Notes: generated by a model from the sequence alone, not told the origin. A stretch of 64,000 nucleotides of DNA from Anthoceros angustus (GCA_010909165.1 VJWM01000255.1:1-64000), one strand, 5' to 3'. Shown: positions 1-64,000, counted from the first letter of the stretch. Numbers and translations are program-made.

Positions 1-422
1 TTGCACAATTTACAACCACATCTACAACAAACATGGTTTACAACGCCTTTTACAAGTACCGCTTTACAACATCCTTTATGCCACGTCATTATAAATTCAA
101 CAAAATGTAGTTTTATTAACAAATAACCCCCATAGTTTTCTAAATCAAAAGAGTTTATGCACAATTAACAACGTCATGTACAACGAGCAAGCCATGTCAA
201 CAAACCCCGCTAGTGTGTCAACATGCCATGTCAACAAATCTTGTAAAATTGTGTCAACATGCCATGTCAACAAACCCTTGTAAAATCCATGCCACATCAT
301 ATTAGTTAGGAACCCTTGTTGTAAATGTTCAAAAACTTACGTGGCTTTGAGTCAGTAAGAGTGTTGTAGTTTCCTCTAACTAAACTTAGACCCATTTGTA
401 AAGGTAGCCCCTCCTTGTAGTG
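1..422. mobile_element. Right end of a CACTA/EnSpm DNA transposon
   Basis: Ends in ...CTTGTAGTG at 414-422 (reverse complement CACTACAAG). AT-rich subterminal region with many TTTACAAC/GTCAACA motifs, as in the CACTA ends at 44427 and 46392. Confidence 0.75.
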
Positions 423-429
423 TGCATCA

Positions 430-2960
430 TCTTATGCATCATGACCATCCTCTTGCCGCCCTCGGTTGCACTTTGACTCCGGGTTGAATAAAGCCTCGCA
501 ATTAACTTATCTTTTATGGCCTTCTTATCCACATACAAATGTTTCCGAGAAAGCTGAACCCATAATAGAGGATGACTGCTTGGTGAACAAAAACTTGTTG
601 GATATTCTTGATGGATAGCCTTCGCCCCTCTCCCGAGTTGCTCCAGTGCTTGCCATCCCTCCGATTAAATATTCTTCCACGTACCTCCCTTCATACGCAT
701 CCGTGTGTTCGTACCAATGAACAAGGAAGTGAGGCTCGGTGCATGTAGTTCAACACAAGTCACCTTCCAATCCAAAAGGGTCTATTTTGCGTGTCCGTGC
801 GGAAGGCAACTAACATTCCTCTTTATTTATGCGATATCACCATTCAACCGTGACATTCTTGTTGTTGCCTCCCATTTTGGTATGCTCCCAAATACATATC
901 TCGCTAGGGCTCCTCAAGAATGCCTCCTCCAGAGTGCTTCATCCGAACATGCAGAGGTTGTACCTTCCACTTCGAGTACCACCTCCAAGGTTTGTGTAGC
1001 ACAAGGCCAATGTTGTTTTCCACAATAAGAATCTCCTCTGGTCCACCCAAAGCTTCCCACCATAAAACTCCTTGATGTCACAGGCCTAAGTTCAAGACCC
1101 CTTTAGATGAGCAACGGCAGCTTGGAGATAATATCATGTGGCTTCCTTTTTATCCCTCGACCGCAGCGGTCAAGGGCGCATTATAGTGTCCAAGGCACAA
1201 ATTTCAAAACTCCAAACCCCTTCGCTTCCCATCGAGGAGGTGCTGCTCGATAACGCTCAAACCCACCGCTTTCACGTGTTATTTTAAACTGGAACGATAG
1301 GTTGTTCGCTTTCTTACCGCCCATAATGAGTCCTCTCGGCCTTGTGTAATGGGCCACACATATGAAGTCGCCACATCAATAATACCTTGACCGTGTAGGA
1401 GTGTACGCTTGCAAGATCTCGACAATGCGGAAGCGTGTGAGCTTCTTTATGTTTCAAGCTTTTGGAGAAGCAAGAAAACATCCGGTCGATTTGATCATGA
1501 GTATGCCCGACCAAAAGGAATCCCACTTTCACTTTTTCAAAAGTACCCATATCAACAAGCATGTTCGGAAGCAAAAGCTGGTTCTTATTCTCCCGCATGT
1601 GTTGTCCAACCGCAAATACAAAACTCTTGGCAGACACCCTCGTAATTATGTATAACGTCCCGAATAATGGTGATCGTAAGATTCGCGTCGTTCGAAATTC
1701 GCATAATGCAAATAGGCTCTAGCTTTAAGCGTATAGTTGTGAATCATGCACCCAACCACGTGGATGAATATCACCTCCTCACGAGGTTTTTCGCCACCGG
1801 AGAAGATGAGGTATCTCTGTCTTTTTGGTCCATTCCATCAATTGATAGCAGATATACTTATGTGGCTCCACATAGCTCTTGCTCCGTGTTTAGCCATTTT
1901 CGCTGCCTCGGTGGAGCCGCACACGATGTGCTTCCAAGGCAACTGAATTTCTCTCGTGCCAAAACGAACATCATAATCAGAAAATAGACCCCCATCTCAC
2001 CCATCCTGACACTTTGCAGAGAACCATCCAACCTATACAAAAGCTTTTTGAAGACGCCTTACCAATCATCCATGCAATGGCGGGTGGCCGCCGCCTTCCC
2101 TTTTCGCCACGGATGATTTGGGAGGGGTCTCCGAATCATCATCAGCTCAGCAGCGCCGGCGCCCCCTCTCTCTGAGATGGGAGATTTATCCGGCCAGAAG
2201 AGGGCGCCGGCTGCCGCGCCCAGCTGTGGGGAAACCCAATCCATGGTAAGTATTGGGCAAAGCACATGCATCGATTATGACAAGAAGACACAAGAGGGTA
2301 CATCCGGTGATGATAGGCATTCAACAAGGAGGAACAAGCACATGAAGGACACATTGGTGCAATTTACCTTGATCTTGCTTGTGCTTTGTATTTCTTATAG
2401 TGCTCTTCAGGCCTGCGCAAAGCGAGCATGTTGAAAATCTGTTGGACTTCGGGATTTTTACTCTGGGGAAGTTGCTTCTCCACAATTTTAAGAAACATGG
2501 ATACTTCACATAGCGTATGCTAGAGCTTTCGCACTGACGCTTGTACAAGGCCCATATTTCCAACTTTGTATACGTGTCGGGTAGATTAAATACTTCCAAA
2601 TTAGGAAGCCGCCGCCATAAACATAAAAGCATTGTCCATCCAAGAAATGGCATCAAGCGATAAGTAGATTGTGCCTTCGGGTTTGGTCCGAATCCATCCC
2701 AAGGTGATTCCAAAAGACTCGCTTTAGCTCCTCATACCTCTTGTGCCCAAGGCAATACACTCTTTGAAAGCCTTCAAGCGGCATAAGAGTCGCTCCCATG
2801 AGATATGTGTGACCGCTTTCCTTCTATCACCGCACTCCATCCGATCAACAAGAGATCAAGAAATGTCTCTGCCTCGCCTCCCATCCGAAGAAAGTATCGC
2901 GCTCTGAAATCGCTCTTTGGTCACCAAGAAACACATGTTGTTGCAACAAGGCTTCTTGAA
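430..2960 (-). pseudogene. Degenerate Sola-like DDD transposase (GHTH-x-x-ID type)
   Basis: Minus-strand segments joined across frameshifts: LPDTYTKLEIWALYK...FLKLWRSNFPRVKIPKSNRFSTCSLC (CxxC, ~2410-2590), DGMDQ-KTEIPH (~1810-1845), LPRVLYLRLDNTCG-ENKN (~1575-1635), FLLVGHTHDQIDRMFS (~1473-1525), and C-terminal PFWIGR...LVHWYEHTDAYEGRYVEEY (~665-790). Confidence 0.7.
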
Positions 2961-4319
2961 ATGCAAGCATTGTCTCCCTTCACTTTTGTCAACGACACTC
3001 ACGCGTCCCGCATGATAGAGTATTTGCGGTTGTCGGGGCCTTCAAAGTCTCACTTAGAGGCGGATGGAAGGATTGAGGCATCGTCCGGAAGTGGAGGAAT
3101 CGCCGTCCCCCAATGGGCCCTTCATCATCCGGAGTGGAGGCGAGCAACAATATCCTCATGAAACAAACCACGGGAACCATGGGTCTCCCGGGGAAGGTCA
3201 CGACATTGGGAAGTGAGAACGCGTTTGGATGGGCTTCCTCCAAAGATAGCGATGCAAATTCCTAGGTGTTGAGGAACACCGCGGACATTTGGCGACAAAT
3301 GTCGACGTTTCTCTGCCGCAAGAGCAATGTCCGAATAGTCAACGGGATCACACCATATGGATTTTCAAACCGCCCATCATCCAATTATAATCAAGGAAGA
3401 AATCTAACCTTCATCATCTACGTCTTCGCAATGGCAAAATGCACGACGGCGGCGATGTGATGTGGCGGCCTGCATGACTAGCCTCTTCCCTTCTCTTGTT
3501 TTCGGAAGCACGGACATTGGGAAGGCAAGTGTTGATCCCAAAGATGATCGATAGCCGATGAACCCAATCGAAAACAACTAAACTTAGAATCCTAAAACAA
3601 ACCCGAAGGAAAGGAAATCAAGAAAAAGAACTCAAACCTCTCCTTCCGGTGTGGGTGAGGCGCAACATTGTATGCCCTGCGCTCGTAAGAACCTTGATTG
3701 AGAGCGCCGCCGTCATGGGAGAGGCGAGGGAAGGCGAGAGACCTTGTGGAGAATGGTCAAGGAAGGTTGCGAATGGCGGTTGTGTGCCTTGAAGGCATAT
3801 CGCAAAGATAGGAAGGACATTATTTTCCGTCTACGACATCATGATGGACTATCGAGAGGTATCCAACTGGATCGCGCCGTCATGCCTTTTATGGTCGACA
3901 ATTATGGTGCACCACCAAGTCAATGTGATTATGGATAGACAGAGTTTATATTAGGGCATAGCGAAATATGGTAACGAGGTATTTAAGCACGTTTTGGTCT
4001 ATAAATGCGGGGCAAGGGAACCCTAATTACAACCTCTTTCTCTTGCCGGCGGTGGGGCGCCAGGGGCGATTTCAGAGAAGTAACGAGGCGAGAGCATACG
4101 GCGGTGTTGCTGGCGAGTTGGAGCACAATTGTGCTTGAATTCCACGCTCCCTTCGCCACGCGAGAGAATTCAGCCGGGCGACGAGCTTTGTGAGGCGGAA
4201 GCCATCGATCCATCGGCGCATGAACAGTTCGGCCCTCTCAGTGATCGAGTAACACCTTCCATTTCTCTTTGCGCAGACAGTTGACGCCGCGCCTCGCCGG
4301 GCTTGCTGGTTTGCAATTG

Positions 4320-6742
4320 AAGATGGCGAGCGGGAGGCGGAGCAAGAAGGACTGGCAGAGGCGGGCCGACCCCCAGCGCCGCGCCGAACGCGTAAAAGGC
4401 GAACAAGGCGAAGCGCGGCACGCAAGAAGTTCGGGAGGCCCACCGCGCCGAGTGCATGGCAACTGAGCGACTGCACATCCGGAGGTGTGGAGGGCATAAA
4501 GCATCGGGGAGACAAAATCTGGGAGCATGTCTTCGGGAAGACAAGCCAACAAAGGCCGCGCGCAAGGGCCGGGAAGGAGGCACCAAAAGTTCAAAGCATG
4601 TGGTGCCACCTCCAATTCCATCACCTTTCAGCTACGAGGAAACCGTGCACATCCGCATCGGGTGGCCGATTGACCTGATTTTTAAGGATTGGATGCTCGT
4701 CCAGATCCGCATCCGTAAGAGGAAAAGCAGATGGACGCCTTGTCAAACTCGGATAATGGGGTAGTGGGGGCTTTGCCCAATCAAAAGAGCAAGAGCCGGA
4801 TGGGTAACTGGGCAACAATGGATATGAATGAGGGGAGCCGAGTTCACGTTGTTTTGCACCACTGTGCCATATGAGTTTGACGCGATCCGGACCCGATATT
4901 TACAGGTGTCTTATGTTCTCCGAGGGTTCAATGCCAAGAAATGTGCACCTCGCTCACTAGTCAAGAGTTCCGCGAGTGCATGCGCCAACACAGTAAGTTG
5001 GAACAAACAACGCCTTTTTTCAAAACCATGAGACTTGGATGATCGACGATTTCGCTGCTTTCCCACCGTTAGTCGGAATGGCCCTCATCGGGCTATTTGC
5101 GGAAGATTACGAGACGTTGTGGATCACAGGAGAGAGCTTTCAATGAGAAGGGTGAGAGCACCCATCAAAGAATTGCGAAGAGGCAGAGAGTCCGAGCCCC
5201 ATCCCGAAAGTGAACTTGGGCCCTCGATGAGGAAGATGGCCCCATTCCGACGTGCTCGGGCATTCGGAGGAAGAAGTGTCCGGGGGAGGGAAGACGAGAT
5301 GCTGCCAAGCTGGCATTGCATGGGCCAATGGTTGTCCCAACCATGGCCTACATCAGGAGCAGGCGGGCCGGCCGCCTGTGTGTGTGTTGAAGGGTGGAGC
5401 GAACTGAACTTGCTTTATCCAACAAGGAGATGCGCCGCCGGCCCCGGAAGAGCTTCACATGCCCTTCCACCGGACCGCAGTGGAAGAATAGTTGTTGGAT
5501 CCCGAGAGGGAAGAGGGTGGTGTGGAGGCGGGTTGAGCAGATGAAGAAGGAGGAGGCGCCGGGCCGGCGCCTCTTGAGTGCGGAGATCATGACACCAAGG
5601 TCGGTTCATGGGAAAGCGCCCGCAATTTGGATTCCATAGGCCACATAGTGGCGGCACGGAGGCGGAGGAAGGAAGAAATGGCAAAGAGGACCAGTTGGAG
5701 ATTCCATCGGCATATTTCGACAGATGAAGAACGTAGAAGACGCGATCGGGATGCACCCCTCTCGCCTCGAGGGATTCACCACGAAGAAGGTTGGTCTGGA
5801 AAAGTGTTGGTCAAATTGGAGAACTTAAGACACCGCACATAACACGGGATGCGATTCGCAGGGGGTTGATGAGGCATGGGCCAATTATTTGGCTCGGGTT
5901 ATTTCAAGGGAGGATAGAGGAGGGTATTGCCACCTTATGTATGATAGATCCAAGTGAGTGCACCTCGCAAGTCGGATCGGAAGCGGCGGCGAAAAATACG
6001 TTATGGGGTTCTTGGTGGAACCATACTTATGCACCATGAAACATCTATGTGATATCTCACCAGGGAAGAAGAGGTTCCAATATGTGGAAGCACATGTCTA
6101 TTGTGGGCTTACTGTACCAGAAATGCGAGTGCTGGCCACGGATCACAATACCATGTCGGACAAAAGGAAGAAGATGAACTTCATAGAGCAGGTCCGGTAC
6201 TTGCGAGATGAGCTGCTGATTGCGAAACGCGAAGGAGTACAGATGACCATGGCATGGAAGTAAAATCTGTACAAAGTGCTGGGATTGATTGAGGATGATG
6301 AAGGGCGCGAAGACGATGTCCACAAGCAGAACAAAGTAGACAATCGCACACACATTTTATGCATCGCCAAGGTGAGGGAAGGTGTGGGACAATGTGGACT
6401 TGATTTTTCAAAGTGGGAGGTCGGAGAGCAATGTAAGAAGCATTTACCAGGGATAAGCAAGAAAGGAAAGGGAAGCGGAAGGTGGCCGAATAAGTGGACA
6501 TGATACGTAAAGCCAAGGACATGTTGGCAAAGCCATGGAAATCCTTCCAAGGAATACCACCGAGAGTGCGGGCAGAAATTCGTCAGAATGTAAAAGTTTT
6601 AATCGGACTTATTGATTTGAAGGGCATGGATGAGGAGATCACTTTGCGGAAGAAGTTCCATGTCATACAAGTTATGGCGGTAAAACACCGGGTGCTCATC
6701 ATTCGAGGAGGTGCGAAGAATATCCGCTGCCGGCTGCACTGA
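4320..6742 (+). pseudogene. Large frameshifted ORF with a ParB/Srx-like domain
   Basis: Reconstruction across 1-nt indels at ~6001-6150 gives YGVLGG-NHT-LCTMKHL...FQYVEAHVYCGLTVPEMRVLATDHN, resembling the ParB G-x-H motif and following strand-helix. Protein-like segments extend upstream to ~4320. The ORF is cut at 6743 by an LTR. Confidence 0.5.
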
Positions 6743-7808
6743 TGTTGTCCCGCTTTCAAACCGCTTTTGGCCGGGAAAGGTTAGTTTGCCCCATGTGTTC
6801 GGGATTTGCGGCCACGCCCTCGCCCTCTGTGGAATGAAGAATTTTGGTCACCCAAGACCCTAAGGGGGGACCGACGCGAGGATGGGTAGTGTCGCTCGGG
6901 TAGGTAGGTAGTAGGTAGGTCGATAGAGATGTAGGAAGATGGTAGGACGTCCGAGGGAGTTCGGACTTAATCGAGTCTGCATCGTAGGAGGTTCGATCTG
7001 GTAGGAAGTATGGGTAGATAGGAGCATATATAGGCATGATAGGTTCCAGAAATTCCTTGGACCTTGGGAAATAGGAATATTCGGGGATAAGAAGTTCCTT
7101 GGCCTTCGAATTATTTAGATTCCGCATGGCTATATATGCCAAATAGGGCTGGTTAGGTTGTAAATAGAAAATAGCTGCAGGAGTTTTGAACCGGACATGT
7201 GGCGACCATCAGGGAGGAGCGCCATTAAGGCGGATTTGCATGTACCGCAAACTCGTTAGCTGTGGTTTGAACGGGCGCCAGCGTGACTCAGTGATGGCGC
7301 GCAAAGGGGAGAGTAAGAGGAGCTTACGCCGAAGGAAGCAGAGTGCGGGCGACGCGATTGCAAGCAGGAGCGAATCGAGAGGGAGCAGCGCGAAGGCGCC
7401 ACAAGGAAGAGCAAGAGGCGACGCATCAGTGAGTGCCGGGCGAGAAGCTGAAGAGGAGTTCGGAGGGTCCAGGCGCGAAGTGGAGGTGCTCAAGCGGAGG
7501 AGCGATTGTTGGAGAGGCGCTGAAGGGAAGAGCTTGCTACCGCGAACAAAGTGTGAAGAAGCTGGAGGGAGATTGAAGGGGCCAAGGCCACCTCTTGGTG
7601 GTTGTGTTGAGGCCGACTGCTGAGGAGCACGGAAGCCCCTTGCTGCTCACCCAAACCACCACTTTTGCTCACCACTCTCTTAGCCCGATAGAGACCACTT
7701 CTCACACAATCCTTCATCGTCAAGGGATTGAGACCGAGCATGATGCTTTCCGCTTTCACTATCTTTGTTTGAATTGAAGGGGATATGGTGGGATCTAAGG
7801 TTTCAACA
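6743..7808. mobile_element. LTR (~1.07 kb)
   Basis: Termini TGTTG...CAACA; internally homologous to 8391-9230; no matching TSD seen. Confidence 0.6.
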
Positions 7809-8390
7809 GCAGGTCGAGGTGTGGTGATTCCACCGCTGGGATGTCTCAGTATATCCTTTGACTCACACCCCCGGCCCTATTGGGAGTTGGGCTTCTTGTT
7901 GACGGAATTGTAATGAAGAAGCGTTATCCTTGCTGCGGAACCGGCGGTGATGCAGATCCGGCAAGGATGCGGGAAGTGGTGCCTCAAGTCACCGCCCATC
8001 GCAATGAGGAAATTTCAGTTCGAGCACGAGATCCAATGCATACCGAGGTCGGACGAGTTCAAGGGATGGAAGGAGTTTTGAGGCAAGAATTCGCCATTGC
8101 GCTTTTTGCATTTACCCGAGCATCGACATTGTTGTCGGCGACCCGGGAGGCCCGGGTGACATGGTCTCGAGTCCCTCACGAGTAAGAGATTGGTTGTCCA
8201 CATGCTAAGGGCATTGTGTGACTAATCGCTTGAGAAATTGAAGGGAGGCCCAGTGGTGGCAAAGTTTACTACAAGATGTGGTTCCAGTGCAAGTGATTTC
8301 ATGAAGACAAAGAACTTTGGCGGGAAGTTGGATTGAGGTGGCCAAGTCAGCGCTTCATGTCTAGATGTGAGCATCGACCAAGAGGAAGGC

Positions 8391-9340
8391 ATTTTGGTCA
8401 CCCGCAATTGGCAGGGAGACCGACGGTAGATTGGGTAGTAGTTGTTCAGTGTAGGTAGTAGGTAGGTCGATGAAACAGTAGGAAGATGGTAGGACGTCCG
8501 AGGGAGTTCGGACTTAATCGTGCTGCACTGAGGAGGTCTGATCCTAGAAGTATGGGTAGATAGGAGCATATATAGGCATGATAGGTTCCAGAAAGTTCCT
8601 TGGACCACAGGAAATAGGAATATTCGGGACAGAAGTTCCTTGGCCTTGAATTATTTAGATTCCGCATGGCTATATATGCCAAATAGGGCTAGTTAAGTTG
8701 TAAATAGAAAATAGCTGTGAGTTTTGAACCGGACATGTGGCGACCATCGGGAGGCGCAATTAAGCGGTTGCATGTACCGCAAACTCGTTAGCTGTGGTTT
8801 GAACGGGCGCCAGCGGTGCAGCCGGGCGGGCGCCGAGGGGAGAGTGTTGCTCAAGGAGGAAGGCAGTGAGCGCCTCGCCGATTGGCGCAGTTGGAGGGAG
8901 CGCAACAAGGCGCCGAGGGCGCACGAGGCGAGCGCCGAGCGATAAGGAGCAGCGGGCGAGGCGTAGAGCTCAGGGCGTGAGCGCAAGGAGAAACGCTGAG
9001 AGGAGTGGAGGGTCCGCAAGTGCGAGTGGAGGTGCTCAAGCGGAGGAGGCGATTGTTGGAGAGGCGCAAGAGCCGCCAGCGTGAGACAAGGGTAGCCTGG
9101 AGGGAGATTGAAGGGGCCAAGGCCACCTCGGTGGTGTGAGGCTGACCGTTGAGGAGCACGGAAGTTTTCCCCTTGCTCACCCAAACCACCACTTCTTTGC
9201 TCACCACTCTCTTAGCACGATAGATTACTCTCCAATCTCTCCAATCTTGCTATCCTTGTGTGCTCCCCGCAGTGCGGATGGTGAAGGTAGTAGGATAGGA
9301 ACGGGGTACTCCCACGGGAGGAAACCTCCGCCACACCCCA
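8391..9340. mobile_element. Second, diverged copy of the same LTR-like sequence
   Basis: Shares long blocks with 6840-7700 (e.g. GTAGGAAGATGGTAGGACGTCCGAGGGAGTTCGGACTTAATCG; TTATTTAGATTCCGCATGGCTATATATGCCAAATAGGGCT); the ends differ. Confidence 0.6.
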
Positions 9341-9399
9341 CAAGGGAAAGGGAAGAAACACCCAATTCCGAGTTCGAGTGTAGGCGCTCCAAATTTCAC

Positions 9400-11880
9400 C
9401 TCGAGATTTGAGGCGCCTCGAGCGCCACGCGCCCGAGATGAAGATGGAATGGTACTTGGTGCACAGGTGGCACTTGCGAGCCACCTTGGTTCGTGGAGTG
9501 TGCGCGATTTAATGAGAGTGACCAAGGCGGACGGCCAATTCGAGGATCTGACGGTCAAAGTCATCACAGGATGTGGAAGGTACGGCATTTCCGTGGATAC
9601 GACGATAAGCCCACAAGGGAGGGATCATTCCGCAGCTCAGCCTCCAAGAATCGGATCCGGAGGAGGTTATGGGTATGTTCCTCGACCAAGGAGGAAGTAT
9701 GGTCGCAAGGCAATGGTGGAGGATCTCTTTGTTCAAGGAGGCGGAAGTGGAATTTATTCGCCAAGATATGGCTAGGACTAACGTGCGCAAGGAAGACGAC
9801 TGGAAATTCCCATTTAATGATGATGTATGAGATGTCGAGGAAGTTGGTGGATTGGGCCACCATTCTCAGATGAACAAAGGGTTGCGCACCGAAACCATTT
9901 GGTGATGGAGGGAGCAAGAATCGGTTTGTCTCTACCTTCCTCGTACACCTATATCGGAGGAGGAGGTTCTTACACCGAGCCGGAAGAAGCCAAGATAAAG
10001 CTACTGAGGGTAGTGGAAGGAGAGCCACCGGGCCCTGCAGAGGATGAAGAGACAGAGGCCCGGGCAAGAGACCACCACGCGAATCAACATGAGGCCTCGG
10101 GATCGGGAACCCAACAAGAGAAAGGGAAAGGCCATAGAAGCACCTCCTACGGAGGAAGGAGGAAAGGATCTGAGACCACCTACGGAGGAAGAGATTGATG
10201 GTAGGAGTGACAAATCGGGCCGGGTGGGGAGGAACCCCTACGGTGGGACCCGGGGAGGATGGAGGACCTACGGTGGGAGCTTTACCTCCTACCAAGAAGT
10301 AGTAACAAGACTTGAGGCAGTGACGGAGAAGAACGCCGAGGCGTTGGTGACCTACGCACCAGGAGGAGCAGAGGAAGTGTTTGAGAATGCCGCATCCCAC
10401 AGGGTAGTTGCCGAGCAAGGAAGTGGGCGCGGATCTATGGACGCCCTAGTGGACCGTGGTCGGAGGTGGCCGAGTTCGTCTGAACTTGAGACCTCTGAAG
10501 GAGGCGGAAGGAGGGAACCTCCTAGAAGCGATTGAGGAGCTCAAAACCACCTCAGAAGCAACACTCCGTGCTAGATCCGCCAAAGAGCGACAGATGACCA
10601 CCAAGTTGGTGAATGTGTGGGAAATGATTGACTGTGTCTTAGGGTGAGAGGCAAAATCAGCCAAGAGGGCCGAGGAGTTGGAAGCTACCTAGCAAGGGTA
10701 GGAGGCGTATGAAAGTTGGAAGCTACCTAGCAAGGGTAGGAGGCATCGAGCCTTGAGGAGGCGGAAGGAGGAAGATCACGCCTAGCCCCGGACCTTGAAG
10801 GCAGAAGGACCTCCTCGAAGAAGTTAGTTGCCATGGAGCAGCGGAAGGAGCATTACAAGGAAAATATACGCTTGGTGAAGGAACGACAAGGATGGGACAA
10901 TGTGACCAAGGGTCACAAAGAGGAGCTTCAGACACGAGAGAACTTTTGGAGCAAAGAACGAAGAAGTTAGTTGCCATGGAGCAGCGGAAGGAGGGAACCT
11001 CCTACCACGGTGGAAGGAGGCGGAAGGAGGCGGAAGGAAGTTTTGATGGCCCAACGATCTTTGGAGGGTCTTGGTCATTCGAGGAGGCGGTGCGGCCATA
11101 GTAAAGCGCATGGCGATGGAAGCCATGGAGAAGATAAGGAGATTGGGAGACTTGCCACAGGTTGGAGAGAGTGGAGAAAGAGGCCGCATTGGTAGGAGTG
11201 ACAAAGCCGGTGGGACGAAAAGGCCATCCCACTAAGGGTCCGCATCATGGGCGCACAAAGAAGGAGAGTGGTAGGGTGGCGACCTATTACAACAACCTCC
11301 TAGAAGCGATTGAGGAGGAGACCCGGAAGGAGGAAGAAAGAAAGACCTCACTCGACGCCTGGGAATGGCACCGAGGTCAAACTTTGAGTTGGTACAAGGA
11401 AAGCAGCCGGCCGGGACATAGCCGAGCGAGTCAAGAAGCACCTCCTACCACGGTGGAAGGAGGGAACCTCCTACCACGGTGGAGCTAGGGGAGGAAGAGA
11501 TTGATGGTAGGATGGTACCTACCAAAGTTCCTACTCAGGTAGGAACTGTTGATGAGGAGGAGGAGACCCGGAAGGAGGGGAACCTCCGGTCGATGAAACC
11601 CAGGCTGTGAGGGAAGGAACCCCCATAGCGAGATCTGAAACCGTGGTAGGAGACGAACCGCCTACCAAGAAGGCGAGAAGGAGGCGGAGGCAAGGCTAAG
11701 CGACCCATCGAGGATGAACGTAGGAGGAATGGAACCTCCTACCACGGTGGAAGGAGGGAACCTCCTACCACGGTGGAAGGAGGCGGAAGGAGGCGATGGA
11801 AGCCATGGAGAAGGACTCGGAGGAGGCAAGGCTAAGCGACCCATCGAAGGGAAGACATTGAAGTCGAGTAACAAAAGCAG
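9400..11880 (+). mobile_element. Degenerate retroelement-associated ORF (coiled-coil, with internal repeats)
   Basis: Fragmented purine-rich ORFs with recurring units PPTTVEGGNLLPRWKEAEG and AGTTAGTTGCCATGGAGCAGCGGAAGGAG; lies between LTR-like sequences; no RT or integrase motifs recognised. Confidence 0.4.
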
Positions 11881-12045
11881 AACGAGGATGTCAGAGGACC
11901 TTTCAAGAGGACGTTTTGTCCCAAGTGGTGCACACCTTGGGAAGTGTGAGTATTTAAGAGTGGCAGATAGATGATAGGATATTCCGGTCAAGGTGAGCTG
12001 GACCGAGCTGAGAGGATGAACTGCAAGGGGACTGACAAGGATCCT

Positions 12046-12255
12046 ATTGTTGGACTTGGCAAGTCGCCCTAGCATTAAACTAGCACGAGTGACCAGTCGA
12101 CTCCCCCACCTATAAAAGGGAGGGTGGAAGGATGAATAAACACCAGACCTTGCTTTGCCATGCACTCTTCGTCTCTTCGGCGCAACCCTTTGTGTGTGTG
12201 TGCGAATGACTCGCGTGATAGAAGGCGGGGTGGGGTTCGGTCGGAGGCCCTGTGG
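12046..12255 (+). mobile_element. LTR-like segment interrupted by the TIR element at 12256; probably continues at 14955-15371
   Basis: Starts TGTTGG and contains CTATAAAAG and AATAAA; the putative continuation ends ...CATAACA at 15371. Confidence 0.4.
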
Positions 12256-13245
12256 AACACGATAATTTTGCAAGGGGAATATAGGCGGGGTTTACCGCTT
12301 TATCCTTTGAAGAGGGTTTGATGGGTCTAAAACTAGCCTCGTCATGGCATGCTCTAAAAATTTATCACAAAATCATGGTGTCACACCATTGGTTGCATTG
12401 TTTTCATGATGAGGCATGTGAAGGGTTTAGGCTTTCCACAACACATCGATTTCGGCATAATTGAACCCACGTGGTTGACCATTCTTGGCGGTGTTACGCA
12501 CATAAATATTGCCTTTCAACTAAGGCACTATGTAAAACACCAAAAGAAGACCCGAGTAGTCGTTTGTATACTACACTTTGGGCATATGAGGAGGGGGCGC
12601 GCCCCGGGCCTTTCCCCGCATACCTCCCGAGAGTTTGGGGTTTAGGTCAAAGTTCGGTCGTCGTTCTCACTTCCCACGGACAATGTCCTTCGCGTATGTG
12701 ATAGAGTATACGACGACATCGGATTCCAGATTGATATGCAAATGGAACCCTCTTCAGCAAGCACCTTCATTCTGATTTTTTTACAGCCGCCCACATGGTT
12801 GTCACTAGCAACCGAATGCCGCAAGCCCTTGTCACAAGGTCATGTTTCCATTTGCATTCCACTACATCAGTCCAGGGTGGGGCAAGCGCGAAGTCCTTCA
12901 AAGCAAATGACCGCCCTCTGTGGGGAACACAAAGGCCTTGTACTTCATGCACACTATTTCAATACCATACCAGTTAACCAAATCAGGAGCTGTTGCTTTA
13001 AAATATTTTTAAAATATATAGAGTAAGTGGGATTAGTTCCCCTCAAAACCACGGCCCAAACCTCAAAGTAATGTTATGTTCCACATTTTGGCGGGTACCT
13101 GAACATGCCCATATATTCTTGAGAACGGTTGCACATTGTACTGATGAATTAATGAAAGTAAGTTCATAGGTTTTTCAAAATGGGTGCAATCGTGGCATGA
13201 GAGAAGAATTTCAAAATACATCCATAAAGAGGATGCCGGCTGGCC

Positions 13246-13390
13246 GGCGCCCTCCCCATGCATGCCCTCCCCATGGGCGCGCGGCGCCCTCCCCATGCAT
13301 GCCCTCCCCATGGGCGCCGGCCTGGCGCCCTCCCCATGCACGCCCTCCCCATCGGCCGGCGCGCCTCCCCATGCACGCCCTCCCCATGGG
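13246..13390. repeat. GC-rich tandem array, ~35-37 bp unit GGCGCCCTCCCCATGCATGCCCTCCCCATG x~4
   Basis: Directly visible; related motifs recur at 14741, 16897 and 17335-17530. Confidence 0.85.
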
Positions 13391-13719
13391 CTGCCTTTGA
13401 TAAAATAAATAATTAGCGGTTCAAATGATTTGTGGCTTGGGGTGGTTACTCAAGTGGTTGGATAGAGTTTAGTAAGTAGTAGTCGTGAGGTCAAAACCTC
13501 TACTCCACACACAACTTTGTTGATTTTAAGGGCATCCTTTAAATTAAAGGATTCTGTCCTTAAGGACGCATTCACGAGTCCTTATTTTGGCCAGCATAGT
13601 TAAGAATTTGTAGTTTTAAACCCAAAATCATAGCAAATATCTTTCAATCGTTGATCGCGAGTTTGAAATTACTCGTAATATTATATTAATGGTCTCAAAT
13701 TATAAAAGAATCAAAATGG

Positions 13720-14174
13720 TGAAGAGAGCTACGGCTCACTCAAGTTTCTTCCATTTTATGGAGCTCATTGAAGGCGCGACCATTGTATTGAGGTCATAGC
13801 TCCTGGCATGCATCACGGACACCATCTTTGCGATCGACCAAGGCTGTACATTGTGATTTGACATGTGAAAGATGTCATATTTTGCTCATTCAATTTGAAA
13901 CATACATTCAAATGGTTGAGGGAATGTGTTACTTGTTTGATAAAGGCAATGATTCAAACCCGTGAAAGCCAAAACCGGCGACGTGAACCTCGTAAACCAA
14001 AAGCGGCATAGGTACGCCACACGCTTACGCAAGTGCTTGATGAGGCGGGAGTTGGGAGAAGCAGCCAAGTCCATGGGCAAGAACAATGGTTTTGATGACC
14101 CAGAAGTGGAGCGCATGTGGAACTTAGAAGTGGTCATACATTCAGTGTTGGCTCAAGGCCCGTATGAGTTCTGA
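13720..14174 (+). pseudogene. C-terminal remnant of the MTase gene (copy B) inside the TIR element
   Basis: KAKTGD...KSMGKNNGFDDPEVERMWNLEVVIHS aligns with copy C KTKTGA...RAMGENDSFDEEEVERLRNLAIVMDS and copy D KEKTGD...EAYEERLRNMTLVPDS. Confidence 0.7.
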
Positions 14175-15371
14175 TTGGTCCCCATGAGGACCATTCCGCG
14201 TAACGCTTGCATGTGCTCGTTTTAAAGTTTACCGTTTTGTCCCAGTCGTTGTGGGCGCCGCCATGTCGGCGTTCACACACAACTTCGGTTTTGTTTCTTT
14301 CCAAAGTATAACCATGTTTAGTTTTGATATGAATTTATTGAATGGTGTCCATGAACACATCACGGGGCTGGCGGCGGCGCCTAGATAGGCTCTCTATCAT
14401 GTCAATGGAAAGAATGCGAGACTTTTCGATTGTGGATGGAATAAAGAGGCTAATGTCATTTTGAAGACCTAGGGTTTAAATCCTCTTTTAAGGAATGTCA
14501 ATTTCACGAAGGGATCTTCCATAATTATGGTGTTGGTGCGAATCGTAATTTAGCAATGGTGTTGGATTGATTATCCGCTCAGCCTGGATGAGTCTGGCCC
14601 GTCATATTCCTCCATTCTAAAGTAGAGACTCAAAACATTGGATTGACGGTGAAAGATCCATTTTTTTTGTGGTATAGATAGTCCACCAGTAGTTCCCCAC
14701 AAAATAGCACAAGGCTTGAGTGTTGTGATAGACCTGTTAGGGCGCCAGCCGGCCGGCGCCCTGATGGGTCATTGTAGTGGAGGCAACTGGTAAACATTTG
14801 ATGTGTAAGTGTATGTACCCCAGGAATGGAGGTGATGTTTTTAACCTGACGTAAAAAGGCTATTTTTGGACTGGGCAGTGTTTGGTCAAGAGGGTCCGAC
14901 CCCAGAAGAAGAGGGTTTGTATATTCCCCCCCTTGCAAAATTATCGTGTTGTGGGTTCGCTCGACGCAGGCTCCTCCTCTCGTGAAAGATTGCTGTTGAA
15001 TGTACTTTGTGTTGCTGTTGGTTGGCCTCCTGCAGGGTGACTGGCGCTCGACTACGCTCGCGTCAGGTGTTTGTACACGGCAATTGGCCCGAGAGAAATA
15101 CCGATTAGCCGTCAGAGCGGTTGTCGCAAGGAGGCGTAAGCTGGCCGAACGGTAGAGTTAGATTTGGGATCGTATGAAGTGAGTTTGTATGTGGTGATTT
15201 GTGAACTGTGTTTCTTTTGAGAATGGTGAAGCGGTTGGGTATGGATGTGTCGTTGTAGATCGAGTTGAACGTTGTAGTTGGCATAGGAGAGTGTTGGGGT
15301 GGCTAAGAAGTAGGAAATCCTGGAAGGCGTGGAGCGGCGCCGTGGGCCAGGCAACCCAGAACCGCATAACA

Positions 15372-16758
15372 CCCGTTTGTTGCCCATACTGAGGACAAGT
15401 AGACCGGGGCGGGATGATGAGAGCGAGAGAGTGAGAGGAACGACTCGCAAACAGTCCGAACCAAATCTCTTGGGATCGAACCTACGTATTCAACGACCGT
15501 GGGATAAGTGTGGCCACCGAGGCGAGCTCCGGGTGACCGAGGCAAACCTACCACATCTCTGTTCTTTTGCGGTTTGGACTAACAATCATGTGTTTGGCAG
15601 CAACTGAAGGATATTGAGGTCCTTTCCAAACTTCCAGACGTCTTCCAACATTTGATTTTTGAAGTTAATAATTGGAAGGGACTGGAGGACGAGCAGCGTG
15701 CTCTGGCGGACAAGGACCTTGAGGAAGGATTGGATGTCTTCAATGTGCCATCCTCGGAAAAGCAAGTACAATAGCAAGTGGAAAGCAGAGATGTCTTAGA
15801 CATGCGAGGATTTCTGAGAGGACGGAAGTACACACTTCTGGTGATGGACGTTCCAAGGGGGTTTCAAATTGGGCCCTTGGACAAACGAGTTGACAAGCAG
15901 ATGATGGACCTTTTGCGAGCTTTTGGAGAAAACTACTCGGATGAGTTGAGAATGATTGTCATGCATGGTGTGGAGGAGGCTCACACCGTGAGGGAGTCAA
16001 TGCGAAAGTGGAGCAAGAAAGGGGCTTGGTCTCATTTGTATGGGACAAGACCAACATGAACAATAGCGGTGGGTTGAAGCGTGGAATATGTCACGGTGGG
16101 GTGGGGCATGAAAGATGGGTTCAGGGGATAGAGTTCCAATGATGCCTAATGCCATGCCACACTTTCAACAATGGGAGGTCTGTGATCGCACACGATACGG
16201 TTGTGAAAAGCAGTGTACATGTCCCAAGACAATGGTGGTTTGCCCATACGAGGCCTCGGGCTTATGATGAAACTTATCGAACCTTCTTGCGAGAGGGATT
16301 GGATTTTGGATGTATGCTCGGGAGTGGGACAACGTTATTGGCTTCCCTACTATGCGGAATTGTATTCTTTGTTGGGCGACTTGAGGTGTGCGGGATACAT
16401 TCCACAGTTCTTGGGCATGAGGTTACGATCTTGAAGAAGAGGCGGCGTTTGGCGCCCACCGCAGGACTTGCGATTCAGGCAAAGGAGGTGTGTATCGGTG
16501 AAGGACTCCTGGCCAGTTGTTTCCTTAAACGCAAGGCGGCTGAAGACCAAAACTGGTGCCCTTTTGGCAGAGGGACAACAAACTTTGGATAGTGTTTGGC
16601 AGCCTTCCACGACCCCTGACGACGACGCCACAGGAGTACAGGAAGACACAAGGGCGATGGGGGAGAACGATAGCTTCGATGAAGAGGAAGTGGAGCGCTT
16701 GCGAAATCTGGCTATTGTGATGGATTCGGAGTTTTCTCTACCCCCTGGCGAGTCCTAA
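15372..16758 (+). pseudogene. Beta-class N4/N6 DNA amino-methyltransferase, frameshifted (copy C)
   Basis: YTLLVMDVPRG (motif IV position) precedes LGLMMKLIE...WILDVCS-GSGTTLLASLLCG (motifs X and I); homologous along its length to 17495-18811; one in-frame stop and several 1-nt indels. Confidence 0.8.
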
Positions 16759-16889
16759 GTTAGCCCTAGGGAATAGGCTTAGTGTTCTCATATCATGTGC
16801 ATCTGCTGCATCGTTTAGATCGCAATCTTTTATGGACCCGTTGCATTGAGGCAATTGATGTCTTCAGTTTTGCTTGTTCCAAAGAAACA

Positions 16890-17104
16890 ATGAAAAGGCG
16901 CCGTCCGGGCGGCGCCCTCTCGCCATTTTGATGTCTTTGTTGCGCGAATATGGTTTTTCTCAATACCAACGTGTTGGAACATGGTCGACCTTTCTTTAAA
17001 AAGAGCTAAAACGCATATTTCGGGACTGTGTGTAATGTGCTAAGAGGGTTTTCATTTCACGGAAGGGGGTTCGGATATTCACCCCCTTCACAAGATATCA
17101 TGTT
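16890..17104. mobile_element. Diverged right terminus of the same TIR family
   Basis: 17075-17104 matches 14921-14950 at 23/30 ungapped positions. A GGACTG...AAGAGGGT block ends 55 bp from the terminus in both. A GGCGCC...GGCGCCC motif lies 207 vs 209 bp from the terminus. Confidence 0.7.
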
Positions 17105-17334
17105 TATTGCACAAGAAATTGCATATCATCCAGGTTGCCATGGCAAAGCACTTAGGGTGTTCATCCTTTGAGATGGTGAGACAAGAGTACCCACAACATT
17201 CCACAAACGAAGTTGTCGCATGGTTCCAGATTGCATTCGAAGGAAAGGTAATTCGTTTTTTATACTGACAAGTTTCATTGGAATTGTAGGTCGCGGACAG
17301 AGGGAGGGGGAGCAAACCATTCTCATGGAGAAGC

Positions 17335-17530
17335 GTCGGCATGCCGGCGCCCCTCCATGAGGATGGTTAGTCGGCAAAAGGGCGCCGTCATGCCGGCGCC
17401 CTCCCCCTAGTCTAGGGGAGGGCACCGCATGACCGCCTGCTCGACCTCATAGGTCGGGGCGCCGGCATGCCGCGGCTCCCCCAGCCTCGCTGAGGTGCAC
17501 AATGAAATGAGGGCGTCGGCATGCCGGCGT
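17335..17530. repeat. GC-rich array of GGCATGCCGGCGCCC/CTCCCC motifs
   Basis: Repeated GCATGCCGGCG and GGCGCCC motifs, related to 13246-13390. Confidence 0.7.
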
Positions 17531-18811
17531 CCTCCCTTCCCCATAGAGTCATTCCTGACACCCAATGTATTTTCTGTGCACCAACACAAAGACATTGAAG
17601 TCCTCACCAAGTGCTCTGAAAACTTTCAACAGTTTATTTATGAGGTGAACACATGGAAGGGCTTGGAGGATGAGCAACGAGAGCTCACAGATAGGGACAT
17701 AGAGGAGGGATTGCTGCAATTCACTATCCCACAATCGAAGAAAAAAGTGCAGTATCAAATTCATGCAAGAGATGTCCAGGATATGCGAGGATTTGTGAGA
17801 AAAAGGAGGTACTCTTTGCTTGTAATGGATGTGCTACGTGGGTTCGACAAAGGCCCTAAGGATGGAAGGTTTGATGCTTGGCAAGTGGGTAATATTTTGC
17901 ATTCCTTCCATGACTTAACTGAATGCGATCAGTTTAGGGTGATCATAATGCATGGTGTGGAAGATTCACATATTGTGCGGGAGCCTATGCGAAAGTGGTG
18001 CCAGAGGGGTGGGCTTGTTTCATTTGTGTGGGACAAGACAAATGTCAACAACAACAAGGGTGGGTTCGATACTATCGAGTACGTCACTGTTGGTTGGGGT
18101 GTGAAGAAAAGCTCTCAGTTGCAGCGGGCAGTCATGTTACGTAATGCTTTGCAAGTCACTTTCAATAATGGTCGGTCAGTGATTGCCCACAACACTGTTG
18201 TGAAAAAGCTGGTATACCATTCACTTGACAAACTTGTTGTCTGCCCCTACCAGTGGCCTCTAGGTTTGATGATGAAGCTCATCAAGACATTCTCCAAGGA
18301 AAGGGAATGGATATTGGATGCATGTACAGGTAGTGAGACATCTTTCATGGCTGCCTTGTTGTCTTGCTGCAATTGTATTTCTATCGAGGCAGACAAGAGA
18401 TGTGCAGAATTCATTCCACAACTTGTACATGGGTATGAAGTACTGCACGATGCGGAGGAGGAGCTGACGCACGAGCCGCATCGTCGAGGTCCATCTCCAT
18501 TTTGGTCTAAGGAGGTTTGCGTGAGCGAAAAGGATATTGGGAAGGCTCAAATTGTGCCCCTAGGGTCGAAGAGAATGAAAGAAAAGACTGGAGACCCTCT
18601 GGATGAGGGACAACAGACACTAGACGGTGTTTGGCACTCAACCTCTGAAATTGACGGGAAGGACTACGATGACGCCCAGGCAATGATGGATGTTGACACT
18701 TCCAGAGAGGCATACGAAGAACGTCTTAGAAACATGACCTTGGTTCCCGATAGTGTAGCCGGATTGTGTGTAGTTGAATCTCAGGTCCCCCAAGACCCTG
18801 AACTTCCTTAG
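17495..18811 (+). CDS. Beta-class N4/N6 DNA amino-methyltransferase-like ORF (copy D), 438 aa uninterrupted, probably 5'-truncated
   Basis: YSLLVMDVLRG ... FVWDKTN ... IEYVTVGW ... CPYQWPLGLMMKLIKTFSKEREWILDACTGSETSFMAALLSCCNCISIEADKRCAEFI follows the N6_N4_Mtase pattern (HPTQKP-x-LL-xx-LI...GD-x-VLDPF-x-GSGTT-xx-AA....IGIE). Homology to copy C starts at ~17550. Confidence 0.85.
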   Translation: MHNEMRASACRRPPFPIESFLTPNVFSVHQHKDIEVLTKCSENFQQFIYEVNTWKGLEDEQRELTDRDIEEGLLQFTIPQSKKKVQYQIHARDVQDMRGFVRKRRYSLLVMDVLRGFDKGPKDGRFDAWQVGNILHSFHDLTECDQFRVIIMHGVEDSHIVREPMRKWCQRGGLVSFVWDKTNVNNNKGGFDTIEYVTVGWGVKKSSQLQRAVMLRNALQVTFNNGRSVIAHNTVVKKLVYHSLDKLVVCPYQWPLGLMMKLIKTFSKEREWILDACTGSETSFMAALLSCCNCISIEADKRCAEFIPQLVHGYEVLHDAEEELTHEPHRRGPSPFWSKEVCVSEKDIGKAQIVPLGSKRMKEKTGDPLDEGQQTLDGVWHSTSEIDGKDYDDAQAMMDVDTSREAYEERLRNMTLVPDSVAGLCVVESQVPQDPELP

Positions 18812-19419
18812 TTGGCCAAAACATATCGTATTCGCGTATATCGTAGGGGGCACTTTTGGAGTTCTTGGCATGTCTTCGATATTAAGTTGTCATGTGTCTG
18901 GCCATCAGGCCTATTTTGAATATATCGGAACGGACATACCCTAATTATAACAAAGGATTTCTGCTTGGGCACTAGCATGCCTGCGCCTTGGCACCATCAT
19001 TTCAAACGATTTGGACACATCGATGGATTGCCAAGCGCAGGCGGAGGTGCTTTTGAAGTGTCGTGTTTAATATGAATTAGTGACCGGACAATAACTACCA
19101 AGCGGCGGCAACTTTCTCATATCCGGTGTTCATTATTCCGCCGGAATGAATATTATGGTGTTAGGAGAAAGGCCGGTAAGTCTTCATATTGTTGTAGGTC
19201 CTAAACAGTAATGTGCCACCTATTTGCATGCTACTTGGTTGTTACTTATATGATACTCGCATGTTGCGTGCATAATTAGAGCTAACATGTGCTTTTCCTC
19301 TCTACCAGCCAATGGCAAGGCAAAGCAAAAGGAAAAACCCAAGTAAGAATCCAATGAGCTCTTGTGCTCTACTAGCAAGCTATTTAATTGCCAAGTTGGC
19401 AAGTGCGACTACCTCGCAA

Positions 19420-19900
19420 CATCAATTAAAAGATGGGACAATGGACCATGACCATGTTGAAAGAAGCCTTGGCTGCTTTTGACCAGCAATGTCTCATAGA
19501 TATTGCTTGTGGCAATGCAACTTCCTGGCTTTACATTTTCAAGGGTTCAGCCACACTATGTCCAAGACAAACCTCATGACGTTTTTTTTTGTTCAAGAGG
19601 ACGGTGCTATTGGCTGTAGACAGAGCATGCATTCCAAACAATAGATATCTTCCTACAGTGGTTGGAGTGCTATTTCCTTTGGCAAGTTGGAAGCACCAGG
19701 AGCTCAACCTACAAACATGTTTTGCTCTTTGATGGGGTAGAATAACATATTTCATTGAAGGCTGCTTCTTACTACGAGAAATGAGCTTGATTGTCATCCG
19801 CATGCCAAACTGCGCCGGCCATGGGTACAACCTCTAGATGTTGAGGTGTCTATATCAATTAAGAGTGCCATGAAAGTAAGAAAAGCATACCTTGAGGACC
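19420..19900 (+). pseudogene. Degenerate pogo/Fot1-like (Tc1-mariner, DDE_1) transposase fragment
   Basis: IFLQWLECYF...KHVLLFDGVE*HISLKAA (~19645-19765) and VQPLDVEVSISIKSAMK (~19825-19875). Confidence 0.65.
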
Positions 19901-21466
19901 AAGGGGAACTGGGGATGAATGCCTTTAGAAACTCTTGGGCACCATGTGAGTCAAGCAATCAAAGATTCACTTAAGAGCCAAGAACCTCATTATTGGTTTC
20001 AGAGTTGTTGGGATATGGCCATTAGATTGAAAATAAGGATTGAGGATGGCTACAGTGAAAGTGTTTTTGGTGCTGGTGTGGTTAGAACCTTTGCAATTAC
20101 AATATAGGCTAGGAAGGTATAGATTATTTATTCGATTATAGTTTGAACAAATTCTATTTAACATGCTTACCATAATCTTATCTAAAATTACGAGCAGAAA
20201 AAAATTCTCTCACGAAAACTCCGCTTCCAAAACACTCCTTGCGAACTCTTTGAGAACGTCGTCGTCTTCTATGGGTTAAAGTGTATATGGCTTGAGAAGC
20301 CTTTAGTGTGTTCCGTGAGCAGACAGCTGTTAAGCCATTGAAGTCTTCCGTGAGCACCACATGTAATAGAGAGCGTCACTGTTTCCAGTCTGGTCTAAGC
20401 AGAGGGGCCCATAGGAGACATGAGTACAGAACTGAACAGGCAGTGAATATGAAGAGCCCACAACTCACCAGCATCTAGGTCGAGGAGGGAAAGGGAGGCT
20501 CCCAACCCACTGAGTTGGAGCAAGTCTGCAAGATTTGGTGTCAGTGGGTTGATCCCGGGGAGGAAGGGAAGTGGGGGAGAAAAGAAGGGCGATGGGGAGG
20601 GACGTGGCAAGAAGAGATTAGGATTGGATCTGGAGGGAATAAAGAGGGACGTGGTAAGGGGGAAAAGACCTTGGGGGCACGGATCTGCAGGCAACGTGAG
20701 GAAAGGGGAACAAGAAAAGAAAGGGAGGAGGAAAAAGGTCCCTGTTGAGGAAGAAGATGCAGCGTCGTCCTCCCGGCCACGAACCGCGCCGTTCTTCGCC
20801 GCCCACACACCGAGTTCGGGCGGCGAGGCGCGGGAGTGTTGTGTGCTGCCTTTGACACACCACAAGCTCATTTGCACAAAACCATGTGGTGGGCACAACA
20901 CGATGTGTGCCGGACGCCGCACAAATTAATCTAACACCTCACCGTCTCCATCGAGCATCCAATTTTCGCACGCCTCAAGGGCACTTTCTTGTGGATTGGT
21001 TCTTCATGTCAGCGATATTTCCACGATTGACATCGCCGGCACTGTGCCCCTTCAGGACGTACAGGCGAACCGCCACTGATACTTTCGGATTTGGAATCGA
21101 TCTTGAGAATCTTCTGGCACCGCAATTGAACGACATACATGCCAAGCCAAGCCAGCCAACGCTGTGGGAAATGGACAACGGACAATCCACGTGGTCTCTT
21201 GCTTGTTAGCCGATTGTACCTCAGACAAGACAGTACGATTGATCGATCACCACAGAAAGAGAGTACGACTGGTCAAAGGTCCCATGACTCACAGGAAGCC
21301 AGCCATCCAGGATGAACAATGCATTATTCGTACCAGTTTATAAATGCATTGTTGATCAGCTAGAGCTGTACCACCTCGGCCGCTCTCTCTCCAGCACACC
21401 AGAAGGATAGCTTGGTCGGAATCCTGAACTCCTGTTTACTTGGAGGTTCTTGAGGTACTTTGATCC

Positions 21467-23650
21467 ATGACTGCAGCAAGAGATGGGCCTGCGTGGCCTA
21501 CCGATCAAGAGCTTTTGGCGGAAATTGAAGCTGTCAGCGAGGACTCAGCGGCGGTCCAACACCAAGTGTTGCGAGTCATCTTAGAGAGGCATGGCTCCTG
21601 CCATTACCTGCAAAAACTGGGCTTGGATGAGAGAACTACACTGGAGGCTTTCAAAGCCAGAGTGCCACTTTCTACGGCTGCAGACTATTTACAAGATTTT
21701 GAGAAGCTTTTGGACGGGAACAGGGAGCCTCTTCTCTGCTGCTCCCTTCCTATTGCATTTGTCAGAAGGTGCGATCAGCTGAGCTTGTTCAATTGCAAAA
21801 GACTTTTTGTCAAAGCTTCATTGCCACTGCTGCGTGGATTTGGGCCATTCCTGACTGCTCCTTCTTCTTGTGCAGTTCCGGGACTTCTGCTGGTATAACG
21901 AAGTACTTTCCAGTGACAAGGGAATCCGCTGACGGTCTTCTACTCACGTATCCAAGAGCAATTACACGAAGGTACGTGGTAGTAGCTGGACCAGGTCATC
22001 ACCTACATCGTTCTGCACTGCAGAACGCTGCTGCAGAATGTGCAGGCTGTAAGATTGTCTGCCTGCACTACTTATAACGTTGTGAGCCTGTTGGATGTCC
22101 AGCTGCTTCCCCAGCAAACTGCCTCCTGGAGTAGGGAAGGCTGGTATAGTCGTCACTGCAGGAAAGAGACAAGACACCAAAAGTGGTGCCAAGGCCAGCA
22201 CACTCGTAACAAGACAACTGGATACCAAGGAATTCGAGTACTTCCACACGCACGTAGCTCAAATTGCAAGCCCGATAGAAGTACTGCGAGCTGAGGATAC
22301 CCAGCAAGCGATGTATGGTCATCTCCTTTGTCTACTGGCTCAATCCGATGTTGTCGAAAGCATTGAGTCCGTTTTTGCGTACTCGATGGTGGAGCTGTTC
22401 CGATCTCTTGAGGCATGGTGGCCAAGCCTGTGTCATGACATCAAGACAGCAGATGTGAACAAAAACATCGTTACCGATTCTGTGATCAGAGAAGCAATCT
22501 TGTCAACGGTGAGTAGTAGAGTACCCTGTGATGTCCGCAGAGTGAAAATCCTTTACACGAGTCTTGATGGTTCAGGAGACGGCGTCACAGCCTACACCCC
22601 TGACTTGCAAGTTGGTCAAACTGCCAGGTGTTGTCAAAGCCCCTTCCAGAAATCGCACACCGGATTCAGCAGGAGTTCGGGGAGGGACAACGGAATGGAA
22701 TTGTTCTGCGCCTTTTCCCCAACCTCCAGTACCTAGTTTGTATCAGTACGGGTCCCATGAAACCATTCTCTCCTGTTCTTGATCGGTACACTAGCACGTA
22801 TTTCCCAAAGTTGGCACTTGGGTACGGCTCCTCTGAAGCGGGCCATTGCGCCTTCCCTCTGAAAAAGACTCTCCATGATCCTGAATCCTTTTCCTTCTGG
22901 CCAAAGTTCGCCTTCTACGAGTTTCTTCCAGAAACACGGGATGAAGCGAGGGCAGCCGAATTGGCAGGAGCAGCGGAGAATCTTGAGGAGCAGGAGCCTG
23001 TGGAGTTGACAGAAGTGAAGCTGGGCCAAAAGTATGAGCTTCTTCTCACCACTCCAGCAGGACTGTACCGTTACCGCACAGAGGACATCCTCCAGGTGAT
23101 AGACTTCCACAAATCGCTCCCGGTCTTCAAGTTCGTCTGCCGCAAAGGAGTGATGCTGAGCATCAACACCGATAAGACTGACGAAGCCGAGCTGCAGAAT
23201 GTGGTGCACAAGGCCACTGGAAGGCTGGAACAAGGGCTAGATGTCTTTCTCTCAAACTATTCCAGCTTTGCTGACCATTCCACTACTCCTGGCCACTATG
23301 TCATCTACTGGGAGCTGGAAAACGCACTAGCGGAAAGCCCTCCCGATGCAGAGCAAGTTTTGCAGGAATGCTGTGACCTACTGGATTCCTCGCTCAACGA
23401 ACCCTACCGACGAGGACGAAAAAACGGATCCATCGGCCCTCTGGAGCTCAAACTCGTCACGCAGGGAACATTCACCAACTTGAGAAACTATGCTGTGCAG
23501 CGAGGTTCTAATCTGTCACAGTACAAGACTCCTCGCTGCGTGGTTAACCCCGCCCTGTCAGAAATCCTGAACGAAGGAACAGAGCACTCTTTTCGAAGCT
23601 CCTTCACAGCTTGGGAGCCTATTCAGAATGTAGGCCTAAAGACCTTCTGA
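21467..23650 (+). CDS. GH3: GH3 family acyl-acid amido synthetase, 4 exons
   Basis: SSGTSAG, YGSSE and GLYRYRTEDI motifs; C-terminal PGHYVIYWE...YRRGR..GSIGPLELKLV..GTF...QYKTPRCV; GT-AG introns near 21770, 21970 and 22510. Confidence 0.95.
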
Positions 23651-24087
23651 TGGCACCAGTCTCTGCAACTGTCAAAATTACACAACATCTGACAATTCCA
23701 ACCCTGCTTATTTGTCCTGACACAGACACAGACTCTCTTCCGGCATTACTCCCAACGTACACAGTTTTCGTCCTTACGTGTCTTGGAATCCATTTTTTTG
23801 TTGCTGCATCTATGAATTGTTCTATGCATCAAGATTCTTGTCTTGGAATTACTCGATGATTGTCATAAAAAAGACTCTTGTCTTGGAATGCTGCCTCACG
23901 CGCTGAGCCATGGCCAACGCAACTGCTCGTATTACCGATGAGGAGCAAAACGCATGGAAGCCAGGGATGTCATCACGAGTACAGCTGAACGAGAACTTGA
24001 ACATTGAGAAAGGACGGTGATGGAGGATGCGTACCCAATAATTTACCCTAGAACACGAGTTTGAAAGCAACATCCTCGGGCGGGACA

Positions 24088-24603
24088 CTAAACCTGCATG
24101 TTCCGGGCCAGAGCAAAACATTCAGCAGTCAAGCGAACTCGTTCTGCGGCCGTTCTGAGGCGGTCGGCCGCTTCACCATCGGCAAATTCGTCGTCCAGGG
24201 CTTGCCGCTTTGCGAACTCAGCCGAGACTGCCATATCCAGGTTCTTGAGCCTCTGATCAGCATCCACGCCGTTCAGGTACTTGATGCGGTCCTCAGCTGC
24301 CAGAATCCGGTTCTTCAAGCTGCGCAGCTCAGCCTGGCGCTCTGATTGTCGGAAAGCTTCCAGAGCTTCTCCCATGAGCTGAACGAACGACTCTCCCCAG
24401 GCGTGCGCCGACTTGAGCTCCTCATACGACACCTCCTTGTCGCACGCCTTGAGCTGGGCAGAGAATTCCGCCAGTTGCAAAGGATCTGCGGCCGCGCTTG
24501 TAGGCGACTGCGGTCCTACCTTCCCCTTCACCTCGTCACTGCAGATCTCCAGCAGCCTGGAAAACCTCTCCTTCCAGCGCCTATCTTCTTCCACGGTACT
24601 CAT
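24088..24603 (-). CDS. Uncharacterised coiled-coil protein (core exon; gene may extend both ways)
   Basis: 171-aa ORF with helical composition; possible downstream exon after a GT..AG intron near 24090-24050; no family recognised. Confidence 0.5.
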   Translation of the reverse strand: MSTVEEDRRWKERFSRLLEICSDEVKGKVGPQSPTSAAADPLQLAEFSAQLKACDKEVSYEELKSAHAWGESFVQLMGEALEAFRQSERQAELRSLKNRILAAEDRIKYLNGVDADQRLKNLDMAVSAEFAKRQALDDEFADGEAADRLRTAAERVRLTAECFALARNMQV

Positions 24604-25224
24604 CGAATTCCTCTTCCGGCCTGATCTGTGCGCGATGTCGATCTTGCAGGTTGCTTTGTGTGGCGCGCCGGACGAAAGCTTCTCCCAGTGATTTTGATCA
24701 GACGTGCTTGTAGAAGGCTACTGGCAATCGCCTGTCGAAACCGGTAATACCCGTTCACCGGGATTTTGAGGTTTTATGATTTAGGGTTTGGACTTTCGAG
24801 GCTTTTCCCCCAGCGATGCCTGCCCTTGGAAATGAGTGGTACGACAGCAGGATCTCCATGTGCATGTGTATGTCCGTCGTGGTGAAGGATCTATAGGATG
24901 CTGCCATTGGATTGGGTGTTGGTTTGTCTTCGGAGCAGCGAGCGCCTCTAATTGCTATGTTCGACACTCTGACATCTGCAGGGGTAGCTAGGATTTGCAC
25001 GAAGCTTGTGTTGTTGGAGGAGTGACATGGTTCGTACCTCCGATTCAGTCGTCCAGCTTAGGCACCCGAGTTGATGTCTAGGACAGTGGATCGGATGACT
25101 GGAAACTTCTGGTCGCGAGCTGGGTTCGATGAGGACGCACTGTGGTGAAGGGGCGAGGGTGTGCTGCGGACGGCGGCCTATGAGGATGCTCAGGTCCTCA
25201 GTTGGCGGGAGCAGGGGTTGTGGG

Positions 25225-26185
25225 ATGGCTTTTGGTAGTTTACTGCTTGGAATTCTTCTTCTTCAAGTCCTAGAGGGTAACTCCACCTGCCTGTCGTGGA
25301 TTATGGTTTGCAGATCATGTTAGGGGAGGGGAAAGGATTTCCTAGGGGACTTTTCTTATCCCTTCCGATCTGCTTTGTCCTGCAGGTGTGTCTGCTGTTC
25401 GTGGGAATGTGACGCTGCAGTCTATAGAGCTGGCCACAACACACGAATGGTTTTCTTTGAAACCGAACGTTTACTTTGCTTGTCATGGGGAGCCGAAGGT
25501 GTATCTCCCAGATGTCACGGAAAAAAATAAGCCCTACAACTTTAGTGGTCTAGAATCGTTCCAGGTGATTGACTGTTCAGTTGAAGTGGTTTCAAAGAAG
25601 TTGGCTCCATGACATGTGACCTTGGACTTGCCCCGTTTTATTGACTGTTTTTGTTGGCAACTTCTTGCAGCCTTTGACATCCTTAGACGGGCAGAAATGC
25701 AAGAGGTGTGGATTCTACGAACACGACACTATCAAGAGTGATGACGTTTTCCATGAGTGGGAACTGTGTCCGAGTGCTTTCAGCCCTGCCCCTGAGAACC
25801 GTTACTCTCTGTCCGTTGAGAAAGAGCTGAACCTCACCCTAATTTGTGAAGGGTGCCACCCTCAAGTATCAGGTCAGTGTCCTTAAATCCGGAAAACCTT
25901 CCTCTCTGTTGATCCTTTCCTGCATTCACAAGCTGATTGTGTATTCTCGCAGCAACGGAGACACCCCCTGCGTCAGAGGAAATGGCCGAAGAGGAAGGCC
26001 ATCATGGCAGTGGGCTGAAAATTGTGGTGACCGTTTTTGTTGGGATCGTTATCGTTTCCATGCTATATGTCGGTTACCTAATATACCGAAAGAAGCAGCG
26101 AGAGGAGCAGCAGAAGCGGTTTATCCAACTTTTTGAAGACGATGAGGACTTGGATGAAGAACTGGGACTGAAGGATGACCTGTAG
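25225..26185 (+). CDS. Conserved plant type-I membrane protein, At3g53490-like, ~5 exons
   Basis: Signal peptide; VTLQSIEL..THEWFS.KP.VYF.C.GE.KVYLPDV; PLT.L.G.KCKRCG.YE.D; TM helix; RKKQREEQQKRFIQLFEDDEDLDEELGL C-terminus. Confidence 0.85.
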
Positions 26186-28974
26186 CAGACCGACTGAAGA
26201 AGTTGTGCAAGGAAACCCGACCAGGTGACTACTATCAAGCGATTCTGTATTACAAGGTTCATCTTTATTTCCTGTAACCCGGCAGAGGCGGGTGTGCCGA
26301 GCGGGTCTTGAGTCATGACCAAGCAACCCACAATTTGGTGGTTTCCAGCGACTCACTTTCCACCGGCCATCCCTTCTATTACATGACAAACAGGTGGACT
26401 CCCGGTTGTCGCCCATGTAGGAGCAACTCAAGAGCTGGGTCCGCAGACACACAGAATAATGGAAGTATCTCATACAGAGCACCTTTTTCCCACTGTATTT
26501 TCCAACAGGAAGTGCGATGCAGGTGGACTCTTCACGGGAGGATGAGGCAGCAAGGGTGGGGAAGGTGGCGGCAGGTGGGGCCGTGTAATTCGAAGTTTGA
26601 AGCTGTCGCATATCTGGCCAGCTATGGTGTTTTTTGTCTTGAGCGCCGGACGTGACAGGCTGGGCCCTTGGTGGACACTGGACAGGACTCCCGGAGCCGG
26701 GACTCCTGTGCACGTGTGTTGTCTCCGTGCTCCTTCCAGAAATGAACAGTTACTGGCCTACATATTACATAATGCAGCCCCTGCCCCTGTCCCAGCCCCG
26801 TGCGAACGCGAAGCCCGGTCGCCAGGCGGCCTGGGCCTCGGTTATTATGGTTGACTTGGTCCCGGCAGGATAGCCGCGAGCGTAGGCCACGGCCACTACC
26901 CGCTCGGCCCCGTTCGCCGTGCCGTCCGCGGGATATGTTGTTATTATTGGTGTGCATTTCCGAGTTGTGTCAGATGCTTTCATTCGCGCCTCCTTCTTCT
27001 CCCTGCCTCCGGAACCCGTGCCCGTCTTCCTCTCGCTGGCCGCGCGCCTAGCTGCCTTTGGCGCTGTCGACCATAGCCGGCTGGCATCACGGTGCAGGGC
27101 TCGGCCTGCCCCTCCACTCGACTCGGCCTCGGGGTTTCAATCCTTCCAGACGGTGTGTGCGCGTGGCGTACCCGTTCTCCTTGCTTTTCGCTTTGCTTGT
27201 CTGATTCGCGAATTTTTGGAGCTCCCGGCCGCCCCGCGGTTGACTCTCTTGCTCGGGATGCGTTGCCAGGGAGCATCAAGCAGGAGCCGTGTGGAATTCC
27301 CTTCTCGGAGTCTGGAACTTCTGGTCGTTGCTGTAGCGGGGGACGCTCGTTGCGGCTCATTTGCTGAAGTGGCTCCAAATATTCTTCGGGAGACCGGGTG
27401 CACTGCAGTGCGCTTTGGAGATTCAGTAAGACCTTGGTGCACGCTCTCTCTGCCTTCTTATGCGCTGCCTTTTTGCTCCCTCGCATGCACGCTCTCCTTC
27501 CTTGAACCTCTTCCTCCGTCGTCGCTCGGGCTCCTTGATACACTGAAGGCGCGCCCCCTCTTGGCCTGAATTCCATGCCTATCGCCTCTGCTTCAGATCT
27601 GCCAAGCTCAGGAGCCTCGCCTGGGTCTTGATAAGCTGGTTAGCAACTTAGCTATCATCCGGCGCGAAGATGGAGGTTCGGAGGTCTTGGAGGAAGCTGA
27701 GGCCGTTGCACTGCCTCCTGCTGATGTGCTTTGCTGCCTTTTGCTGCCCGAGCTTCGCCGCAGCTCGCTTGTTTCCTCAAGGTAACTTGTCCGCTAGCCT
27801 ACTGTAATGCTTTACACTTGAGGGACAGGAAGGTCAGGATGTCGCATCTGCTCTCCGGAATGGAGGCACCAGGGCCTTGCTCACAATTGTACGAACGTTT
27901 TCTGAGCAGGTAATCCTACCAAGGAAGTGGAAGAAGTGCGGGATCACCAGGCGCCGCATCTTGAATTCATCATGTCTGCTTGCGTGAAGCATCATATTGC
28001 CTGCAACCTTGTTCGCCGTCAGCTCCGCGAACACGGAGAAGGCGAGCAGCTGCTGCGTGGCGATGTAATCGAAAGGGAGCGGCTTCTGAAGGAAAGGGAG
28101 AACGCCAGAGTCTTGAGCTTCACAACAGCGGACTATCAACTGTGGAATCCGGATGTCAACCCCAGTGTTTCTGTGCCTATAGTGGCCGTCAGCCCGACAG
28201 CGTTACCGATTGTGGTGCCGAGGCCGTAACTCACGAGGTTGTGTGTGCATCTTCAAGTTGGTTTGTTTTCTGGCAGTGCAGTCTGTCCACCTCGAGGCTG
28301 TTGGTGATGTAAATATCCAGCCCTCGTATCGTCTGAAGGAACCTGGCAGCTTTGCAGTGTTTGCAGTTGGAGTGACATCCTTTTTTTCTGAAGGAAGCCA
28401 GGGAAGAGTTTTGAGGACAGTGGCAGTGGCGGACTGTTCGTTGTAAGAAAGAGGGAGGAGGGTGTTGCTGGCATCGTGCTGGGCCTTGTCCCAATTCTTT
28501 AGTGTAAAATTATGCTGGTTTGGAGCCAGACTAGGCAGATCATCTTCCTTGTGGTGTTTCTGTTGTGCTTATGAAAGTTTGGGCCTAAATTGATAAATAC
28601 GACGTCAAATGTATAGATCTACCTCCCTGTGATTTCTGAGGCCGATGAAGAACTTATGCAGCTTAAAGCAGTAGCATTGCGGGGATCAGGGCCAGAGACT
28701 CGCTGGGATGTGAAACAATTGCACTTTTATGGGGATGGTTTCGTTGAGGTCGCGGCCAAGGCGAAGCATGTTTTCCGACCCCATTACAAATATGCTGGCG
28801 ACGAATTTGCGGAGACGGTACCAATCCCTTGCCTTTACAAGCCTGGTCAGTATGCCTCACGAAGGTCGGAAAACACGACGGATGCACACGACGGTTCTTA
28901 GGTACAATGTTCGAGTAGGGGCGTTTTGTCCAAGCAACCTGTTCTTTGGGTAGCAAATTTTAGGGCAAGCTCAG

Positions 28975-29330
28975 TGTCCAAGCAACGATTTGCCATTTCC
29001 TCAAAACAATCCACTTTCTCGACTCGAAGAACATCTGCAAATAGCATTCCGTATTCACCAGCTGTAATCGCGCTTGGAAGCTTGCAGTTTGAGCTTCTAT
29101 GCATAATCCTGCTCCAGCTCTGCCCTGCTGCTGTGAATTAGGGGAAGTTCTAGGAAGAGCTCTTTGTCCAGGCAATGAAATGCCATTTCCTCAAAAGAGT
29201 CCACTGTCTCGACTCGAAGAACATCTGCAAATAGCATTCCGTATTTACCAGCTGTAATCGGGCTTGGAAGCTTGCAGTTTGAGCTTCTCTGCATAAGCCT
29301 GCTCCAGCTCCGCCTTGCTGCTGCGAATCA
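28975..29330 (-). repeat. Tandem duplication (190-bp period) of the primase 3' end
   Basis: TGCCATTTCCTCAAAA at 28991 and 29181; both units contain the last codons, stop and proximal 3' UTR of the primase gene. Confidence 0.9.
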
Positions 29331-30744
29331 GGGGTTCCAGGAACGAGTTGCGGAAGAAGTGCACTGCTTTGGCCATGGAGGTCTTCTCCCATTCCCTTGA
29401 CGGCCTCCTGTCACCTGTTGCCTGACTTCTCGGGTGATTATTCAGTTCCTCAAGCAAAACGGATGTGGTAGGCACTGTCGTTGGATCAAACAGTTCACAC
29501 TCCTGCGGATCGATGGGGACACAAACTCGACCTGTCTTCGGGTGCACGCAGAAAGGAGACTTGAGAAGATGGTTGCTGTGCTTGGACACTTCCAAATCCA
29601 GCCTTGGATACGTGTGAGAGAACACCACCTCCTGCACACATTTGTTCAAAGCCTCAAATCTTTTGAGCTTCAAGACCCCCTCAAAATCCTCCCACCTGAC
29701 TTTGCTCTTCTCCTCGCTGCTGTTGCAAAGCCTGCTGGCGCCGGTCTGCCACCTGCTGCGTATCTGGCTTCTGCAAGAGTCATCCGGGACCATTTGCAGA
29801 ATCTTCTCCCCTTGATCATCCGGGTAGAGCAGATGCTGGTTGGGGACAATGGCATCTTTGAAGGCACTGTACAGCACATCGTTGTATGCCCTTGCAAGCG
29901 CAGGGTGAAGGGAAGACCCGGACAAGGAAACTGTCTTGGGCCCGGAATTTTCACTCCCTCTGTAAACGCGGAAGTAGTCTGCAACCGCAGCTCTCTGCTC
30001 ATTGCTCAGCATTCGAGCCCTAGCATCACACACCCAGCAATGCACTCCTCGCCTACCACTGTAAACCCACAGCATGTGCGTGAAGCCGAAGTCCTCTCGC
30101 AGAGCAGTGTCCACCACTTTGATGACAATCGTCATGAGAGGCCAGCACAACAGGCAGATGTCAGCACCAGAACAGCATGTCCTCATGTCGTCGTAGTCCG
30201 TCATATCCACATCGAACACCAGCTCCCTCTCCACTGGCGCAAACACCCGCTCCCCTCCCAGGTTGGAGTACGCGGTTCGCTTGGCAGGGTCCACATTGTA
30301 AACGGCACCGATGTCTATCTTGTGAGGACACTTCTCGCAGATGGACGCCTCCATTTCCTGCGCATCTCGGAAGGACAGATACCGAACGTAAATGTCGTGA
30401 TCCAAAGTGAAGGAGAACTCCCGCCTCCCAAAGTAGCTGCCATCGCACGCCGGATGCTTGCCGTCGTTGCCATACGACAGCCATTTGTGCATTTCCTCGA
30501 AAGGAAACAGCCGCCTGTAGTACACTCGCAATTGATCCAGGCTGAACACCTCCTGCTGCTGCTGAATGGAGCACACAGGCATTTCTTCGTCCACCTCCAT
30601 CTTCACTTGCACCGGTTCCTTGTCAGCCACAACATCCACGTCCATGACGGCCTCCTCCGTGTCTGCCTCGTTCCCCATTTCTGTCAGGCCCTCAAACCCA
30701 ACAACTCCACTCCCCACTCCAAAGGCAGAAACTGAGCTACCCAA
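29245..30744 (-). CDS. PRIM1: DNA primase small (catalytic) subunit, intronless
   Basis: RREFSFTL..DIYVRY, ERELVFDVDMTDYDD (DxD), WVYSGRRGVHCWVCD, YPRLD..VSK..NHLLKSPFCVHPKTGRVCVPID in one 499-aa ORF. Confidence 0.97.
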   Translation of the reverse strand: MGSSVSAFGVGSGVVGFEGLTEMGNEADTEEAVMDVDVVADKEPVQVKMEVDEEMPVCSIQQQQEVFSLDQLRVYYRRLFPFEEMHKWLSYGNDGKHPACDGSYFGRREFSFTLDHDIYVRYLSFRDAQEMEASICEKCPHKIDIGAVYNVDPAKRTAYSNLGGERVFAPVERELVFDVDMTDYDDMRTCCSGADICLLCWPLMTIVIKVVDTALREDFGFTHMLWVYSGRRGVHCWVCDARARMLSNEQRAAVADYFRVYRGSENSGPKTVSLSGSSLHPALARAYNDVLYSAFKDAIVPNQHLLYPDDQGEKILQMVPDDSCRSQIRSRWQTGASRLCNSSEEKSKVRWEDFEGVLKLKRFEALNKCVQEVVFSHTYPRLDLEVSKHSNHLLKSPFCVHPKTGRVCVPIDPQECELFDPTTVPTTSVLLEELNNHPRSQATGDRRPSREWEKTSMAKAVHFFRNSFLEPLIRSSKAELEQAYAEKLKLQASKPDYSW

Positions 30745-31321
30745 GGAGATCTCCGAACACAGCCATCCCTCCAGTCACACCACCGGCTTTGCCTAGTCCT
30801 TCAAACGATTCTGCACAGTCTCCGTTCCCGAAGGAAGGATCGTTGCCTCATGCGCGATTGCGCGGGAACTGCGGTAGCTGGTTTGCTTTGGGCGGGAATT
30901 GCCATATCTCGTCCGCTTTGCCTTTGCGCGGGAGTGACCCTCCCCCAACCAAGCCAGGTTTAAGACTTGTCGTCCTCCGGTTAACTAGTCAAGGACAGTT
31001 TACTCGAATCCTGTTCCAGAGCTTTGCGAGATCCGACCCGCAGGGAACTGCATGTCTGTATTTTTTTTCATTGGACTCACAAGAGCTGCGGTGCAGCTTT
31101 GCGGCAGATCAAGGTGGAGGAAGAATGCATGCTGCGACAGGAGCAGCTCTTGCATTTGAGAAACCATCATCTTAAGGCTAGTAGTTCGTAAAAAATAGAA
31201 GCCCACTTCCTAGGCCCGTCTTTTCTTCATCATCCGAGCTGCTTCTCACGACCATGAAAGACAAGCGCACACAAGCAAGACACCTCCAGCCGTTGATCCC
31301 ATTTTAGGCAAGGTCACAGTG

Positions 31322-33707
31322 TTACACGGGGAGCTTCTTCCGAACCAGTCCCTTGAGGAAGTCAAAGCTGCAAACACAGGGTCTTCAAATGAGTCGTGGC
31401 CCACTGCAGACCTCGGAGTTGGTGGCACCAACCCTGTGGACATGAGGACAAAAGCCCTAATCAGGCACCACCAACCTGTTTCCGTCCGGATGCAGCTCAA
31501 AGTGCTCGTCCTGATCATTGGTTGCTAGAAGAAAACCCGAGGAGGTGAGACCCTGTTCACACATCCAGCAAGTGACCATGAACAGTCTGTTTTTCTTCCA
31601 AGTCAGTACTGCATCAGTGACTTGCCTACTATATAGCTGCAGAACGGCCATGATGGAACTCGGACCTGAATTATGACTGGGACTTTGGATACCCCTGTGC
31701 TGTCTTCTTCCTTTTCTTCCAATTCCACTTTCTGACCACTTCGGAATCCAAAACGATGGCCGAACAGAGAGTGTGAGACTACTGAGCGTGTTGTCATGAA
31801 CATGCTACTATAGCAAACTGAAGAAACATGATGCTTAACCTGTGCAGCCATTTGGTGTAGTACGAGGCCTCCAAGGGTGTGAAACCTGCAGATGATGCAA
31901 CTTGTTAAGGCAGTAGATGGCTCAATGCGAAAGCCGGCAGTTTCCCTGGATTTGTAGCATAACATTGTCATGCAGGAGACAAGACATCACTCACCATGTG
32001 TTGTGAAAGTGTGGAACAGCTCTTCAAATCTGTTAAAGATGATTGCAAGAAGTTTCACCCTGTTCAGTACATGAGGTTGTGCATCCTGCTCCTCCAGCAG
32101 AACTTCGAGACATGTGGTTGGTTTCCTGTTGCTGACATTCAGGCCCACTCCTGCGCGGTTGCAATGGCAGGTAGTAAGTCATTAGCTCATGGATGAGCGT
32201 ATGATTTGGTTTCGGCAAGCGTGGCTGGATGTTCCCCAGAATGCAAATCTGCGGACGTTTTCTTACCCAGAACGACGTTGAACTTTTTTGAGCTGTAGGT
32301 TGATGTGCAAAGGATGCCACCAATTTTCAAACCCTTGGCGTACAGGTCATTAGGCCACTTGATCCTCACATCCGGACTGGGCAGTTCCTGTAATGCAGTG
32401 CAAGTGCGTTGCTGAATCTAGCGATTTAGTATTTCCTGGGTTGTCAACCCACAACAACATGCGGCAGCAACTCACATGTCTGGAGCAGTAAACCTCTATT
32501 CCGTCTATGATAGCCAATGAAACCACATACTGCAAGAATGGTAATTTCCGCCCATCTTCCATTTGCAGGGTGAAGGAAAACATCAAACAACCTTTCGGTG
32601 ACTCCCACACATTCCCTGCTCTCCCTGCCGTTTCCCACGATCAAGTTAGCAAGACGTACTCGACGCACAGGTTACAACCAGCATCTCCATACCTTTGCCT
32701 TCATATTGCACGTCTGCCACACAGACTGTACCCTGGGGAAAGGCACTCCAATTCCTGCACAAAAGGAACAACCCAGCAAGGAGCTAGCAACATCTTCTGG
32801 GCAGGGAAGGGCAGGCTATCTAGAATGGCTCACAAGCTTTCAACAACAGCAGCGACCGTTTCTGGTCAGTTCGAGGATGAAACTCTCACTGCGACAGAAT
32901 GCTGTGTGTGGAAGGAAGGCGTGAAGCAAAGAGAAGCAGCGCCCCAAACTGTGAGGTCTGGAGTTCGGCAAAATATGCATCCACATCGAAGCCCTTGGGG
33001 AACTTATCCTTGTGCTCATCTGCTCCCACCAGCACTGAACCCTGAGGAAGCTTGAGATGTCGGGTCTGTAGCAGACCTTCCGCATGCTGTGGGCCTCTCT
33101 CAGCCAGGAATATAAGAGCATCCGTGCTCCCCCCGCCTGCAAGTAAGCGCAAAGCTCATCAACCCAAGCTGCATGGACGAAATTACCAGAAGAACCTCAC
33201 TCATCATGGATTCCACAAACCACGCTCACCAGCAGCTTCCTTGGAACTGCCACCTGACTCTGTCCCTTGCCCCTCAACCTCAACAATTTTCCCTGAAGTC
33301 CCCAGTTCGCCCGTCCCCAAAAACGTCCCCACCTTTCCTGCCTCCACCCCCTCTGCTGGCAGCTCCAATTTCCCAGCTTCTACCTTGGACCCAAACTCCG
33401 CCCGCTCGAGCTTCCCCAACTCCACCTTCCCGGAAACAGCAGCCTCCAGCTGCAATTTCAGGGACCCGGACAGAAGCTCCTCGATTCCGGGCGCATGCTC
33501 ACTGGAGGCGGCCATCCGTGGTGCTCCAGACCGTCTCCAAACCCTCTTCCAGAAAACAACCCTATCCTCCTGGAAGCGCTTGACGAGACGGCATTCAGCT
33601 GGTGCTGGAGCAAACGTGACAAGGAAGTGACTCCGCGGGCCCCAGCATCCGATGTGGAAGAAGCAAGCGGGACCAGTGGCTCCAGAAGCCAGCCTTGTGC
33701 TGACCAT
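31322..33707 (-). CDS. HCS: Holocarboxylase synthetase (biotin-protein ligase), multi-exon
   Basis: WESPKGCLMFSF, IKWPNDLY..GLKIGGILCTSTY, QGLTSSGFLLA...FELHPDGN and final exon FDFLKGLVRKKLPV*; start inferred. Confidence 0.93.
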
Positions 33708-33991
33708 GTGCGGCGTCGAATCCTGTGTGACAAAAACTACGAAACCGCCCGTGCCGTAGAGTGGAGTGCAGGAGGCGAGGCTGGTTTTTATATCATAGAT
33801 CACACACGGCAATTCGAGGAGCAAGCAAGGCAAGGCAAGGTAGACAGCATTCAATCAAAATCAAATTCCATCAAGCGAGGCTGATCTTCGGCCCAGTGAA
33901 TTGAGCCAGAGATCCACACTCCAGAAAATTTTCATTCCATTCCACAGCATTTGGCTGAACAAGGGGCAGGAGCTACAAGCTCCAACCAAGC

Positions 33992-34477
33992 TCAGTCCCT
34001 GGAACCCGCCCGGAAAATGCCGAAGGCCGTGACGGCCCCGACTGCGGCTGTGAGGGCCAGAGCAGCGCTGGGGGCGGGGGTCACCACCCCGGCAGTCTCC
34101 AGCAAGCCCTCGCCGGAGAAAATCTCCACGGCAAGTGCGCCCACAAATGCGAGCATGGCAGCGCGGCCCAGCCAGATGTCCAGAGAGTTGGCGCCCTCCT
34201 CGGCGTTCTCAGCCCTGGGGCTCACAGCCCTGCTCCGAGCTTGCATGCTCCTGCTGCTCAGGCGCCTGGCGCCCTGAAGGGCGTGAAGATCTGTGGTGCC
34301 CAACATCGAATTGCAGGCGAAGGAAGAACATGGTGGTGCGCGGCGCAGAGACAGAGGCAGAGCCGAGACGACGCAGGAGGCCGAGGATGCCCTGGTCCCA
34401 TTGCCGTGGATAGAGTGGCCCGCCGTGAGCGATGGAGCTTGCAGAACGGCCTGCACTGCTGTTGCAGCCATCGCCAT
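33992..34477 (-). CDS. SEP1: Stress enhanced protein 1 (two-helix LHC-like, plastid), intronless
   Basis: Transit peptide plus SLDIWLGRAAMLAFVGALAVEIFSGEGLLE...G and a second helix. Confidence 0.9.
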   Translation of the reverse strand: MAMAATAVQAVLQAPSLTAGHSIHGNGTRASSASCVVSALPLSLRRAPPCSSFACNSMLGTTDLHALQGARRLSSRSMQARSRAVSPRAENAEEGANSLDIWLGRAAMLAFVGALAVEIFSGEGLLETAGVVTPAPSAALALTAAVGAVTAFGIFRAGSRD

Positions 34478-35012
34478 CGCACACAGCAGCTTCCAATCCG
34501 AAGGATGGCACAGCGAGGCGTTCGTATGGTGAGCCTGCGTGACTATCCAGCCCCGTGAGGACCCCGTTCACACCACACAACCAAACTACATTCTGATGCA
34601 TCCAAAAGTTTAATAACTTCTGATAACCATTGGGGTATAATCACCACCCTGAAAATACGTGTACGTACACTGTACAGTTCGACAGTCACCACTCCCCAAC
34701 CGGTTTGCTCGACAGTGGCCTTGACAAACGCATTAGGCCAGCTGGATATCCATCCAGTGTCCCGGCTGAAGTTCAGCGCCCTCCCCAGCCGTCACAACCA
34801 CCATGTTTTGCTGTTCTGCCTGCAGCAACAGTTCAGAAGAAGCTATGTGAAGGTGGCAGCATATGCGGTGCAACCAGACTTGCAAGGAGAATCAGGTCGA
34901 CACACGTACCTGTATTTCGGTTATCGCTGCTATCAGTCCTCCTTACTGGTTGCTACTAACGAACCCTTTAGTGAGCTTGAAGACGGCTTACACGTATCAG
35001 GGAAAGAAATCA

Positions 35013-36823
35013 TTATTGGATTTCCATATCTTGAGCCTGGTTGCCTTGCTCCATCTGAGCTTTCGCCTGACGTCTGAGCAGCTTGATCACGGAATTCACA
35101 CTGACTCTCGAGCTATGAGTGGCTGGTCCATGCCCATTACCACTAGCCGTCCCCAAAAGAAGAGGAGGGACTTCTGGCATACAGTCAATCCCTGATATCT
35201 GTTGTGCCCATTTGTATGGTCTAAGACCAGGTTTCTGCTGACAAGGAAACTCAGCCCCAGCCACGACTCTTGAGGCCTGCCTGAGCGAAGAGGATGATCA
35301 ACCACCAGCAAAAGCCATTCACTTGATGAAACGATCCATCTCAGTAACATCTCAGCAACACAGGGGAAGTACCACATACACATACACGGACTGCGTCCGT
35401 TCGGTTTTGCCATACCTGGTTTGGAAATTTTAGCCCATCGTCGCCTGGATACAGGCGTGCAAGCAAATCTTCTTGGCCATTGCCTTGTCCGCCCTCGATA
35501 CCAGCACAGACTATATTGAGCTTAGACAGATGATCAAAGACCACCGTAACCAGGCTTCTTGGGTTGTCCATATCCTGCAGCTCGTCGTCAAAGATTGATA
35601 ACGAGATGCGAAGAGGGTGGGACCTATACATATCAACAGGGGGGGCAATTCCACTCTTAGACTTTCTATGTGACCTTGACCTCCTCTCGTGATCTCCCTT
35701 GTCTGGCATGTCATCACCCTTCCCACCATCTGCATAAAGCCACAAAGGCCTTGACTGGTTCAACGCATGTCACTCAGTGAAGCTGAATAAATAAATGCTA
35801 AATCCGAATTATGGTTGAAAAACAGGTTAGGGATCTCACCTGCCTCCCTTCTTGCCAGTTGTCGGCAGATACTTTGGGCATCCCTAGCACTACCCACAAT
35901 TTCCACCGAAGTACTCTCCCCAAATGTATCTCGTTGGGCCAATAGCTGGGAGTAGAGAAGGTACAGTGGTGTTGGCAGCATATCCGTTGAAGGATCCAGA
36001 CTCTGAGGCTTGGGTGAAGGAATTCCAAGCAGCTGTTGGACAGACACCGTTGCCTTTGTCAATCCCTTTAGAGGGGCAGGCAAGCTGGACATGAACTTTT
36101 TGCGGGAGGCAATGCATTCTTGCAATCGCTTCTTGTGAGCCTCCAAGGATTCTCGTTTTCTGCACAGCCTCTTTCTCTGCGCAAGAGGTACACACACAAC
36201 ACACACCATCAGATAGGTTACAGGCTAGGCAAACGGCTCAGGCTAGCTCACCACTATAAGGAGACAAGCACCTGATAAAGCTCAAAGTTCAAACGCTGCA
36301 GCATGAGCTTGTGATTATCGGTTGCAAGGGCAGGATCCGACTTCATCTCCTCTGGTGCATCTCGGAAAAACTCCTCCACCGGCACAAGTTCCACAGCAGA
36401 GTATTTCGACTTGTAGTCTCTACAGGCACTGATAGCCTTCAAGTAGTGATTCTTCTCGTACAGCAGGTTATGAAGACTGAGCGCAGTGCTGTCCACGGGG
36501 ACTTTGGCAGCCTCCGTCTCGAGCTTGACACGATCTTCTTCTTGGAATATGAGGCGGTTCACCTGCATCGTCGTAATTCGTCCACAAGGACTCGAAAATT
36601 CAGATGGCGGCCACCACACATCGAGAACCCACAACGGATTCAGCAAGATGAACGGAAAGTCCATTACCTTGCGGAGCTCCAGGAACAAGACAGACGCGTC
36701 CGTAGCAAGTCCACAGAGATCCGTCTTCCGGTTTCCTTCCTGCTTCAACTTCAGCATCTTCCCTAGAATGTCCTCGAGAGAGAGTCTCACGCTTGCCAAC
36801 ACCTCGTGCTGATGGCTTGCCAT
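35013..36823 (-). CDS. THOC5: THO complex subunit 5, multi-exon (3' end uncertain)
   Basis: VDSTALSLHNLLYEKNHYLKAISACRDYKSKY, HKLMLQRLNFELYQRKRL, LPTPLYLLYSQL, Y..HPL, RPYKWAQ.ISGID..PE motifs. Confidence 0.9.
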
Positions 36824-37257
36824 GCTTGGCAGCAGCTTCTGCTCTCCCGGGGATTGCCGTGCTCAAACGTCGCTTAGGGCATGCAAGAACATAGACGCAC
36901 ATACAATCTTGAGCATGCCACGGAAATTGACGGGGTAAAGTTGACAAGTCAGGAGTTGAAGCCAACAGACAGATATGTTTCGATAGACTTTCGCCCAAAT
37001 CTCTTGCAGATGGCGACGGTCTGTTGTAAGACAAGAATGCTGCTCGGCACCTTGGAAGTGCCTACAGGAATGGAATGGAACTGTGTTTCACAGTTTGGCA
37101 AGCTGAAGCCATTGAAGGCCTGCTTACAAAACAGTCTGACATCTGCTCTTTGGCAACGATTTCCAATGGAGAACAAAAATTTTCCTGATTCCCTATCCGA
37201 CTCCTTAACAAGCTTGCAGGTTGGCAACCTGCGGTTTGATTTTGTGGCGTAAGAGCC

Positions 37258-39696
37258 ATGGCTGGGGGAAGCGTTGGAGTTGAGTCACTCCAATGGAAAC
37301 AGGATCCGTTGTGGGGAGAGGTTCTGAGGACCAAAAGAATTGGTAGATCAAGAGGTGCTGTGGGAAGTGCTTCAGCTCGCCTGCCTTCAAGGAAAAAACC
37401 GCTGGAAAACAACGGAATCGCGAGGTGCAGCACCTTTACAACAAAGCCAGCTGCATCCAGTCAGATTCTTCCAAAAGGACGTATGGCTGGAAACAGGGAT
37501 GATGGGCATGTGGCTTCTATGGATAGGCGGATTGGTGGTTGTGCTCCTGACGGGCCTGTGGGCTACGAAATGGGTATGACTTCTGAAAGCGTGATGAAAC
37601 TATGTCAGCAGGGGCAGCTGGCTGAGGCGGTCGAGGCTCTGGGAGTTCTGGTGCACACAGGTTGTTGTATCTCCAAATTGCTCTTCTACTCTATCCTGAA
37701 GAGATGTGAAGTTAAGAAGGATCTCGTTCTAGGTCGCCGCGTTCATGCTTTCGTGGTGAAATTGAGCCACCAGTCGGATACGTTCCTGTGCAACCATATC
37801 CTGCGGATGTATGCTTCCCACGGCAGGTTGCAAGACGCGATGGATGTGTTCACCGGGGTTGCCAACCCAGATGCCTTTATGTGGTCTTCCATCATTTCTG
37901 CGCATGTGAAACATGGTCAAGATAAGCAAGCCATACAACTGTATCATCGCATGCGCAGGTCAAGTGTGAAGCCAGATGGCCATGTTTTTGTGGCAGCCCT
38001 TCAGGCTTGTGCAAGGGGACAGGACTTGAAAACTGGGCAGCAGGTGCATGCTGATGTGTCGGCCACTGGGGTGGAGCCTCATTTGTTTGTCTGTAATTGC
38101 TTGGTGGACATGTATGCAAAGTGTGGCAGCTTGGAAGATGCTCGGAGAGTCTTTGATGGGCTCGGTAAAAAAGACGTTGTGACTTGGAATGCCATGATAG
38201 CAGGATACTCGCAACAGGGTATGGTCCAGGAGGCCCTTGGTCTTTATAGTGCTATGCAAGAAGAAGGCATAAGCATGACTGTACCCAATTGTGTGACATT
38301 CGCTTCCCTCCTGCAGGGATGTGCATCTGTGGGTGTCCCGGCTTTGGAGAACGGGAGGCAGCTTCACACACAGATTAGGGAACGAGGCCATCATGCTGAT
38401 GTGTTTCTTGCCAGCAGTTTGGTAAACATGTATGCTAAGTGTGGCAGCTTGGACGATGCTCAGCAAGTGTTTGATGGGCTTGGTGAAAAAAATGTGGTGA
38501 CATGGACTGCCATGATAGCAGGGTATTCCCAGCAGGGCATGGGACAGGAAGCCCTTCGTGTTTACAGTGCTATGCAAGAAGAAGGCATCGATGCACCCAA
38601 CTCTGTGACATTTGTGTGCCTCCTGCAGGCATGTGCAAATGTGGGCAACCCGGCATTGGAGAAGGGGAAGCAGCTTCATATGCAACTCAGAGAGCAAGGA
38701 CATGAAGCTGATTTGTTTGTAGCCAACAGTTTGGTAAATATGTATGCAAAGTGTGGCAGCTTGGACGATGCCCAGAAAGTATTTGATGGGCTTGGTGAAA
38801 AAGATGTGGTGACGTGGAATGCCATGATAGCAGGGTATTCCCAGCAGAGCATGCTCCACAAAGGCCTTCGTCTTTACAGTGACATGCAAGGAGGAGGCAT
38901 GGCTGTACCTGATGCTGCCACATTTGTATGTCTTCTGCAAGCATGTGCAAACGCGGCTGCATTGCATGTGGGAAGGCAGCTTCATGTACAAATTCAAGAA
39001 CAAGGGTTGCAAACTCAATTGCCAGTAGGTAATAGTTTAATAAACATGTACGCAAAGTCTGGGAGCATGGTTGATGCACAACTGGTGTTCGATACAATGT
39101 CTGAAAGAGATGTTGTCACCTGGAGTGCACTGATTGCAGGGTACACCTGTCAAGGAGACAGTGAAGTGGTTTTTCACTTGGTTCACAGAATGAAAGAGGA
39201 CGGCGTACAGCCAGTCGGCATCACATTCATCAGTCTACTAACAGTGTGCAGTCATGCGGGTTTAGTGAACCAGGGATGGGAGTACTTTAACGCCATGAGC
39301 AGACACTACGGCATGACTCCCACCGTGGAGCACTACATATGCCTGGTGGATCTCCTGGGCCGTGCAGGCGAACTGGATGAGGCACTAGCTGTGGTAAGAA
39401 CAATACCTATGCAGCGTAATGCTGCAGTTTGGCACACACTGTTAGGTTCGTGTCGAAAGTGGGGCAACGTAGAGGTGGGACAGCATGCTTTCAATGAGGC
39501 AATGAAACTCGACAAAAAAGATGCTGCAGCATATGTGCTGATGTCCAACATATACACCGATGCCCAGATGTGGGAGCAGGCGCAGGAGATGCAGGCCAAG
39601 AGAATAGGAATCGGAGCATGGAAGCAACCTGGTCAGAGCTGGTGGACAGACATGGACGGACTGGTGCATAGGTTTTTGGTTGGGGAGAGGGGATGA
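37258..39696 (+). CDS. PLS-class pentatricopeptide repeat protein with E domain, no intact DYW
   Basis: Repeated P-L-S triplets (LVDMYAKCGSLEDA..VFD.L..K.VVTW.AMIAGYSQQG); ends in the E region WKQPGQSWWTD..G.VHRFLVGE. Confidence 0.95.
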   Translation: MAGGSVGVESLQWKQDPLWGEVLRTKRIGRSRGAVGSASARLPSRKKPLENNGIARCSTFTTKPAASSQILPKGRMAGNRDDGHVASMDRRIGGCAPDGPVGYEMGMTSESVMKLCQQGQLAEAVEALGVLVHTGCCISKLLFYSILKRCEVKKDLVLGRRVHAFVVKLSHQSDTFLCNHILRMYASHGRLQDAMDVFTGVANPDAFMWSSIISAHVKHGQDKQAIQLYHRMRRSSVKPDGHVFVAALQACARGQDLKTGQQVHADVSATGVEPHLFVCNCLVDMYAKCGSLEDARRVFDGLGKKDVVTWNAMIAGYSQQGMVQEALGLYSAMQEEGISMTVPNCVTFASLLQGCASVGVPALENGRQLHTQIRERGHHADVFLASSLVNMYAKCGSLDDAQQVFDGLGEKNVVTWTAMIAGYSQQGMGQEALRVYSAMQEEGIDAPNSVTFVCLLQACANVGNPALEKGKQLHMQLREQGHEADLFVANSLVNMYAKCGSLDDAQKVFDGLGEKDVVTWNAMIAGYSQQSMLHKGLRLYSDMQGGGMAVPDAATFVCLLQACANAAALHVGRQLHVQIQEQGLQTQLPVGNSLINMYAKSGSMVDAQLVFDTMSERDVVTWSALIAGYTCQGDSEVVFHLVHRMKEDGVQPVGITFISLLTVCSHAGLVNQGWEYFNAMSRHYGMTPTVEHYICLVDLLGRAGELDEALAVVRTIPMQRNAAVWHTLLGSCRKWGNVEVGQHAFNEAMKLDKKDAAAYVLMSNIYTDAQMWEQAQEMQAKRIGIGAWKQPGQSWWTDMDGLVHRFLVGERG

Positions 39697-39848
39697 AACT
39701 CCTCTTCTGCAAATTGAAGAGGATGCGGATATTTGTTTCCATCACTGGGAAAGCCATCCGACAGTGGGAACAGCCATCCATCAGTGCAAACGGGCTGCAA
39801 TTGCAGCTTCATGGATGGTTCAATCTGGGCATGAGACTTCTTCTTGGA

Positions 39849-39965
39849 ATCGCTACAGGTCGGGCTATCTTGAAATCGCCACGGCTCGGGCTACCTTGGA
39901 GTCGCCACAGCTCGGGCTATCTTGGAGTCGCCACAGCTCGGGCTATCTTGGAATCACCACAGCTC
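39849..39965. repeat. 26-bp tandem repeat GTCGCCACAGCTCGGGCTATCTTGGA x~4.5
   Basis: Directly visible. Confidence 0.9.
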
Positions 39966-40323
39966 CCATGATTTTAGGTGTTCAAACCACGTAGGAATCC
40001 ATCCCCACAAATGCAGTCACTTTCAACAAAGTACCCAAGGTCGCTTGGGTTGGTGATAAAGCCTGAGTGCAAATGTGAGGCAGCCCAATCCAGGCGTTTA
40101 GAGCATATTTTGATTCATGGCTGATTCATGCCTGAATCGACCCTCGATACAGCTACCACACTGTCTCACAATATGGTCGGAGGTGACTCAAATTGGATTA
40201 ATGCGTATGGAAAGAGGGATCACGGAGGTGTCAAAAAGCGGGATCACGGAAGTGCCTCAGAATTACGGACCTATTTGGAATCCTTATCCCACATCTGCAG
40301 CAAAGGCAAGGGACATTATATGT

Positions 40324-40446
40324 GATCACGAGGAGACCATAAATTATCCTTATATAAAATCACCAGGAGACCATAAATTATCCTTATATAAGATCACGAG
40401 GAGACTATAAATTATCCCTATATAAGATTACGAGGAGACCATAAAT
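40324..40446. repeat. 34-bp tandem repeat GATCACGAGGAGACCATAAATTATCCTTATATAA x~3.6
   Basis: Directly visible. Confidence 0.9.
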
Positions 40447-40744
40447 CGTCCCCGCCTATCCCCGCCTGTCCATGCGAGCAGCAAGTTGCTCAGTTTCCAA
40501 GTGTGTAAGGCATGATGGAAACTTGGCTGTGCGATATGCCTTGAATACCGGACAATTTCAATTATGCTTCAAAATGCCATGGGACTACCGATTGCATTTT
40601 GTATTTGAACGTCTCTATAATATATTGGGTATAGATTGCCGGCTTCCCATGGACAGCCGGTGGCATCGATTGCTTCAACTTACAAATTGTTTTAAGGTCA
40701 TTTCATATAGAGTTATCTATTTATCGGAATTTCAAGTGTAGGAG

Positions 40745-41600
40745 TACTTCATCGGCGAGCGGGCGCCTTCCGAGCGGGCGGGCGGTGCGGTGCGGCATAA
40801 GCGGACGGGCGGTGCGAGTGGCGCGGGCGGGCGGGAGGCGGCGGCGGCGGTCCGGATCGCGAGCCAAACGCGGGCGGGAGGTGACCGGCGCGGCGCGGAG
40901 TGGTCTCAGTGCGGGCGGCGGCGGGAGGCGGCGAGGCGGCGGGCGCGGGAGGCGGCGGGAGGCGGCGGGAGCGAGCGGCGCCTTCCGTGGGCGAGGCGGT
41001 CGCAGGCGGCGGGAGGCGGTCGCAGGCGAGGCGGCGAGCGGCGCGGGCGGGCGCGGGAGGCGGCGGTGCGGTGCGGCGGGCGGGAGGCGAGCGGGCGGTG
41101 GCGCGGGCGGTGCGGAGGTGGCGAGTGGATGCGAGAGGGGCAGTGCGGGCGGGCGGCAGGCAGTGCAGCTGCAGTGGCAGGCACTTGTCTGTGGACGGGA
41201 CGAGGCGAGGCGGTCGCGGGCGCGTGCGGAGGTGGCCTTGATGTCGAGCAAGCGTTGTGGCGAGTGGATGCGAGTGGGCGCGTGCGGTCTGGCGGGCAGT
41301 TGCAGTCTGGCGCGGTTTTGGTGTGGAAGCGGGCGTGGCGGTGCAGGGGCAGTGCGGGCGGCGGGGCCCCGTCTGACCTTCCGTGGGCGGGCGGGCGGGA
41401 GGCGGCGAGAGGGGCAGTGTCCGGGACGGCGGGCGCGGCGGTGCGGAGGTAGGGTGTGCGGAGGTAGGGTGGGCAAGGTGGCCGGAGTCGGGCAGACAGT
41501 GCAGGGGCCCTAGTTGCCTATGGCTCTAGGCGGCGGCGGGCGGTGGCGGTCAGGCGGGCAGGCGGTGTGCCACCGGGGTTGCGGCCGGTGCGTATTTTGC
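40745..41600. repeat. Very GC-rich, G-skewed low-complexity tract
   Basis: Runs of GGCGGCGGGCGC/GGCGGGAGGCGG; the long ORFs called here are compositional artefacts. Confidence 0.85.
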
Positions 41601-41759
41601 TGCGGTGGCGGTGGGAATTTATTTTTCCCCGATTTAATTGAGTTTCTTTTCGGTAGCTGGTGGATTTCCTACCCACAGCTTTTGATTGCGAGTTGCAAGT
41701 GCGGGCGCTAGTTTAGTGGGTCGGCAGTGGTTCTGAGGGTTGCAGTCTCTCTAGGCAGG

Positions 41760-43640
41760 GCTCTTGGGCCGGCCTTTTGGGATTCGCCATAAGGAGCTCA
41801 CACTCCGTATGTCCGGTAAAGGCTGGGGTCGTTTTGTCCCCGGTCCCCGGTACCTCCTCGGCCCTGTCACCCTCCAATTGGCGTTTGCGGGCTCTTTTAG
41901 TACCCTACCCAATTGGGCGGTCTACACCTTCTATGGTATCGAGGACACTCGTGTCACAGCTCAACTCTGCATCAAGGGGTGAAAACCCACACTGGGCACA
42001 TGCATAAAGATTTCGACGAGACTACATGGGCTGCCCAAGTGCACATTGCGACCTCCTCCAGTTCTGCAGTGCAGGCTCCGGCGTCCAGTATCATCCTCCC
42101 TGGGGTGCCTCTCTCTTCTTGCGAATGGTTGCGGGGCCAGCTGGATCACATCCTTGGGATGTTTGAAACCCGCTTTCCATGCTCGCGCATCTTCCGCAAG
42201 CTTCCCCGCCACCTTCATGATGATGCCCGTTTGGCGTTCCGTCTTCCCTTGGATCTCCTTGCGCTCGATCCCCAGGACGAGTTAGCTTGGTGCCTTCTCC
42301 TGCTTCTCCCCTGGTGGTGCCTTCGGTGTACTAAGGGTGGGGCTTCTGGGCATCGGGAAGTTGCTAGCCGTCTTCGGCGCTTTCGGGCTGGTGACTGGGC
42401 ATCCCTCCAGGAGGAGGCTTTGCGTGCTGCCAAGGCTCGGGCGGAATCCGCACAGCAGTTGGAACAGGTCCCGGGTAATGCAACAAACCTGCGTCGTTGC
42501 AAGTTGCTTGGCCAGGCAGGTGAATATGCTCGCGCTGCCAGGGCTCTTCGACCCCTCCCCCTGGCCCCCGCTTTTGAAGAGACCATTGTTGCCCTCCGTG
42601 CCCTCCATCCAGCACCCAAGGATGCCATCCCCCCGGACATATCCGACTATGTCCCGGAGGATCCCTTCTCCCTGGATCGGGCAGCTTTTGCTCTGGCATT
42701 CTCTATGACCCCACGTCTTTCATCTGCTGGGTTGTCAGGAATGGTATTTGAACACCTCAGGGACCTTTTTCTCCCCGAAGATCCATCTAGTGGCTTCCCG
42801 AGCTCTTTTCTCGCCGTGGTGGCTCGGGGTGAGGCACTCTTGGATTTCCCATGTTCTTGCGGCTAGCGGGCTTGTCGCTATGGACAAGCACCCCTTGTCG
42901 CCACTCATGATCGGAAAAGCCTTTATGCGGCTACTCAACCTGTTGCCTTCGGTGATGCTCCCTTCTCCGGTGACATCTCAACCCCTTCAATTTGGCATTG
43001 CCTGCCGGGGGAGTCTTTGGTGCTTGGGTGAAGGCATACCTTGATACCTAGCAGGGTGGGGTGTCGGTTGATGTCGAGAACGCCTTCAATACCATCTCTA
43101 GGGCGTCATCTTGAGGAGCTTAGGGATCTTGGCGGCGTCTGGGGGCCTTATACCTTTTGTCCGGTGCTTCTACGGGAGGTCCTCCAACCTCTACTACCAG
43201 CACAAGAACCTCTCTTCAGGATTTGCTGTCTCTGTCTTGGAATCGGCCACAGGTACCAGGCAAGGCGACCCCCTAGGCGGTGCTCTCTTCGCCATTGCTC
43301 ACTATAGGGCCCTATCTAGGGCCGCCTTCTCAGCGCGCGACTGTGTCTTCCCTTCGCTGGCAGACGATTCTCACATCCTCGGGCCTGGGGACAAAGTCAA
43401 GGAGGCCTTTGAGCTCTTCTCTCATGAGCTTTCTTTGGTGGGCTTGAAGGTCAAGCTGTCCAAGTGCCTCGTCCCGGTCTCCATCGGGATTACGCCTGCT
43501 GGGTTTCCGGGGGAGATTGCTCGGCTTTGGGATCTGGATTCTAGGGTCCCTTCGGTTCCTGACTTCATCGGAGCTTCTGGACGGGCTCTCGCAGGCACAT
43601 CCCATATCGAGAGGTCCTCTGCGAGACTCTTGATGCGAGA
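41760..43640 (+). mobile_element. CRE-like non-LTR retrotransposon fragment (reverse transcriptase), 3'-truncated
   Basis: N-terminal zinc-finger-like segment, then RT motifs PLQFGIA, VDVENAFNTISR, TGTRQGDPLGGALF, SLADDSHILG, GLKVKLSKC. Confidence 0.85.
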
Positions 43641-44427
43641 GGGTGTTTTACAAAACCTCTTTTGCAAATCCCCCAATATTTACAACGTCTAAACACCTCC
43701 GTTGTAAATTGGTTTAAGTTTCGCTGATGTGGCAAGTTTTAAGACTCGGTTTACAACGGGGGTTTCTAGTTGGATAATGTGGCACTCTTTTGGGTGCTCA
43801 TTTACAACAACGGATTGATGACGTGGCTCCCACGTTGTAGATTACGTTGTAAAAGCCTTTTTTTCAAAATTTGATCTTTATTTTTCTAAAAATCTTTATT
43901 AACATCACTAATCACAAAAATATGATTGGAAGCCATTTACAACAGTATGCGATGACGTGGCTCCCTTGTTGTAGATTACGTTGTAAAAGCCTTTTTCTCA
44001 AAATTTGTTCTTTATTTCTTCAAAACTCTTTGTTATTATTATTAATCACAAAAATATGATTGGAGGCCATTTACAACAGCGATTGATGACGTGGCTTCCT
44101 TCTTGTAGATTACGTTGTAAACACTTTTCTCAAAATGTGTTCTTTATTTTTTTAACTCTTTATTATTATTATTAATCACAAAAATATGATTGGAGGCCAT
44201 TTACAACATCGATTGATGACATACTACCGGACACCTTACCCGTCCGGTTAGGTGACATGGCGGCCACGTCAGCAACTTGATGACGTGGCAATCTTCCCTG
44301 CCACATCAGCATTTTTACAACCTAGTTAAGCTGTCAGTTTACAAACGTGTAAATGCCCGTTTTTACCTCGTGACGTTGTAAATTACGTTGTAAAATACGT
44401 TGTAAAACACCTGCAATTCTTGTAGTG
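43640..44427. mobile_element. CACTA right end with ~130-bp subterminal tandem repeats
   Basis: Ends ...ATTCTTGTAGTG (reverse complement CACTACAAGAAT); dense TTTACAAC/GTTGTAAA motifs. Confidence 0.85.
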
Positions 44428-44665
44428 TTGGTTTTTCACCTCAATAAAAACCCTCTCTTCATTAGATAGGCTATTAGTTCATGTGTGAGAATGTCTTGAT
44501 GTCGGTGTGAACAATTCCACATAGGTTAAGAGATGAGTCCATCGGATGTGAATACCATAGTGAATCGACATATAACGAATGTAGTTTTCATTTGTGTTTG
44601 TTCTGGTTGTGCACTTGGGAATCGCATTTTCAAAAGCTTTGGTTTTGTAACTACCTTCCCTTCAT

Positions 44666-45620
44666 TTTTGCTCTGGCATTCTCTATGACCCCACGTCTTT
44701 CATCTGCTTGGGTTGTCGGGAATGGTATTTGAACACCTCGGGGACCTTTTTCTCCCAGATCCATCTAGTGGCTTCCCGAGCTCTTTTCTCGCCGTGGTGG
44801 CTCGGGGTGAGGCACGCCTCTGGATTTCCCATGTTCTTGCGGCTAGCGGGCTTGTCGCTATGGACAAGCACTTACCTTCAGGCGTGCGCCCACTCGCGGT
44901 CGGAAAAGCCTTTATGCGGCTACTCAACCGCACTGTTGCCCTTCAGTGATGCTCCCTTCTCCAGCAGCATCTCAACCCCCTTCAATTTGGCATTGCCACA
45001 CCGGGGGGCTGTAAGTCTTTGGTGCTTGGAGTGAAGGCATACCTTGATACCTAACCGGAGTGGGTGGTCTGACAGGTTGATGTCGAGAACGCCTTCAATA
45101 CCATCTCTAGGAGCGTCATCTTCGAGGAGCTTAGGGATGCTGGCGGCGTCCTGGGGAGCCTTATACCTTTTGTCCGGTGCTTCTACGGAGGTCCTCCAAC
45201 CTCTACTACCGGACAAGAACCTCTCTTGAATTTCTTGTCTACATCTTGGAATCGGCCAGTACCGAGCGACCCCAGGCGGTGCTCTCTTCGCCATTGCTCA
45301 CTATAGGGCCCTATCTAGGGCCGCCTTCTCAGCGCGCGACTGTGTCTTCCCTTCGCTAGCAGACGATTATCACATCCTCGGGCCTGGGGACAAAGTCAAG
45401 GAGGCCTTTGAGCTCTTCTCTCATGAGCTTTCTTTGGTGGGCTTGAAGGTCAAACTGTCCAAGTGCCTCGTCTGGTCTCCATCGGGATTACGCCTACTTT
45501 GGATTTCCGATTACTCGGCTTTGGGGCTGGATTCTAGGGTCCCGGTTCCCACTTCAGCCGGAGCTTCTGGACGGGCTCGCACATCCCATATCGAGGACAG
45601 GTCCTCTGCGAGACTACTGG
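44666..45620 (+). mobile_element. Second copy of the CRE-like RT segment
   Basis: GVRPLAVGKAFMRLLNRTVALQ and LADD segments; duplicate of 42686-43640. Confidence 0.85.
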
Positions 45621-46392
45621 ATTGCGAGAGGGGTGTTTTACAAAACCTCTTTTGCAAATCCCCCAATATTTACAACGTCTAAACACCTCCGTTGTAAATT
45701 GGTTTAAGTTTCGCTGATGTGGCAAGTTTTAAGACTCGGTTTACGGGGTTTCTAGTTGGATAATGTGGCACTCTTTTGGGTGCTCATTTACAACAACGGA
45801 TTGATGACGTGGCTCACGTTGTAGATTACGTTGTAAAAGCCTTTTTCAAAATTTGATCTTTATTTTTCTAAAATCTTTATTAACATCACTAATCACAAAA
45901 ATATGATTGGAAGCCATTTACAACAGCATGACGTGGCTCCTTGTTGTAGATTACGTTGTAAAAGCCTTTTTCTCAAAATTTGTTCTTTATTTCTTCAAAA
46001 CTCTTTGTTATTATTATTAATCACAAAAATATGATTGGAGGCCATTTACAACAGCGATTGATGACGTGGCTTCCTTCTTGTAGATTACGTTGTAAACACT
46101 TTTCTCAAAATGTGTTCTTTATTTTTAACTCTTTATTATTATTAATCACAAAAATATGATTGGAGGCCATTTACAACATCGATTGATGACATACGGACAC
46201 CTTACCGTCCGGTTAGGTGACATATGGCGGCCACGTCAGCAACTTGATGACGTGGCAATCTTCCGCCACATCAGCATTTTTACAACCTAGTTAAGCTGTC
46301 AGTTTACAAACGTGTAAATGCCCGTTTTTACCTCGTGACGTTGTAAATTACGTTGTAAAATACGTTGTAAAACACCTGCAATTCTTGTAGTG
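45620..46392. mobile_element. Second copy of the CACTA right end
   Basis: Ends ...ATTCTTGTAGTG at 46392. Confidence 0.85.
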
Positions 46393-47511
46393 TTGGTTTT
46401 TCACCTCAATAAAAACCCTCTCTTCATTAGATAGGCTATTAGTTCATGTGTGAGAATGTCTTGATGTCGGTGTGAACAATTCACATAGGTTAAGAGATGA
46501 GTCCATCAGATGTGAATACCATAGTGAATCTGACATATAACGAATGTAGTTTTCATTTGTGTTTGTTCCTGGTTATTGCACTTGGGAATCGCATTTTCAA
46601 AAAAGCTTTGGTTTTGTAACTACCTTCCCCTTCATTTTTTGCTCTACTGCGACACGGGAAAAGATATGTAGAAAATTACAATAGAGCTCAGAACAACTAG
46701 TGTTCTAAGATTTCTCATTTCTTTTGTCAAAAAGCTTTTTTTTGTGCAACATGTTCTACCAAGGATTACAAAAAGACACCTTCAATATGAAAATGCTGTA
46801 GGTGACAGTCTTTGGGTTTACGAGTAGCGTTTTTTAATCCTTTGTAAAAAAAAACCCTTAAAAAGATATATTTATTTTAAAAGGGTAAAAATTGATTTTT
46901 TTTCCCGTCTCCAAAAAGTGGAGTGTGTCACTACTTGTAGGGAGACCTTGTTGTATGCTAAGTCAGGCATCTTGGACAATTATGAGCAAGCTACTCACTC
47001 CTAAGTTTTCCAGAGCCTTAAAATCAACCGGAGCCTAAGAATTGGAACCTGGTACGTATCCCTGAAGGCTTGGTCTTAAAATTTGTCTTTCCCTATCATT
47101 CATAGCATCCTAGCATATTCACATTCCAACTTTTAGAAACAAGAAATGTGCGAGTTTGATTCCATAAATTATATCGCCCATGCTGTAGTTGTAGTGCTAC
47201 TCATTTGGTCCAACAAGGTTAGTCCCTGAACGGAAACAATATTCACAAGGTAGATATAGAACATCACAGCATCTAGCCTATTCGTATGGAACAACTTCTA
47301 GAAACAAGAAATAGGGGAGTTCTATTCGAAGAAATTTGTATAGTGCATGTTGTAATTGCAGTGCTACTTACTCTTAAATTAACCGGAACCATAGAATCAG
47401 GCGAAGGCTGAATCATGGTATCGCTGAACACTTGGATCTTAAAATTGGTCTTTCCCCTTGAAGGGAATATTTGTGAGATGGGTAGCCATGGAGCATTCAC
47501 GGCATCCTAGC

Positions 47512-47720
47512 CCATTCGTATTCCAACTTTTATCATTCGCATTCCAATTTTTACCATTCACATTCCAATTTTTACCATTCGTATCTAATTTTTACCATTC
47601 GCATTCCCATTTTTACCATTTGCATTCCAACTTTTACCATTCGCATTCCGACTTTTATCATTTGCATTCCAACTTTTACCATTCGCATTCCAACTTCTAC
47701 CATTCGCATTCGGACTTTTG
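47512..47720. repeat. 21-bp tandem repeat CCATTCGCATTCCAACTTTTA x10
   Basis: Directly visible. Confidence 0.92.
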
Positions 47721-48288
47721 GAATAAAGAAAGTGGGAATCCGGTTCCGAGGGAGGGAATCCGGTTCCAACATGTCTTTACCCTGTACAGAGTATTGTCAA
47801 AGGCGATGTGACTTCCCCGTGAAGTGATGCTCGTACTTGATGTAAGAGCAGATGCAAGGAGGGAATTTGCATATTTAGCTTGTAATGCATTACTTGGTTC
47901 CCATGATAAGGTCAGCAATGTAAGATTCTTCGACAGGATCAAGTTGAGTTGGAGATAATCGGGGCAACTCTCGAAGTTGCTGCAGTCTACAGCAGATACG
48001 ATATTCCCTAAGGGTAAGGTATATGATTGGAGCAAACTTTTCTTCAGAACTGCAGGATCATGGCAAGCCTAAACATCCTGTTGTAACCAAATGTCCAAGC
48101 AAGCATAATCCAGATGAACATAAAGCTGTGGGATTCACCCACATGTCCAGTACGACACATCAAAGCAGAGAGGGAAACATGTGACACAACGATGTTAACG
48201 AGGAAATAGAAGGGATAGTTCTGTCGGTGCCGAAGGTTAGTTAGCTTGCTGCCCACTTGCTTTGCAGTGACCGAACCAAATGTAAGCA

Positions 48289-49316
48289 TCAAAGCCTGCT
48301 CCAGGTCGGATTCGGACCCGACCACTCCTTACCCAGAAAATATGCAAGTTGTTCAAACCGATCTGACCCAAAGATCAAGAACAGAGGAGCTTCGTTCCAG
48401 TTGTTCGAGACACCAGCTTTGAAGACAAAAATGGATGGAGTGCCGAAAGCTCCCCTCTCCACAGCTAGTTGAGTATTCTTCTGCAAAAGGAATGGTGAAA
48501 TGAGATGCAGAAGGCACAGAAAATGCTTCCTCCCACGAGGGACCAATCCAACCTTCAGTTCCTCTTTCACAACAGAGTCGTTCGTCTGGTGCAAGAAGGA
48601 CTCTGCCTCACTTCTCAAAAGCCCAGCAGCCACACAGGATTCCAACACGAACACCGGGTCGGACAGAGAGACATTGTTGTTGGGCTTCACTCCCCAGATC
48701 CTTCTGAACAAGGATAGAAACACCTGAATCAGCTCCTGAGACTCATATCCCTGCCAAAAAAGCCGTCGTGTCAGCAACAACTGTCTTCCACATGACGAAT
48801 GGGACATCCCAGAATCCCACCTTGGACAAAGCCACAGCTGTGAGCAGACGCTGGCAGAGCATGGAGTTGAAAGTCTCAGGACCGAAGGCTGCGGGTGCTC
48901 CCTTGAAGGGAACGCCCATGAAAGCTGCATTCCGGAGCAAGTCTCCCTGCAGCCATCCCCCTGCGTTCACATCCACCGCACCATCAAAACCTACAACCCA
49001 CCACAGGGAAAGCGCTAAACACTGATCAGTGAAGCGAGCACTGACCACGAGCAGGGACGACGGAAGGCATCGCGTTGCCTGTAGCCTTGTGGATTGCTCC
49101 CAGCAGAACAGGCACCACCCTCAACCGCAGATTCCATCTCTCACGATACCTGTCGGCCCAGTGTCACTCACACCAGGGCTTCCACCAGCAACAACCGAAG
49201 CTGGAAGCACCCAACTGGATCAACTCCGACCTGAGCAGGACAGTGAGGCAGAACCAGGAGTACGGCGATCCCACATCCAAGCACACCACCACCGGCACGC
49301 TATCCCCTCCTGCCAT
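48289..49316 (-). CDS. GSTK1: Glutathione S-transferase kappa (DsbA/HCCA-isomerase family) with C-terminal SRL, ~5 exons
   Basis: Exon 1 MAGGDSVPVVVCLDVGSPYSWFCL (kappa D-x-x-SPYSW); exon 2 RYRERWNLRLRVVPVLLGAIHKATGN; QRLLTAV; GAFGTP; FGSDRFEQLAYFLGKEWSGPNPTWSRL*. Confidence 0.9.
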
Positions 49317-50078
49317 GAAGACTCAGATCATACCTTCGGATTGAACGACGGTAGGGGAACGCTAGAGACAAACTTGTGGGCATACCAGACCAGAACAGCA
49401 TTTTTTGAAGAAGCGCACACGGAAACTTCACCTGCAATATGGGGTATTTGCGTCATGTTGGGTTCGCGCATCAACTGGCCTGGCTCACAACCTGCAGAAG
49501 CGATGGTAGCTAATCTGCTTCTGTTTTCCTGCTGCGCTGAAGACTTATGTGTATCCTTCCTCCCATTGGGCACTGTCCGTGTACTAATACCGTCGCCGGC
49601 TTCGTAAAATTTAACCCCGGGTTCCAGCAGCTTCCGCCTTGGATAGCAACGGCTCGGATCAAGTCTTCACCAGTTCGACGCTCTCTCGGCCGTTGGATTG
49701 GAACTTTTGAAGACCAGCTGTTGTCCTGTGTATGCTGGGCCTGTGCGCTGGATTCCAGGTGTTGGCGGTGCTCGGTTCTCTGTAGATTCCTGCGCTGCAA
49801 GGGTGAGCCCAAGGACAATCGGAAAACGCTGTGCAATTGAGCCGCCAGGGTGTTGGCTTGGAGGGAGCTGCACCGCTTAGGGGAGCACAAATCTGAATCC
49901 CTCCAGGTGAATAATCCCCCTGGCTTTGTTGCCGCGATTCTCGCACTGAAGAGGATTGGAGGTGGTCTTCGGTGCTGTGAATTCAGTGGATCTGTGTGCG
50001 TCGTGACAGCAGGATTTTTGGATTTGACGTGGTGGCAACTCGTGAGGAGTGGCTGCTTGGGTGTAGTGGCGACCGATA

Positions 50079-51917
50079 ATGGGAGCCGACAGTGAGGCGG
50101 ATGGCATTGTGGCGGAAGGGGAGGTCGCCACGACCTCTGCAGTGCCAGGTGTAGAGGAAGGAGAAGAAAACCGGGATGCAGATGAGATTACAAGTGAGTT
50201 CACCCCAATCTCCTCGAGACTCCGCTGGGAATTGCGGGGGATTTGACGTTCTGGAATTATGTGACCTAAACATGGCCCTCAGGGATTTGATGCACTAAAA
50301 TGCTGTCAGTCTCATCCTGGAGCGCAGGTAGTGATGGCGTTCAGGATCTTTTCAGCAGCTCTGAGGAAAGGGATTTGATGCTTCCTCCACAGGTGAACTC
50401 AGAAACATCGGTTTTGGCTGACGGTGTTACTAAGCAGATCATCAAGGAGGGGCATGGTGAAACTCCTGGCAAACATGCTACGTGCTTTGGTACTATACCC
50501 GCTCACCTTGGAAACTTGTTATGTTCTTCTTAACCTGTGTTTCTGATCGTGCCTGTCTTGGCTTTTTATGATGTTACTCACCTTCTGTTCCCTTTTTCTG
50601 AATCTTGTTGGATGAGCAGTGCATTACAGGGCGTGGTCCGTTGTAAAGATGCACAAGTTTGATGACACTTGGCAAGAACAGCAAGTTGTGGAGATTCTCC
50701 TAGGCCATGGTAAGTTTGGCTTGAGCTGTGAAGACTACTGCACGGCAGCTGCTGAAATTTTTTGTCCTCACTATGACTTTGTCCTCGCCTGCTGTAACAG
50801 AGAAGAAGGAATTGCGTGGTCTTGCTATTGGTTTATGTAGTATGAAAGCAGGAGAACGAGCACTTGTGAAAGTCGGCTTCGAATTGGGATATGGCAAGCA
50901 AGGAAATTTTTCGTTTCCCAATGTGCCTCCTAAATCCGATCTGATATATGAAGTGGAGCTCATTGGTTTTGAGGACGCAAGGGAAGTAAGCTTCACATAA
51001 CAAATTCAGTCTTTCCATACCATGGATGGTGGAATATCTTGCACGAATGTGATATGGAGACACAGACCTTTCCTTTTGCTAACACCAACTCCCACACTGC
51101 ACTGTGTTGCAATAGGGTGTGGCACGTGCTCAAATGACTGTAGAAGAACGCATTGCAGCTGCTGACAGGCGGAGGGTAGATGGTAACGAGTTTTTCAGGG
51201 AAGACAAGCTGGATGAAGCTGTGCAACAATACGAAATGGTGAGGTTCTTTTGACATGTTCCACGCTTTTTACAATTTCCGACTCGGGTTTCACTGCCAAT
51301 GTCTAATCTATCATTCAATTCGTTCTTTAGGCCCTTGCTTACTTGGGAGATGATTTCATGTTCCAACTTGAGGGGAGGTTTAAGGACATGGCTGATGCTG
51401 TCAAACATCCCTGTCACCTCAATCTGGCTGCATGCTTCTTGAAGAAGGAGCGTTTTGATGATTGTATCGGTCAGTGCACGGTGGTAAGTAAAACCCCACT
51501 ACTTCAGTATACCCATAGCAGTCTGACAAAAGTAGTGCCAGCGAAATGCGGTGACATAATCCTCTGCGTCCTCCTGCTCAGGTTCTCGTCGAGGACAAGA
51601 CCAATGTCAAGGCTCTGTTTCGTCGAGGGAAGGCCAGGGCTGCTCTTGGGCGAACGGATGAAGCAAAAGGAGATTTCTTGTTAGCCAAAAACTTGGCTCC
51701 CAGTGATAGATCCATAGTCCGCGAACTTAAGGAGATTGCAGTTCAAGAGAAGCAACTCTATGAGAAGCAGAAAGAGTTCTACAAGGGTATCTTCAACTCA
51801 CCGGTGGCTGTGCAGAAGCAGCCCGTGTCAACAGGTTGGCTCGCCGTTGTAATTTTGTGGCTAACGGCGTTCTTCAGACCATTCCTCAGGTTGTTCAGGA
51901 AGCCCAAATCAGCGTAG
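50079..51917 (+). CDS. TWD1: FKBP42 / TWISTED DWARF1-like (FKBP + TPR + C-terminal anchor), multi-exon
   Basis: VHYRAW, GLAIG..SMKAGERAL..VG.ELGYGK.GNFSFPNVPP..DLIYEVELIGF, MTVEERIAAADRRR.DGN, YLGDDFMFQL.G, NVKALFRRGKARA.LG. Confidence 0.95.
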
Positions 51918-52411
51918 TTTTTTAGTTGGGTTTTCTATAGGAATGCTATAACGTTCCCAACCGAGAACAAGTGTTCAGCCCTTTACCTCCAACTCAGGAG
52001 CCGCTTTTGTAGGGCGACTCTGATTAAGAGCCCAGCAAGAGGCCAGATGGGCAGTCAGTGACCAAATTGGTGTTTAATCATTGTGGGACGCTAAGTTCTC
52101 ATTCTTTTGCAAGAGATAACACTAGTGCGTTTGCAAATGAAGCTTCTGGACATGCTTCTTGCGTTATGTTTATCTCCTGCGGTACGTCATCGTGAACGCC
52201 TGCCATAGCTGTCTACTAGAGCTGCGTTTCTGCGTCGCCATCCAGATTGGCCGCATTGCCGACGAGCATGGTGGCGGTAGCAGCGTGCGGCAGCCTGGAG
52301 ATGAGATCGGCTGCTCTGATTTGGCTTAGCAGAGTGGCCAACTGAGGATCTCTGCCTGCACTCCAATTGAGTGCTGGCCGAGCTGGGTGAAGAGGGATAG
52401 AAATTTGGACC

Positions 52412-54614
52412 ATGGCGCGAGCAGTGACTCCTCTCTGCACTCTTGCTCTGGCATCGTCGTTGCCCACCTGCTCAACTTCCCAGTCACATTGCCATGCCAC
52501 GTCTCAACTGGCTTTCAAATTTGGGCCTTCCAAGAGGCCGGGGAGGCTGCAACGGAATAGATTCTCCATGCAATCCATTTACATGATAGTCAGAATTGAA
52601 GCTCAGCAATGCAGGCAGTCAGGATTCCCAGTCACAACGCAGCTGGATGAGAAGGCCCGTCAGCAGGAGGAGGGGAGCCTTGCCAGTGTTGCAAAGTCGG
52701 CAGAGGCCTTGGTGAAGAAGGTGTTAAAGGCAATCAATTTGTCAGAAAGCACTTTCGAACTCTCTGAAATTTCATCTCAGTGCTTCCAGAGACTTACGTC
52801 AGGGGCCGCCAATTTGCCTTCGAGTCTATTTGTATGGGTTTTATCAGCTGCAATAGTTGCATCTGTCTTCTCCACGGCGGGAGATTCTCAAGCTTTTGTC
52901 ACCGCGGTGCCAAGAAAGCTGCAAACAGATGAGCTGCAAACGGTTCAACTCTTTAAGGATAACACTCCCTCTGTGGTCTACATCACCAATCTGGCAGTCC
53001 GGTATGTCCTACCTTTTTCATCTCTATGCTCATCCTCTGTTATCCAGGCTGAACTGATGATGCTGCTGCATCTTTAAACCCTAAACCCCTTCATATCTAA
53101 TCTCCTGCGCTTGTCATCTGCCTTGAAGTCCACTTCCTCTGCTAAAAACGAATGATGCTGTCTTTAGCAGGAGGGATGTCTTCACACTGGACGTCATGGC
53201 TGTCCCTCAAGGATCAGGATCAGGATTTATTTGGGATAAGGATGGGCACATTGTGACAAATTACCATGTGATCAGAGGGGCTTCTGATTTGAGGTATTTG
53301 GAAGATGAACTTGCAGCTTCTTCTGCTAGGCTTCCACATGCATGCTCTCCCGTCACGTTGAAGGCAACACTTTGTTTGGCAGGGTTACCCTGGGTGATCA
53401 GTCTGTGTATGAGGCTGATGTGGTGGGTTATGACGAGGATAAAGATGTGGCTGTGCTTCACATTGATGCTCCTAAAACCAAGCTTCGGCCTTTGCCAGTT
53501 GGAAGCTCTTCAGATCTTCTCGTCGGGCAGAAAGTCTTCGCTATCGGGAATCCGGTGAGTGCATCCTACAGGCTTTGTTCGTCAATGCTCTTTCACCTGC
53601 AAGTAGCAGCTAATCAAATCAAGCGCATGGACATGATTTGCAGTTCGGCCTTGATCACACTCTGACGACAGGAGTGATCAGGTTTGCCTTTTGCCACCAT
53701 CTGAATTCTGTCTAATTAGATAACAACGACAAAAGGCCTTATTACATTTGTCTTACTGCAGTGGCCTTAGGAGAGAAATCAGCTCGGCTGCAACTGGGAG
53801 ACCGATCCAAGATGTGATACAGACAGATGCAGCCATTAATCCGGGAAATAGTGGGGGACCTCTTCTTGACAGCTCAGGAAACCTGATTGGTATCAACACA
53901 GCTATTTATTCCCCCTCGGGTGCCTCATCGGGGGTTGGCTTCTCCATACCTGTGGATACAGTAAGTGCTGTCACATGACACAGGCCGTAGTGAAGTTTTC
54001 CTCTCTCTCTACAGCAAGTGCAAGTAGGCACTGCCTGTAATGAAAGCAAGAGGATATATGCCTTGGTTGACATGGGTTTCAGGTTAGCGGGATTGTGGAG
54101 CAAATAGTGAAGTTTGGCAAGGTGACAAGACCTATACTCGGTATCTCTTTTGCCCCCGAGCAATCAGTGGAGCAGCTAGGAGTCAGCGGAGTTCTGGTTC
54201 TGGATGCTCCTCCCAGTGGGCCAGCCGGCAAGGCTGTACGTTCTCTTTTCTCTATCCTCACAACCATCTCGTCTGTGTCCTTCAGAAACGTGGATGTTTT
54301 TCATTTGCTTCAAACTCTTGCAGGGCCTGAAGGCAACATCCAGAGACTCCTATGGTCGGCTAGTCTTGGGTGACATTATCACGTCCTTGAACGGCCAGAA
54401 AGTCACCAACGGCAGTGACCTCTACAAAATCCTTGACCGCTGCAAAGTGGGAGATGTCGTATGTCATCATACCCTTTCTTGCATTTGCTTTTCGAATCCC
54501 ACGAACTCCATGTATGTAGTAAGCCTAATCTGGCATGCTATGCAGGTGACTGTGGAGGTGTTGCGGGGGGACAAGACTCTCCAAATCCCCGTGACTTTGG
54601 AAGCCAGAGATTGA
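52412..54614 (+). CDS. DEG1: Thylakoid lumen protease Deg1, 8 exons
   Basis: [68 protein letters not shown] domain. Confidence 0.97.
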
Positions 54615-55110
54615 TGAGCAGGTGGTCTGGAGCTTCCCGAGGACGTGTATCATACAGTATTGCATTCTGCATTCGCTTGGGCTGCCAGTAGAAACTTTTG
54701 TCTGAAACTGAATCCATATCATCAGCAAATGTCCGCCACGGCTCCAAGCTTTCCTGATGCTCGCTGTCCCCTCTCTGTATCGCTTTCCCCGACAAGCGCG
54801 AAAATAGAAGCTGCTTGCAGCAATTCTCGAACCCGCCCATTATCAGTTCCCGAGCTGGACGCATCTGATCCGTCCATACCGCCGGGATATTGTGGTCCAA
54901 GTTGGGGAGAAGAAAGTTATGCTTCCTTCCACTTGTGAGGAAATTGGGTGCGCAAGTCGAATCCAGGTCCGTGATGGTAGCATGCCCGGATCGGTTGATT
55001 TAGGGTTGATCTGCTCCTGAGATCGTTTAGCGCTGCCGGAATCGGAGTCCAGCAGTGTGGTCGAGAAAGCGGTGAACCTGTGGAGGGGCGACGGCAGATT
55101 AGTGCAACAG

Positions 55111-56525
55111 ATGGCAATTGGTGTGCTGGCCCTGCAGGGTTCCTTCCACGAACACATCGCCGGTGAGTCACGTTGTTGGATTGTGCACAAGTTTCCCACT
55201 GTGGTGTCGTTGCTGGAGATGTTGTGGCTGAGCTCGAATTTGTGAACAGCGCTCAGGAAGATCGGTGTCGAGGCCGTGGAGGTGAGAAAACCGGAGCAAC
55301 TGGTTGGCCTATCCGGCCTCATCATACCAGGCGGGGAGAGCACTACGATGGCCAAATTAGCTGAACACTACAATTTGGTAACAACACAAACCATCCCTTC
55401 CTCTCGCTCCTCGGCTTCAAAGTTATTTATGCGCGCCTGTCGTACCACTTTTACTTTTGATGGTGAACGGTGGACTGACAATCGCTTGCGTAAGCTCCAG
55501 CATCTCCTGAAAGTGTTCTGACGGAGTCACTGCGCTGCAGTTTCCAGCATTGAGGGAGTTTGGATCTTCGGGAAAGCCTGTCTGGGGTACCTGTGCCGGA
55601 TTGATTTTTTTAGCAGACAAAGCAGTTGGTGAGATTCTCATAGGCAAACACGATGTGCGGAATTGAGCAAGTGAGATTCAGGCACCTCAGTTGCGAAATG
55701 ACTCGTTGCCTTTCAAGCAGGGCAAAAAATAGGAGGACAAAACCTTCTTGGAGGCCTAGACTGTACAGTACATCGCAATTTCTTTGGAAGCCAGGTGTCT
55801 CCTTTCGCTCCTTTGAGCTCATGGTGAGTTTGCCCTTGTGTCTGTTCTTTCAGTTTCCTAAGAGGGATGCCTCGTTGGTTTGCAGCTCAACAGCTTTGAG
55901 ACAGAGCTTCCAGTGCCGGATCTTGTGGCAAAGGAAGGGGGCCCGCCTACATTCCGAGCCGTTTTCATCCGTGCTCCAGCCATTGTGGAAGCCGGACCCT
56001 CAGTGGAGGTTCTGGCTAGCTATGTCCTGCCCTCAGGCAATTCTGGGACAGATTCCGACTCTCCGACAGAAAAGGTCAGTACTGATTCGTGTAAACCCGG
56101 ATCCAACAAATTGAGGACTGTGTGTCTGGGACTCTTTTTCTGGAGAACTAGTTCCTTGTTTTCACAGGCTAAGGCGTCGTCTGTGCAGAGCAAGGAACCA
56201 ACAGGACAGAAATTAGTTGTAGCCGTCAAGCAAGGCCACCTTCTGGGGACTGCATTCCATCCAGAACTGACATCGGATACTCGCTGGTACTCCTTGTGCT
56301 TTAGTTCTCCATGCCGTACCACTTGAGTCCGAATACCTTTTTTCTTCTGCAAACTGACGAAGTCCCTTGCACTGCAGGCACAGTTTGTTCTTGAAGATGG
56401 TAAGACAAGCTGAAACTCCAGAAGCCAAGTCTGGTATCACAGACAGCTTGAACTTGCGGCCCCCTCAAGTGAGGGATCTTCCGGTCTTCAGAGAAAGTGA
56501 GCATCTAAGCATTGATCTTACTTAG
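55111..56525 (+). CDS. PDX2: Pyridoxal 5'-phosphate synthase glutaminase subunit, multi-exon
   Basis: [54 protein letters not shown]. Confidence 0.97.
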
Positions 56526-57119
56526 GCTGGGCTCTACAAAATTTGCAGTAGTTGCGCTTGAAGGAGATGGCTATGTCTTGCTACAATTGTGGCACCTCTT
56601 ACAAAACTTATTCCGATAGAGGATAGTTATACAAGGGACACGAGAGTGCTTAGTTCAAAATTGCATAGAAGTGTTACGTCCATTTCTCAACCTTCACGGC
56701 TGCAAAAGGCATTCTTGTAAGCAGTCTTGAACATATCTTCGTAACTGTGCACCCATATTTCTGGTAACTGCCAATTGACTCAAAAAGACTTGATCCTATC
56801 TGTTCGAGCCTCTACCCAGATAGAACAGTAGAATGTTGCTGAAGCCATGATGGGGGAAAGAGGTCTGTCTCCGTTCCTGGAGTGTGCCAATAGCACAGAG
56901 TGAGCGATCCGAGACCCTTTATGACCCTCACCAATGCGCACATATGACAACGATTATCGAACAACCTGAGAGTCTCGGCTTGGCTTTGAGCTTACACTTC
57001 TGCGATTTGTTCTCATGCTGGGAGCAATCTTTTCTGCTTGACATGGGTGGGCACCTTGCACGACATTAGGAAAGCCAAGAAGCTGAAGTGCTGGACAGCG
57101 ACATGCAACATCACCAACC

Positions 57120-59050
57120 TCAGGGAGCTGTAAGGGCCCCGCCACCAGGACCATCATCCTCCTCATCCAGGTCTGCGTGATATAACCAGTTCAAGGGCAT
57201 CTTTCTCTCCTCATCAAAATTGTCCTTCCAACAATTTTGAAACAGTGGAGTCGACAGGTACCTCTCCCCAAAGCTCGGTAGCACACACTGTAAGACGAGA
57301 GCACAAAAATAAGTTAAGCCCATCTCGATCGCAGTACTAACCATCCTGCGTGCCCTGGCCCAAAGCCCCATCTTTTCCTCATGGAAATTCTACAGTAAAC
57401 AGATCACATTAGCCCGAGGCAGGCTGACAACTTCACAGAGAACCTGTTTTGTAAAATGAGCTTACAACGACCAGTTTTCCTTTGTTCTCTGGACGCTGCG
57501 CAATTTGAATAGCTGCATGAGTTGCAGCGCCAGATGAGATCCCGACCAGCAGACCCTCCTCCTCATGAAGCCTCCTAGCCATCGAGAACGCATCCCTACT
57601 GCTCACCTGGTCCAATTCCACCGGGAAATACTCAGTTGTCAACAAAACGGGTTTCTTCCATCTGTGCACAATGAGGAAATACCTTAACAACTTCATCCAG
57701 AAGATCCAGATTCAAGACCCTGGGAACAAAACCTGCTCCAATGCCTTGGATCTGATGATATCCGGCCTTGCCACCTGAATGCACACGAAAGCATTGGCTC
57801 AACTTGGAACATGCTCATTTGAAGAAAGCTCGATCACTTTGAAATCCGAATGTCCAGCTGAAATCAGTCTAAGAAGTGCACATCGCAGACCTGAAAGAAC
57901 AGCACTTTCTGCAGGCTCAACCGCCACAAGTTGAACGTATCTGTTCATCTTCTTCAAGTACTCACCACACCCACTGATTGTTCCCCCCGTGCCAACACCT
58001 GCTACTAGGAAGTCGATCTACATGACAGGGCAAGAAACAGCTTAGGGAGCTGTCTTCATGACAACCAGTTACAGGATGTACGATCTGCCACCTATCACAC
58101 TGTGCTCATACACAGGTGACGTGAACACAGGTACCTTGCCTTTTGTATCCCGCCAGATTTCAGGACCAGTGGTTTCGAAATGTACACGAGGATTCGATGG
58201 GTTGTTGAATTGCTGCAGACTGTAGGCATTTGGAGTCTGCCTTACAATCCGTTCAGCCTTTTGGATTGCCCCGGTCATGGCAGCCTTGGCTGGGGTTAAT
58301 ACCACCTGCTTGCAAAGCACAACATGGTACAATCAGTAACAAGATAGGAAAAGCAAACTGCAAACAGATGTTGTGGCACAAATCGCGACCCGGCTTCCAG
58401 GCACCGAGATGCCAACACTTCACCTTGGCACCAAATGCTTGAACAAGAATACGACGCTCCATGCTCTGGTCCTCCGGCATGGTCAAGATGAGCTTGTAGC
58501 CCTTGGAAGCACAAACAAACGCCATACCAATGCCAAAGTTGCCACTGGTAGGTTCAACAAGGGTGCTAACCCCGGGTGAGATCAACCCCTTCCGCTCCGC
58601 ATCTTCCACCATAGCCAGGGCAATTCTATCCTTCACGCTTCTACACGGCTGCATAGCCTCTAATTTGCAAGCTATTCTAGCACAGCACCGAGACGCAACC
58701 CGGTTGAGATACACCATGGGTGTGTTGCCCACCAGCGAGAGAACATTATCCCGAATTTTGCTCTCACCCTTCGTCTCCGACACGTCAGTGTCCACAGTGG
58801 TGGCTTCGGCACGAACATTCCTCCCCGCCACGGCCAAATTCCAGCCCCCTGCTCGGGCACAACTCTCTAAAGTACCCACTAACACACCAGCAGACTGCGA
58901 CTCCAAATGAACCAAAGTCCGGGAAGCCTGTCCTCCCGAACCCAACAACCCAGAAACATCGCCCTTGGCCAGGAACCCAGGACAGTGCATCCTGCTCTTC
59001 CCACACAGCGCAGAATTACCCACAGGAAGCAAGAGATGGCAGGGCGCCAT
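57120..59050 (-). CDS. Cysteine synthase (OAS-TL / CS26-like), plastid-targeted, multi-exon
   Basis: [23 protein letters not shown] (PLP lysine), [58 protein letters not shown]. Confidence 0.93.
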
Positions 59051-59557
59051 GCCAAGCGCCTGAGACCTCGCTCCCTCGCCTTTCTTACTGTCTCCAGCAC
59101 CACCGCCCACGCATGGTGGGCTGTTGGACTCACACTCACACACTGGCTAGATTTGTCACAAGCTCCTACAGCCCACCACAGAATGCCCAGTTCAGCGATC
59201 CCGCCGGCCTTCCTTGCTCTGCCCAGATGAGCCAGAGGCGCAGGGAGCTCGTAAGCATTTGCCGACACCGGCAGCAGCAACAAGAAAACGCAGAGGGGCA
59301 GGCGACGTATGTAAATCTATCCATAATCTATCCGCACGGAAAACACTTGTCTAATGAGGAATCCCAGATTCAATGATGCAGGCCTGGCCCAGCCCGGCCA
59401 GGCTCTCTCTCTCTCTCCAGGCTGCCGGTCTCCTGTAGGCTGTGACTCATCACTGATCAGCAGCAGCGGGTAAAGCCCAGCCAGCCCAACCAGGTTCAGC
59501 TGCCAGCCGCGCTCGCATTGCATTCCCCTGCACTGCTGACCTTGCTGCCCCGTCTCC

Positions 59558-60091
59558 ATGGCTCCGATGGCCCTCACTGCCGCCGCCCACATCGGCATCG
59601 GAGTCAGTCCCATCGCCGCTGCCTCCTCCTGCTCCTGTTCCTCCTCCTGCTCAGCTCGGCCGCAGCGGAGGATCGCCCCCTCTGCACTGTCTGCTTCCGG
59701 AGTGCATGCGTCCGGCGCCAGCTCGGTGTTCAGGGATGGGAGGGAGCTGCTGGCGGCCCCGATGCGGTATATGACGGCAAGACGGCCTGGGCAGTTGCAG
59801 GTAGTCGGGCTCTTCGGGCTGGGAGTGCCGGAATTGGTTGTCATTGCGGGTGTGGCTGCGCTGCTGTTCGGGCCCAAGAAGCTGCCCGAAATTGGGAAGA
59901 GCCTAGGAAAGACTGTCAAGAGCTTCCAGCAGGCTGCCAAGGAGTTCGAATCGGAGGTGAAAGCCTCTGCTGCCAGCGACGCTGCGAGTGCTGCTGTTGT
60001 GGAAGAGCCCAAGCCAACTCCCAAGCCAGTTTCCAAGCCTGAAGCCCCGCCTGCTGCTGCCACCGCAGCGGAGAAGGACAGCAGCGCATGA
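59558..60091 (+). CDS. TATA: Sec-independent protein translocase TatA/Tha4 (plastid), intronless
   Basis: Transit peptide plus LFGLGVPELVVIAGVAALLFGPKKLPEIGKSLGKTVKSFQQAAKEFESE. Confidence 0.96.
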   Translation: MAPMALTAAAHIGIGVSPIAAASSCSCSSSCSARPQRRIAPSALSASGVHASGASSVFRDGRELLAAPMRYMTARRPGQLQVVGLFGLGVPELVVIAGVAALLFGPKKLPEIGKSLGKTVKSFQQAAKEFESEVKASAASDAASAAVVEEPKPTPKPVSKPEAPPAAATAAEKDSSA

Positions 60092-61366
60092 AGCTGGGTG
60101 CAGGCAGCTGCTCCGGAGGCACATTCAGAGCAGCAGCTCGTGCACATGCTTGGAGACGGAGCTGGAGCTTGGAGCCCGAGTTTCTTTTTTGTATGATATG
60201 AGTGGTTACTGTTGGTGCAGTTCGAGATATAGGCTCTTGTTTGTCTTCACAGAGACTCTCTGCCTGCCATCTCTTCTGTGGCGGTTGTTTGTTTTGATGC
60301 CGGGAATTCTCAGCCTCTCCCATTTTGTTTCGCCTTCCAAGTACGACCATCTCTTTGTCAAGTGATGTTCCTTGAGAGTCCCATGCTGGACTTGCCAATA
60401 TGGTCGTACCCTAGGTCCTGCTTGGGGCTCCATCCCTCAAAATCTCAGCTTGCGACAGCAGGCAGCTGTAAAGGTATGGGTATGTCTTGACAGGTGAACG
60501 CGGTGTGCCATTGTTTCTGTGAGTTTCCCCATGGCACCAACACATGAAAGCGCAAAACGAGATACTTGCATGGAGAGTTCTCCTAGTCCCTAGCTGTTCC
60601 TGGGAATTCTTCACTGGGCACGAACATGTGAAAACCAACACGTCGATATTTTCATCATCCAACAAGTGACAGTTGTCTGCAGCGCATAGGTGGGCTTGCA
60701 TTGTGGGACTAGACGAGGCCTTGAGTAGATATCTGTATTCCAGCAAAAGAGTCACACAAGGAGGGCTCGGGTTACGAAATCTCGTGAACCGGTGACCTTG
60801 GCAGCGGGTCGTATTGCCGGTGGCAGGTGAGCGCGCACCGGCATCCTCGACGGTCATGGTGGATCTGAACATGCCATGGTAACATGTATGGAAATGGATT
60901 GATGATGAGGTCCAAGTGTGTACTTGGGGAATTGTGTTTAACCGGAGGTTGAGCTCATGCCACAATTGGGAGCAGGAGGAGGCAATCAAGCATATTGTGG
61001 ACAATCGTCCATGTTTGTTGTTTGGGAGCTGATATGTGATAAGAAGCCTTCGGAGGAAAGTTTTCAAATCAGTGAGACTGAATGAACATCAAAATTCCCG
61101 GGCAAGGAGTAGTTTGGAAATTGCTTTGTAAGAGTCTCCAACCTATGCGTGATACACTGATATCGTCCTAACGGATGACGCGCCTAGCACTAATGAAATT
61201 TCTTTCACCATCAAATAAGAATGATGCAGCACCCACTACTCATCAGAAGTCTGACAAGGTATCAGACCAGCCAGATATCTTAGCCTCCGCCGTTGAATCT
61301 CGCGAACCTACGAGGAGTATTCAAAAATGGTCAAAACAGCACTTCCAGTGGCAGGGCCACCGAGAG

Positions 61367-63928
61367 CTATTCTTTGAAGTCGTCCTTGTCATCCAAAGGG
61401 ATAGCCTGATTCCTCCAGTAGACAGCCAACGCGCTTCCACCCAACTGGACATCAGGAGACATCGATCAGACAGACATGTTGGCTTGTGACACAGCTGAAA
61501 CGTGGAGCAGAGTCTTGAGCCAGGAATCTTACCGCCATGCAGACTACACTAACAGCAGAAGGCACTGCCACTAATGGGTTGCTGAAGTGCTTTTGAGCCA
61601 GCAGGAAACCGAGGGCAGAGCTCTGCGATCATTTTTGTGTGAGGTTGGCGGGAACAGAGCAAACGGAAAGAGGAACGAACATGAGTAAGTAAGTTCACTG
61701 TACCTGCATTCCACACTCAATAGAAATGGTCCTGGCTGTTGACTCTCCGAATTTGAACGCTTTTGACATCCAGTAGCCGATCAGAAATGCAGCGGCATGC
61801 AGAATGGCGACGGGTAAAATCAACTTAGCTCCTTCAGCTACAAGCACGTCAGAAACTTGCCCAATCTGCATCATACGCTCAAGTTAGACACATCGCACCT
61901 TGATCGATAGACAGGAACAACAATCTGTGAGAAGAGAAACTTACAGGGCTGGCACAGAGGAGGGTTGTGAGGAGGACACCAACCAATGGTGTTACAGTTA
62001 CTATCTTCTTTGTGAACTTGGGGAAAAACTCGTTAGCAAGAACTGCATCAAACAGAGACACAGAGGATGTCTAACAACAGCTGTGAAAAGAGAGAAAGGT
62101 ATGCTTCATTTAGACTTTCGAAGGTCCTACCTCCAATAATGGTGGGCACCAAGACCACTTGGAAAGTGCTAATGGCCAGACCCTGTGGAAAAACACTTCA
62201 TGCCTCAGCAAGTGTGAAGAAAGACGTGAAACAGGAAACACATTTGGCATATTTTCTGAGAAGAGTAGGACAGTAAGTAAGAACATACCACGGCATCAAC
62301 TGGGACCAACTGCCCAGCGAGCAATTTCGTGAGAAGTGGAGTCATGAAAATGGCACCAATGGTAGACGCTCTGCAAGCACAGGTGCACTCATCGTCATCT
62401 CATTGACGGCCCCCACGTGAGAGTGGGATCCAACGCTAACACAACATCAGCCCCTTGCGAGTTAGATCAATTTGGAGACATACGTTGTCATGAGGACTGA
62501 CAGAGCAACGTTCCCCTTCGAAATGTACGTCGCAACATTGGACGCTTGACCCCCAGGACAGCATGACACCAAAATAAGGCCTGTAGCGAGGGGAGCTGAC
62601 AGCTTGAGACTCTGCCGCACAGTTCAAACAGACAGCAATCAGTCTAACTGTAGCGGCCAAGAACTCACCTGGCAGCATCACAGTTATGAGTGACAGGGTT
62701 TGAGCACTAGACTCACCAAGGCAATCAGAAAACCAAGGATTGGCTTCACACAATACTGAGCTAGAAATCCAACTCCAACCTGTGTACCAACCACTCTGGC
62801 TGTTAGTACAACCACAAAGGTCAAGAGACCAGAGTACTCTGCCCCTGAGTCAAGACCTCGAGACACAGCGAAAACTTACAGTCCACGGATTTCTTGCACA
62901 CCGCCTGAAATCATCGAACGTCAGTGTGAGTCCCATGGACAGCATAAGGAAACCCAAACCGAGGGTAAACAGATCAGTCTGGAGCCACGTCACCTGTAGT
63001 AAGACAACGTGGAGAGTTAAAATTGGAGAAGGTAATTCAGAGGGAATGCTAGAGAACGGACACGTAGCTAGCTGGTGATGTACTTACTGCAGCTGGTTTC
63101 ACGATCCCAATAATGGTGCCCAGAATAACCTGGCATAGTCCAGAGAGTTCCAGAATCAGCAAAACGTTCTGACAACAACAGGGAGCTCCTGGAGGGAGCA
63201 GACTGACTGACTCCGATGGAGAAAGGATGCTACATTCCTTCTTACCCAGATTGGAAACATTGTGGTCAACAGTTCCACAACCTTGGTGAACGTGGATGTC
63301 TCTTCTGCATGGCTGGGAAGGTCAGAACCACCAACCGCACCGGCCTCGGCCTTGCATGCCACCTGGCTCCTCCTGCAGATTCTTGCAACAACAGAATGAG
63401 TGTTCTCTCTCGAATCTGGATTACCCTAGTCCACCAACTCAGCACACATTCCACACAATAGCCGCGGGCCCGAACACCTGATACAGCGGTGCACCCGGTG
63501 CTGGGAAAGAAAAAGAAACCAGTCACGAACCTGCGCGCAAATGGCAGACCCGGCGTTGCAGCCACAGCCCTGGACTGCGCTCCTCCAAAGAATGCTGACA
63601 AGGAGCTGGAACTCCTGCCATCCGAGGACGCCCGCTGAGCACCTGCGAGCACACATTGTGCGGGTGTAAGCTCCCGCCACCGAGACCAGACTGTCAGAGG
63701 ACAGACTAAACGATCTCCCCCGGCCCCCACATTCAGGAGCCACAAATACCCCTCACAGGCCCAGAAAGGCCGCCAATGCGTAAGGAACAAGGAAGGAAAA
63801 CACGTACCAGGCAGTCCCTGCAGAGCCCGAAAGCGCACTTGGCACGGGGCGGAGGAGGCGATGCTGCGCGGCTGCGGGCTCTGAGCAGCAACCTGGGCTG
63901 GGGAGACGGCGCTCATGGCGGAGGCCAT
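61367..63928 (-). CDS. BASS2: Plastid sodium/pyruvate cotransporter (bile acid:sodium symporter family), multi-exon
   Basis: [63 protein letters not shown]; ends ...DFKE*. Confidence 0.93.
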
Positions 63929-64000
63929 GGCGAAAATGAGCCCCCGGGAGGCTGGATCCTGCAGCGGCTGACGGTGTTGCTGCTGTTACTGCTGCTGCTG

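Follow-up and report, generated by a model that had tools for sequence, protein, structure and literature searches.

Sola1-1_Ec32 is a giant Sola-1 DNA transposon of Ectocarpus, reported in Genome Biology in 2025 (PMC12477816). It is 21.5 kb long with one 1104-aa fusion protein, and its authors suggest that the accessory protein binds and modifies its own element (PMC12477816). Giant Plavaka/EnSpm elements of the red alga Bostrychia moritziana carry the accessory genes PAG2 and PAG3, whose products have a ParB-like N-terminal domain (bioRxiv 10.1101/2025.02.11.637652). In phages, ParB-terminase loci often link a beta-class amino-methyltransferase (MTase) to ParB (Iyer et al. 2016, PMC4738411). 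Sola2 elements produce a target-site duplication (TSD) of 4 bp (PMC3627910).

The window analysed here is a stretch of 64,000 nucleotides from Anthoceros angustus (VJWM01000255.1:1-64000). Within its first 18.8 kb lie the decayed copies, no fewer than three, of a single cut-and-paste transposon family with terminal inverted repeats (TIRs) (Table 1). The identity of this family and its architecture, a DUF7869 transposase opposite a unit of a ParB-like domain and a beta-class MTase, are highly probable. The original prediction of a new system does not hold, as the same architecture was published for Sola1-1_Ec32 (PMC12477816, 2025); in the literature searched, no description of a ParB-MTase transposon design in land plants was found.

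A full-length family member consists of two divergent transcription units, the first encoding a DUF7869 (Sola-like) transposase and the second a ParB-like domain followed, after a gap or intron of 300–400 bp, by a phage-type beta-class (N6_N4_Mtase) DNA amino-methyltransferase domain. The first copy in the window comprises the transposase and ParB remnants and then probably, past an insert of about 8.6 kb, MTase copy 2 and the terminus at 17104. The second, element A, is an internally deleted derivative nested in the inserted DNA of the first. The third is a 5′-truncated copy, of which the palindrome-bearing ParB-MTase spacer and the open MTase ORF are left. We infer that none of these elements is autonomous. 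The left terminus of the large element is absent from the window.

Table 1. Features of the transposon family in the first 18.8 kb of the window.
Feature	Position	Strand	Basis or remark
Decayed DUF7869 (Sola-like) transposase gene	763–2608	-	Pfam DUF7869 and four collinear tblastn pieces
ParB-like ORF remnant, frameshifted	5815–6742	+	ParB-domain HMM, tblastn; 5815–6036 assigned by eye only
Intervening unclassified repeat-rich DNA between ParB ORF and MTase copy 2	6743–15387		Limits approximate; holds element A
Element A, 2.7-kb non-autonomous deletion derivative	12256–14950	+	Perfect 22-bp TIRs and 4-bp TSD
C-terminal tail remnant of MTase ORF in element A	14058–14168	+	tblastn with tail of MTase copy 2
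MTase copy 2, pseudogene	15598–16755	+	tblastn and family HMM
Right terminus of copy-2 element, AACATGATATCTTGTGAAGGGG	17083–17104	-	Homologous to element A TIR
Four palindrome copies, GGGCGCCG-N6-CGGCGCCC	17331–17532	+	Directly before the intact MTase ORF and reaching into its 5′ end
Open 438-codon ORF, predicted beta-class amino-MTase fold, without ParB part	17495–18811	+	Pfam, AF2, Foldseek

Pfam DUF7869 was matched on the minus strand at 1317–1718 (E = 3e-20). The sequence from 2608 down to 763 is collinear with residues 215–726 of the intact 869-aa DUF7869 transposase of locus L002, in four tblastn pieces of which the last (927–763) is weak (E = 0.64). A transposase remnant had been predicted at 430–2960; the DUF7869 homology upholds it within the limits of Table 1, and the wider limits are plausible as outer bounds. 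Judged by its sequence, the transposase is clearly a DUF7869 member; no mention of DUF7869 was found in the literature searched. Its affiliation to Sola is drawn by analogy, from the TSD length and from an accessory gene matching that of Sola1-1_Ec32, and we therefore call it Sola-like. TIRs with a 4-bp TSD are present in element A, and the transposase and ParB-like remnants lie head-to-head, as had been described. Intact examples of a ParB-MTase accessory gene opposite the transposase occur at loci L002, L008, L009 and L010.

The ParB-like remnant corresponds to the initial gene, or initial exon, of the ParB-MTase unit. Predicted at 4320–6742, it is placed here at about 5815–6742: positions 6039–6329 matched the ParB-domain HMM, which represents the N-terminal part of the MTase fusion proteins (E = 3e-16), and a weak match continued at 6392–6565. 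With three relatives (P0049–P0051) as tblastn queries the remnant was hit at E = 1e-11, and its tail can be aligned with the point where the ParB ORFs of L001 and P0049 end naturally.

Assignment of this domain relies on structure prediction. The Pfam and profile searches recommended with the original prediction returned N6_N4_Mtase and DUF7869, but for the N-terminal domain of the family Pfam gave no match to ParB_N and only a sub-threshold DUF6551 (three of eight members, best E = 0.0057). A PDB profile search and PHROGs gave no ParB match either, and no significant sequence match to ParB_N or another member of its clan (ParB/Srx membership) was obtained. The AF2 model of the domain is of low confidence (pLDDT 62). 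Searched with Foldseek, this low-confidence model retrieved nearly exclusively Spo0J, ParB, Noc and KorB among its top 20 matches (E = 0.011–0.4, best match probability 0.96), and VIA-align gave Z scores of 5.2–4.0 to proteins of the same four types. ParB_N clusters filled eight of ten rows in the Atlas shape search (TM 0.31–0.39), and the Atlas feature search returned ParB_N at 0.92 and DUF6551 at 0.89. These fold matches, weak but consistent, suggest that the domain is ParB-like. An invariant G-G-x-H-x-x-E-A-R-x-x-L stretch of the family, frameshifted in the window, is what we take to resemble the ParB box (conserved G-x-x-R/Arg-rich, after strand 3).

Element A was confirmed as predicted. 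Its TIRs, AACACGATAATTTTGCAAGGGG at 12256–12277 and inverted at 14929–14950, are flanked by the duplication GTGG (12252–12255 and 14951–14954), and the terminus pattern has three matches in the window versus 0.00 expected by chance. The 37-aa MTase tail remnant inside it is 43% identical to the tail of MTase copy 2 (tblastn, E = 2e-7), and a DNA match of 14073–14117 to 16657–16701 is collinear with the terminus match. The family HMM detected no MTase catalytic domain in element A; the MTase remnant proposed at 13720–14174 is real but small, matching only in this tail. MTase copy 2, placed earlier at 15372–16758, was recovered as a homologous pseudogene, 42% identical to the intact ORF (tblastn, E = 5e-75; family HMM, E = 8e-29) and interrupted by stops and frameshifts. 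It ends 350 bp inside the terminus at 17104, so that in both elements MTase sequence has the predicted placement just inside homologous right termini (14950 and 17104). Because element A keeps the MTase 3′ tail inside a terminus homologous to that of MTase copy 2, the MTase gene is tied to the transposon.

Since the ParB ORF of relatives stops 300–400 bp before the MTase ORF, the arrangement fits a large insert that separates 6742 from about 15390. The LTR nature ascribed to insertions at 6743–15371 is unproven: none of ten ORFs of the 8.6-kb insert matched Pfam, and the only pair of direct repeats of its kind in the insert (6865–7692 and 8414–9224, about 830 bp) is 79% identical. ACTGA is found at 6738 and 15388, a possible 5-bp duplication around the insert.

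The third MTase ORF is intact over 438 aa, with a confidently modelled beta-class N6A/N4C MTase fold. Its match to Pfam N6_N4_Mtase (PF01555) is marginal (27.3 bits vs a cut-off of 26.7), homologs reach up to 65.7 bits, and the family profile matched DpnA in the PDB (E = 4e-13). The AF2 core has a pLDDT above 90. Foldseek retrieved CcrM, MboIIA, TTHA0409, M.BceJIV, rotifer N4CMT (8s9o, E = 3e-10), RsrI and PvuII (E = 1e-12 to 1e-9). The model has the class I fold in the permuted beta order, with motif IV at residues 112–117 and motif I at 275–283. Homology to relatives begins at 17578, and no terminus is recognisable downstream of the ORF.

The motifs of this ORF are DVLRGF (IV), YQWP in place of YQKP, and TGSETS (I). 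Canonical motif IV, (D/N/S)-P-P-(Y/F/W/H), is present neither here nor in MTase copy 2, which has DVPRGF and keeps motif I (GSGTT) but in a shifted frame. The SAM-binding motif I (F-x-G-x-G, here D-x-[CF]-x-G-S-G-T) is replaced by DACTGSETS in the open ORF. The family consensus of motif IV is D-x-P-Y-G-F, which in the clade of the window becomes D-x-P-R-G-[FL], with Arg for the aromatic residue. Three changes affect conserved positions: P114L in motif IV (Pro in 24 of 24 relatives), K254W in YQKP (Lys in all 32) and G281E in motif I (Gly in 30 of 32). With the motif IV proline, the YQKP lysine and the motif I glycine lost, the protein encoded by the open ORF has probably no catalytic activity. 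The element had been suggested to methylate its own DNA or its targets; for the copies in the window this is unlikely, as their catalytic and cofactor motifs are non-canonical or lost. Even intact family members, with D-x-P-Y-G-F as motif IV, may not be ordinary amino-MTases.

We consider it unlikely that the open ORF is a stranded copy retained, by the host or by the transposon family, as an MTase-fold protein without catalytic activity. In favour of this reading, the ORF is open over 438 codons, whereas stops and frameshifts fill its sister, MTase copy 2; its terminal branch is short (0.23 vs 1.02 for copy 2) and its fold is predicted with high confidence. K254W is common to both copies; therefore the lineage persisted after losing the lysine. 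METTL14 and DNMT3L are non-catalytic MTase-fold partners of active paralogs, and by analogy a retained ORF could serve as a DNA-binding module or as such a partner. Against retention, the first 28 codons are without homology, have low pLDDT and overlap a palindrome, and look like read-through from the spacer or an intron; the ORF also directly adjoins other dead copies, and an open frame is also expected of a young pseudogene.

An ORF that is still an active DNA/RNA methyltransferase, with odd motifs (DVLRGF, YQWP, GSETS) and perhaps an altered substrate, is very unlikely. The fold is complete, with 21 of 27 highly conserved positions unchanged; a motif IV that functions despite being non-canonical is conceivable, because the nearest clade (P0001–P0003) has the motif IV Arg yet keeps its other core residues intact. 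However, Glu replaces Gly in the SAM-binding loop (motif I), and both the proline of motif IV and the invariant Lys have been lost. In class I MTases, each such change alone is expected to harm cofactor binding or catalysis.

The family recurs in other genomes. A transposase facing a ParB-like gene, followed by an MTase, was found in Ceratopteris richardii, Riccia sorocarpa and three further assemblies, and these independent loci fit the predicted order TIR - transposase(-) - ParB...MTase(+) - TIR. L002 has a transposase (-) facing ParB (+), L003 and L004 have ParB and then MTase, and in L001 and L007 the MTase ORF is preceded by a ParB ORF upstream. Co-occurrence of transposase and ParB with MTase had been set as a test of the prediction; all three lie together at L009, L008 (Ceratopteris richardii CM035423.1) and L010 (Riccia sorocarpa CM100794.1). 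At L010 there is also an inverted repeat of 32 bp, its ends beginning with AACAT like the termini in the window. Gene models in Ginkgo are ParB-MTase fusions, and a Ginkgo homolog matched the phage MTase phrog_67 (E = 7e-28). That the MTase genes are cargo without relation to the transposon, or belong to the host and stand near transposon ends through chance or Pack-type capture in this genome only, is extremely improbable: no single uninterrupted copy uniting transposase, ParB, MTase and both TIRs is present in the window, but five independent loci, including those of Ceratopteris richardii and Riccia sorocarpa, have these three parts together and in one and the same order, and two different window elements have MTase-ORF sequence at the same spot relative to homologous termini.

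The palindrome of Table 1 has 10 matches in the window against 0.20 expected, nine of them within 13231–17532. Other copies are located at 13231, 13312, 14253 and 14740 in element A and at 16896, adjoining MTase copy 2. In relatives, too, palindrome arrays adjoin the ParB gene, at a position equivalent to that in the window, and they are specific to each lineage. For intact members, palindrome binding with self-methylation is put forward tentatively, as somewhat less than probable. The ParB-like domain would bind the element's own palindromes, lineage-specific and clustered beside the ParB gene, and recruit the MTase, whether fused or adjacent, to the element DNA, which would be marked with 6mA or 4mC; the mark may time or license transposition, or affect host silencing. 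More doubtful is a land-plant transposon lineage (ferns, liverworts, Ginkgo and this genome) in which ParB-like reader and palindromes would co-evolve and the MTase would write sequence-specific 6mA/4mC on its own element, with the Arg-motif-IV clade, including the open ORF, kept as non-catalytic or re-targeted proteins.

Among known systems, the 4mC enzymes Marchantia MpDN4MT1a/b and bdelloid rotifer N4CMT are also bacterial-type amino-MTase folds in eukaryotic nuclei. The motifs of rotifer N4CMT are unlike those of the family. MpDN4MT1 has a canonical TSPPY motif, different from the family's, and is a spermatid-expressed host gene. For neither enzyme did the text consulted mention a ParB domain or a transposon setting.

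With the prokaryotic and phage enzymes CcrM, M.MboIIA, M.RsrI, M.PvuII, M1.HpyAVI and phrog_67 the family shares the fold, the motif IV-before-I order and the ParB association. Their motif IV is (D/S)PP(Y/F), in contrast to the family and clade motifs given above, and the window family differs from them in having a eukaryotic gene, located in a nuclear transposon and interrupted by introns or gaps.

PAG2 and PAG3 resemble the family in their ParB-like accessory protein and in the tandem inverted-repeat arrays that adjoin the gene, and are likewise proposed to self-bind and self-modify (bioRxiv 10.1101/2025.02.11.637652). Their elements belong to another transposase superfamily, and in Bostrychia ParB is fused to a 2OG-dioxygenase instead of an MTase, the N6A methylase being separate, with a SET domain. 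Sola1-1_Ec32, compared by its published description, shares with the window family an accessory gene opposite the transposase. Its host is a brown alga whereas that of the window is a land plant, and the window copies, unlike Sola1-1_Ec32, are decayed and have a non-canonical motif IV.

The left part of the window holds the remains of two genes arranged head-to-head. On the minus strand a DUF7869 match was found at 1317-1718 (E 3e-20), and the intact 869-aa DUF7869 protein of a related locus, L002, aligned collinearly to the window from 2608 to 763. On the plus strand, ten stop-to-stop pieces of 4253-6739 gave no Pfam match, and the homology of the ParB-like ORF to fusion proteins was detected solely by tblastn and a custom HMM. 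The N-terminal parts of the methyltransferase (MTase) homologs P0006 (Ginkgo Gb_37443), P0015 and P0033 matched 6039-6218, and a profile of this N-terminal domain matched 6039-6329 (3e-16) with no second site in the window. P0015 itself (1825 aa) has tandem ParB-like (165-219 and 1139-1195) and MTase (approximately 380-573 and 1490-1708) modules, reflecting either gene duplication or a merging of gene models. The coordinates of the features are collected in the table.

Features of the window, with strand and distinguishing observations
Feature	Position	Strand	Observation
DUF7869 (Sola-like) transposase remnant	763-2608	-	
ParB-like ORF remnant	~5815-6742	+	
Insert between ParB-like ORF and copy 2	6743 to ~15387		
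Element A, non-autonomous TIR element	12256-14950		2.7 kb
MTase tail remnant	14058-14168		matches C-terminal tail of copy 2, E 2e-7
MTase copy 2, pseudogene	15598-16755	+	42% identity to open ORF; many stops and frameshifts
Terminus of copy-2 element	17083-17104		
Open ORF	17495-18811	+	438 aa
GH3 gene fragment	22628-23650	+	C-terminal half
DNA primase small-subunit ORF	29245-30744	-	uninterrupted, 499 aa; full Pfam DNA_primase_S, E 7e-51
PLS/E-motif PPR gene	37258-39696	+	812 aa
PALP-enzyme ORF	58253-59143	-	

An overlap of the ParB ORF end (6494-6742) with the start of the MTase domain, which would imply that the ParB ORF belongs to a different gene from copy 2, was rejected on locus L001, where two distinct Trp motifs are present, one closing the ParB ORF and one opening the MTase ORF. 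By the same comparison, the window ParB ORF stops at the usual end point of ParB ORFs. Because each L001 ORF has its own Trp motif and the window ORF ends normally, the predicted order of ParB ORF, inserted DNA, copy 2 and terminus at 17104 is compatible with the relatives, and it agrees with their spacing. The insert had no Pfam match and contains one pair of 830-bp direct repeats, 79% identical; the ACTGA at both of its putative edges hints weakly at a TSD.

The same genes were found together in other genomes. In L002 the transposase (-) lies opposite a ParB-like gene (+), in L003 and L004 MTase exons come after ParB, and in L001, which contains the closest relative of the open ORF, and L007 the ParB ORF is located 300-400 bp 5' of the MTase ORF. 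L009, L008 (Ceratopteris richardii chromosome CM035423.1) and L010 (Riccia sorocarpa CM100794.1) each contain all three genes, transposase, ParB and MTase, in this divergent arrangement. The architecture of transposase, ParB and MTase put forward in the original prediction was correct and the observations behind it real. In Riccia the pair is bracketed by a 32-bp inverted repeat, the ends of which start with AACAT as the window termini do; its left flank is a run of N with no TSD readable. The Riccia element is flanked by gene models at 1-3804 and 24013-24286, each with Ion_trans and EF-hand, which may be either a tandem pair or the two parts of one channel gene interrupted by the element. Large 'inverted repeats' at the Ceratopteris locus proved to be merely (TATC)n microsatellites: kilobase-long (TATC)n/(AGAT)n tracts (13067-15792, 2516-3572 and 22075-22605) lie in opposite orientation around the element and give spurious repeats in self-comparison. 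Members of the transposase family are numerous in Riccia and were also found in Ceratopteris, Adiantum, Chara and many marine animals.

The nature of the N-terminal domain was assessed by sequence and by fold. Sequence methods returned only a sub-threshold DUF6551 match; phmmer with P0006:110-330 and the N-terminal-domain profile found no match among PDB sequences, nor did PHROGs yield one. Every fold search with a low-confidence model (pLDDT 62) drew ParB-family proteins: nearly the whole Foldseek top 20 consisted of Spo0J, ParB, Noc and KorB (best E 0.011), VIA-align gave a Z of about 5 for these four, and eight of the ten rows of an Atlas shape search were ParB_N clusters. The Atlas feature search placed ParB_N (0.92) and DUF6551 (0.89) under a fungal DUF3723 cluster (0.95). 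On the modelled fold, the domain is likely ParB-like.

A palindrome, GGGCGCCG-N6-CGGCGCCC, occurs ten times in the window with at most three mismatches, against 0.2 expected. Nine of these copies are within 13231-17532: element A has four of them, the 200 bp directly upstream of the open ORF another four, and one lies in the interval from copy 2 to its terminus. Inside element A, four tandem units of 35-41 bp (GGCGCCCTCCCCATGCATGCCCTCCCCATGG-like, 13237-13396) overlap the palindrome copies. Ceratopteris has a different 23-bp palindrome, AAGTCGATGCCWGGCATCGACTT, which is arrayed 11 times between ParB and MTase and 13 times 5' of ParB. Between transposase and ParB, L002 has 14 palindrome copies; in L004 a further, different palindrome is repeated 11 times 5' of ParB, and a copy or two were found in L009 and L010. 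Judged from the window and its relatives, palindromes that are specific to the element and lie next to the ParB gene are a family trait. The ParB-like domain would bind the palindromes of its own element, as has been suggested for red-algal Plavaka elements, and arrays by the ParB gene that differ from lineage to lineage would be expected of a ParB/parS-like recognition pair.

The termini tie the MTase gene to a mobile unit. AACACGATAATTTTGCAAGGGG is present at 12256 with an inverted copy at 14950, both sides flanked by GTGG, and AACATGATATCTTGTGAAGGGG is found inverted at 17104; by chance no such matches are expected. The right ends at 14950 and 17104 are collinear over the final 43 bp and over a 45-bp stretch within the MTase tail, so that MTase-ORF sequence is kept directly inside the homologous right termini of two elements. 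Element A is a bona fide transposed unit, and as a clean TIR/TSD derivative it provides the link between gene and mobile unit. Within the window, a right terminus 3' of the open ORF and a left terminus of the large element were sought and are absent, and the left part of element A showed no similarity to window 1-4400.

The open ORF is the sole long open frame in 1-20 kb. It passes the Pfam N6_N4_Mtase cut-off narrowly (27.3 bits, cut-off 26.7). A word-index protein search with the 438-aa sequence returned no relatives; exhaustive HMMER against 1.84 billion representatives returned 46 at E <= 0.001 (best 3e-29), and all ten relatives scanned contained N6_N4_Mtase. A profile built from eleven relatives matched the solved beta-class enzymes DpnA/M1.HpyAVI (4e-13), CcrM, MboIIA, RsrI and an N4C MTase. 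In the AlphaFold model (35-row alignment) residues ~75-320 form a core with pLDDT above 90, and Foldseek matched CcrM, MboIIA, TTHA0409, M.BceJIV, rotifer N4CMT, RsrI, PvuII and M1.HpyAVI (E 1e-12 to 1e-8). A beta-class MTase fold is firmly predicted for the open ORF.

The open ORF and copy 2 are sisters in the tree (100/100 support), with branch lengths of 0.23 and 1.02 respectively. The third MTase remnant of the original prediction exists as a piece resembling the C-terminal tail of copy 2, but it is far shorter than claimed, and within 12256-14950 the family HMM did not recognise an MTase domain. DNA homology between copy 2 (15590-15600) and the open ORF (17570-17580) begins exactly at a CAG/CAA junction in copy 2, TTTGGCAG/CAACTG, which resembles a splice acceptor; the corresponding site in the open ORF is GCAC. 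Judged from these junctions, the MTase part may form an exon of its own, with an acceptor possibly mutated in the open copy.

Motif IV of the family reads D-[ILFV]-P-Y-G-F instead of (D/S)PPY, and its aromatic residue is replaced by Arg in both window copies and the closest relatives. Six of the 27 positions with at least 80% conservation are altered in the open ORF, three of them effectively invariant. These three are P114L (P in 24/24 relatives), K254W in the 'YQKP' motif (K in 32/32) and G281E in the SAM loop (G in 30/32). K254W is common to copy 2 (frame-3 reading 'PRQWW') and is therefore older than the split of the two copies; P114L and G281E are found in the open ORF and not in copy 2. 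The window copies are relics. The frame of the open ORF is intact, yet judging from these residues it has probably lost the ability to methylate and would encode a catalytically dead MTase fold, a case of an open MTase-fold reading frame without core catalytic residues.

The window is land-plant nuclear DNA with a G+C content of about 50% throughout. Ordinary plant genes flank the transposon cluster, which therefore lies in a region with genes. For a plant nuclear gene, a primase without introns is unusual; the primase ORF could be a retrocopy, or part of another mobile element or viral insertion. A 433-aa ORF on the opposite strand overlaps it.

DNA amino-methyltransferases carried by transposons would supply plant nuclei with 6mA or 4mC independently of the host 5mC machinery, with a bearing on the disputed amino-methylation of plants and on the self-regulation or disguise of DNA transposons. 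In the literature searched, neither a land-plant description of the transposase/ParB-MTase design nor a mention of DUF7869 was found. Kinship with Marchantia DN4MT1, which is a host gene, was set aside, since this enzyme has the canonical TSPPY motif. Iyer et al. described chlorophyte and chytrid proteins in which ParB-HTH is fused to a Dam-type MTase, and phage MTases linked to ParB-terminase (PMC4738411). The design cannot be called a new system, as had been proposed, because it is already published for the 21.5-kb Sola1-1_Ec32 of Ectocarpus, in which a 1104-aa protein with ParB and N4C/N6A MTase lies opposite the transposase; the authors suggest that it binds and modifies its own element, and point to precedents in green and red algae (PMC12477816). 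The window element is a land-plant member of this recently published kind of element, and supplies land-plant evidence for a design hitherto published only for algae.
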